A stretch of 64,000 bases of DNA from Ginglymostoma cirratum (lineage: Eukaryota), in NCBI GenBank assembly GCA_024137785.1, contig JAHRHZ010000047.1:2635336-2699335 (forward strand), in the 5' to 3' direction. The notes under the pieces were generated by a model. That model was not told the origin of the DNA. It saw nothing but the letters and a program-made list of their open reading frames with translations, and ran no database searches. Shown one piece after another: positions 1 to 64,000 of this stretch (position 1 is the first letter of the stretch; the number at the start of each line of letters is the position of its first letter). A program made the translations under genes and the position numbers.

Positions 1-739
1 GCTTCTGCCTCCATCCAAATTACACTTGGATGCTGTTGATTGAAGGCAATTAAATAATTAAGGCACTTTACATACATTTTCCTCTGGTTACTGAAATAAG
101 CAAATAGGTCAGTGCAAAAATGAAAAGGGAAAATTTGACAGGTTAACTTTTCTTCTTTATTCATGTTAGCCACCAGAACAAATATACACTTTAATTTGTT
201 ATACTTTATATCATAAATGCAAAGTAATTGCAGAAAAATGCAAAAAAAAGGAATGTGTGTTTTCGGTTAGTTTTGCTGAAAGGCTAACCTGAAATATTAG
301 ATTTGTTTCTTTCTCCAAAGGTTGCTGCCTGGCCTGAGCATTTCCAGCATTGTCTGGCTTTATTTCAGATTTACAGCATGTGTAGTTTATTTTTGTGTTT
401 TAGCAGTAATTACCTGACGTCATTTTGCTATTTGAAATGAATCTTAATTTTACAAACTTGAATGAGTCTATAGAAAAATACTCATACTCAACTTTAAGAA
501 CACCTTTCAAAAAATTAGCCTACTGCGTAGTCTTACTAATTTAGTTACAATACCTATTAATGAGAAAGTCCAATGTAGCATCTAAAACAGTTGTGTAGTT
601 CCAAGCTCAAATGTTCCTGACCTTATTAACAGCAGATGCTGCAATTTGTTGCAAATAGTACACAGGCGATCCACTACTATATATGAGTTTAGAAAAAAAT
701 GAAAGCAAAGACTGCAGACTGCAGTTAAATTATTCATAC

Positions 740-866
740 CTGTGATCCAAAGTGAGAAAAGCTCAGTTAGCTCTTTCTTAAATTCATCCCCAAAATGGTT
801 GTGCGATTCTTGGTAAGACTTGTAGAAAATCGCAAAGACAGCTTGAGCTAAGCAATCAGGATATAC
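740..866 (-). CDS. FAM227B: FAM227B coding exon, 127 nt (VYPDCLAQAVFAIFYKSYQESHNHFGDEFKKELTELFSLWITG); gene continues beyond the left edge
   Basis: Acceptor ttttactattag| and donor cag|gtatga on the minus strand; phase 0 to 1; closely resembles the recalled human FAM227B segment IYPDCLAQAIYATF...DEFKEDL...LWCSG. Confidence 0.9.
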
Positions 867-2083
867 CTAATAGTAAAACAGAAATCAGATATAGCGTTAG
901 CTCAGCATGGATTTTCAGGTCGCCTGCATTGATCACACATGGGCTCAATGGAGACATGAAAATTTGGAGAGGCATTAGAAGACATTTTTGCACAATACCT
1001 GCTCGCAATCCTTTGTTCAGCTGCATTACATGTGCTACAGCTTTGCAAGCATTTCATTTTAAGTCACGAAAAGCATGCAAACTATTGAATTTAAATGTTT
1101 TTAATCCTTACAAAACTCATTTTGAATGGAAGCTCTACATGCAAAGTACTTATGGGAACATATTTTGATTTAAGCACTGAAGCTTTGGTTATGGTTGCCG
1201 TTGTTAATGTTCGCAGTCGTTTAAAATGGTGATGTTGTATTTAACACAGATTTCTTTTCCAGAACTTCTGAATAATTCGCTAACACATACATTTTAAGTA
1301 GTATGGTATGCTTTAAATGTTCCTAAAAAGTTCATTGTTGCCCACTAAGCCATAGAGAATGGACTGTAAAGGAATCATTTCCAGGGCATCAGGGAACAAC
1401 AACAGAAACAAAAGGCCACATGAGAAAGAATTCCACCATAACTAATTTTCACAGGAATTCAAGAAGTCAAGATAGTTTGGTGCAACCTGCATAATCCTGT
1501 GGTTGGCAGCAAGTCAACATAAATTAATGCTTAGGGATATTTAATGTGGAAATGTATAAGATGAAATAACATATAGCAGAGATTCTAGAGATATTTAAGT
1601 TATGCTGGTCTTCAATACCATTAAGTCTAGTTCCTTGGTAACTAATTGTCTATAATTCAAATCTATATCTTCTGGCTGATTCATATCTTTCTGGCAATCA
1701 TACATTGAGATATAAGGTTGTCTGGACAGTATTCAGCTTGGGAAAAGAATAAGCAGACTCAGGAATATACAAATGGATCTTTATCAACAATTGTATTTGG
1801 GCAGCAGAGGACAGACAAGGAAAAACTGAATTTGTGATCAAGAACTGGAGGACTCTCTCACTCTTTCTTTAAATCTCAAACCCAGCAATCCAGCATCGGT
1901 GAAAAAAGCAACTTGGATAAACCACTGTTGACTGAGAAATTAACGATATCTGAAAGTTTTGCCATTACGGAGGCAGCAGGATAGCAGTTAAATTGAGACC
2001 CTGTTGAAAAAATTGAAATCTACAATTACCTTCATCTTCCTGTCTGTACCAGTCAGCTCCCCCACTCCCATAAGCTCATTAGC

Positions 2084-2110
2084 TGTGTGCGTGTGCGTGC
2101 GCGTGCGCGT
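2084..2110. repeat. Alternating purine-pyrimidine (GT/GC) microsatellite
   Basis: tgtgtgcgtgtgcgtgcgcgtgcgcgt. Confidence 0.8.
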
Positions 2111-5100
2111 TTTGGTTGTTGTACTTTATTAATTTTTAGGTTAATAAAATTCAACTTTTATTCTGGAAGATGATGGAATTGGCTCCACACTGTGATAAAA
2201 AAGGAAAAAAATAGGAAGTTGCCACTGACCAAGATGATGTTAAAAAGGAGAGTCATGAACCCTCCTCATCCAGTCATGACAACGGTCAGTAAATTTTTTG
2301 CTGAATCTAGACTAAAATTTCAACACTTTAAATTAAACCTCACCAAACACTATATTAAATACTGAAATTACTCATGGAAATCACTGACAGCATTACTTGG
2401 CTTTGAATTCACAATTTTTAATCGATATATTACAAAATGGCATTCTGCCTAAAAAAAACTCTAAAAATCTGAGTATCATGCAACTTTCTTTGTGAGAAAT
2501 GATGATGATTTATCACAGACCACAGGTTAAGAGGAGAGGAGTTCTATCCCCATGAGTCTGCATAACAGTGAGTGCCATTCCTTATCAGTACGGAGATGCC
2601 AAAAGGAATTAAGCATACTTTCTATGAGGGAGATTAATAAATGCATATTATAATAATGCATTTTCAACAACAATGTTGTTATGGAGGTAAATTGGAGTAC
2701 GATCAGGAGATGAGAAGAAAACTTTCAGCATAGCAAAGGGATAAATGGGGCTTTGAAAGTGACTTTACAAAACATGGACATTTTGTTAGATCGTTATGAT
2801 TCTAAAATTATTATTTGGGGGGAGCTGCAGATAAATTATGACTTTATCAATTTTCAATGGAAAGATATAAAAGGATAACAAGCAACCTTTTCCCAACTTC
2901 CAAAAAGAAGTTAGATTTAGCATGATATCAGATGACATGTAATGGAATGCATTGAAAATTGTTTGCCTGGTTTTAATCAGAACAGTCATCTTCTGTTGGG
3001 CCACAAGTATACTATTGGAGTGTTTGCGAATTGTTTGAAAGAATAAATTGGTAACCAAATGACAAGGTAGCAGAATGTTTTTCACTCAGTGCTTTCTTTG
3101 CTGTATTAACATTCACTCTGGCTCACTTTCCATTTCCTTTCCTTGATCCATCAACTTATGATTAAATGTCACAAATGTGAACTGGATAAGTTGCAGGTTC
3201 AATTATTTTTTGCTCAATTCTGGTAAGTACATTTCATGGATAATCACAGTCACTAAATCTTATTGAGATTAAAATAACTGATTGATTCAGTGTGTTGATC
3301 TTACACATAGCAAATTTGTGTTTCTGCATTGAAACCCAAAAGATTATATTATTGACCATAACTAGAAAAACAAAATCCAGAAGTTAAGCAAACTACACAT
3401 TTGGAAGCTGTTGAAGGGACATAAATTGAAGGAAAACATCTTTGTTACTGAGCAATGATAAGCATCTGTTATTCGTCATTAGGACTGCAGTGTTGATGTG
3501 AGGTGTGATTTGAAGTTTGACTCTATTCTTGCGCCAAACATTTATAACAATGGTGTATGTTTACAGCCCTGCAGAAACCTGTACCAGCTGTGCTTCTACA
3601 TTTCCAAAAATAGTTAAAGAGTTAAGGATAATTATAGAATATCATGCATTAGCAGAAAGTGATACAGAACACTGTAACACCAATATAAACAACTGTAGTT
3701 TGGCAAAAATGAAGCTCTGCATTTCTTAATGGTTTGATAAAAAACAACACTGGCATAGGCCTACAAACAGAACATTCATAGTCACAAGAGGCTACATAGA
3801 ATTTACAGTGCAGAAACACAGTTCCTGGTCAGTGCTCATACTCCATACAAGCTTCTTCCCATTCTATTTTATCTGACACCATCAGCATATTCTGTCTTTC
3901 TTTCATGTACTCATGCAGCTTTGCTTTAAATGCACAAGTAATACTTTGCCACAACCACTCAACGTGATCATAAGCTCCCATTCTAACCACTTGCTAGATA
4001 AAGTGGTTTCACCTGAATTTCTTATTGTATATATTAGTAACTTCCATGAATTAAATATGAAGAGTGCACTGACATTCAATCCCCACCATTGCAAAATGTA
4101 TAAATGTAAAAGATTTCAATGAGACCACCGATTTTCCCGACTGACTACAGCTCAGAACAAAAGCAATTCACACAACTTTCTTCCAATAATAAAACTCTAT
4201 TGTAATAATTTTAACAATAGCAGAGGAAAGAAAGATTTTTTAATTTATGCAACTTAAACTATAACCTACAAAACCCCAAATACACACACATACAAAAGCC
4301 AAACAGTTTAACACACATTATTGGTGTAACAGGGTAAACAAAATTCCAATAATCAGAAGTTCAAACCACAAGGTGGAAAGTTAACATTTCTCACAGTACT
4401 TTTGATTTTTGAAATGTCTGTGGACTAATGGTCATTCTTCAATTTGATGGTTTATTGGGTGAACTTGGGTTTTTCTGGATGCTCCTTTACATGCTCTTGC
4501 TCTTGGTACTTGCAGTTTTTTGATATACTGTAGCCAAACCAATCAGACAGTTGCTGTTGGGCAGAATTTCCTAAACTCAAAAGAGCCCTGGGGCAGATCA
4601 GTCTCAAATTCTCTGTCTTACTGCTTTGAAAAAAGCAACATCATACTTTATAGCTCAACAATGTACAACCAATGATTCTCAAGGTGCAAAACTCACTGCC
4701 ATTCCAATTATAGTAGTCCAATTTCCATTTCAGTTTATTATCCCCAAAAAAATGGAAAACATTTCTTACTGTAACCATCCTATATTTATGACACCTAGCT
4801 TTTGACAAGTTGAAAATATCTTTCCAACCTGTAATTAGTCTGGATTCTGAAAACTAGTAAAGACATATCACAGTTGTAAGAAGCATAAAGATCAGAAATC
4901 ATGGATTGAATTTCAAGTCCCCACAAGCCGGTGGGCAAGTGACGAGGTAACATTGAGTGGAATAGCAGCAGTACCATGTTCATGCCTGACCTGCAACTGC
5001 TGGTCTTATACATCAATCATACATTTAAGATTAGTTAAAATAATAATATGTGCTCTTCACTAGAATACAAGATTATATACAGACGATGTTAACTGGGAGA

Positions 5101-5469
5101 GAATACTTACGCATGTCAGATCTCTACCACTACTGCTATATTCTGAACGTGGTCATGGGTCTACTGCATCACATCTTGTTGCAATGCCCATGACTGACAG
5201 CAGTTTTAGATACATTCCCTTAAAAGTACATGCACATCATATTACACATCCTTTTTTTTTGTAAGCCAGAGGTTTACCCTTAAATAATTAAACTATTAAC
5301 ATGGTGGTAAATTAAGTGATATTGCCCCAGCTTTTATATTCTGCAGATGGGTTGAGACTGGGCAGAGCCCCCAAGATGTCCTTCAGGATCCTACAGATGT
5401 CCTGATGTATTGACTCCAAAGAAATCTCCTGGGAGATCCAAACTTCTGATGTGCAATTCCCCTGATGTG

Positions 5470-5690
5470 AAATAAATAGGTTCGGGTCTAGACCCTTCTT
5501 CAGAAATGGGGGAGGGGAAGAGGATCTATTTATTTCAGAAACCCCTTCCCCTCCCCCATTTCTGAAGAAGGGTCTCGGCCTGAAACGTCAGCCTTCCTGC
5601 TCCTCTGATGCTGCTTGGCCTGCTGTGTTCATCCAGCTCTACTCCTTGTTATCTCAGATTCTCCAGCATCTGCAGTTCCTACTATCCCTG
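5470..5690 (+). mobile_element. Penelope pseudo-LTR fragment with a short inverted duplication
   Basis: agacccttcttcagaaatgggggaggggaag (about 5490-5520) is the reverse complement of cttcccctcccccatttctgaagaagggtct (about 5545-5575), followed by the same pLTR tail as 43783-43912. Confidence 0.85.
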
Positions 5691-5829
5691 AAATGTATTG
5701 TTGGTTTGCTGGGTTCAAGTCCCACCTGCTTCAGAGATGTGTCCTAACATCTCTCAACAGGTCATTTAAAAAAATATTGATCCAACCAGTCTTGATTATG
5801 CTAATCTTGTTTGGAAGCTGCTATATGGT

Positions 5830-7760
5830 TTTAAAATGTTAGGTAGATGTTTGCCCAAATGTTTGCATTTGTGTTGCATCTTAGACCATGATGTGATTTC
5901 AATAGAAATTCTCGGTGTCTCAGGTTGTGATATTGTTCCAATTTGCCATCTGTTTCATTTCTCTGTCTTGCCATTTTTGTCCATATTGAACATTTTGATT
6001 GACGTTCAGGTTGGGTAATTCAACTTGCATGCATTTTGTGAATGTCTTGCCCTCTAAGAACATTGCCGAATGAGGATTAGAAAGTTTTCTACACTTGGCT
6101 GCTGAATAGCAATTCTGAATTTGTTGCACAGTACGATAAAGAACGCAAGATCAGAAGAGGTATATCCAACTATGCTACATAGACTTTCAACTGATGACCT
6201 ATATTGCTGAATTGGGTGATCTTCTCCATTGCAAGCATGGGGTTTCTATTCGTGTTGACAGTGATCCTCACACTTGTCTAGACGATACTGTGATTGATGA
6301 CCAAGGACAGGTTCCTTCGAAGCTATAGGCCTGAACTTGCAGTTTCCACTACATAAGTTGTTGTAGTGACACTTGAGTGTCATAGATCCCAGGGATGGAG
6401 TCTCCAAGCCATTATATGTGTTGAGCCTGACAGTGGTTGGTTTAGTTATCTCTTGTCACTTTATCTGGATAAAAACATTTCAGTGTGCTAAGTGAAAGGA
6501 TGCTTGCATTTGTACTGGTATCCAATTTGGCAAACAATCTTTGCTTTCCTTACATCTGTGGGCTATAAACTGGATGGGTTCAAAAATTTCTGTTGCTCCC
6601 ACTGTGCTAGTACATTCTTTCATGGTCACCATGCTGAATTATGGTTATGCTCATCATCCGAATGTGTAGTTTGGCTACATAATTCATGGATCCTATTTTG
6701 ACAATATCTGTTGCACATCCTTCGCTGACTGGGTTGCCCTCTGGCTGTGGCTGAATGTGATATGAGCCACTTGTTTTGGCCTTTACTTTCTGTATTGATG
6801 CTTCCAACGCCTTTTGGTGCCCAATGCGTTGCATACATCATTAAAAAGTGAGCAATCTCTGGGTGCATGTATGAGGCCACATTACCCACACTGCTCACTA
6901 GATTTGCCTAAATTGACTACATTGTAACATTTGGGTTGGTCAAAGAGATCTTTCTGGAACACTGCTGCTGGGATGGATGCAATCAAGAACTCTGTTATTC
7001 TATTGCCTAGCTCTGATGCCATAATATGACAATTAGGCCCCTGATCATTGCACCTTTTATGAATTGTCCAATAGTTTCCATCAGTTGTTGCCTAAATGAC
7101 AAGAATTCCAGACAGCATATTCTGAAGTTGAACTTCTCATGAAATTGATTTTCAAGTGACCAAATGTCATCTGGATTTTGAGTCTGAAGTCTGTGGAGGT
7201 CTTCATTGCCTATAACTTTAATTTTAATGGCTTTTTTTTAACTAGCCTATAAGTACTAAGGTTCAGGGTTGCTGTTTGAGGGCAATGATATTGCTGTTGA
7301 GCCAATTCTGTCTTTCATGGGGTCACTGAAGCTTCAGGCACAGAACAGTTATTTTTGGTGTGAAAATGGATTGCAAACTTCATAGATAGAATTAACCAGA
7401 AAAAAAGTATACCTTTTGCTGCCTTCTTTAAGTTGTTCTGAATGAATTCTTCTTTCCTAGTGTCCAGTGTTTTATTCGCCATTAACCTCCTGAAGGTTGG
7501 CAAGCAGTGGTGATTGACTATTGTATCGGTTGCTTTCTGCTTAAAGCTAGACTCCCTGGAATCAGCAACTAATGTCTCTTCCTGCACAAACTTCAAAGCC
7601 AAAAGGTTTAGACTGTATAAGCTCTTGTGAATTTTAGCAATCCTAGAAGACTGAATTCCAGTTGGCTGGAGTGAGAGTTTGAGTCCCAGAATGCAGGGGC
7701 AGTGAGAATGATTCCTACAGTGTTGCAGAATCAGTTACACACAATGAGTCAGTACCAAAT
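5830..7760 (-). mobile_element. Decayed Ty3/Gypsy LTR-retrotransposon gag-protease region (boundaries approximate)
   Basis: Minus-strand translation gives QCG*CGLIHAPRDC...VCNALGTKRRW (degenerate Gag zinc knuckles, about 6895-6790) followed by AKLDTSTNASIL (aspartic protease DTG-like motif, about 6530-6495). Confidence 0.6.
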
Positions 7761-8789
7761 TGTCATTTCAGGTCCACACCAATTTGATATTTGCAGCATT
7801 TGATATGGTACATTTTAAAGGTACGTGTATATCTTATCACAACCAGTCAAGGCCATATGGCTAGTCTTGTTGACAGCAGTGAGAGGGGGGATCTGACAGG
7901 ATGGAATCCTTCTTGATCAGGCACCCTTTGCCCAGTGGAGGCTGACCGACAAACATTCTCCCCACCCTGCCCCAACTGGCCTGGGGAACCCACTACTTCT
8001 CCCCCGGGCTTGCCAGCCTGGCCTCAGCAAAACCTCTGCTTTGCTCCCATATCTGGTTCCATGGCTGCTCAGATTTGGTGATTGCATCCCACAGTAGTCA
8101 ATGGATCTGGAGGCATTACTGAGACTAGAGAGCTGTCAGCCATTTGGTCGACAACTCTTGGAACAAGGACATGCTTCCTGATTGAGGGGAATGGAGGAGG
8201 AAGTTCTAGCCTTAGACAATTTAGACCCGATAGCTACTAACTTTGCTCAGAACTATCTGGCCTAGAAAGATGCACTCAGCCCAACTTTTAAGCCAGGGTT
8301 GGGCCAATGCCTCTACACAAACTCAAATGCTATAAAGTGAGCAGACCTTTTTATTTGCAGGCTCTTGAATGAAACTTCCCTGTGGAAATCATGTGTAAAG
8401 CTTGAAAGTTGGAGGGAGTTATAGAATGGGTACATCTCAACATTTGCCCAGAATATCCGACCTATAGAATTTTGAGCCCAAGCTGATCTCAAGGAAAAGA
8501 GGCTGGTGCATTAGATTTAAATTGTTCAGTTGCTTATTTGAACTACAGGAAATGCTCACAATTACGATGAACCAAGTAAATGCACAATTTATGCATAATT
8601 TGCGCATAATTATTAAATTTAAGCTCTTCAAAATACAATTTACTTTTTAAACAATTTTTCCACAGTTAGAAGTTGAACTTTTATGCTATTTGCGTAGCTG
8701 GGAATTTCAAGTAAAACAGATTTAAGGTGACTTATTGTCAGCCTTCAGTTTCCACTGAACAGACAACAGCAATACCTTCAAAGTGGATG

Positions 8790-9290
8790 AGGAGGTGATG
8801 ATCGAGTGGTATTATCACCGGACTGTTAATGCAGGGACCTCTGTGTCCTAGAGATTCTGGGGACAGAGGTTCAAAATCTTCCATGGCAGATGGTGGAATT
8901 TGAACTCAATAATAAAAAAAATGTTAAAAGTCATTAGCAGTCTCTTTGCAAAAACAGCAAACTCACTGAACAAGGCCACCTTCAAATTCCCCTCCAAGTC
9001 ATTGACTGTGCTGACTTTGAACTATATTGCTATTCGTCTATTGTTGCTAAGTAAAAATCTGGACCTCCAAGCTACTCACCATCCTGACTTGGAAATATAT
9101 CACCATTCCTTCACTGTCGCTAGGTCAAAATCCTGGAATTCCCTCTCTAAGAGCATTGTCAGTCTACCTACAACACATAGATTCAAGAAGGCAGCTCAGC
9201 ACCACCTTCTCAAGGGAAACTAGGGATGAGCAATAAACGCTGGCTGGCCACCCAGTCGGTTGTCCCACAAGTGAATTAAAAAAATGAAAA
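8790..9290 (+). mobile_element. Internally deleted derivative of the tRNA-headed LINE (head plus 3' end)
   Basis: Head ggaggtgatgatcgagtggtattatc...ggttcaaaatc...ggcagatggtggaatttgaa, then LINE 3' region ctcaccatcctgacttggaaatat...gcaataaacgctggctggcc and an A tail. Confidence 0.7.
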
Positions 9291-9668
9291 AGGGGAACCA
9301 GTAGATGTAGTAGTATATTTGGATTTTCAGAAGACATTCAATAATGTGCCACATAAAGAGCCGTGTAGGTGGACATCCACCCCACAGCTCAAGAAAGTGC
9401 TCACTACTACTTTCTCAAGGGAAGTTATGGATTGGTAAGAAGTGCCAGGCTTGTCAGTAATGCTGATATTACATGAAAAGATAATTATAAAATAAGAACA
9501 TTGAAGGAGCACGATACCTTCGTGGCATTACGCAGTTGCCTATGAAAAACAGCATTTTTAACAAAGGTATTAATGTTAAATGTTATAAAGTCTACAGTAA
9601 GTAGAAAATATAATATACCTCATATATAAATGCTTCATTTATCAAATATATAAATTTAGTAACATTAC

Positions 9669-9770
9669 CTTCAATAATGTATCTAGCACCGGAGGAGGGC
9701 AAGTCATGAAAAGTGTCACAAAACTATCAGCAATTCTGCTAAACAGGTTATCTTGATCTTCTTGAGAAGG
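9669..9770 (-). CDS. FAM227B: FAM227B coding exon, 102 nt (PSQEDQDNLFSRIADSFVTLFMTCPPPVLDTLLK)
   Basis: Donor aag|gtaatg; acceptor ttacaag| (AAG); phase 0-0; resembles recalled human [23 protein letters not shown]. Confidence 0.88.
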
Positions 9771-11229
9771 CTTGTAATGATCAAGAATAAAATAAATTTT
9801 TTAAAATCACAATTTTATTCTTGACTTCATTTCTATATACTGAAAAGAACTGAACAATAGATTAAAAGGCAACAGGTGATGACAAAATAATACTGTAATG
9901 AGAAAAATAAAAATTATTCCAAATATATAAAAGACGAAAAGTATACAAAATATAGAAAGCAAGTCTTTAGGAAAACTTACAAACAAATGAATAAGCAAAA
10001 AGAATGTACAGTTTAAAAAGGCAAAAATTTGCAGGTTTACATATATATCATATAACAAGTCATGCAAGCCACTGAATATAACATGTCTGAAAAGCAGCTC
10101 TTTGACAGCTTACTTATTTCCAGTCACTGCTAACCCTACATCCTGGGCACCTTCACATGTAAAATGCTTATCTTCAGGTTTAGACCTTTATGAATCCTCA
10201 CAGAAGCTCTGTGCTCCTCTTACTCTATTCCGTATTGTAATCCACACACCCACTTCATTTGCCTCATCATTGGTAACTGTTATTTCAAACATCTATCCCC
10301 TACAGGTTTAACTCTTTCCTTAAACCACTCCTTCGGATACTGGCCAGAAAGCTAGTAGCAATTCTGTGTCAGCCTGTTCCTAGGGTCCTGAATGTACTAA
10401 GTCCCAAACAAGCACTTGCCTACCTGCAGTCCTAATTCTACAGCCTTTGAATGCAAAGGTACCCTTCCAAGAGCTGCCAGCCAATATACAGCAGCACTTC
10501 CATGCTAGCAAAGCGCCTAGGTACATTGGCCACTGTTGGGACTGCAATAGGCTCGGGATCAGGAAATGAGATGGAGGGTCAGAGGAGAGATAAATGGAGG
10601 AGCTTCTCTTGGGTCAAACAGGCATGGCTTGGTGAGGGTTGATACAGTGTGGAACACAGGAACACAGCAGGTCAGGCAACATCAGAGGATCAGGAAGGTC
10701 AACGTTTCAGGTCAGGACCTTTCATAAGGACAGTAATTCTTGCTGTCTCCATGACTTGGTGAGGGTTGAGGTCATTGTGGAGGGCTAATAGGGAGGGAAC
10801 ATTCAACACTGTAATCAACCAGGAAGTGCATACTCATGGAGCCCACATAGCCAGTCGCAGTGGGACAGCAGGATCAGCCTCTTACTGGCGACCAATTTGC
10901 TTCAATTGGTCTTTGGAGACAAAGACTTTGGCCTTCTCATCATTGACTTACTCATGGGGCTATCAGGAAGGCAATGGCTTCTCCTCCCTATACCTTCTTG
11001 TCCAATTAAATGGCCCTCATCCATCTCCCTGCCTGCTGAATAGGCGAGGTAGGGAAATGGACATTAAGTTTTCCCTTTCTTTCTATCCTCCTTCAAGATT
11101 CTACTTGAAAGCCTTCACTCTTTATTAAGGCAATATGTGGGTCATATAAAAGCAAGTAGAAACACTAAGTGCTGGAGAAACTCAGCCGGTCTGGCAGCAT
11201 CTGTGGAGTGAGAAAAATAATTAATATTT

Positions 11230-11286
11230 TGAGTCCAATTTGACTCTTCTTTACAAAATGAGTCCAATTTGACTCTTCTTTACAAA
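11230..11286. repeat. 29-bp tandem duplication within a short Penelope-pLTR-like element
   Basis: TGAGTCCAATTTGACTCTTCTTTACAAA at 11230 and 11259, each with a GAGTC/GACTC stem. Confidence 0.85.
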
Positions 11287-11893
11287 TGGTGTGTAATGCT
11301 TCCCTAATGGATGTAACATCAGGAGTCATACTCTCCAAATTCTTAATAGCAACTGATGTGGAAATCCAAAAATACTGAAAGGGAAAATGTTCCACTACTT
11401 CTGGTACCAGTTCTGAAGAGCCATATCGGATTTGAAACATATTTTGGTAATTCCTTATAATATTTCTTTCTGAAGTATGGAACTTATCCTTGTTTAATTG
11501 TGCCACTGTGGAATGCCTTTTCATTGGTAAATGTACTCACTAAATATAGTTAATTATTCGCAATTATGGTTCAGTATGTTTAATAAGTAAATAGCTGACT
11601 CACAGAGCAGCAGGTTTTAAATTCAACCCGAATCCATACTAGCTCACAATGGTGAGTGGAGAATTGGGTAACATTTTTACATTCAGTCTTTTTGGCTTTC
11701 ACATCAGCAGCTGCTATTAAGATATTTTGGGAGCATGACTGGTGATGTTCAATCCATTATGGAAGCATCACACACCAATTTCATTCTGGCAGCACTTTTT
11801 CGTAGAAATGCTAAAGTCAAAAATTTACCCAAACCTTTTACAGACTATTAGAATGAAACACCCAAACATTTTTTTTACATGACGTAACTGTAC

Positions 11894-11992
11894 CTGAAAC
11901 TTGGAAAGGAAGAACCACCAAAATGCGTCCTGAAGAATGGCACCAGATGAAGTTGAGAGAATCAGCTTTTTCAAGGTAGATTGATATCCAAG
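11894..11992 (-). CDS. FAM227B: FAM227B coding exon, 99 nt (LGYQSTLKKLILSTSSGAILQDAFWWFFLSKFQ)
   Basis: Acceptor cttaacag|, donor cag|gtacag; contains the FWWh signature of the FAM227 family. Confidence 0.9.
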
Positions 11993-13474
11993 CTGTTAAG
12001 AAGTTTAGTTGATTTGATATTTGTTACATTGTCATAGGTTCTACTAAAATAAAAGTGAATGATAGGAGACAGTGTTGCATCAACCAGCAGCTCGTGTGGC
12101 ACAGTTTCATAAAATACTGCAGACCCTGGAAATCTGAACTACAAGAGAAAATGTTGGAAATACTCAGCGGGTCTGGAAGTATCCATAGGGTCAGAGCAAA
12201 AGAGTTAATGTTTCAAGTTAAATGTCTTTTTCATAACATATTAATTTGAAAAATTTTGGAATTTTCATCTTTGGCATCTTTCCAGAGGGTAGGCTCCATG
12301 TGGCATGAGGCCATTCTTCTAAGAGAACTGGAGAATTCAAAAACTAAATCAGTTTCTGGCATTGAATAAACAACAAAATATGCTGAAAATCTGAAACAAA
12401 AACAGAAAATGCTCAACCTTCAGCATAGCAAGCAGCATCTAGGACACTGGGGATATCTCTGCATTTTTCATGTTTCCCTTTCACCCTTCTAACTCATTCC
12501 TTTATCTATTCACACATTCTATGTGCCACATACTTACCATACTTCTCTCGTTGCATCTTCTACTGTCACATTTATATTTTCTCTCTCTCATTTAACTATT
12601 TCCTATTTTACACTTGAATACATTATAGGTAATTCATTTAATTTACTTTTTGTCTGGGTATGTTTACATTCTTTTTCTTCCCCTTCACATTAGTCTGTTC
12701 AATTTTAGAACTCTGCTTATGTGTAATATCTTTCAGTTCTGATGAGAGAGCAAGCCTGAAACATTAACCCATTTATTCTGTCTACAGGTGGTCTCTGGTC
12801 TGCTAAGTAGTCCAAACGTTTTTTTTTTGATTTTCTTCATCCTTTGGCATTCTTGTACATTTCCTAGTACATATGCAGTTGTAGAATAGCATTGTGAAGA
12901 CCAAGGAAACAATCACCAACCATCAGGAATTAGTCTGTGCCCCAACTCTATCAGCGTACAGTTCAATTTCCAATATATTATCTACCACAAAATAAATGGT
13001 AATCATGCTATTTTACAAAAATTAGTTAAACTAAAATTACGAATCATATTTTGTAATGCACAAGGTGAAAGAGATGGACAGAACTAAATAGATACAGATA
13101 CAACATTTGTAACATATATATGACATCTGTATGCATATTGAACTTGAGACAGAAAAGTTAAATATATTCAAATTATTTATAAAAATATAATCAACCAGTC
13201 ATATTTACTTTCCAATATTTAATCTAAAACACACGTGGATCTGCTGTAATCATTAAAAGAAATGCTTTTCCTTTGCCATATCCTCAAAGTATCCAATTCT
13301 CAAATCTATAACTTTACCATGACAACAAAACCAGAAGGCATCATAATTGTTAGTATGCTAAAATGTTTCAAACTTCACAAGAAAAGGACCATAAAATATT
13401 CCAAAATACAAGGGTAAGCAAGTAAAATTGTTAGTAAACAAAGGTTAAATTAAGCTTTAATAATAATGACTTAC

Positions 13475-13579
13475 ATTAAAATTCTGAGCCCTCCAAATCC
13501 AGCTTAGCAGCTGTACAGCCTCTGTGTGTCCAGGAAGTTCTGTAAACTCAAATGGTTTGAAGCCTGGGAAACGTTCAGA
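13475..13579 (-). CDS. FAM227B: FAM227B coding exon, 105 nt (SERFPGFKPFEFTELPGHTEAVQLLSWIWRAQNFN)
   Basis: Acceptor ttttcttaatctag|, donor aat|gtaagt; resembles recalled human FTGFKANELTQLPRHL...AHNFD. Confidence 0.9.
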
Positions 13580-14369
13580 CTAGATTAAGAAAAAAGAAAA
13601 ATTAAATCTGACAAAAATATTTTGACTCTATTTTTATAAAGTAAGGGAGTGGTTCTGTGGTAATCTATTCCCCAACACTGCATCCTTCCACCAACCCCAC
13701 AACTGAATAATGGGTGTGGAGATGTTTTCTCCACTTAATATGTAAAAGGTAGTAGAAATATGGTAAGACATAAAATCGAGATCATCAAGACTGCTCCATT
13801 GTTCATATTTTAGCTATTACAGTCAGCATTTTGAGCTACATGAACAGAAAAGTATCACTTTGACAATGTAACAAGCTGATCTTTCTCCAGCTAATATTTC
13901 TTTTAATGTGAAATTGTCATCTTTACCTTTCCTAGTTGTTGACCTGATAGTTCAAATGGGGCAAGATTCAGCAATATCCATGTTCAAGTTCCAATGAATA
14001 CCATTAAATTCTACTAACTATAATGTTGACTTCAGATCTCACAATATACGAGATCAATTAAGCATGAAATACAGAGCTTAAAGCATGATATTGAAAGAAA
14101 TTGAAGGTTTATGATTATATCTCCTGTAAAAGCAATCAAATATGCTGTAGAACGCTACCATTCCAATCCTGATGAGGCAAAGGAAATATTATTTGAAAAT
14201 GCAATTATTTGAAATGTACTGCTGTAGATTTCAACATCGATTAATATTTTGGAAATGTGCCCCATTACATTAAAGGAACAGGGGGACATTTCAGTTCTAT
14301 TCTTGCAGAATTTAATAGACTGCAGCAGCTTAAGTTAGCAGAAAATTCTTAAGAGTCATGTTAAAGATA

Positions 14370-15530
14370 GACATGGTTGTGGTTGCTGGAGATCAGTATC
14401 TTAGCTCCAAGATGTCAGTGTAGGAGTCAAAATGGATTGTATATTAGGCTCAAGCATCTTCAGTTGCTTTATCAGTGACCATTACGTTCCCTTCATTGTA
14501 TAGTCAGAAGCGGGGATGTTGATTGATGTTTCAGATACTGAAAAAACAAGGCTTGAACAATATCCAGGCTTTGGTTTACAAGTGGAAAGTAGCATTCAAA
14601 CCACACAAGTGCCAGGCAATGACTATCTCTATCAAGAGAAATTCTAACCATTGCTCTGAACATTCAATAAATCCATCATTGCTGAATTCCCAATCACCAA
14701 TAACCTGGCATTGATAACACTGACCATAAATCGAAGTGGACTATCCTTATAAGTACTGAAACTACAAGAGCAGGTCAGAGGCTAAGAATACTGCAGCGAA
14801 TAACTCATCTCCTCACTCGCCAAAGCCTGTCCATCATTTATAAGGCACAAGTTAAGAATGTGATGGACTAGAAAAAACAAAAAATTGTGGATGTTGGAAA
14901 TCTGAAACAAAAATAGAAATTGCTGGAGAACCTCAGCAGGTCTGGCAGCTTCAGTGGAAAGAAATCAGAGTCAGAGTCAATATTCTGGGTCCAGTGACCC
15001 TTCTTCTGAACTTATTGTAGCTAGGAAAGGTGTGATGGAATACTCTCTATTTGCCTGATGTGTTCAACTTCAATAACACTCAAGAAGTTTGACACTATCC
15101 AGGTCAAAGCAGTCTACTTAATTGACACTATATCCACAAATATTCACTCCCTCCACCACCATTGTATAGCAGCAACCGTGTGTTCCGTGTACAAGATACA
15201 CTATAGAAATTCATTAAGATTCCTTAGACATCACCTACCAAACCCATGACTATAACCATCCAGAAAGACAAAAACAGCAAATACATGGGAACACCATCAC
15301 CTGTAAGTTACTCCCAAACCACTCACCATCCTGGCTTAGAAATATATCACTGTTCTTTCCCTGTTGCTAGTCAAAATTCTGGAATTCCCTTCCTAACAGC
15401 ATTGAGAGCATATTTACACCAAATGAATGGCAGCAGGCCTCTAACCACCACCTTCTGAAGGGCAATTAGGAATGGGCAATTATTGCTGGACCAGCCAGTG
15501 ACCACCACATCCCTGAATGAATAAAAAGAA
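14370..15530 (+). mobile_element. Older 3' portion of the tRNA-headed LINE family
   Basis: Collinear with 28855-29860 (KCQAMTIS, HSLHHH, same 3' tail ending gaataaaaa). Confidence 0.85.
14868..15030 (-). mobile_element. Short Penelope-pLTR-like element inserted in a LINE copy, 9-bp TSD
   Basis: TGTGATGGA at 14859-14867 and 15031-15039; body gaaattgctggagaacctcagcaggtctggcagc is shared with similar short repeats near 280-400, 11160-11445, 12120-12230, 12735-12830, 30950-31000 and 57920-58030. Confidence 0.7.
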
Positions 15531-16244
15531 CATTGCTGGCTTTAAAAAAAAAGTTACTTGTGCCTAGGCAGATTTAAACATAAATTTGGTGGCCTGGCTC
15601 AGGCTTGTCACCTTCCCTAGGTGCGATATATCCATTACTTATCTCATTTCCTCTTCCTTCATTTTCACACCATAAGGGGGAGGTGTGAGAAAGTGGAAGA
15701 GGAATGCAGCAAAGAGGAAAAGGTGAGAGCAGGTCATGATGCTAAATGATAATGAAAACAGTTACAAGGACACTAATTATCATTATCATCTAATAGTCCA
15801 TTATGGTATGTCTAGGAACCTTGCCCCTCTCCTTCAATATAATACCTTAGTCTTCCACTTGATCTGTCCAAAATACCAACTTCGGGGACTTTTACCCAAG
15901 GTTGTGTAAATAATGAGAATGAAGATACTAAACCTCATGACTCATATCTTAACATTGAGGTTATGAATTTAATAAACTCCACACATCAACAGCAGGAATA
16001 TACAGCCGAATTGCAGTGAAGAATGGTGCACTGATCCTTCGGCAATCCAACAACAGCTCAGAATTGAGTAACCCTTTCACACTGCCACCAGGATTATATC
16101 AAAATGGATGAATTCTCTGTATATGAAATTAGTGACTGTCACTAGGTCAAAATCTTGGAACTCCCTTTCTAATAGAACTGTGGGTGCACCCAGCCAACAG
16201 AGACTGCAGCAGTTCAGGAAAGCACTCGCCACCACTTCTCCCTT

Positions 16245-16620
16245 ATACTGTCTCCCTCTTGCCTTGAACCTGTGCCTTCCTGCAGTTGACTTTTCCACCC
16301 CGGGGAAAAGCATCTGATTATCCATCCAAAGTATGCATCTCATAATTTTATAGACCTCTATCAGGTTGCCCATCAGCATCCGTCTTTTCAGTGAAAACAA
16401 TCCAAGTTTATCCAACCTCTCCTCCTAACTAAAACCCTCCCGACTAGGCAATATCCTGGTAAACTTTCTCTGCACCTTTTCCAAAGTATCCACATCCTTT
16501 TCGTAGGGAGGTGACCAAAACTGCATGCAATATTGCAAATGTGGCCAACTAAATTTCAGTATAGCTGTAACATAACTTGCCAACTTCTTTATTCGATATA
16601 AAGCACTCTGGGCCTCCTCT
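16245..16620 (-). mobile_element. CR1 ORF2 C-terminal fragment
   Basis: PHLQYCMQFWSPPYEKDVDTLEKVQRKFTRILP and LGLFSLKRRMLMGNLIEVYKIM. Confidence 0.85.
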
Positions 16621-16849
16621 GTACCCAACACATCCTGAAGAGCTCTGAAGCTGCAATCTCTCCCTGAGCTGAGTGCTCCATGCTGTCGGCACCAGGCCCT
16701 GCCTGTTCACCAGGTACCCTCTTGAAGCTTGCATGTCCCCTATTACCTCACCTACTTCGACAGCCCATTTTAAGCCATACCCACAATGTCACTGAGCTTC
16801 AACTACGACTGTCCTAAGCTACCACACTTTTTTTTTTTACTTTTTATCT

Positions 16850-17630
16850 GTTGTTTCTGAACACTGAATACCATGAATATTGACCAGTCATGGTCACCAT
16901 ACAACCAAATCTTTCAATAGTTATCAAGTCATGTATTTCTATTTGTGTCTTCAACTATCTTGTCATAAGTGCTGTCTGCATTCAGATAAACAGCCTTATG
17001 CTTTGAGTTTTTACCATTATTACTTATTTTGGTTCTAATTTTTGCTGCACTCTTCTGTATTTATTTCTACTCCTTCCTGTCACACTTCGATTGTCTTTCA
17101 CGCTTCACTGCCCTGCACCTCTGCCTTTCCATGTCTTTTTGCTTCTTTAAACTTCCCTTCAGTTAAAGCCAGGTCCCCCCCCCACCATTCTTCAAACCAT
17201 GCAATTACCGATCTAATCTATTCAGCCTGTGCTAATTTGCACATGATCCAAAGGTGGTCTTTGTGGTCTGCTTTCACATTTAGCTCAAAGATGATTATAA
17301 TCTCTCAGTAGAACCCTTTTCCTAATCCAGCCTATGTCATTGGTACCCATGTGGATCATGACAACTGGATCCTTCTTCTCAGCCCAAAAGAGATGTCCTG
17401 AATCCTTGGCACCTGGTAGGCAACAGCCTTTGGGACTCTTCCTTTACTGCAGAAAGCTGTGTCTATTCCCCTAACTACGCTATCCTCTATTATCAACACA
17501 TTTCTCTTTTCTTGCACCACTTGAATGGTTCTTTGGACCATGGTGACATCTACAGTTCATTTGTTCTGCCAACAATCTGTGTCCTCGTCCACACCAGGAG
17601 CAAAAACCTCATGCACACACCTAGACCAGT
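16850..17630 (-). mobile_element. Decayed CR1 5' fragment (ORF1 esterase-like region and ORF1/ORF2 junction)
   Basis: VLIIEDSVVRGIDTAFC...PRIQDIS resembles the GDS-containing SGNH esterase segment of vertebrate CR1 ORF1. Confidence 0.55.
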
Positions 17631-18140
17631 GGGAGGAAACAGGATAAAAAGACATTCTGAGGGCACATCAGTGGCATGGGTGTTCAATTATTGTATGTAA
17701 TATGTACTTTTGTGAATACATATTCATTCTCAGCGTTCTAACATCTGTTGTAGTCTCATTCAACCAATAGGAAATGAGAAGGATCACCAAAGTGAAACAG
17801 GTGGAGCAAAAGGGTGTGCTGAATTTCAATTACCATTCCTTGGTACCTCTGATATTGCCACAACGTAGGTGAGTGTGATCACATCATCCGTCAGGAAACT
17901 ACATTCGTATAATTGTGATTTGAAGTCAAGTGGCTACACATTACAACTAGGGGCACCGAGAGTAATGATAACGGCTCAGGATCTGGGCTATCCAATTGGT
18001 GGTATCCACATTCCTTTTGAGAGTGCTGGCAGCATCTATCACATACCTACAGGCTCCAGGAGGGAAAGATCTGTCCCATGTCTAAGCTTCTCAAAGCCAT
18101 TTTAAAATATTTAAGACAGGAACCATTCAGAAAGCCTTAC

Positions 18141-18185
18141 CTGAACAGTCACGTCACTGTTTGCAAAGGAAAGTTCTTCAGAAAG
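18141..18185 (-). CDS. FAM227B: Probable FAM227B short coding exon, 45 nt (LSEELSFANSDVTVQ)
   Basis: Strong acceptor ttttctttttcacag| and donor cag|gtaagg; open only in phase 0, which matches the downstream exon; protein similarity weak. Confidence 0.7.
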
Positions 18186-20214
18186 CTGTGAAAAAGAAAA
18201 CAATTTTAATAGTTGCATTTCCTTCAATGTTTTATATCTCATAATTTTCATTAATGCTCGAATTTAAAAAAAACTCCATGATAAATTCAACAAATGTAAA
18301 TCAAACTATATAGCTAAAATACTCTGGATCAATAATATGCTTAATTTAAGAAAAGGAGAAATCTCCACTTTCTTTGAGCTTTTTTCATCAATGAAATCAT
18401 GGAAGTGTGTGACAAACACAGAAAATACTGAAGAAACTCAGCAGGTCATTTATTAAATAAATATCACTGTCACTGAACAGCTTTGTGTACTAAGAAATAA
18501 AGCCTTGAAATACTCATTGTGTATACTTTAAATACATGTCTATCAAAGCATCAAATGACGAACATAAGATCATCGGAATCTGAAATGCCATGAAATACTT
18601 TCCATGGCTAATTAAAATGCGGCATCAATACGTAAATTAATTGATTTTGCTCCAAATAGTTGGTTAGTTAGTTTACTGCTACCAAACATTTCACATAAAT
18701 CTATGGAGCGATATAAACATTACTCCGAAGGAAGTCAAATGTTTGGATATCATATTTTTTTGTGATGTTAATTGGACAGTAATACCACTATCACCTAGAA
18801 TTTCCTCAGAGATTAATCTGCCTGGATGCTCTGGCTTTGGAGGATATATGGCAGAAACACTTTTTAATGCACAGTCAAGAGTTTCCACCTAAGTTTGAGT
18901 ATCTGACTGGAAAAGCCATGAGGGAATTCACTCAAACTCTCCAAATATCAGCCCTTAGCTTTTGTTCCTAAAGTTATATAATAATGTTAAATTTTACAGA
19001 TTTTACTAGCAAGTAATTTCACTACTGTTGCATAAAATGTCACTGGAACTGTTTTTACCTTTTGGCTGGGATGTGTTAGTAATGCATCAGAATCCTTAAT
19101 TTGTGTAAGAAAAGCTGGAACAGAAAAATGTGATTTTATGCTCAAATAAACAAACCTTCGTAAACTATAAAACATCTTGACAAGTTCTAGAAAGAGACAT
19201 CTTGCAATTATATGGTGCCTTATGATATTTACAGCACATTTCAGAGTGCTTCAAATACAATTATTTATTTTTTGAAATGCAGTGCCTCTTTTACGCAGGA
19301 AATGCAGCAGCTAATTTGGTCACAGGAATGTTCTATAAAGATTCTGTAGACATTCTATAAAGAATTCTACAAGACGACAAACAGACCTATTTACTTGAAT
19401 ACAGTGGTGCAGTTTGAAGGACAAATGTTGTCCAGGATATCAGATGACATTTCTGCACATTTTCTGAATATTTTTTTAAGCCAGAGGTGGATAGATTCTT
19501 GATAAGTAAGGGACATGTAAGGTCAGCAAAGGAAGGCAGGAATGTGAATTGGAAATTACAATCAAATCATGATCTAACAATATGGTAGTGCAGACAGTGG
19601 ATAAATGGCCTACTCCTGCTCCTCACACATATGAATTATGAAATAAACTGTATAATCGTTTATATTTATCCAAACAGGAAAAGTGGACATCAATATAATG
19701 CCCTAACTAATGACAGTTCATCTAATAAATTAGAACTTCTTCAGTATTATACTGAAGTTGTGGTCCAAATTGTGGGTCAAATTTCAGGATAGGGCTTGTA
19801 GCTACAAAAATGGAGGCAAGAATGCTAACAAAATCATTCAAACTGATATTTAAGGATAGTTTCATCAGTTACATTCTACTGGTACGGATTCATTTCCTTG
19901 GGATGAGCATGCGTCAAATGTGGATGCTGCAAAAATGTATTCTTGCTTTTTCAATCACTATTTCAACAAATCTACTTGTTGTGAGAAAACAGATATATTT
20001 CTATTGTCCACATGTTTTGCTGTTGAGAACATCTGTGTCTTTCATTTTCGATTGAAATGTTTTCCACTTTAAGTTTACTCTTCACAAAATATAACCATGG
20101 TCTACAACATGTTTCTTTAGAGCTCTGAACCTAACACACATTCACTAAACAATTCATTCCTATTGCACTCCACACTTATACTAAAAAATCATTCTGTAAA
20201 ATGTATTTATTTAA

Positions 20215-23187
20215 TTTTTTTATTCATTTGTGGGATATCGGCATCGCTGGCTGGCCAGCATTTACCGCCCATCCCTAGTTGCCCTTGACAAGGTGGTGGT
20301 GAGCTGCCTTCTTGAACCGCTGCAATCCTCCAGCTGTGGGTTGACCCATAATGCTATTAGGGAGGGAATTCCAGGATTTTGACCCAGCAATAGTGCAGGA
20401 GTGATGATACATTTTCAAGTCAGGATGGTAAGTGACTTGGAGGGGAACTTGACGGTGGTGGTGTTCCCATATATCTGCTGCCCTTGACCTTCTAGATGGA
20501 AGTGGTTGTGGGTTTGGAAGGTGCTGTCTGAGGATCTTTGGTGAATTTCAGCTGTGCATCTTGTAGACAGTACACATTGCTGCTACTGAGCGTTGGTGGT
20601 GGAGGGAGTGAATACTTGTGGATGTAGTGCCAATCAAGTGGGCCCCTTTGTCCTGGATGGTGTCTTGAGTGTTTTTGGGGCTGCACTCATCCAGGCAAGT
20701 GAAGGGTATTCCATCACACTCCAGACTTGTGCCTTGTAGATGGTGGACAGGCTTTGAGGAGTCAGGAGGTGAGTTATTTGCCACAGTATTCCCAGCTTCT
20801 GGCCTGCTCTTGTAGCTACTCTGTTAACGTGGTGAATCCAGTTGAGTTCCTGGTCAATGATAACCCCAGGACGTTGATAGTGGGAGGTTCAGTGATGATA
20901 ACACCATTGAATGTCAAGGGGCAGTGGTTAGATTGTCTCTTATTGGTGATGGTCATTGCCTGGCATTTGTGTGGCACAAATGTCAATTGCAACTTGTATG
21001 CCCAAGCCTGAATACTGTCCAGATCTTGTTGCATGTGAACATGGACTGCTTCAGTATCTGAGGAGTCACGAATGGTGCTGAATATTGCACAATTATCGGC
21101 GAACATCCCCACTTCTGACCTCATGATGGAGGGAAGGTCATTGATGAAGCAGCTGAAGATGGTGGGGCCTACGACACTACCCTGAGGAACTCCTGAAGGG
21201 ATGTCCTGGAGCTGAGATGATTGAACTCCCACAACCACGACCATCTTCCTACGTGTCAGGTACGACTCCAACCACCGGAGAGTTTGCCCCCGATACTCAT
21301 TGATTCCAGTTTTGCTAGAGCTCCGTGATGCCACACTCGGTCGAATACAGCCTTGATATCAAGGGCTGTCACTCTCACCTCACATCCGGAATTCAGCTCT
21401 TTTGTCCATGTTTGAACCAAGGCTGTAATGAGATCAGGAGCTGAGCGGCCCTGATGGAACCCAAACTGGGCGCCACTGAGCAGGTTATTTCTGAGCAGGT
21501 GTTGCTTGATTGCACTGTTTATGACACTTTCCATCACTTTACTGATGATCGAGAGTAGACCGATGGAGCGGTAATTGGCCGGGTTGGATTTGTCCTGCTT
21601 TTTGTGTACAGGACATATCTGAACAATATTCCACATTGTCGGGTAGATACCAGTGTTGTAACTATACTGGAACAGCTTAGCTAGGGGAGGGGCCAGTTCT
21701 GGAGCACAAGTCTTCAGTACTATTGCCAGGATGTTGTCAGAGCCCGTAGCCTTTGCAGGATCCAGTGTCTCCAACTGTTTCTTAATATCACGTGGAGTGA
21801 ATTGAATTGGCTGAAGACTGGTATCTGTAATGCTGGGGACCACTGGAGGAGGCAGAGATGGATCATCCACTCGGCACTTCTGGCTCAAGATTGCTGCGAA
21901 TGCTTCAGCCTTATCTTTTGTTCTGATGTGCTGAACTCTTCCATCATTGAGGTGGGGATATCTGTGGAGCCTCCTCGTCTAGTGAGTTGTTTAATTGTCC
22001 ACCACCATTCACAACCAGATGTGGCAGGACTGCTTAGATCTGGTCCGTTGGCTGTGGGGTCGCTTAGCTCTATCTATCACTTGCCGCTTTCGCTGTTTGG
22101 CATGCAAGTAGTCCTGTTTGGTGGCTTCATCGGGTTGATACCTCATCTTCAGGTATGACTGGTGCTGCTCCTGGCATGCCCTCCTGCACTTTTCATTCAA
22201 CCAGGGTTGATCCCCTGGCTAGACGGTAATGGTCGAGTGGGGGATATGCCAGGCCATGAGGTTACAGGTTGTGCTGGAGTACAGTTCTGCTGCTGTTGAT
22301 GGCCACAGTACCTCATGAATGCCCAATCTTGAGTTGCTAGATCTGTGCAGTCTTTCCCATTTAGCACGGTGATAGTGCCACACGATGGTGGTTGTTCACA
22401 ATGTGAAGGTGGGACTTCATCTCCACAAGGATTGTACAATGGTCACTCTTACTAATACCATCATGTACAGATACAACTGCAGCTGACAGATTAGCAAGGG
22501 TGAGGTCAAGTATGTTTTTCCCTCACCACCTGCCGGAGACCCAGTCTAGCAGCTATGTCCTTTAGGACCCGACCAACTCAATCAGTAGTACCGCTGCTTG
22601 GTGGGTCATTCTTGGTGGTGGACATTGAAATCCCTCACCCAGTGTACATTTTGTGCCCTTGCCATCCTCAATGCTTCCTCTAAGTGTTGTTCAACATTGA
22701 GGAGTACTGATTCATCAGCTGAGGGAAGACGGTATGTGGTAATCAGCACGTTTCCTTGCCCATGTTTAACCTGAAGCCATGAGACTTCACGGGGTCCAGA
22801 GTCAATGTTGAGGACCCCTAGAGCAACACCCTCCCGACTGTTTACCACTGTGCTGTCTTTGTAGTGATTGGTACATCTGGGTGGCTTGCTAGGCTTTTTC
22901 AGAGGGCAGTTGAGAGTCAACCACATTGCTGTGGGCCTGGAGTCACATGTAGGCCAGAGCAGGTGATGATGGCAGATTTCCACCCCTGAAGGGCATTAGT
23001 GAACCAGATGGGTTTTTCCAACAATCAGCACTGATTTCATGGTGATCAATAGATTCTTAATTCCAGTTTTTTTTTGAATTCCAATTCCAACATTTGCCCT
23101 GGTGGGATTTGAACCCAGGTCCCCAGAACATCAGCTGGGTTTCTGGATTAATAGTCTAGCAATAATACCACTAGGCTATTGCCTACT
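20215..23187 (-). mobile_element. Near-full-length degenerate APE-RT LINE (CR1 group, apparently no ORF1) with a tRNA-like 5' head
   Basis: ORFs 22606..22983 (APE, DFNVHH), 21256..21888 (PVHKKQDKSNPANYRSIGLLS, QFGF, LDIKAVFDRVWH), 20816..21334 (GVPQGSVVGP, MFADN); A box TAGCCTAGTGG 23178-23168, B box GGTTCAAATCC 23115-23105; A-rich tail near 20215; frameshifts and deletions. Confidence 0.9.
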
Positions 23188-24228
23188 CTTATGTTATATA
23201 ACCTACACTGAGTTCAGTGGCACAGTTGGTAACATCACTCCCCCTAAGCCAACATTCGGTTCACATTCCATTGTGTCTTAAGTACTCTTGCCACAGTTGT
23301 GGTAGGTCAAGCCCACCAGGATATGCAGAGTATTAAGCCAGAAACTCAGCTAATGTTCTAGGGACCCGGTTCAAATCCCACCATGGCAGATGGAAGAACT
23401 TGAATTCAAGTTTTAAAAAAATCTTGAATTATAAATCTACTGATCACCATAAAATCACCGTCCATTGTCGGAAAAACCCATCTCGTCCACTAATGTCCTA
23501 CAGGGGAGAAAATCTGCCATCCTCACCTGGTCTGGCCTACATGTGACTCCAGACCTGCAACATTGTGGTTGACTCTCAACTCCCTCTGAAATGGCCTGGC
23601 AAACAACTCAGTTGTACCAATCACTACACAGTCTCAAAAAAAAATGAAACTGGACAGATCACCTGGCATTGACTTAGGCACCAGAAAAGACGATGTCAGA
23701 AGCAACCCTGTTGACTCTGCAAACTCCTCCTCACTAACATCTGGGATTAGTGCCAAAATTGGGAGGGCTATCTCACAGTCTAGTCAAGCAACAGCCTGAC
23801 ATAGTCATACTCACAGAACACCTTACAGACACCACCCTCACTACTCCTGGATATGTCCTGTCTCACTGGCATGATAGACCCAGCAAAGGTGCTGGCACAA
23901 TGGTATACAGTCAGGAGGGAGTTGCTCTGGGAGTCTTCAACCTTGGCTCTGGATCCCAAGAAGTTTCATGGCTTCAGGAAACCCCCTGGCGATTACCACA
24001 TACCATCCTTCCTCAGCTAATGAATCAGTACTCCTCCATATTGAACAACACCTATAGGATGCACTGAGGATGGCAACGGCACAAAATATACGCTGGGTGG
24101 GGGATTTCAATGTCCACCACCACCAAGAGTGGCTCGGCAGCAGTACTACAGATCGAGCTGGTCGGGTCCTAAAGGATATAGCTCCTAGACTGGGTCTGCA
24201 GCAGATGGTGAGGGAGCCAACAAGAGGG

Positions 24229-24540
24229 CCGGTACAGTGGCTCAGAGTTTAGCGCTGCTGCCTCACAGCGCCAGGGACCCGGGTTCAATTCTACCCTCCA
24301 GCGACTGTCTATGCGGAGTTTGCACATTCCCCCCATGTCTGCATGGGTTTACTCTGGTTTCCTCCTAAGTCCAAAGATATGCAAGTTAGGTGGATTGCCC
24401 ATAGTTTTCAGGGAGGTGCAGGATAGGTGGATTAGCCATGGGGGATGGGTCTGGGTGGGGTGCTCTTCAGAGGCTTGGTCGGTGTGGACCTGCTGGGCTG
24501 AATGGACTGTTTCCACACTTTGGGGTTCTATGGTCCTATG
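24229..24540 (+). mobile_element. HE1-like V-SINE inserted in the LINE
   Basis: tRNA-like head (GGTTCAATTC), V-domain-like ggagtttgcacattcccccc...ccaaagatatgcaagttagg, CR1-type tail; GAGGG duplicated at 24224-24228 and 24541-24545. Confidence 0.85.
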
Positions 24541-24594
24541 GAGGGGAAAAAACATACTTGACCTCATCCTTACCAATCAGCCAGCTACAGATGC

Positions 24595-27500
24595 TGTTAT
24601 GAAGTTATGTAGAGTAATTATGAATCGGAAGACAGAAAACTAGAATTTGTTTGCAAAAAATGATAAAGGAGAACAATGCATGATTCCTGTAAGGGATAAA
24701 GTACTTTTCTGAGCTTAGGCATTTATACACAATTTTTTCTGTATGTATCTGAAGATATACAGCTAGTTCTAAAATGGAAACGTATCAATTGGCTGTGTGA
24801 TTGGAAACCCTTCAGCTTGTTTTGATATTTTGGCAACGGAACTGGAATCAGCCAATTAATTTAAACCAAGTACTTAGCAATTGAAAGCCAATTGAATTTA
24901 AATCCAAGATAATTGGAACTGCAGATGCTGGAGAATCCGAGATAACAAGGTGTGGAGCTGGATGAACACAGCAGGCCAAGCAGCATCATAGGAGCAGGAA
25001 AGCTTGACGTTTCAGGCCTAGACCCTTCATCAGAAATGGGGGAGGGGAAGGGGGTTCTGAAATAAATAGGGAGAGAGGGAGAGAGGGGGAGGCGGATAGG
25101 TGGAGACAACACAGACAAGTCAAAGGTGAGTGTAGGTGGGGAGGTAGGGAGGAGATAGGTCAGTCCAGGGAGGACGGACAGGTCAAGGGGGCGGGATAGG
25201 TTAGTAGGTAGGAGATGCGGGTGCAGCTTGAGGTGGGAGGAGGGGATAGGTGAGAGGAAGAACAGGTTAGGGAGGTGGGATGAGCTGGGCTGGTTTTGGG
25301 ATGCAGTTGGGGGAGGGGAGATTTTGAAGCTTGTGAAATCCACATTGATACCATTGGGCTGCAGGGTTCCCAGGCTGAATATGAGTTGCTGTTCCTGCAG
25401 CCTTCGGGTGGCATCGTTGTGGCACTGCAGGAGGCCCAGGATGGACATGTTGTCTGAGGAATGGGAGGGGGAGTTGAAATGGTTTGCAACTGGGAGGTGC
25501 AATTGTTTGTTGCGAACTGAGCGTAGGTGTTCTGCAAAGCGGTCCCCAAGCCTCCGCTTGGTTTCCCCGATGTAGAGGAAGCCACAACGGGTACAGCGGA
25601 TGCAGTATACCACACTGGCAGATGTGCAGGTGAACATCTGCTTGATGTGGAAAGTCTTCTTGGAGCCTGGGATGGGGGTGAGGTAGGTGGTGTGGGGGCA
25701 GGTGTAGCACTTCCTGCGGTTGCAGGGAAAAGTGTCGGGTGTGGTGGGGCTGGAGGGGAGTGTAGAGCGGACAAGGGAGTCACAGAGAGAGTGGTCCCTC
25801 CGGAAAGCAGACAAGTGTGGGGAGGGAAAAATGTCTTTGGTGGTGGGGTCTGATTGCAGATGGCGGAAGTGTCGGAGGATGATGCGTTGGATCCGGAGGT
25901 TGGTGGGGTGGTACGTGAGGATGAGAGGGATTCTGTTTTGGTTGTTATTGCGGGGACGGGGTGTGAGGGATGAGTTGCGGAAAATGCGGGATACATGGTC
26001 GAGGGCGTTCTCGACCACTGTTGGGGTGGGGGGGGGGGGGGGGTGCAGTCCTTGAAAAACGAGGACATCTGAGATGTACGGGAGTGGAATGCCTCATCCT
26101 GGGAGCAGATGCGGCGGAGACGAAGGAATTGGGAATAGGGGATGGCATTTTTGCAGGAAGGTGGGTGGGAGGAGGTGTATTCTAGGTAGCTGTGGGAGTC
26201 GGTGGGCTTGAAATGGATATCGGTTTCTAGATGGTTACCAGAGATTGAGACAGAGAGGTCCAGGAAGGTGAGAGAGGTGTTAGAGATGGTCCAGGTGAAC
26301 TTAAGGTTGGGGTGGAAGGTGTTGGTGAAGTGGATGAACTGTTCGAGCTCCTCATGGGAGCACGAGGCAGCGCCAATACAGTCATGAATGTAACAGAGGA
26401 AGAGGTGGGGTTTACGGCGAGTGTAGGTGCGGAAGAGGGATTGTTCCCTACAAAGAGGCAGGCATAGCTTGGGCCCATGCGGGTACCCATGGCCACCCCC
26501 TTTGTCTGTAGGAAGTGGGAGGAATTGAAAGAGAAGTTGTTGAGGGTGAGGACGAGTTCGGCTAAGTGGATGAGGGAGGGTTAGGTTCACGGTTGAAGAA
26601 GTAAGCATGGAGGCGGAGGCAGCGGAAAAACTGCTCAATGTCCAAGCGTGAGCGGTATTCGTTGACATGTGGGTGGAGGACGACAAAGGTGAGCCCTTTA
26701 CTGAGGACTGACCGTTCGTCCTCAGTAAGGGGGAGGTCTGGGGGGATGGTGAAGACTCGGCAGGGCTCAGTGTTGCTGTATCCTCTGGAGCTGCTGGCTG
26801 TGGAGGCAGTGGGCAGAGTGATGTCGGCGTCGGCTGTGGGTGAAGTTGCGTCGGTGGTGGTGGGTGGGGTTGTGTTGGTGTCGGCAGTGGGTGGAGTTGC
26901 AATGGAGTCAGCGGTGGGCGGAGTTGCGTCGGAGTGGTTTTGACTACCTTGGACCAATGCTATTGTAAGAAAATGGATATGTCATCCAAAGTATATAAGG
27001 AGAGCGTTTTCGAAAATCGGTGCGAGAGCCAACTGCCATCTAAGAAACAAGCACCTAACTTGCACAAGAAATTGCTAGGCTCTCTAAGAAAGCACCATCT
27101 TATCCATAAAAGGTACCACGGCACTCCTGGCTAAGAGTTTCCACAGAGAAAACATCTCTTACAGCAGGATCAGCAGAAGCAAAGTGTTTATGACTTTAGA
27201 ACAGCAGAAGAAAGGTGTTTATGACTACAGAGACAGTGGAGAAAGCAGAGCATTCCAGAAGACACATTCTGTGTGGACTTGCAGAGACTATCATGGCACT
27301 TCTAGCCAAAAGTCCTCACAGAAGAATTCACAGAGAAAACATTCATGACAGAAGGATCAGCAGAGAAGGTAAAGAACATTCCGGAAGACTTAATTTGGCT
27401 GCACTTTTGAGAATCTAAGTTCTAATTAATTTTTATTATTACTTGGGTTATATAAGTGGGGTTTGTATTTATTGGACTCGCATACCAGAAGAATTTTGTT

Positions 27501-27659
27501 CAATTAGGGAATAGCTAGCAGTTAAGGGGGAATTGTTCAATTTGTTAGTAGTTCTGTTAATTTGTTCAGTGTTAGGGCTAAATAAATAAATTGTTACTTG
27601 TTACTTATAAAGTGAATATCAGGGATTTTCTTTCATTTAACTTCTCCTCTTCTGTAACA
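24595..27659 (+). mobile_element. Probable solo LTR (about 1.0 kb: 24595-24905 plus 26945-27659), interrupted by a Penelope-like element
   Basis: Begins TGTTA and ends TAACA; the LINE resumes in register on both sides; TATA-like gtatataag near 26991, internal direct repeats 27140-27370, AATAAA near 27581. Confidence 0.7.
24906..26944 (-). mobile_element. Penelope-like element (RT plus GIY-YIG endonuclease), 5'-truncated and internally deleted
   Basis: ORF 24861..26018 has VVYCIRCTRCGFLYIGETKRRLGDRFAEH (GIY-YIG); AMGTRMGPSYACLFVG, FLDL and YLEYTSSHP are PLE RT motifs; pseudo-LTR end near 24906-25060. Confidence 0.92.
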
Positions 27660-30600
27660 ACACATCTGTCCATGACAGTATCGGTAAGACTGACCAACGT
27701 ACAGTCCTTGTGGAGACAAAGTCCCACCTTCACATTGAAAATATCCTCCATCGTGTTGTGTGGTACTATAACAATGCTAAATGGGACAGACTTTGAACAG
27801 ATCTAACACCCAAGACTGGGCATCAGTGAAGCACTGGGGGCCATCAACAGCAGCAGAATTGTACTCCAGCATAATCTGTACCCTCATGGCCCAGCATTTG
27901 CCCCACTCAACCACTACCTTCAAGCCAGGTTCAATGGAGAGTGCAGGAGGGCATGCCAGGAGCAGTACCTGGTAAACTTGAAAATGAGGCGTCAACCTGA
28001 TGAAGCTGCCAAACAAGACTACTTGCATGCCAAACAGCATAGACAGCAAGTGATAGAGCTGAGCAATCCCACAACCAACAGATCAGATTTAACCTCTGTA
28101 GTCCTGCCACATCCACTCATGAATGGTGGAGAAAAATTAAACCACTCACTGGAGGAGGAGGCTCGACAAATATCCCCATCCTCAATGATGGAAAAGCCCA
28201 GCACATCAGTGCAAAAAATAAGGCTGCTGCGAAAGCTTCAATCTCCAGCCAAAAGTGCCGAGTGGATGATCCATCTTGGCCTCCCTCAGTGTTCCCCAGC
28301 ATTACAGATGCCAGTCTTCAGCAAGTTTGATTCACTCCAAATGATATCAAGAAATTGTTGGAGAAAATGGATATTGCAAAGGCTATGGGCCCTGACAACA
28401 TTCCGGCAATAGTACTGAAGGCGTGTGCTCCAGAACTTGCCGCTCTCCTAGCCAAGCTGTTCCAGTACAGTTACAACACAGTTACCCAACAATGTGGAAA
28501 ATTGTCCCAAGTTGTCCTGTACACAAAAAGCAGGACAAATCCAACCTGGCCAATTACCGCTCCATCGGTCTACTCTCGATCATCAATAAAGTGATGGAAG
28601 GTTATCAACAGTCCTAGAAAGCAGTACCTGCTCAGCGATACCCACTTTGAGATCCAAAACAGCCACTCAGCTCCAGACCTCACTACAGCCTTGGTCCAAA
28701 TATCAACAAAAGAGCTGAATTCCAGAGGTGAGGTGAGAGTGACAGCCCTTGATATCAAGGCTGCATTTGACCAAATGTGGTATCAAGGAGCCGTAGCAAA
28801 AATTGAATCAGGGAAAAGTCTCCAGTGGTTGGAGTCAGACTTGACACATTGGCAGATGGTCGTGGTTGTTGGAGGTCAGTCATCTTAGCTCTAGGACATC
28901 TCTGCAGGAGTTCCTAGGCATAGTGTCCTCGTTCCAACCATCTTCAGCTGCTTCATCAATGACCTACCCTCCATCATAAGGTCAGAAGTGGGGATGTTCA
29001 CCAATGACTGCACAATGTTCAGCACCATTCGTGACTCCTCAGATACTGAAGCAGTCCATGTTCACATGCAACAAGATCTGGACAATATTCAGGCTTAGGC
29101 ATACAAATGGCAAGTAACATTCGCACCACACAAATGCCAGGCTATAACTATCACCAATAACAGGCAATCTAACCACTGCCCTTGCCATTCAACGGTGTTA
29201 CGATCACTGAATCCCCCACTATCAACATCTTAGGGGGTTATCATCAACCAGAAACTCAACAGACTTGCCACATAAACACCGTGGCTAGAAGTGTCGATCA
29301 GAAGCTAGGAATACTGCGGTGAGTAATTCACCTCCTGATTCCTCAAAGCCTGTCCACCACCTACAAGGCACAAGTCAGGAGTGTGACAGAATACTCCCCA
29401 CTTGCCTGGATGAGTGACACCATCCAGGATGAAGCAGCTGTCTTGAATGGCACTACATCTACAAGCATCCACTCCCTCCACCACCAATGCTCAGTAGCAG
29501 CAGTGTGTACTATCTACAAGATACACTGCAGAAATTCACCAAAGATCCTCAGACAGCACCTTCTAAAGCCAGGACCACTTCCATCTAGAAGGACAAGGGT
29601 AGTTGATACACGGGAACACCACCACCTTCAAGTTCCCCTCCAAGACACTCACCATCCTGACTTGGAAATATATTGCCGTTCCTTCACTGTTGCTGGGTCA
29701 AAATCCTGGAATTCCCTCCCTAATGGCATTGTGGGTCAACCCACAGCAGGTGGACTGCAGCAGTTCAAGAAGGCTGCTCACCACCATCTTCTCAAGGGTA
29801 ACTGGGAACAGCAATAAATGCTGGCCAGCCAGTGATGCCCACATCCCACAGTTGAATTTTTTAAAAATCTGAAAATTTGACACCTCATTTGGACCAACGC
29901 TTCAGTGCAACGCTGAACAACCCCTGCCTCATTAAATTAGCCTTCTTCAGTAAAAATGTTAAACTGATATCCCAGGTTGTATTTTATCAAAGATCAGTTC
30001 AGTGTCAAGACTTGAAGACTCAGGAAGGTGCATTCGTCACATACCCATACAAGTTAAGCATCAACTTGTAAATCATTCCACCCTGTGCCAATGGCAGGAG
30101 TTAAGAACAGGAAAGATATCTGGTCACCAATATGATGGAAATTGGAGACTGTATCCCCACTAACCATAGCTCCAGGCAACAACATGCATCTGGAAGCATA
30201 TGTTGCCACAGAAACTTGGACTCTTTGAAAGACCAACTGGCTCATATGGCTGGACAGCCAGTGAGGAATTGCTTGATGCCAATAGCATGAGGCTCAATCT
30301 TCAAGCCAGCTGGAGTGGATTTGTGGCCTGCCTCCTCACCCTTCCCATGCTAAAGATCCTAGTGCTATAGACTGGACTTGTTTTTATTCAGAGAAGTGGA
30401 GAAGATGACCCAAAGTGGCAGAAAGTCTTCCTTCATCTCTTCCATCCTAGAAATAGCCATGCCGAATACAAAGTTTCGTGTAGACAATTCCTAGCATGAC
30501 CATGTCATTTGTATATACAGAGAATCAACTGATTCTGCAGAAACTTCTCCTCCACTGTACGGCCAGTGGCTGCAGCTACAGCCCAATGGCATGATAGGTG

Positions 30601-31059
30601 AGGACAACCCCCTTGCCAGGCACAAATGCTATACTGCCTCATCTCCAACCTTGAGGCTGCCTCCTCTCACTGGCCGTGATTCCGCCACAGATGAGGCAGA
30701 ATGGCAAATGTAATTTTCCAGTTAGAGTGAGGGGGTCTTAGTAAGGCCTCTTAACTACCTCAATTGTCTACCTGTCACTTGTAGATGGATTGTCTTTCTG
30801 TCTCATCCAGCCTTCATGAAATTAGCTCAAGATTGGGGTGGGGCTGGCAAACTGGCATGCGAGCTGGCAGAGTAAAATTCCAAGCCCACCTGCCTCTGCT
30901 GCCATCCCTATCAGCCCTCAAAACTCCGAGCTGTTAACTCTGTTTATCTTTCCGGAGTTACTGCCTAAACTGTTGAACATTTCCAGCATTTTCTGTTTTT
31001 ATTATAAATACAAGCTTCTATCGTTGTAAAAGCAATACTGAAAGCCACAAATGTCTTAC

Positions 31060-31312
31060 TGTATGATGCTAAATCAATATGATGCTCTTTGATCTTAGAT
31101 TCCCCAGGTTTATCTGAGAGGATTTTTGAGGAATATTTTTCCAATCGCGATACAAACTGGTTAATTCTTTGCTCAATATCATCGAGAATCTCCATCTGGA
31201 AAGGTGCATGTTCATGAATGTATTGCACAGTTGATTCATATGAACTAAATACACCAGGCTGAATATTCATTTGAAACTCATCTTCATCAGGGAGTAATTC
31301 TGGCCAGTTAAT
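31060..31312 (-). CDS. FAM227B: FAM227B coding exon, 253 nt (INWPELLPDEDEFQ...HIDLASY)
   Basis: Lies within ORF 30965..31351; acceptor ctttgttacag|, donor taca|gtaaga; WP motif in the same position as recalled human DYWPRE; ends in phase 1. Confidence 0.85.
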
Positions 31313-34300
31313 CTGTAACAAAGAATAAAAGTCACAAACCAGAATATGCAATCAGACTAAATGTTTTGAATTACAAACCATCTCTTAAATTTGGGAATAA
31401 ATTGTTTTTTTGGTAGGTTTTAACTAGGAAAATATTTTCCAATTATTAAAATGTGGTGTCTTCCTGCTGCATAGTTCTCAATAGTTCTTATGTGATTTTT
31501 TTTCAGTTCTACAAGTTACTTACACTACTCTCAATGATAATTATGATCATGTCGCCTTCAAATGCTCACATTTAGTGATTTTTCTAGCTTCTCAACGTAC
31601 ACTTTGGTTGACTAAATTGGCCTTTGTTTGAACTTCAGAACTCTTGTTAAATACAGGGTTAAGAGCCTGGATTCACCATATTTCCATTTTTACAATAATA
31701 GCAGCAAAGTCAGCACCAATTCCAGCCTCTTCCACAGATTCCACCTTCATAAATGTGTAAAGAATGTCAGACACAATAGTGTTCATGCAGTGCCTTTGAC
31801 TAGCCTCAGCATCACTGTCCAGCTGTGGGCCCTTCAACTACCATGCCTGGCAACGTTGCTGTTGAACAGCTGGAAATCTACTTAAAATGGTTGCACCTAT
31901 GAATATTGCAACTGGACACTGCTGCATCAGCACATGCCACTAGAGATACAGAACAGTTAGGTAGCTCATATCTGAGGTTTAGATTTTATTGTCATGTGTA
32001 CTCGAGTACAGGAGTACAGTGAAGAGCTTACAAAGTAACCAATCTCCGGTGCCTTCTTAGTATCCAATACACAGGATTAAAAACGAAGCAGAAATAAAAG
32101 AAACAACCAAAAGAAAAGGAAACGTCCAGATCACTCCCAAGACCCCACACACCGCTGCAGCTGGAACTTGACAATGCCACCACCTCTGCTGTCGGGTACC
32201 CAGGCCCAGCCATATCCTGGAACCATACCACTGCAGCTTAAACAGTGTTGCCATTCTTCGGTGCCATCTTGCCTCCATTGATGTAGTCACCACCACGAGT
32301 CCAAGTTGGGCTGATCTCGACAATGCAGCCACTGCTGAAACTGCTGGTCTCAAAGTGGACTCAAACTTGACACTTGGCCCACCATGCCGAAGCAGCCGGT
32401 GCCTCGTTCTGGCTTATATTGCTGCTGCTCTTGCCTCCTCAGACCAGTATTTCAGCGAAGGATCCCACTGCTGCCGATCCCCCAGGAAGGGGACTGCTCT
32501 CGCCACTGCCGACAGACCTGGGAAGTGGACATTCAACTCATTCATCACATTCAAACATCTTTCAAAGGTTTTGTTAAACCTCTTCCATACTGCTGGTCAT
32601 ACATCATCTAGCTGTCAGATGAGACCTGGTAGTCTTGCATACCAAGATATAAAAACGTTTCCATAAAATCCATAATGTTAGTCAGTCTATTACACATACC
32701 TCTCTGGAGGTGTTTTTAACATGCTTTTGCCTAACTCTCCATGTGTTTTTCTCTTCTATATACTCCTATTTCTGCTTTTATTACCTCTTGACTTGGCTAT
32801 TCCCAAGCACCGCTGACCAGCCTCCTGCGTTCTACCCTCTGTAAACCCAAGAATATCAAAACTTCTGCTGCGTAAGTGCAGTTCACACATCACCCCGTGT
32901 TAGTTGGCTTACAGTGACTGCCAGCAGTCAATCAACTAAAGCTAGCTAACTGCATGCATAAGAGCAGCTGAAGACAGAAGGGTCTGTAAGTTTTTGGTGA
33001 TAACAAATCATGTAATTATGATACTCATAATCTGTAGAGAAATGAAAATACTTCTAGGCCATTTAGAATGGATGGAATTATCCGACTTCAGATAGGTCAA
33101 AACACTAATTTTCTCTGTTTAACTTCTATTACTAGCAAAACTATGGGCAGATTCATTTATATCAAATCACCTAAGTGACCTCAGTATTTCAGCATTCAAT
33201 GCTGTTAGCGCATGTAAGGCAGGATAAAATCCATGCTAACACCAGACTTTGCTGGATTATGTACATGTAAAGCGAAGCAAAGGACAATGTCAATAAAGCT
33301 TAAATCAAACCAAATGATAGTGTTTTATGAAATTTTTTCCAATGTGGTCCTATTTTGACTCACCACCACATTTTCAAGCACAATTAAGGATGGCAAGAAA
33401 GGCTAGCCTGTGGCGTTCACAGTTCATGAATTAGTGTACATATAAACAAAGAAAACATCTAGTATGTTATTAAAGATTGTCTAATATAAAACAATTAATG
33501 AGACATCATGTAAATATGAAAATTTGTGTTTATAAAAATGTTATTTTCTGTGCTCATATAAGTATCAGCTAAACTGTCCATATTCTACGCAGACATAAGA
33601 CTTAGTGAAACCCTCTCCCCCACAAACACACACGTATTGTCATCATCTCTCTCTCTCCTAACCACACACATAACCGTCTTCCCAACCAGCTTCCCCATTC
33701 ACTCACACATGTCCCCCATTTCCTCTTAGCCTTCCACACTCATTCATGCTATCCGTATTCACCCATCCCATTCAATGATCCTCTTCTCCACCCTCCCCCT
33801 ACCTGGATTTCTCCACCTTGCCTGGAACGTTGAAGAGCTGGAAGGACAGAAGTGACTGATAATTGCCAAGAGCAGGCAGCTTTGGCTTCTCAAAACAAAT
33901 CGAACTGTTGGTTATACTGATCAGAGTAAGCTGCTTCTGAGCCTTGGGCAGCTTTGTGGGTTTCCAGCCTATCCAGCTGAAAAAAGAATTGTCAGTGAAA
34001 CTGGCATTTCTGATTTCTTTCAAGCTGATTAGCCAGGAATCAACAAAGCTACCTGAAGGTCAGAAGGAGCTCGCTCTGAGCAACTCTCAGTCAAACTGAT
34101 TTTTTTTTTAAAGTTTTCTTAACAATGGAAACATAAGTCCAAATGTCAGAGTTCTAAAATTCCAATATCAAAAATTCACCATTTGGCAGAATTTTCTCAT
34201 GACTGGTCAATGAATGTCATAGGATACATGCTTATAACTTAGTCTAAAATCTCTCGGCCCAAGGGCAAGATCACGAATGTCCACTAGTTTTTGATTACAG

Positions 34301-36029
34301 GAAATGTGCAATTAACTGGCAGTCTTGTGCATTACTTCTACACAATTTGATCTTGATTCCTATGAGGCTTTATGGAAGACACCAAGCACAGGGAAGTTGC
34401 TTCAGGCAAAAACAAAATCAGAAAGGCAAGTAAACCTGGCAAAGGTTCTGACAACAATTTTAAACAGAGCTGTCAGTGGCCTAGCAGCAGCTCACATATC
34501 TATTCTCACTGTTAGTTGTTTTTAGGACCTAGAAGAGAGGAAGAAAAAATTAAATAGAAAGATACAGTTTATCTAATACTAATATTCTGCCACTTAAAAT
34601 GTCGTAAACATATTCACATGATATCTATCCATTTGCCCTGAAGTGCTTGAATGCACAATACATATTTTGTATTATTTCTTGCAAGAGAATAATGGACAGC
34701 TATGCAAGGTCATGGGAAGATGCTAAAAATGGTGTACAGGCCCCTTTCAAATCCAGACTGAATTTCAATCACCGAGTAAAGTGACAGCTATTCACATTCT
34801 CTGCAGTCTCATGTTAACTAAAATTTCCCACACATAAACTTTCAACAGATACATCATTAAAAAGAATAGTAAATATGAATTAGAGAAAAGGTTACTGTAA
34901 ATTTTCTGGAAATCTTAGGAGAGTTTGGGTGATCATCTGTTTTATGATGCGCGCCTCTAAGGCTGGCATGTATTATTTGATTGCTGTAACCCAAGACACA
35001 GTGAGATAATTTTCATTGACATAATCACATTCTCTCTCTTCAAAACTCTCCAGAAACTTAGCACCACAATTTAAAGAGTAACTGACATACAAGAACCACA
35101 ACAGGTAAGATCTGTGCATATATTCATGTTAAAGTGTGCATTCTTGTTTGTTCTTTGAGGCAAAGATGACCACGTTCACCATCCATATATACTAACACTT
35201 CAGGCAAAGGGATAGTTGTCATGTGAACATTTGTGTTCTGACATTTAGGGGCACAATATCACTTTACAATAAACTTTACCTTTATATTTGAAATTTTCTT
35301 TCTTCTCTCAAAGGTCCCTAACCCAAATGTCTAGGAGAGAGAGTGGGTAAATGATCTCCTACTAGGTCACCAACAGCTCTGTTCCAGTAGTTGGCAGAAA
35401 AGGCAAGATGACCATGTTAATCATCTGGTGGGGTTGCTAGGGTTCTGATCTGCGCCCAGAAGGTTTTGCTGCGAACAGGACAAGATACCACAGACAATTT
35501 CAGAGTTTCACTGGAGTTGCTGGCTTGGGGCTTCCTCTGTTTGGATTTTCTCTCCACCTTGATTTGTGTTTGCTTTCAAAGAAGGCAGAGTCTTTTTTTT
35601 TTAAATTGGCTGTGCCAGATGCAGCAGTCCTGGGTGAGCTTTCCCAGGAACTGAAATCAAAATCAAAACCTCTAAACAAAGCACTCAGATTCTACTTGTA
35701 ATGCATCCTTTGCCTGTTTTGTGAATACACCACAGATTCAAGCTCTCCAAAGTAAATTCACTTTTAAAAGTTAGATATCTGGCTACAGGACCAGCTTAAT
35801 TCATTTGTAATAGTCTCAATATGGTGTAATGCTTGACAGGTCAGCTTAGATGAGCACATCAATGTATGGTATTTTGTCCTGCTATCTGATCTTCAGAAGC
35901 CTCTAAAGGTAGCTCAACTGAAAGTGAAAGTGAAAGAGCTTTTTAAAAGCATTGGAAATATGGCAGAGTCAGGGCATTTGGTTCATGTTTGCGTTTATGA
36001 TCCACTTGAACTTCATTTCACCTAAATTT

Positions 36030-36260
36030 ATCATCATGACCTTTTATTCCATCTCCATCAAATGCTTGTCCAGCTTCTTCTTAAATCCATTTACAGTATA
36101 CATTTGAACTTCTGCAATGTTGGCAAATTCTGTATTCCCACTACTCTGGGTGAAGAAATTTCTTCTGAATTTTCTATTGGATTTCTTCATGACTATCTTA
36201 TATTGATGGCTTCTAGTTACGATCTTCCAAATAAGTGGAAATACTCCCTCTTTGTTCATC
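36030..36260 (-). mobile_element. Decayed CR1 3' fragment
   Basis: ORF 36044..36259 TRSHQYKI...FRRNFFTQ...FKKKLDKHL. Confidence 0.7.
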
Positions 36261-37532
36261 TTATTAACATCGATGTCCCTCTTTGGAGACTTTACTACTT
36301 ATAATAGTAACAGCAGAAAGCAAGTGTTATGTTGTCTCATAGTCAGTGCGTCTAGGTACCTTTAAAAGACATCTTCACAAAATCATCACTGTGTCATAGC
36401 ATGTGACCCAAAGGAAGAAGATTGTATAGGAGGTCTCTTGTGATGCAATAGTAGTGTCACTTCCCCTTGGCTAAAAGGTTTGGTTCAAGTCCCACATATC
36501 CCAGAGGAGTGTCATAACATGTCAAAGCTGGTTGATTAAAAACGACTATATAGATCGTATACTCCATCTTAAGTAGGATCTTTCAAGGCAGGACATCCTA
36601 TACAAAACATATTGCTCAATGCTGTTACTGTGTGACTTAATATCTTAATGTTAACCTAGATACCGATGTTCCTGTGAATATTATGTCTGTACATAACAGC
36701 TGGGTGTAATAAACTTCTGTGGATTCTTCAATTTCACGTCATCCATATCCAGTTTCTAATGCTACATGGGATAGCATAAGCATTGCCGAATCAGGTAAAA
36801 TACCCTGCTGGAGGCAAACCCACATCCGTAAAGCAAAGTTTTTGTATAAAAGTCCAATGATCATTATCAGAACTAGAAGCTTTATCTGTTTCAAATGAAC
36901 CAAGTTAGATGTACAAGCTGTTCAACAAAAAAAACAAAATATGCAAATCTCATCAAAATCATATATTTAACTTCCAAACTTGGTAACAACGCATTAAGTA
37001 CTGATTTTTAAATTTGAGATTACAAATTTGAACATGTACAGGGCATCGAAAAGCTGATGAAATAAGTGCTTAATTACTGCAAGGGTGTACTTAATTGTTC
37101 TTACTGAGCGCATCAAGATTGAAGCTTTATCCGGCATTTGTGCAGTACAAAGGCCAAAATCCAACCTGGCTTCTTACATTATCAGCAGTGATAAATCATC
37201 AAGGATTCAGAAAAGAATGAGAGTAATTTAGAGCCAGCCTGAAGCAATCATATTTGAAAACCCATTTTCATTTTATTTGAACACATCCTGCACACAAATT
37301 TTGAAACAAAGAACGTAATTCAAGTTCAGCTGAGGTATTTTCTGGTTCTGTTATCAACATTCTTTATGAAAATGAAGTAAGCGACATAAGGGTACAGTTT
37401 CATGATAAATATTTTTGAAAAAGGTTTGTAAAAATCTGTAACCATGTCTGTAGGTACCCTTTAATTCTGTAATGCTATATTAATTGCATAAAAAAAGGAA
37501 GATAACTGTGCATGACAGTTGAACAAAGGCCT

Positions 37533-38217
37533 TTTTTTAAAAATTCATTCACAGGATGTGGCTTCCCTGGCTGGACCAACATTTATTGCCCATCCCTAAT
37601 CTGCTTAGAGGGCAGTTAAGAATCAATTACAATGCTGTAGGTCTAGAGTCACATATAAACCAGACCAGGGAAGGACAGCAGTGTTCCTTCTCTAAAGGAC
37701 ATTAGTGAACCAGAACATTTTTCCTGATAATGGGCAACAGTTTCATGGTCATCATTAATAACAAGGGTCTTTCCCTAGGATGGGGGAGTTCAAAACTAGA
37801 AGGCGTAATTTTAAGGAGAGAGCAGAAAGATTTAAAAGGAACCTGCGGGGCAACTTTTTCACACAGAGAGTGGTTTGTATGTGGAATGAACTGCCAGAGG
37901 AAGTGGTAGATGCAGGTACAATTACAACATTTAAAAGATATTTGGACAAGTACACGAATGGGAAAGGTGTAAAGGGATATGGGCTAAACGCAGGAAAATG
38001 GGGCTAGATAAGTTTGAGAAACTTGGTCAGCATGGCCGAAATAGACCGAAGGGTCTGTTTCCATGCTGTATGATTCTATGACTCTTAATTCCAGATTATT
38101 ATTGAATTCAAACTCCAATCATTTATCATGGCAGTATTCAAATGCGGGTCCCCACAAGAAAACCTTGGTCTCTGAATTGATAGGTTAATGATAAAACCAC
38201 TAGTCCAACACCACCCC
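37533..38217 (-). mobile_element. SINE-sized derivative of the tRNA-headed LINE (head, 5' body, 3' tail), interrupted by a CR1 fragment
   Basis: 38083-38217 matches head 23055-23187; 37605-37757 matches 22900-23050; 37533-37600 matches the LINE tail 20215-20280; no ORF sequence between. Confidence 0.8.
37761..38082 (+). mobile_element. CR1 (HER1-like) LINE 3' end
   Basis: ORF 37780..38007 RGNFFTQRVVCMWNELPEEVVDAGTITTFKRYLD; tail gggtctgtttccatgctgtatgattctatga. Confidence 0.88.
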
Positions 38218-38755
38218 TTTGGTGAATATCTTTGTCATGAATGCGGTTCAGCAAAGATAAATGTGAAGTGGTACTTCTAAAAGAAAACAATGAATAGAAA
38301 AATATACTAAACAGCTCAGCGCAGTGGAAGAGGTCTATGGCAGAAAATCACTGTGGTTTTGAAGGAACGAATGATGCCTTTCCAAAGAGACATACTTATA
38401 ATTTTCTTGGGCATTGGGGCAAGATGGTAGGGAGAGTAGCTCAACAGTCAGAATTTAAATGGGAAGGACATCAAGGGGCACACACTGGAAATTAAATCTG
38501 GTGAGGGCCAAGTGGGGTGAAAATAAAGAGTAAAGCAGAAAGCTTGGCTATTGAAGTCTATTCAATCAACTCTTGAATATGAAAAACATTAGAGTGTATT
38601 GGTAAATATGGGTCTGGAATTGAAAGCTAGAATTTGCAGCTTACAGTGAAACTGATATAATAGGCTAAACTGGACCTTTTCTGGGCTTAAACTCCTCACA
38701 TTCCATGGTATAACTGAAATAGGATGTAGAGTGAGTAAGCAACTGAGTCACTTAC

Positions 38756-38806
38756 CAGATCTTCAAGGTGCAAAAACTCCTCAAGATCTTTGGATAGATT
38801 TTCCAT
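38756..38806 (-). CDS. FAM227B: FAM227B first coding exon (MENLSKDLEEFLHLEDL); exon spans 38756-38831 including 25 nt of 5' UTR
   Basis: Acceptor ttttacag| at 38832, ATG at 38806, donor ctg|gtaagt; resembles recalled human MQEPPKSIEEFLKLQNW; phase 0 joins the 31312 exon. Confidence 0.82.
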
Positions 38807-39179
38807 TCTTTGTAAATATTTTCAAAGTGATCTGTAAAATATCATTATTTTGAACAGTTAAAACATCTAGTGCTATAACAATAAGCAAATTTTAAAATCT
38901 TTCACATTAAATTAATTTAAAAATTGAATTAAAACAGTTTTCAGTGTGGTACAGTATGGTAAAAACAAACTTAAACTTATCCTAAATCTATTATATGAAT
39001 TACATTCTTGTCATAACACGGTTAAGGCCCATAAGGAATCACTAACTAATCTCCCTGTGGAGCTCCTTGAGTACGAGCTTCCTTGTTAACAAGCAATGGC
39101 CTGCCCAGTTGGAATGCATCAGCTGAGCCCATTATAAATCAGCTGAGATACAAAAATATATTTTTAAAAACCAGCTGAA

Positions 39180-39680
39180 AGGGCTGTTGTGATGCAGTGG
39201 TAGTGTCTCTACCCCTGAACTGAGGTACGCAGGTTCAAGTTCCACCTGCTCCAGAGGTGTGTAATAACATGTCTTAAACTGGTTGATTAGGAAAATAGGA
39301 TTAAATTTTAAAAATTGGGGCTCTTTGTGACAGTGGCGGTGTCCCTGCCCGAGGCCAGGGAGGCCCAGGTTCAAGTCTCACCTGCTCCAAAGGCGTGTAA
39401 TAGTATGTCTGAACAGGTAATATGAAAAAAAGCAGATCAATAGGCTCTTGTGGCACAGTGGTAGTGTTCCTACTTAAAGCCAGGAGGCCCAGGTTCAAAT
39501 CCCACCTGTTCCAGTGGTGTGTGCTAACATCTCTCAGCACGTTGACAAGGAATATATCTACAAAGCAGATCCAAGGGTTCTTGTGGCACTGTGGTAGAGT
39601 TCCTACCTGGAAACCAGGGTTCAAAACCCATCTGCTTCAGTGGTGTATGATAACATCTCTGAGCAGATGGGTAGAAAATA
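39180..39680 (+). repeat. Tandem array of four tRNA-derived short SINE-like units (about 125-135 bp period)
   Basis: Units start near 39180, 39317, 39442 and 39574, each with an A box (tggcacagtgg-like), a B box (ggttcaagtcc-like) and cacctgctccagaggtgtgtaataacatctctga; single copies near 5705-5780, 36430-36545 and 41430-41525. Confidence 0.85.
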
Positions 39681-40529
39681 ATATAAAGTGGACCCAGTAA
39701 AGTACTGTCTCTATTTCAGTATTCAACAACAAATGATGTTCCTCTCTCATCAGGCTTCCTGAGTTATTAAAACCCCTTACCCACAAGTAATATAGATCTC
39801 TATTTAGTGTGTAATAAATACTTAATAATTATATATAAAAGACAGGTCAAGTATACGTATATGGTTCCAAATATTACAATCTGTGATTAAAAGTCCCAGA
39901 CTACTACTCTACAGAACACATTTAATGGACTAGAAAATGCAAAACTTAAGGTAAAACATTAAAGATTTCCCAATAAATTAAAGCACTCCTCCCTGACACC
40001 CCCTCATCCCAGACCAAAACTGTCAAAATCGATTAGAATAAGCACCAACAGGTTTTATCAATGGCCCTAATCCTTCTGTGATTTACTTGCACCTTTAAGT
40101 CACACATTTTTCTTCTAATTTTCCTTCTGTATTTTTCATTTAAAATAAAGCTTTTTTAAAATTTCAGTAAACCAGTGTTGATGGACTTTTTTGTACTTTG
40201 CGTTGCTTCCTTTTCAGATATATTGTGGGGTACAACAGGCACTAACTTCAGTCTCTTTGTTTCCGAACACCTGACACCTGAAAAATTAATCCTGTGATGT
40301 TATATTTATACATATTCATGTGCAGTCAGGACCTCGGTGTTTCTAAAATGCATATTTGCAAGCAATCTTTCTTTTTTCTAAAATGACAAATTTTTAAAGT
40401 TAAGAAATGTGTCAGGAGATTATAATTTTTTTAAAAAACAATAATGAAACCATTTAAACAAACGCAGCTGCTTATTCTTGGCTACATTTTACCAAAAATA
40501 GCTTAATATCAATAAACCAAAAATGATCA

Positions 40530-41150
40530 AGTCTCGCTTCAATGATGTACAGTTCGACTAGAAATCCCACGCAGCTTACATCCTTTCTTCAACACGTTAT
40601 TGGCAGCAGCAAGTTATAATGTACTGATGTTCTTCAGTGTTTACAATCGAAGACGTTTAGAATTAATGAACCCACAAAGTGAAGAACCAGATTAGAGCTT
40701 ACAGCTGCTCTGTCGCTATGCAGCCCTAACAACGACCACTTCCGGCGAGAAGGGTGCACCACCGGCCCCGTCCGCCTCGGAAATTCCTGAAAATAAAGGT
40801 TCCTACCCAAACGAAGGAAATGGCCTGCGTGGCCGAACGGGAGCAGCGTCTGTTCGCTTTTTCTGGAGCTGCTGTACCAAACTGTGCAGCCAAAAGTCTG
40901 TATTGAGAAAAGAAACAAGGAAAATGATCGTAGTTTGATTTGGAATAAAGTGCAATTGGATTCCAGAACTGGATATAAATTTAGCCTGATAGAGAAAGTC
41001 GACGCTTGGCGCATGTGCTGTGGCAGCAGATCTTTGTTTTTGTTTTAATTTGGTTCCTTTCACTGCAACGAAGATACTGTCAGCGTAGACTACAAAGAAT
41101 AAAACTCTACGAGACATTGTCATGTAAGACTTTTTTTTCAAACTACGTTG
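40530..41150. promoter_or_regulatory. Bidirectional CpG-enriched promoter of FAM227B and DTWD1
   Basis: Local CpG enrichment between divergent genes; ETS/GABP site ACTTCCGG 40738-40745; ZNF143-like ACTAGAAATCCCACGCAGC 40557-40575; NRF1-like GCGCATGTGC 41009-41018; outward-facing donors at 40580 (-) and 41123 (+, cat|gtaaga). Confidence 0.7.
40580..40740 (-). other. FAM227B: Putative non-coding first exon of FAM227B (5' end approximate)
   Basis: Donor aaggat|gtaagc at 40580/40579 at the edge of the CpG-rich promoter; TSS not determinable from sequence. Confidence 0.45.
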
Positions 41151-41984
41151 TAATCTAGGTTAGATTTCACTGCAATTCCTGTTGTCTGAAATAATGCAGT
41201 TCAAGGTGTTGGGAATGTGTGTAAATGTTTAAAATGGATTGCAGTGTATTTTCTAATTTTGAATTATCCATTCTGTCCATTAAATCTTTATATAGCAAGG
41301 ACTAGCGCACACAAACGTTCAGCTTGTTCCTCTTGTGCAGTTAAACAGGCAAAATTCAATCTTCCAGCATTGACTGTTATTTGAACCCTATAAGGTGATG
41401 AGTGAGTGGGAAAATGTAGAACAGTTTCACGATGGTAGTGTCCCTGCCTCTGGGCTAGGAGGTCACAGGTTCAAGCCCCACCTGTTCTGGAGGTGTGTAA
41501 TACCATCTCTGATTAGGAAAGTATCAAGAACAGGATATGTACATTAGTGATTATCTGAAACCTGTAGAATGAGGCCAGTGTGACTCTGGCTAGGGGAATG
41601 TTAGTCAGTTCAGATGTCTTCAGATGTCAAAGGCAGCTGACAGCTAAAGACATGTAACCTTACTTGGATGGGATTATCAACAGTGTGGAGTTGGAGGATT
41701 GCAGCAGACCAGGCAATGTCAGAAATAAATTGTGTTTGTGATGAAGGGGAAATGGAAGAAAAGGTTGAACTTTTGCGTGGAGTAGCGGACCAAAGTTGCA
41801 AACATCTGCTAAGCCTGGGGTGGAGCATGGAGGAGGATTGAATCAGTGGCATGTGTTTGGGGTTAGAAGACAACAGGCCAGATTTTCACAGTTCCAAAGA
41901 CTCCCCTTATGTTTAAAAATGGTGGGTAAGATCTGAATGCAAAGCCTGCCCTAATTTTCAACAGATTGTTGAAATAAAGTTTGA

Positions 41985-42670
41985 AACAATGGTAATGCCT
42001 CTGAACTTTAAAGAGACATTGGATTGTCTCTCGATGGAGATGGTCATTGCCTGGCACTTGGGTGGCTGAATGCCACCTATCAGCTCAAGTCTGAATGTTG
42101 TCCAGCTGAACATGAACACTGACTGCTTCACTATCTGAGAAGTCACAAATGGTGCTGAACATCGTGCAGTCATGAGCAAACATACCTACTTCTGATTTTA
42201 TGATGAGGGCAATTAATAAATTGGTTGATGATGACTGGACCTAGGACATACCCCAAGGAACCTTTGCAGTATAGTCCTGGGACATAGATGAGTGGCCTCT
42301 AACAAACGTGTTGTTAGAGTGATGGAGTGGTAATTGGCCAGGTTGGATTTGTTCAATCTTTATGTACAGGTCATACTTGGACATGGTTCTATGTTGTTTG
42401 TGTTATAGCTGTGCTTGAACAGCTTTACTAGGGCTACAACTAGTTCTAGAGCATAAATCTTCAGTACTATTGCTGAAACGTTGCTAGGGTCATAGCCTTT
42501 GCACTATCCTGTACCTTGTGCCTTTTCTTGATATCATATGGAATGAATAGAAAATGTCTGAAGATTGGATTTGTCATGCTGGTAACCTCAGGAGGAAGCA
42601 AGGGTTGATCGACGCAAAGCATATCTAGCTGAGGACAATTGCAAGCATTTCACCCTTCTCTTTTACATTG
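41985..42670 (-). mobile_element. Heavily decayed fragment of the same LINE family in DTWD1 intron 1
   Basis: ggtcattgcctggcactt, gtaattggccaggttggattt and tcttcagtactattgc match blocks in 20950-21910. Confidence 0.75.
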
Positions 42671-43677
42671 CAAAGAGGCTGGGCATGTATGATACATGCA
42701 GGAAATCAGCCATTTGAAGAGCCTCAATCCTCACCTGTAGAGACACAAATGCTTTTGAAGGGTGGATAGGATCATTTTAAGTGTCATGATCTTCAGTTTT
42801 GTTAATATACCATTCTTTAAGTTCAAAATGAAAAGCTGCAGCTGCCCCAAAAGTACAAAAAAGACTTTCTATCCAACTGTCCAATTGACAGACCATCTAC
42901 TATAGGCTAGAAAAAAAAATACCATCTTTTTGTACAGTTTCAGTGGGTATTCTTGTCCACATTTCCCAAAGTTCTTTTCCAATGATATTATGATTGCTTG
43001 GGTGAGTTTTAAAGGTTTCAGTTATCTCAGCAGGAGGTTCTGAGTTCACAGTTTGGTTGACAATTTAAAGAGACTATTAAAGGATAATCATTCTTTGTCA
43101 GGTCAGAGTAGAAGTTTTTTTTTATAAGGAACGAGCAACTTGAGATTACAAAGATTTAACTGGGTTTCATGAATGGAAGGTTTTTCTTTAGTATAAAATG
43201 TGAGTAAGCAAGGGCTCTATTAGAATATTACAAGGTTTTTTATTAGCACATGACTCCTGATATCTGCCTACGATAGCTTTGGAGATGGTGGTTATGGGGT
43301 AGCTTGGTAACCTGAGTTAGAATAGGGTTAATGAAAGTCAATGAGGTGGAGAGCATGAGGTGATAGAGAGAGCACGTGGGGGTGTCATGGTGGTGGATGA
43401 CTTAGGTTGGCATGGAGTGGCCACGGGGAGGTGAGAGCGGAAGGACTGGAAGACCAAATAGCTGCTAAAACAACTGGAACAAAATTTCAGAGGACTGAGC
43501 AGCTCAACATTTTTCCTACCCTCATAACCACCAAAGATGTGCTTCAAGGATTAGCTGGATAGACTGTTCTCTGCCCAATTTCCTCTGAGTGAAAACAGGA
43601 AATTCTCATTAGATTCCATTAGATCCAAACACAAGATGTGCACCTGAGTAGGGAAAATCCAACTGGCTTTGATCTTG

Positions 43678-43912
43678 GATAACAAGCATGGGGCTGGATG
43701 AACACAGCAGGTCAAGCAGCATCATAGGAGCAGGAAAACTTGACGTTTCGGGCCTAAACCCTTCATCAGAAATTTCATCAGGATTTCTGATGAAGGGTTT
43801 AGGCCCGAAACATCAAGTTTTCCTGCTCCTATGATGCTGCTTGACCTGCTGTGTTCATCCAGCCCCATGCTTGTTATCTCGGATTCTCCAGCATCTGCAG
43901 TACCTTTTATCT
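43678..43912. mobile_element. Penelope pseudo-LTR-only insertion forming a 96-bp inverted repeat in DTWD1 intron 1
   Basis: Arms 43678-43773 and 43783-43878 with 1 mismatch and a 9-nt loop; 15-bp TSD CTGGCTTTGATCTTG at 43663-43677 and 43913-43927. Confidence 0.92.
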
Positions 43913-44376
43913 CTGGCTTTGATCTTGCTTATGTTTCATGGGGAGAGGTTGTGCTTTGTCCAAGACTGGATGTCAAATCACCGTTGTAACAATATGGAAG
44001 CATTAGAGAAGGTGAGGTGATGGTGCCTCACCATATGCTTGTTACCTAACTGGGTGCTTTGAATTTGAATAGGTTATTCAGATATTTATAAAGTGTAAAT
44101 TGATTTCCCTACTTTATCCTTTGATGCTGAAGTATGAATTATTGAGATTAAAGTGTTCCTGACCTCAAACCATGTTGCCGCAATTTAGTTCTGTTTTTAA
44201 GTTCCATAGAATGTGCCAATCTTGGATATTGTCTTTGGATGCTGTATTTTAAAATGAGAAGTGAAATACCCAGGAACGCCTAATTTGAAGATTTGAAATT
44301 AACCAGCATTCAATTCTATGTTTTATTCTTAATTCCAGATAATCAATAATTAATAAATCTGTAACAGTTCCTCAGG

Positions 44377-44643
44377 ATGTCAGTGGGCTTGGAAAAAATT
44401 GAGAGAGTCGAAGACATGGCACGGACTGATGCAAGCTCTGAAAGACTGTGCATTCAATCAAGTGAAGGCGGTGAACAGGATTCGTTTAAAGATTTGAAAC
44501 TAGCTTCCCAGACAATACTAGAAACGCTCCAACAAAATGGTCGATCAAAATGTCCAAAATGCCTGAGTTCAAGGATGTTTTACTGTTACTCGTGTTGTCT
44601 TTTGGTAGATGGTGTGAATTCTGATGAGATACCTCAGGTGAAG
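44377..44643 (+). CDS. DTWD1: DTWD1 (tRNA-uridine aminocarboxypropyltransferase 1) first coding exon, 267 nt
   Basis: Acceptor ttcttaattccag| at 44338, ATG at 44377; encodes GRSKCPKCLSSRMFYCYSC (N-terminal Cys cluster); donor aag|gtttgt. Confidence 0.93.
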
Positions 44644-45585
44644 GTTTGTACCTAAAGTTTGGTCATCAGTTAAGTTCTATAATAGAGATTGCTGTACAAT
44701 TTCTAATGTCCAGACCCTTGAGCATTTTCTTTCAGTTAACCACACAAGCTTGATTTCACCTGGATGTAAAATGCTAATTTTTTTTAATGTGGTTCCGATA
44801 TAATAAATAAAAGGAAATGTAAACCAATTCCACACCCTTTAACACTGGTTAATTTGTATACTGGCACTCGGAAGATTGGAGAAGTTACATTAAAATGGCA
44901 TTGATTAATCTATTCCATTCTAATAGAAACCTAGCCATAAAGTTCATGAAGTGTTCATGCTATCATTCTTAGTTTTATCTATTTCTCATAATTCATAAAT
45001 ATGTGTGTACAGACGAATCTTTTACTTTTATGTCATGAGCTGTCACTTGGTTGGAAAATCTGATTTCTAACATTGGAAAAGCGAAACATCTGTGGTTGAT
45101 CGTGAATTTGAGTACATTGTTTTATTCCAGCATTTTCCTGAAAACATTGCCTTATTGGTCACTGTGAGTCACAGCTTAAGTTCTTCCTGTCCATTTATGA
45201 TGCCCACACGCACGGAATTTCTGTTAGATATCATTCACTCATCAATCAGTGGTCATTAAGAGCTAGTTTAGTATAAATAACTTTAGTCTTACATTGGACA
45301 GTCGATTCTTAATGCCCTTTGCAGTGGCTTTGCAAGTTTCCCAGTTTTAAATCATTACTTTGTCAGAGCAACTGGGGTGCAGACTTATCTACATCCAAGG
45401 AGCATATTTTAAAAATAGTGATCTTCATATATGCAAATTGGCTACTGCATTACTTTGCAAAAAACATTGAAACGATACTTTCGGACATCTGACAAAGGCT
45501 ATAAAAATAAAAAATTATTGTTTCTTATTAATTATATCATCTAATTTCTACTTTACTATAAAGTAACAATATTATTCATTTTCAG

Positions 45586-45729
45586 CTCCCTTTGAAGATT
45601 GACATTATCAAACATCCCAATGAAACTGATGGCAAAAGTACTGCTGTACATGCAAAGCTGTTGGCTCGAGATGATGTTAATATTTACACATATCCTTGCA
45701 TTCCAGATAATGAGGAGGAAAAGCATGAA
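45586..45729 (+). CDS. DTWD1: DTWD1 coding exon 2, 144 nt ([27 protein letters not shown]...EEEKHE)
   Basis: Acceptor ttttcag|, donor gaa|gtaagt; highly conserved DTWD1 peptide. Confidence 0.95.
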
Positions 45730-46056
45730 GTAAGTTATCAAAAAACACTTTCCTTATCTAAGACCACATAATGCCTTTAGTTGTTTAGCTTAATGCCACA
45801 TACCATTTACTTGGGTGGCTTATTTTGAATTTCTATATAAATAGTCATACTGTAATGAGATAGAAAAATGTATTGAGTCCATTCAAGGAAAGGTAACATA
45901 GTCTGGGCTCAAAATGCATGTGGGAAGTTGTGTGATTAAAGTATAAAGAGAACTGAAGGTTTTCTTTAAAGAATTATTTGGTTATTTCATTTTGTGTTGC
46001 GTGTGATCTTGGTGTGTCACTTTAATCTGTCATTATTTGATGCTTCCCTGTTTTAG

Positions 46057-46366
46057 GTTGTAGTGGTGTTCCCCGGTCCAAAGTCAGTTTCCTTTGAAGA
46101 TCTTCCCAAGCATTTGTCTAAGCTTGCTAATGAGAAATCCTCTCTTTTGAAACATTCCTGTAAGAATGTTCACAGCCGCGATGAGGGCATTACATTGGAA
46201 GAACCAGAGCGTAAACGTGCAAAACATGACCATAAAGACCAAGGCAGTTCAGAGGAGCGGGATTTTGGACAGGCAAAGACAAAAATATCTCCATTAAAAA
46301 GAGTGATATTTATTGACAGTACCTGGAATCAAACAAACAAAATAATTACTGATGAACGTCTTCAAG
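46057..46366 (+). CDS. DTWD1: DTWD1 coding exon 3, 310 nt, with FPGP and the DXTW motif (IFIDSTWNQT)
   Basis: Acceptor ttttag|, donor caag|gtacct; overlaps ORF 46063..46377. Confidence 0.95.
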
Positions 46367-47276
46367 GTACCTTGTAACTGAGTATATTGGTGAGCTTGCT
46401 TGGTAGTCTAAATCTGTTTCTTGTCTTGCATAGGTACAGAATCACCAAACGTTCTGATTCAGTAAAACCAGATAGTCAGTTCAGTAGCATTTACAGTTGT
46501 TTTGGTGCATCCTCAGATAAATTGTACTTAATTTATTTAATCATTGTCTCGCAAACACTTTAGCCTTTATTGACCATTACTTTATTTCTGCTCCCACCGG
46601 CCCACTCTCTATGTATTCTGAACTGTATTCCACTTACTTTTGTGCTCTGTGTATTCTGTATATTTTGAGATTTTTATAAAGAAGTTAATTTTGTGCTTTT
46701 GGAATTCCAATCTCAAAATTGAGCTACTACATAAACAGAAAGGAAATTTGGATGGTCTCTACAGGGGGCTGGAACAGCAAATTCAAACTCAACAACTTGA
46801 ATTTGTAAAACATGATAACGTGAAAAAAAGCCTTAGACACTTCAAGTAGGTGCAATGAAAGTGGATGTGGAACACAGTGCACCATCATCTTTTGAGAATT
46901 AGTTTGTGGCTTTGGTAAATATTTGCTTGCCTTGAAATCATTGCTAACCTGACTGATGGAGGTTCCCCCTGCCCCCTTAAATTGCACAAAGAGCAGGAAA
47001 ATCAAAGTGAGATTGAGATTAAAGCATTATTTTGAAAATGGCTGTCATACCTTCCAAATTGATGTCATGATCATCCAGTTGCTTTCTTATTTTGTTCTAT
47101 GACCTTATTCATGTTTATAAAGGCTTGGGGTTAATAGAAAATTACATACAATGTACATTAGGAAAACCAGCAGTTAAGTCCATGCAAGTGTTTATGTTCC
47201 ACTTCTCATCCTTCCTCATTTAACTTCGTCAGGATTAGTGTATAATAGTTTTTGCTTCATAAGGTTGTCTAGCTTG

Positions 47277-47585
47277 TCATAATCATAGAATCCCTACAGT
47301 GTGGAAACAGGCCCGTTGGCTCAACAAGTCCACGATGACCCACAGAACATCCCATCCAGACCCATCCCCCTATAACCCATCTAATCTACACATCCCTGAA
47401 CACTATGGGCAACTTAGCATGGCCAATCCACCTAACCTGCACATCTTTGGACTGTGGGAGGAAACCCACTCAGATACGGAGAGAACGTGCAAACTCCACA
47501 CAGACGGTTGCCCGAGGATGGAATCGAACCCGGGTCCTTGGCGCTGTGAGGCAGCAGTGCTAACCACTGGGCCACTGTGCTGCCC
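47277..47585 (-). mobile_element. HE1-like V-SINE in the last DTWD1 intron
   Basis: Minus strand gggcagcacagtggcccagtggttagcactgctgcctcacagcgccaaggacccgggttcgattcc, V-domain, tail ccacactgtagggattctatga. Confidence 0.9.
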
Positions 47586-48215
47586 TTTTAAAGGCAATAT
47601 ATAGTGTTCGGCTCAAGTACTCCCTCTGCCAGCAAAGTTCAATTCTCGCTATTCCAGGCATTTTATTGTTGATGGCCTACTTAATTTTTATTTTGGTGTC
47701 ATCTTACATTGTGGCCAGTAGATTTGCTTTTCCCCACTTTTAGAAATATTCTACTCAATCAAAACTGTTCATAGTTTTAAAGGTCTCTTTTAGGTTACCT
47801 CTCAAGAAAAGTGGCCCAGCTATAACATTAAACAAAATGAAAATTAATCCAAAGTCAAGCAAAATTGACTAAAGTTTTCTCGCTATTGATCTTTATTCAG
47901 CAATCACAGTTAAAAGCGAGTGTTACTTCTGAGTGAGGATATAAAGAGTTTCAACTTCTATGTCTGATACCAAACTAATTTTTCCTGCTCTAGTTCAAAA
48001 TAGCAAATCCTGGTAATAGAGCTGGCATCTTCAGAACATGAAGGAAAGAGGAATATTTTATGACGTTAACTTAATTGGAAACATGTTTCCATGTAATGAA
48101 CAATTACATTAGAAGGATATGATTTAAATTGTAATGTATTGTTAGTTAAAAATACATATTTGTATTGACTGTTCTCAAAAAGCTTAAATTTTTCCCTGCA
48201 CCCTTCTCTTTGTAG

Positions 48216-48448
48216 AATTACTTCATGTTGAACTAAGAACACGGAAGACATGCTTTTGGCGTTGCCAGAAAGGAAAGCCGGACACATATCTCGCTACAAT
48301 TGAGGCTATTTATTATTTTTTAGTTGATTATCATCAATTGCTTTTGAAAGAAAACTACAATGGGGAATATGACAATTTATTGTTTTTCTATTCATTCATG
48401 TACAGATTAATCAACAGAGCTAAATTTGCAGCTGGAAAATTGAACTGA
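48216..48448 (+). CDS. DTWD1: DTWD1 last coding exon, 233 nt ([30 protein letters not shown]...[10 protein letters not shown]...GKLN*)
   Basis: Acceptor ctctttgtag|; phase 1 matches; TGA at 48446-48448; joined CDS is 954 nt, 317 aa, with no internal stop. Confidence 0.95.
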
Positions 48449-48506
48449 AGTGAAAAGTAATTGATAATACTTCTGCAGTTTGACACTATAATTAGTAGAC
48501 TAGTAC

Positions 48507-48522
48507 AATAAATAAGATTAAA
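48507..48522 (+). terminator. Candidate DTWD1 polyadenylation signals AATAAA (48507-48512) and ATTAAA (48517-48522)
   Basis: Canonical hexamers about 60 nt after the stop, followed by T/GT-rich sequence; AT-rich context lowers specificity. Confidence 0.45.
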
Positions 48523-48979
48523 GTAAATTCTGGCTTTTAATATCAAAGCACCAATGATTTAAACTTGTGTAGTTTGTTAAATATTTGTTGGTCTCTGATC
48601 CTTGCTTATTTCAGTACAAGATGTGTAAAAAAAATTAAATGAAAAAATAATTTTGTCAGTTAAGATTTGCTTTAAAGTAAACTATTGTGTATGTTTTTTC
48701 AATTAAATATCTTCTTCCCTAAAGCAGAAAGTAACATTGAACGTAGATGACATCACTCGTGTTCTTTTTGTTTTTGTTTTCTTCAAAATTGGAAACACCT
48801 TTTTTGCAGTATCTTGGTTTTTTTAAGATTAGCTAGCAGCATTTGGCTTTCTATTGTTGACACAGGTTTAGAGATCAAAATTTGGTGTATATTCAGTTTG
48901 AAAAGCATTGATTCCGAACTATTGAGAAATATGGAAGACATTTTAACATCTTTGTAGATTTAAAACTGCTGTTAAGTAC

Positions 48980-49830
48980 AGAAAAACATTCAGCCCATTG
49001 AGTCTACTCTGCTATTCAATGAGATCATGGCTGATCTGATAATCCTCACCTCCACTTTCTGCCTTTTCCTTATCACCCTTGATTCTCTTATTGGTTAATA
49101 ACTGTCTAACTCAGCCTTGGATATACTTAGTGACCCAGTCTCTACAGTCCTCTGCAGTATAGAATTCAAGTTCCACTGCTTTAAGGGAAGAAATTCCTCA
49201 TTTCTGCCTTAAATCTTATTCCAAGATTGTGCCTTCTGATTCTTGACTGTCCTCCAAGGGGAAACAATCTTTCCATACATGTCCTGTCAAGTCTTTTAAG
49301 ACACTCTTGTATGTTTTAATAAGGTCACCTCTCTCATTCTTCTAACGTCCAATGAGTACAGGTGCAACCTACTCAATCGCTCCTTTATAAGACAGTTCCT
49401 CAATCCTGCTAACAGCCTAGTGAACCTTGTCTATACTACTGCCTAGAATGCCAGGATATCTATCCTTCAAGAAGAGCCTAAAACTGTTCACAGCATTTCA
49501 GCTGTGGCCTGATTAGTGTTTTGCATAGTTTTAGCAAAACCTCCTGCCTTTTATATTCCATTCCCTTTGAAATAAGGTCAATATTCCATTTGCCTTCTGT
49601 ATTACCCACTGAATTTGGATGCCAGCTTTTTTTGACTCAGACTCAGGAACTTCCAAATCCCTTTGTTCTGTAGCTTCTGGCACCTTTCTTCATCTGAATA
49701 ACATTTTCCCACTTTCTACTTCATTTGCTGAGTCCTGGCCTTTCACTTAATGTGCCTATATCCTTCTGCAGACTCTGTGTCATCTGCAAATTTAGTTATA
49801 GAACATTGACTTTCCTCACCTAAGTCATTG
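48980..49830 (-). mobile_element. Decayed CR1-like LINE 3' region downstream of DTWD1
   Basis: Tail cattcagcccattgagtct...attcaatgagatcatggctgatctg, gaagaaattcctc, and aactgttcacagcatttcagctgtgg (reverse of PQLKCCEQF). Confidence 0.7.
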
Positions 49831-52800
49831 GGTTAGCTGTTAGTAACTTTGTCAGAATGCACAAAAAGACATGGGAGTAGCCAGCACGTTTCTTGGAGAC
49901 ATTTGGCAATCTGAATTGAAGATTGGAAGAGTACACCGATGCTGGCTCTGGCTGCCTACATGTCCAGGTTGGTGGCTGCTATGGAGAGCCAGGTCCAGCT
50001 CTCTCGGTGGCTGCTTGTTATTCATACAACCCTGCATTCTGCGAATGGCAAGATGAGAGGAGAATTGAGGGACCTTGATTTACCTCAAGATGTCACTTTC
50101 TCACAATGGCTGTAGCCCATGCCTCTACCTGTAATGATGCAGAACGCCTGACCCTGAATGCTTCAATTGACCATGTCCAAGGCCCTGGTCATAAGTCAGA
50201 CAATGCCCTTCACTGACTGTGGCTGGACCCCCTGACTGATTGATTGGATTTGAGTAAAGACAACTTTCCTTAGACTTGAGGCCTGGCTATTTAGTTGCAG
50301 TACAGTCATCACGTTTGCATTGTAAGCTGCTGGCGTGTCATACTGATGAAGGAAGGGGCCATACCCAGACGTGTCCATCCCCTTGACTGATCATTGCTGG
50401 AAATATGACTGGCTACCTTGCTTTGTGTCTACACTAAAAGACAAGATAGTAGTAGTGGGAGCCTGTAAGCTCTGAATGAGGCAGAAATGCGCAAAAGAAG
50501 AGACAGATGCTGTGAGCATCCAAGTAGCTGTATTGATTCTGTGCTAAGAAAGCAAGTGAAGAGCCCAGAGATGTATCCTGTCCTGATGCATGCCTGTCCC
50601 TGCCTGGCAGCAGCATTGCAATGAAAGGTGTCAGCAACATCCAAAGTGCAGTACTGATGTGTTGAACTATATTCTAAGTGAGTCGGAGATGCAGGTGGTT
50701 GCTTGTCTGATGCCAACCTCCAAATACAAGGTATGCAGTCAGTGTTTGCCCATGGACCATGCCCAAAATGTTGGGGACTGCAGGCTAAGACAAAGCCTGG
50801 TGGAGTAAAGAGAGAGCTGGAGCCACTGGGCACCTGCTCTGACTTTCATGTTGGGAATTGGTAACACCGCAACTTCCGTATAAATAAGGTGAGAATAGGT
50901 AATATGAGACGTTAATCACTCAAACGGGCCCTTTGCTACCCACTAGCAAGATTCTCATCTAGCTATTAAATCCTTAAGAGAAAAAGTAGCTGATTTTCCA
51001 CCTGAGTCGAGAATTTCATTTTTGTGATCTCATCAAATTTTCCCAACTGATTGCCCACGTTGATCGGTGGCTGGGAATATTGTGGCTTTATTTTCCCATT
51101 AATCTGACACACAGTTGTGTCAGTGCAAACTGGTTTCCTAAGATTTGCATGGTTCTGTCGGTAAAGTTAGGGCAGACAAGCAGAAGGACCCCTGTGGAAA
51201 CTCACTTCTAGGTATTTTATTGATGCTGATCAACAGGCATGATGTTGCTTTGGCAAGAGACATGGCTGCAATAGGCTCACATACATGTATCATAAAGTTC
51301 AGTTGGTATTGAGGTGGGGGGTAGCGGGTATTAATCTATAGGAGTCGGTTACTTCTGCTCCAAGGCCATTCTAGATTCTTGACATTTGTACATTGGTAAC
51401 TGACACTCCATATCACCTAATGTTGGATTGAAGGAGGCTAGTGAGAAGTTAACACTTTCTGTAGTTGCAGTTTTAGCTGACAGGCCAGATAGGGTTGTCA
51501 GTCCACTGTAATTATTTGGTACTGCGGAAACAGCTCAGTAGCTAAAGGCATTCTTGAATCTTCTTCCATTCCTAAAATCTAAGCAACCTGATTTAGGATA
51601 GTATGATAGAGTAGGCTGTCAACAATTCTGCAAAAATTAATGCAAAGGCTATTATTATTCTGTTAAGTCAATGTTACTGAAGCAGCACACCCATATAAAG
51701 TACCATTCCTCACTGACCTGCTGTCTGTTAAGACCACCCACATTCACTTTGCATAACTTAAGAGTTAGTTGTATATTACAATTTATGGCTTTCATTTTTC
51801 TCTTTATGGAATACTTATTAATTACAAGTGCTTTGTGAATTCAATATGAGCCAAAGCCAAAAAGCAACATGTTTTGCTAGGGTGTCTTGTAAGGCTCTAT
51901 ACAAGTTGTTTATTTGAATTTCCAGAATGACACTGTTTTCTGGCAGAATGGCTAGAGAAGAAGCCAAGAAAAGAACTAATTGCCCACAGAGCTGTGCCCC
52001 CTGCCAAGATCTGTTTACAGGCTTCATGCATACTGCAACACTTTCATCTGGACATCTGAAATTTATCTTGACTATGTTATTTCTATCAAAGACCTATTCT
52101 ACCCTTCAATCATATAATGATAGATGGTCGCAATTTTTCAGTATTCAACTACCTTTGAAATTTCTTAAAAGTGTGATGTGGGGTGCAAGGCATCAAAACA
52201 ATAAATCTGTAGGCCAGGAAGAAGGGGGTCAGAAGGGATACAAAAACACTAATTTCAAAGCTCAAAAGCTGAAGAATCATTGAGTGAAGAACAACTATCC
52301 TGTAAGTGAAAGAAAACTTCAACGAAATAATCTCCTCTCAAACACAGTTAGACATTTTCTAGTGGCTGACTTAAGCACTGTGCCAACATCCACTTGACTG
52401 ATGGCCCTCATTCCTGTGATCATTCTCATAGGCATTTTCTGCACCATACCTTAAGGCTTTAGAGCCTTCCTGAAAAGTGGTTCCCAGAATTTGACACAAT
52501 ACTATCATTGAGGCAGAAATAGTGTTTTAAGTGGTTCACTATCACCTACTTGCTTTTGTACTCTTGTCAAGTCCAGGATCCTATTTGCATTATTAACCAT
52601 GTTTCCTCAATCTGTGTTGTCTCCTCTAGATGTGTGCATAAGTATAGCACCTTTCATGACCACAAAGTACCTTAGCATCAATTAAATACTTTGCAGGGTT
52701 AGGCCAATGCTCCAGTGTAGGAAACATTACTGTATGCATGTTGCTATGTCCTAAAGCAGCACTAAAATAAATTAATAATCCTAGTGATATTGCTTACGTG

Positions 52801-52872
52801 ATAAATATGGAAGAACTTCTCTGATGTTTGCATTGTGTTTTGGGCCATCTTAGAAGGCAGCTGGAAACTTGG

Positions 52873-53480
52873 ATCAGAGATAAAAGGTACTGCAAACAAC
52901 TGCACCTCCCAGTCGCGAACCATTTCAACTCCCCCTCCCATTCCTCAGACGACATGTCCATCCTTGGCCTCCTGCAATGCCACAATGATGCCACCCGAAG
53001 GCTGCAGGAACAGCAAATCATATTCAGCCTGGGAACCCTGCAGCCCAATGGCATCAATGTGGATTTCACAAGCTTCAAAATCTCCCCTCCCCCAACCGCA
53101 TCCCAAAACCAGCCCAGCACATCTCCACCTCCCTAACCTGTTTTTCCTCTCACCTCAAGCCACACCCCCATCTCCTATCTACTAACATCATCCCGCCCCC
53201 TTGACCTGTCTGTCCTCCCTGGACTGACCTATCTCCTCCTTACCCCCCTACCTACACTCACCTTTACTAGCTCCATCCCCGCCTCTTCGACTTGTCTGCC
53301 TCCTCTCCACCTATCCTCTCCTCTATCCATCCTCTATCCGCCTCCCCCTCTCTCCCTATTTATTTCAGAACCCTCTTCCCCTCCCCCATTTCTGATGAAG
53401 GGTTTGGGCCCGAAACGTCAAGTTTTCCTGCTCCTATGATGCTGCTTGACCTGCTGTGTTCATCCAGCCCCATGCTTGTT
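52873..53480 (+). mobile_element. 5'-truncated Penelope-like element with a short inverted terminal segment and a 14-bp TSD
   Basis: GIY-YIG C-terminus (LPVANHFNSPSHSSDDMSILGL...LGTLQPNGINVDF); AGCTGGAAACTTGG at 52859-52872 and 53481-53494; first about 20 nt are the reverse complement of the element 3' end. Confidence 0.92.
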
Positions 53481-56379
53481 AGCTGGAAACTTGGTTTTAC
53501 TTTCACCAGGGTGATAGTTTTAGTAGTACGTATCGCCAGCTGCAAAATGTGAATTAAGGAATAGGATGAGGGAAGAAGAGAATCAAACAATTGCAATGAA
53601 ATCTAAGCAGATGACAAATCTACTCCTTGATCTCTTTCACTCTCTGACGAACCTTCCAATCATTTCTCGTATTTGTGGTCGAAATAGGAAACCTTCCTCT
53701 AGCAAGTGCCCTTTCCACTTTTATCAGCCATTCACTCCTGTAAACAAAATTAGTGATAAATTCCATTATCAAGACAACTTGAATTCCAAGTGGGTCGTGA
53801 CCCAAAACGTCAACTTTCGTGCACCTCTGATGCTGCCTGGCCTGCTGTGTTCATCCAGCTCCACATTGTTGCCTTTGATAGCCAAGTGTCAGAAAAAGAG
53901 GCAGCTACAAGAATAATTTCATGACAAAATATACAAGGGAACTTTGAATCTGTATAACAAATTAACACCCTTAGAATATACAAGAAATATTATTTTTGAA
54001 TTCAAAGTATTTAACTTTGAAATTTGAAGCATTTAACTTTGAATTTAATTTGAAGTACTTAAGTGAACACTGATAGATGAATCTTCTGTTTTTTCATTAT
54101 ATATCAGAAATTTAGATTCAGATCTGCCATCTTATCTCCAGAGTTTTTTTTAATGATCCGCAAAATGGCCTGAACTAGACTTTCCTATTGCTTGCCTCTT
54201 TAAGCTTTTGCAAATCTTTAGATCCCAGGGTAGCTTGCTGCTGATTGGTGGGCAATTTCCCGATTGTAGATGAGCACCCAATCAGAACATGTATTTATAT
54301 CTACCACCAACATACTAATGAGTCAATGGTGTTACTATTAATCCTGAGAAATGAGGATGTGTTCGAACCCTATTCCAGAGAGTTGAGCACACAATTTCAA
54401 CTGATACTTATTGCAGTACACACAACCTTTCGTGATTTTATGATTTCTTTTCAGTATTGACTTCCAATGAGGTAACCCAGTGTTGCCAAGATCTGAATAT
54501 CATGCTCAGGTGGACCGAACAAGAATGGTAGGGAAGTTTTCCATCTGGTTACCTAGTTAGTTTTCTTAAGTTCAATGTTTAAATATGTTCCACAAACCAT
54601 ATTTGATGCATCATTCTCCAAGATTTCAAAAACTATTTTACATATAGTGAATTGTCTCAAAGGGAACTGATTTGTTAAGCAGGCAAAATCTGGCAGTCAT
54701 CTCACATGTATTCAGATTCTCCAAAGAATAGTGATAAATAAGAAGTCTAAATCACTCAGCTCTAAATAATGTCATCAGACCATAAACAAATAGTGAGAGA
54801 TATTTGTGTCCTCAGACATTTTTAGCATTAGCATATCAAAGGAAATGTGTATCTATGGGTATATTTACCTTTTGTTTGGACCTATCCGATAGATGAGTAA
54901 CACTATTAAATCTAATTTCCAACTTTATTAACAAAATCAATTAGTTGTATACCAAGATCAGCATTGTGCGTTGATTTAAACCTGAAGCTTTCTTCAGGGC
55001 TCAACATGTTTGGACAACGCCAAAGTTTATAAACAAATCTTCTCGTTTTAGTTATTTTCCTCCAGTTGTATTAGCCCTTGCATTGACAGATCCATTTTTC
55101 AGAATAATTCCTATTATTGCTGAATGATGAAGTTAGGGTCCAAACATACACAACTAATACCTATTGAACAATGTTCCAAAAGATTTCAAGTCTCTACCTA
55201 AAGCATTAACTTCTTATGTTCAGATAGGGACATATCTGTTTCACTTCCAACAAGTTTGTTTTTTTTTGACACAGGTTATTACATATGGATTAACTGCCAT
55301 ATTTCTGGTGTTAGACCAAGGTTAAGATTCTCTGAAACAGCTTTAGTTTGGTAGCATTGCAAAATTCCAATGTGGTAATGCTTAGTAATGTTCTCCAAAC
55401 AAAATGTCATTTCTTTTTCTCCATACTTTTACTTACCCAATCCTTGTTATCCACTTTAGTCAAGGCAGTCCAGATACATTCTATAAAAATGTTCAACATC
55501 GGTCTTTAAATGAATTTGCAGGAGCCATATGTCATCGAAACAGGAAAGTCCCTGGACTCTTTTCTTTCCCAACATAAATGACCCAACAGCATCGAAAGAC
55601 AGTACTTGTATGAAAATGGTGACCATCAAAGTTAGTTAAACTGATTGCAAACTTAGGAAGCTCTGATTATCTAGCTACTTGCCAAGAATCACCAAGTCAT
55701 TAGTGCTGCTTTAGTCCATCAACTTACCAATGATTAACACTTTCAACACCTTTTGCCCCATTCATAAAACAAATTCCACATCTTAGCTGACAGTACATGA
55801 AAAATCAAATTAGACTGTAATGGATAGAAAGGTTTATCACAGTGCAAATTAAGATGGGAGATTTAATTTAACAATTGTGATGGATTCACTGTCGATATAT
55901 CGCCTGCCCAACTTTCCTTACCATGGAAATCAGAGCATAAAACAGAGGCAGCCAATTTGTTACCAGTGATTTTCTGCCATGTGTCCATTCAGCAATCACA
56001 GCAAATTGGGTTTTTGTTGCACCCCTGGGCAGTACTAAATCCAAAGACAATAGATATACTCTGGTTGGTAGGGTATGGAGGGCTTGCTTATAAGAGTGGC
56101 CCTTGGATATTAGGCACGAGAGGGGTTTCTAATAAAATTCTGCCCTAAAATTGCAACATGGATCAATGGCAATAGACAAAATTATTAAGGATTTTTTTCC
56201 CCTTTGAACATTAGCAAAGAACAATTAGATCATTTTTTCCTGCCATAAATGAAACAACACTACAGGGAAAACTTGCAAAATGGTTACTCTTAATTCTTAA
56301 ATTAATTATTTACTTATCTTTATGACCAAATTCAGTTCAGTGCAATGAAGAACATATCAGATGAATTATCTTGACAAAT

Positions 56380-56730
56380 TATAGAGTCATACAGCATGGA
56401 AACATATGCTTTGGTCCAACCACTCCATTCCGACCATAATCCTATAAAATAATCCCACCTGCCAGTGCTTGCCCCATATCCCTCCAAACATTTCTTATTC
56501 ATGTACTCATCCAAATATCTTTTAAACATTGTAACTGTACTCGCATCCACCACTTCGCATGGAAGTTCATTCTACATGTGAACCACTCTGTGTAAAAAAG
56601 GTCCCACTTGTTTTTCTTAAATTTTTCTCCTCTTATTTTAAAAATATGCTCCCTACCATATATTGAAAGCCCCCACCCTACAGAAAAGACACCTGCTATT
56701 TACCTTATCTATATCCATCATGGTTTTATA
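56380..56730 (-). mobile_element. CR1 (HER1-like) LINE 3' end
   Basis: ORF 56332..56553 VVDASTVTMFKRYLDEYM; same tail as 37761-38082. Confidence 0.82.
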
Positions 56731-59659
56731 AACCCGGAGCCCCTAAAGCAGCTTCAGCCTCTGTATACATTATTAGCAAATCTTGTCTAATATTTGAATA
56801 TGACACGCCATTATTCTAAATGCATAAACAGAAAAACATTGTGGGAAATTCTTAGATACAGAAGATTTATATGGGATATCCTCAAATTACATAACAGGCA
56901 GTCCAGGTTGTGAATGGGTTCTGTTCTCAAGTCTGTTGATTTGTACACCATGCAGAACAATATAAAGAAGCTGGTCAAAAGTACAGGAAACGATTGTATG
57001 TCAGATCTTTAAAATTACACCCACTATATGGGATCACGTTCATAAGTACAAACATTCATAAGTTGGAGGTTCATCGATCAGGACCCCCAGTATTGCAATG
57101 TCACTTTCCCAGGGTGAGGGTAGGGGGGAATGAAGAAACAAACTGTGGTTTTAGATAGGAGTTTCAAATATTATAAGAACAACACTAGCAATAGAGTTGA
57201 AGAAAGAGGCACTCCTCTAAGCAAACATGCTAGGAATGCTTCTCACTTCCAGTTGGGATCTTGTAGGATTGTGGCAACCAGAGAGCCTGCACATACCCCT
57301 CATCAAATCTGGAACTGTGTTGTCCATGATATGCAGATTGGATTAGAGCCACAAGTCTGACGGTACTTCAGTTTGTGGGTTTGGAGCTGTAATGACTCAG
57401 GATTGCCAACTTGGATTACAGCCACTAGAGTTTGAATAATTTTTTTTCCCTGCAGCTTTGAAAAGCTACGCAAGTGGTAATGATTAAAAACCCAACAGCA
57501 GTTTTTCAGCTGGGTTCAGTGTGAAGACTTCTTCTAGTCAAAGGCAATAGAATTAGACATGAATAAAAAGACAATTTTCATTTACTGGATACAAGTACCA
57601 GTGCATACCAGTTTGCTTAGTTGACACTAATAATTAAAGCTCTTCCATTGTAAGAATACTACATTGTTGGTTAGGATGGACAGGTTTCTTTGGCCTGGCA
57701 TAGCACCATGATTCTTAAATTGACTTGTTAAAGTTTTTAATTAGTATTTGTACCAGATTAGAATGCCAGATAATAATATACACTTAGCTGATTACTTAAT
57801 CCTCAATGCTTTGTAGTTTTGTATTATACTAATTACTTGATTAAGTGACTTGCTGCTAAAATGCTTTACATGAAAATTGATTCTGTTTTGTTCTTCAACA
57901 TATCAGATACTGAAGTACCACTACAAACATACAGCATCCTGGAGAAGCTCAATAGATCTGGCAGCATCCATGAAAAGAGATACAGTATTAATATTTGACT
58001 CTGTTGTGACTTCTTCAGCACTGAAAAGTGATGGAAATTTTTTAAAAAATGATATGGATCAGTATACAATGGTACCATGTTTGTTTTAGATATTTGGCAT
58101 GCACAATATTTTGCTTTTGAGTAGCACTGTTAAATCTGATTTTGAACTTTATTACCCAAATTTATTGGTTGTACACCAAGCTCAACATCATAGATTGATT
58201 TGGATGTGAAATCTTCTGGGCTCAACATAGTTAGCAGATGTGCATAATGCTAGAGTTTATTTTTTAAAAAATCTTGTCTTTTTAGTTATTTTCTTCCATT
58301 TGTACTAGCCTTTGCTAGTTTGCATATCTACTTTTCACTGAGTAATTTCTACTACTCTTGAATGTGGGAGGTTAGGGGTGGATATGTCTAAACATGAATA
58401 GGTAATACCTGTCATACATCTGAAAGATTTCAAGTCATTATCTAAGCATTAATTTCTAACTGTTGACAGATTCAGGAAATGTTAAAATAGTTAATTCATT
58501 GTGAAATCGTGTATACAAAGCAAAATCTAAATGCTGGGAAAGGTATTTTTAAAATCTCCCAAGGAAATGTTAGTCCACATATGTAAAAGTTAATTTTCTG
58601 TGCCAGACATTGTTTGGCTTTATTAAAAATTACATTTTTAAAAGAAAACCCTGACACGATGGTAATAGATAAAATCCAACATTTTCTGGCGTATCTACTA
58701 GCTATCTAATGGTAAGTACAGCAAATTCACACTGTTTCCTATGTTCAATGCTGATTCTCTTTACAAGATACTAATAAAGCTAAGTCTCTGGGACTTCATC
58801 ACCAGAATTTGCTATATCAATTTATTATTTAATAATGTTGAGTACTTGTTGTTTGTACTGCAAAACCTGGACTGTTATCATCTTCAACAGTGTCCCATGT
58901 AAAACAAATGCACTGGTGAGTCATAGAGGGAAGAAGCAATTATGTACAATGTACAACATCTGCTTGGCTTGGTATGATTTTGTGGATTATGTTGTTAATT
59001 ATGTGTTTTGGTCTTTCTATTTAACCTTTAATAAAACAAAGCTGAGCTTAAATATTATTTATCAATGATATCTGTAGTTAACAAATTCATTTTGGTTTAC
59101 ATCAATGCTAGTGACAAGACAAAAAGGTTTCTATAGAATTTTCAGTAATGAGCAATTGTTCATTTACACTGAAAAGACACGATGGAAGCACATTTTCAAA
59201 CACATCTACTTATAATTTTAAAAAATGCTGCAATGATTGTACTGTATTGCTGATTCCATAAAACTACTTTAACGTACTACCCTCTTCATGATAACTTTTC
59301 CAGTTTATAATTATGTTCACATTGTTCTAACCTGATTTGGCACAATATATTGTTCCCCCAAGTATCTGGTCACTTAATCTAATTCTGCAAAAATATGGAA
59401 GATTAATCTTGACCAACGAGCTGTTGCAAAGTGGTAACTAGTTTTCCCTGGCTCTACACTGAATAAACTCGTATATTTCATATATTTTCCACAACTAAAT
59501 TAATTTCCAGCATTTGTTTCTTTCATCAGTTTGTCTTCTAGCATGAAACTACCATCGGTCATGGTCACATGTAGTTGCCAATACAAGCCCTGCAGGAAGT
59601 TTTAAAAGGAATTGTGATCATCTGCTTTTGTACTCCCCCCTCCCCCCCCCACAACCCTT

Positions 59660-60046
59660 TATTTTTTTTAAATGGGATGTAGGCCAGCATTTTTTTACCC
59701 ATCCAGAAATTCCCTTGAACTGAACGTCTTGCTAGGCTATTTCAGAGGGCAGTCAATTCTCAACCACATTACTGTGGGTGTGGAGTCACATTTAGGTAGA
59801 CCAGAAAAGAATGGCAGATTTCCTTCCGTAAAGGGTATTTAGTGAGCCAGACAGATTTTTCACAATTCACAATTGATGACAGCTATCATGGCCTTTATAA
59901 TGAAGACCTGTTTTACACTCCAGATTCTTCAATTGAATGCAGTTTCCACTGTCTACTTTCCTGGGATTTGAATGCGTAGCCCCAGACCATTAGACGATTA
60001 ATCCGGAGACCTAGGCTAATACCATTACCACTAAACTATCACTCCT
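59660..60046 (-). mobile_element. Older SINE-sized derivative of the tRNA-headed LINE
   Basis: Same order of blocks: tail (gggatgtaggccagcattt), ttcagagggcagt...caaccacatt...ggagtcacat...ggcagatttcc, gggatttgaa (B box), accactaaactatc (A box). Confidence 0.75.
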
Positions 60047-60171
60047 AGATTTCATAACAAAAGCTCTCAATACGGAGGAAACACTAGTCATGGTGCTGAT
60101 CAACACTCAATATATTGTTTTTATATTTATGATGTGACTCTCACAAAATGCGTAACAATTTGTGAATCGCT

Positions 60172-60488
60172 TATAGAATCCCTACAGTGTGGAAGCAGGC
60201 CACTCAGCCCATCGAGCCTACCCAGACCCACCCCTTCCTACCCTAACCCCATAACCGTGCATTTCCCATGGCTAATCCACCTAGCTTGCAGATCCTAGAC
60301 ACTGTGGACAATTTAGCATGGCCAATCCACCCAACCGGCACATCTTTGGACTATGGGAGGAAACTGGAGACCCGGGGAAACCCACACAGACACAGGGGAC
60401 AATGTACAAACTCCACACAGGCACCTGAGGCTGGAATCAAACCTGGGTTCTTGAGGCAGCAGTGCTAACCACCGCCATGGTGCTGCCC
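60172..60488 (-). mobile_element. HE1-like V-SINE
   Basis: Same head, V-domain and tail as 47277-47585, with an internal duplication of the gccaatccacc segment. Confidence 0.85.
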
Positions 60489-61268
60489 TTAGAGATGCAA
60501 CTTTCTTCCAGCACCCACCAAAAAGACTTGTCACTTAAGTGACAATTGCATTATTTTAAAATAATTAATTTGTTATCCATTTCGGTTTTTCTATTTGAAT
60601 TCCTGTTATCTCATCCCTTTTACTGTTGCCTTCAATCCTTTGTTTCCCCACAGTAGTTGCTGCTTCTATTCAAAAAAGCTAACGCTTGTACTGCTACATG
60701 GGTTTCAGTTCCTTCCTTGTTTTTCAGGGAATTAAAAAACGTCAAATAAAATATTTAAAAATCAATCATCCACCTGAAATAAAATAATCAGGAGATATTT
60801 TTAAAAAAAGGTAATGAAAAAGAATTGAAAATCTTTCTGCACAGCTTTTTGAGAAACTAAATTACTTTTTCATCCAGAATTATCCCAAATTTTTAATTAA
60901 TTCGGTTCCCTAATTTTCAGTTGCATTAGTTCTTTAAAAATATTTTGACAGTTTTTGGTTTTTAAGATGTGAAAAAATGAAATGTGAAAACGTTATGAAT
61001 AATAAACAGTAGTTTCTCATTTGTGAAGCTAGCATTCCTGATGTAACCTGGAATTAATTTATTGTAATTTGACGCAAGTAGTATGACTGGAACTTTCATG
61101 AAAACAATACTGGTAATAAAAGAAATCATGAATACAAATAATATAGGAAAATATTTATTTTCAAATTTCCCCTGGATTATGTGTTCTGTTAGTTTCTGTA
61201 ATCTTCAAAGCACGAAGTTCTGGAACAGAATTGCGGGTTTATTCAGTATAACATTTCTGTATCAATGT

Positions 61269-61415
61269 TTATTTTTCCATCTCCCTAATCTTGCCCTGCA
61301 GAGCATCACATGTCTTCTTTGCATCACCAAGCAGCATTGAAGAGTTGGGTTTGTAGAAGATAGGATTGTCAACTGCAGCATAGCCAACTCCGAGGGTTCG
61401 TTTCATCACAATAAC
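61269..61415 (-). CDS. NNT: Last coding exon of a mitochondrial NAD(P) transhydrogenase (NNT-like, probably nnt2): [48 protein letters not shown]
   Basis: Acceptor tttccttccacctacag|; 147 nt ending TAA; near-identical to the recalled C-terminus of the NADP(H)-binding domain III of vertebrate NNT; upstream exons not found in the window; absent from the ORF track. Confidence 0.92.
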
Positions 61416-62855
61416 CTGTAGGTGGAAGGAAATAGACAGCTCATTAAATTCTTATGCCAAATTTATATTCAATTGGAATTTATTTTGTTAAGTTAAAATA
61501 TGTAGAGTTTCAGTTACCTATTATTTGTCCACAAATCTTGTTTCAGTTCACAATCAACTATACTAATAGCTAGATTGTGACTTTATAGAAGACAATTTTT
61601 TTTAAAGAAGTAAATAATATCTGTACTAATTTGGTTTTGTGAGAATCCAATCCAATTTTGGAGAACAAATACTTCCTTATTATTCTGGCTATCCCTTTCC
61701 ATTATGTTACAGTTTGCAGTGCACAAAAACATCGTCCAGTGAATAACTAGTTTATAATCGAATGACTGCCAAGGGTCAGTTGGTGTGAAACGTTTTTAAA
61801 AAAGTCACATTAGTACAGGTTGCTTTTCTGGCAATGTGTCAGATTTGTTAGGGTAAGGTAACAATGATTTTGCTTACATTCAACCATAACATACGTCTCT
61901 GTTCTGGATGCTGCCCACAATGTAACCTCTGCTATTCCTCAGAAATGCTAACCTTCACGTTACTGATTAAATAATTCACAAATACATGTTTTAAGAAAAA
62001 CAGTAGAAATTTGTGAAAATTGGAGTTAGGATAGCCTTAACTACAAAAGTGGTAAATCAACAAAGCAGGAATGTTCTGGAAACAGGAAATGACAGGCAAC
62101 TGTTAAATTTAAATACTACTATTCTTCAAGTTTGTAATGTAGAAGTGTGGTGTTGTATACAATGAAGAAATAAAATTAATTGTTAACAAGAAAATGAAAA
62201 AAGTCAATGTGAAGAACCAAGGCTTGCAATGCAGGTGATCAGATTTGAAAATAAGAAACATGAAATTAAAATCAGTAAGTGATAAATGACGAACAACTTA
62301 TTCTAGGTGTCTCATTAAAATGAAAAGGGAGATAGATTTGTAACAATGCTCAGCTGTGAACTATCGTTACAATTAATCCAGTTTTTTAGAAAATGCTCCA
62401 TAAAGTTTCACACACAAGATTTTAACAGTAAAGCTCATGGAATATAAACAGCAAAAATAAAATATCTTTAGCTGGCCTGCAAATGGGCTTAGTAGCAAAA
62501 AATAAGAAACACAAATGAAAAGACTCAACCTCATGTAGTGGCTAGTCACTTTTACAAGGATTTTTTTTGAATCATGCCTTATTTCCAATATTCATATGCA
62601 ATGATGACACACACTGGGCCATTTTCTGACAGCACCATATTGGGAGAATGATTGCAATCAGAGATCAGAATCAGAATCAGAACCAGGTTTAGGAAAGACA
62701 AATGGGTTTATACATGCGCACAAATGTTTACACTGGATTAGGAAATGTAGAAGAACAATGCCCAGATGAAGAACCATGTTAATGAACACAGACAAAAATC
62801 CTCCATTCATTAAACTCAGAACTTGAATCCAGATCCAAGAGATGTAAACCAATTG

Positions 62856-63170
62856 GGTGACACGCTGGCTCAGTGGTTAGCACTGCTGCCTCAGTGCCAA
62901 GGACCCGGGTTCGGTTCCAGCCTCAGGAGACTGTCTGTGTTGAGTTTGCACAATTCTCCCAGTGTCTGTGTGGGTTTTCTCCGGTTTCCTCCCACAGTCC
63001 AAAGATGTGCAGGTTAGGTGGATTGGCCTTGCTAAATTGCCCGCACTGTCTAGGGTGAGAAATACAGGGATGGTGTAGGGAGCGGGTCTGGGAGGGATGC
63101 TCCTCAGAGGGTTTGTGTAGACTCTATGGGCCGAATGGCTTGCTTCCGCACTGTAGGGATTCTATTCTAA
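62856..63170 (+). mobile_element. HE1-like V-SINE in the last NNT intron
   Basis: tggctcagtggttagcactgctgcctc...ggttcggttcc; ccggtttcctcccacagtccaaagatgtgcaggttagg; tail cactgtagggattcta. Confidence 0.9.
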
Positions 63171-64000
63171 TTGTCTAATATGTGAAACCTAGTCCTTGAT
63201 GTATTTGGAAGGCAAGACTATGAATAAAAAAAAGTTAGTGAAACAAAATAGATTGGCTAAAGAAATTCACCTTGCCATTTTCTTTGAAGAACCAAAAATT
63301 AATTCGGACAGTACACAACACACGTTTTATATTTGTAATTTTGGGGCAGCAGCAACAGTTGTTCCAGAGGGCTAAGAACAGAGAGGCCCCTTTAATTTCC
63401 CACTTCTTAAAAAAAAAAAAAGTGGCCTATCTAGCTGAGTTTTGAGGCCCAATTCCTGTCCTGAAAAGCTCAGTAAAAAGGTGGGCTATTTTCAAATTTA
63501 AAATCTAAACAGTTCCCACTACTTAACTTTCACATCTCCCTCTTCCTCATCCCACTCTCTCAGCTCTGGGATCATGGCAGTTTTTAAGCTTCAAATGGAG
63601 TCACAACAGGAAGCACTCTATACAACACTATAACCTGGTCTTCACAACACTTTGATCTACCAGAGGTCTCAGGGGCTGGAGGATTCCAGATGAAAGCTCA
63701 GATTAAGGAAACACTTCCAAGGTTTGGAGAAGACCTGGCAGAGTTCATGAAATCTGGAAGAGATTGCAAGATCTGGAGGGGTCTTTAGAGGAACCCAGGA
63801 TTTGAAGGAGACCTGTAGGACAGGAAGCATTAGGGTGGAAGATACATAAATACACAATGCTGGGAACTGGATCTTGCAAAGAAGGAAAACTCAGGCCCTG
63901 GAGCAATTGCTACATTGCTTATTGGACACATACATTAAAAATCTGCTTAGAACAAAGTTAATTGAATCTGACATTATACCAGACTAAAGGGCAAGGCCAG

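Follow-up and report, generated by a model that had tools for sequence, protein, structure and literature searches.

LINEs are taken to be RNA polymerase II (Pol II) units and SINEs RNA polymerase III (Pol III) units, and Pol III is not known to serve autonomous retrotransposons; a LINE headed by a Pol III promoter would break that division. A 64,000-nt stretch of the Ginglymostoma cirratum genome (the window; contig JAHRHZ010000047.1, positions 2,635,336 to 2,699,335) contains a decayed element of this appearance, and raises the question of whether its tRNA-type head belongs to the LINE and whether its coding strand has been shaped by Pol III. The first-pass annotation of the locus had placed an A box and a B box 52 nt apart at the 5' end of the element, and both boxes were found at that spacing (Table 1). 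The flagged copy has suffered a deletion of ~275 nt near 22856, i.e. after family nt 334, which removed the counterpart of ATG 23644 and of the endonuclease start. Two insertions, one at about 24229-24540 and the other at about 24595-27660, interrupt copy 2.

Table 1. Features of the headed LINE family and its twin SINE in the window (positions on the forward strand; family nt are counted along the LINE)
Feature	Position	Strand	Remarks
Flagged LINE copy	20215..23188	-	5'-complete, decayed; 85-92% identity end to end with long genome copies
A box, type-2 (tRNA-type) Pol III promoter	23168..23178	-	10 nt inside the 5' edge of the element
B box	23105..23115	-	52 nt past the A box; from family alignment
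5' block of ~315 nt with promoter head, A-rich linker and an unnamed body	22875..23188	-	Common to the twin SINE; based on SINE junction at family nt 316 and negative Deu tests
Remains of single APE-RT ORF	20275..22856	-	Sister copies match PF14529 and PF00078; reading frame taken from the commonest letter in each column
3' block with final codons, short 3' UTR and A-rich end	20215..20287	-	Common to the twin SINE; junction at family nt 3195
Copy 2 of the LINE, more diverged	23290..29860	+	B box 23368-23378; out-of-frame ATG 23644
Old 5'-truncated LINE copy	14370..15530	+	69-74% identity to a long copy
Twin SINE, long form	59655..60046	-	LINE nt 1-316 joined to nt 3195-end
Twin SINE, short form	37560..38219	-	Junction near nt 291; ~320-nt repeat inserted at 37761-38082

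The family to which these copies belong has a full length of ~3.27 kb and one APE-RT ORF, and its copies are dispersed, some of them 5'-truncated, with an A-rich 3' end and no LTRs. Searching the 4.36-Gb genome with the head and ORF start as query gave 14,071 first-look candidates, of which 40 were scored, and part or all of the head stood directly before the ORF in 31 of 39 fetched loci, a set biased by the query. When the head alone was used, 27 of the best 30 matches (which include the query itself and the flagged copy) ran deep into the ORF and none showed the SINE junction; two of the other three passed the SINE junction point and then jumped to the 3' end, and the third ended at nt 331. 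The head-ORF junction is fixed at one point in dozens of copies. Conservation sets in abruptly 10 nt before the A box (30 copies) and sequence abutting the head upstream was common to only 1 of 435 pairs of flanks, so neither an ORF1 nor a promoter further upstream has been missed; the ~435-nt leader also contains no long ORF, in agreement with the earlier claim that ORF1 is absent. It had further been expected that head and ORF would be contiguous in many copies flanked by target-site duplications (TSDs), and here the contiguity was found in dozens of copies and the TSDs were not, since in no case among 23 long copies did one adjoin both ends. In LINEs of the CR1/L2 group, TSDs are frequently short or absent. 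ARAGORN recognised no tRNA gene in the head, and the only Rfam match there was T-loop-like (E 0.81).

Shared non-CpG variants divide 44 long copies into young, middle and old subfamilies, which diverge from their own commonest letters by 6.2, 7.5 and 9.7%, respectively. The main axis of variation in the head follows that of the body (Spearman rho 0.81, 44 copies), and the young version of the head was found on LINEs only. Both boxes persist through the subfamilies, the strict pattern retaining the two together in only 11 of 41 decayed copies, and among copies the box columns are no better conserved than the rest of the element. Between the young and old subfamilies the ORF accumulated 20 synonymous and 11 non-synonymous non-CpG differences (pN/pS 0.17, p 1e-6; singleton mutations, as a control, 0.81), and was under purifying selection while the family was active. 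Because head and body were inherited together and pN/pS is this low, the headed LINE is regarded as autonomous and as selected for its protein over successive bursts. The family is now dead, and none of 114 scored matches has an intact ORF. The proposal that the tRNA-type head belongs to an autonomous LINE is thus borne out by the fixed junction, the head-only matches and the correlated variants, and the co-inherited head is a real, well-supported and unusual architecture.

Natural ORF fragments of sister copies match PF14529 and PF00078, and taking the commonest letter of each column yields a single open frame, 977 codons from stop to stop, which opens at a stop inside the block shared with the SINE. 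The first endonuclease motif lies at codon 48, ahead of any in-frame ATG, the earliest of which is codon 171, and several upstream AUGs precede the APE-RT frame, none of them in frame ahead of the endonuclease. The ATG at 23644, from which the APE frame had been said to start, is present in 13 of 16 copies; it is in the wrong frame and begins a 35-codon upstream ORF that overlaps the endonuclease start, the long ORF lying in the -1 frame relative to it. A slippery heptamer was not obvious by eye. An IRES-like leader structure was also set aside, because the leader gave no sign of folding (mean z -0.6 to +0.9) either in 12 decayed copies or in alignment folds, although the decay of the copies may hide one. 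Relatives of the headed LINE differ in having an in-frame Met before the endonuclease, in 3 of 3 loci where the motif was correctly located, and no purge of TTT. The single ORF adds nothing new, being the usual design in the nearest relatives; what is unusual in the family is the head and the missing AUG.

Recounting upheld the purge of T-runs from the sense strand of the flagged copy, where 20215-23187 has no T4+ and three T3 (22630, 21465 and 20980), along with 48 A3+ and 14 A4+. It likewise upheld the counts for copy 2 (no T4 in 27660-29856, one at 23411) and for the old copy, in which T4 is absent from 14370-15530, and the repeat at 37761-38082, offered as an internal control, does have four sense T4+. 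The other proposed control, a 'Penelope' ORF, carries five T4+ in 24860-26960, though its label could not be confirmed, 25160-26959 having no Pfam match. This minus-strand sequence within copy 2 belongs to a 2.7-kb repeat family with open frames of up to 731 codons and copies ~92% alike, and has no similarity to APE-type RT.

The three T3 of the flagged copy compare with 24.7 expected from mononucleotide and 15.1 from dinucleotide shuffles, none of 500 of which reach 3, and its lack of T4 has p 0.056 against dinucleotide shuffles. Over 3292 columns of the family's commonest letters there are two T3+, both isolated, and no T4+, with 51 A3+, 45 C3+ and 40 G3+. Against synonymous shuffles of the family ORF, two T3+ were observed where 11.5±2.7 were expected and no window with four T in 5 nt where 9.8±3.6 were expected, whereas the absence of T4 (1.4-1.6 expected) gave p 0.17-0.20. 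The predicted depletion relative to codon-shuffled sequence therefore holds for TTT and for T-dense windows and fails for TTTT, whose absence is not significant under codon-aware nulls and was rejected as a test statistic. In the whole element, such four-in-five windows number 0 for T, 85 for A, 83 for C and 55 for G.

The avoidance of T clusters is strand-specific and is achieved via synonymous choice. Phenylalanine is written TTT in 1 of 17 codons while other two-fold codons end in T in 75 of 192 (p 0.007), and a synonymous T is used at 1 of 22 places where it would form TTT, compared with 208 of 477 elsewhere (p 1e-4). The corresponding figures for 19 natural copies read in place, which are not independent of one another, are 61 of 392 for Phe TTT, and 80 of 489 for T at such junctions versus 3997 of 8727. 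Phenylalanine itself accounts for 1.7% of residues; in 61 metagenome relatives it never falls below 3.0%. The old subfamily has four T3 and one four-in-five T window and the young subfamily two T3 and no such window, a small trend in the expected direction.

The control LINEs show no such purge of TTT. Three families of the same genome, two of which we take to be CR1-type and one Tx1-type, were treated identically, with 28 of 30 RT loci usable, and gave observed over expected T3+ of 43/43.1 and 38/38.0 (CR1-type) and 27/24.3 (Tx1-type), the last family having the same T content as the headed LINE. T4 was mildly low in all three (9/14.4, 8/11.5 and 2/6.3); sense T4 in these LINEs thus lies ~30-70% below synonymous shuffles without depletion of TTT. 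A second set of controls came from 80 metagenome loci with a related RT, distant from the headed family at 31-46% protein identity, of which 61 have an ORF of at least 450 aa; their T3+ ratio is at least 0.79 with a median of 1.02. None of these relatives had a B box upstream (by pattern) or a true match to the head, some contigs including little upstream DNA. The claim that T-runs are more depleted than in LINEs lacking the head accordingly stands for TTT, which is purged neither in the three genome families nor in the 61 relatives.

Other causes of the purge were considered. Avoidance of polyadenylation or splice signals was rejected, as AATAAA, donor-like and acceptor-like motifs are not depleted in the ORF, nor are A, C and G triplets; avoidance of the endonuclease's own target does not fit the abundance of T-runs on the opposite strand and was rejected as well. 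In the portion of Orioli et al. drawn on here, T3VT, TVT3 and T2VT2, which belong with the four-in-five T windows counted above, are weak human Pol III terminators, and isolated T3 is almost inactive and served as the negative control for termination (PMC3141230). Since isolated T3 was a negative control in that work, the avoidance of TTT is only an indirect signal of terminator avoidance.

Judged from its sequence, the element is an autonomous single-ORF LINE with a tRNA-type A/B-box head that was probably transcribed by Pol III over its whole 3.3 kb, and full-length transcription of this kind would explain why the sense strand is purged of T-rich terminators. TFIIIC would bind the internal A and B boxes, and Pol III would start ~10 nt before the A box, read through the ORF and stop at a T-run in flanking DNA. 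SINE transcripts made by Pol III also stop in flanking DNA. The APE-RT protein would then recognise the 3' tail and insert the RNA by target-primed reverse transcription, which, when it copied the full RNA, would restore the internal promoter in full-length copies. Translation is the weakest step of the proposal: such an RNA would carry no cap and its ORF lacks an in-frame AUG, so that ribosomes would have to enter the frame either by shifting -1 out of the 35-codon upstream ORF that overlaps it or at a non-AUG start. That the whole life cycle ran on Pol III, with a 3.3-kb uncapped RNA kept free of terminators by codon choice and phenylalanine content, translation without AUG and a SINE arising by deletion of the ORF, is put forward more tentatively, and falls somewhat short of an even chance.

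The simplest objection, that an ordinary SINE lies beside an ordinary 5'-truncated LINE or was fused with one once or a few times, might draw on contig depth, in which SINE-type heads far outnumber ORF starts, and on the lack of TSDs bracketing head and tail. It conflicts with a head-ORF junction fixed in dozens of copies, with the common inheritance of head and body variants and with the confinement of the young head version to LINEs; the head-only matches and the variant co-inheritance refute it, and it deserves next to no weight. A different history for the purge would follow if the head were the captured 5' end of a SINE that served as a Pol II promoter or was crossed by read-through from host promoters, U-rich sequence being avoided on other grounds such as RNA stability, export or an RNA-binding restriction factor. 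Depletion that is strongest for TTT and T-dense windows, and not for T4, fits such a history, as does the normal status of LINEs as Pol II units in the sections cited from PMC5786205. However, other LINEs of this genome are exposed to identical host factors and have not purged TTT, the 5' edge sits at the expected start of a type-2 Pol III transcript, and both boxes persist through the subfamilies; we consider this history fairly unlikely.

Pol III might also have made only an uncapped template, the protein coming from another RNA such as capped Pol II transcripts that start in or upstream of the head. This arrangement would account for both the T purge and the difficulty of translating an uncapped RNA, and the protein acts in trans on the twin SINE via the common tail, but a capped RNA would still meet several upstream AUGs and no in-frame AUG. 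Moreover, the ORF of the master lineage was under purifying selection, which links the template and its protein to one and the same set of copies; this arrangement is unlikely. Transcription of the entire headed LINE by Pol III is the reading preferred here. If true, it would show that a long protein-coding RNA can come from Pol III and still be translated, and the family would allow translation independent of cap and AUG, and coding sequence designed without terminators, to be put to the test. The bolder reading, in which the whole life cycle ran on Pol III, would add a natural Pol III messenger RNA and a way of making SINEs whose head is supplied by the LINE itself.

The twin SINE exists in two forms. 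The long form, in which LINE nt 1-316 are joined to nt 3195-end, accounts for 18 of 30 matches to the SINE at 59655-60046, and the short form, in which nt 1-291 are joined to nt 3199-end, for 2 of those matches and for 11 of 13 further loci. The heads of the twin SINE carry the variants of the old LINE subfamily. Contigs of two other organisms show the short junction as a loose end, and in one contig of another organism the SINE-shared block runs into the ORF. Most simply, the twin SINE is the headed LINE minus its ORF, produced by internal deletion, and this origin is the simpler one because the LINE head ends exactly where the long SINE tail begins; the less simple reading is that a truncated LINE captured the front end of a SINE. 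A SINE whose head, body and tail all derive from one LINE is relevant to the unsettled origin of SINE bodies. LINE copies deleted internally at other breakpoints (nt 354/3121 and 456/3113; loci L222 and L224 and window positions 8793-9290) are further bipartite derivatives beside the two twin-SINE forms. In 11 of 19 young LINE copies, AAGAAA stands in place of the AATAAA seen in the SINEs ~45 nt before their end, a possible loss of a polyadenylation signal.

Among named proteins, the closest to that of the headed LINE come from Mobula (76% identity across one third of the query) and Heptranchias (56%). Its nearest relatives in the databases are proteins of 930-990 aa on contigs of 3.2-3.8 kb; no relative was found on viral contigs. 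Identity to the RT of the genome's CR1 family is 31-37%, and the headed LINE falls outside its clade in a quick RT tree that included no named Zenon or L2 reference and has an open backbone. Neither the upstream ORF1 nor the RT grouping of the two-ORF CR1 clade, the HER1-type, is present in the headed LINE, which has the single APE-RT ORF of about 3 kb seen in the CR1-Zenon group, and lepidopteran and beetle proteins at 40-44% identity, presumably Zenon proteins, are among its best named matches. Zenon-type CR1-group LINEs of Lepidoptera likewise have a single ORF with endonuclease and RT, and, as far as the cited parts of the source go, the Zenon 5' end carried by Persaeus is, unlike that of the headed LINE, without tRNA homology or a Pol III promoter (PMC6740152). 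A 'CR1-Zenon like LINE' is a repeat class in the whale shark genome, whose 5' end is not described in the section of the preprint that covers it (bioRxiv 10.1101/443036).

In build, the twin SINE resembles tRNA-derived SINEs (SINE2) with a LINE-derived tail, having an A/B-box head, a non-coding body, a tail shared with a LINE and an A-rich end. The headed LINE differs from SINE2 elements in being neither short nor non-coding, at 3.27 kb with a selected 977-codon APE-RT ORF, and here SINE and LINE have the head as well as the tail in common. A non-autonomous partner made of LINE 5' and 3' ends is also seen in Persaeus from Zenon and in the RTE- and Vingi-derived SINE bodies treated in PMC5786205. 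In the relevant sections of that paper (Kojima 2018), LINEs count as Pol II units and heads as having been acquired afterwards, the LINE 5' end being a presumed Pol II UTR to which a small-RNA head was added later by template switching, and SINE bodies are traceable only to RTE and Vingi 5' ends; the headed LINE is unlike those cases in that the Pol III head is already on the autonomous LINE. Among the passages covered of the open full-text literature, none describes a LINE headed by a Pol III promoter, and the family may be deposited in Repbase or Dfam.

Among SINEs of cartilaginous fish, SacSINE1 and LmeSINE1, Deu-SINEs whose partner in the part of the source cited is L2-2_CM (PMC5499810), also combine a tRNA head with a LINE-shared tail. 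The headed LINE has no Deu domain, and identification of its head body as a Deu domain, or of the twin SINE as SacSINE1, was rejected by published alignment, motif search and Deu profile. The Deu alignment (PMC7245038 supplement) shows no resemblance to the head body, and the Deu core motif from the same source does not occur in the element even when 3 mismatches are allowed, whereas it occurs 89 times elsewhere in the genome (2 for the control). A profile of 20 Deu-motif loci found no match at E 10 in 65 LINE and SINE sequences of the family. The Deu-motif SINEs of this genome are a separate, older family with a different tail, a separate tail fragment of the headed family lying near 1 of the 20 loci. 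UCON3 and Meta domains were also sought in the head body, by eye only, and gave no match. Within the window, an old, interrupted Deu-motif SINE (SacSINE1-like, E 3e-15) lies at 19170-19855 on the minus strand and is unrelated to the flagged LINE, and 52614-52828 gives a weaker match to the Deu-motif SINE profile. A second tRNA-headed SINE family of ~300 nt, which we take to be V-SINE/HE1-like, is present at 24229-24540 (plus strand), where it is inserted into LINE copy 2, and at 47284-47587, 60173-60490 and 62866-63165.
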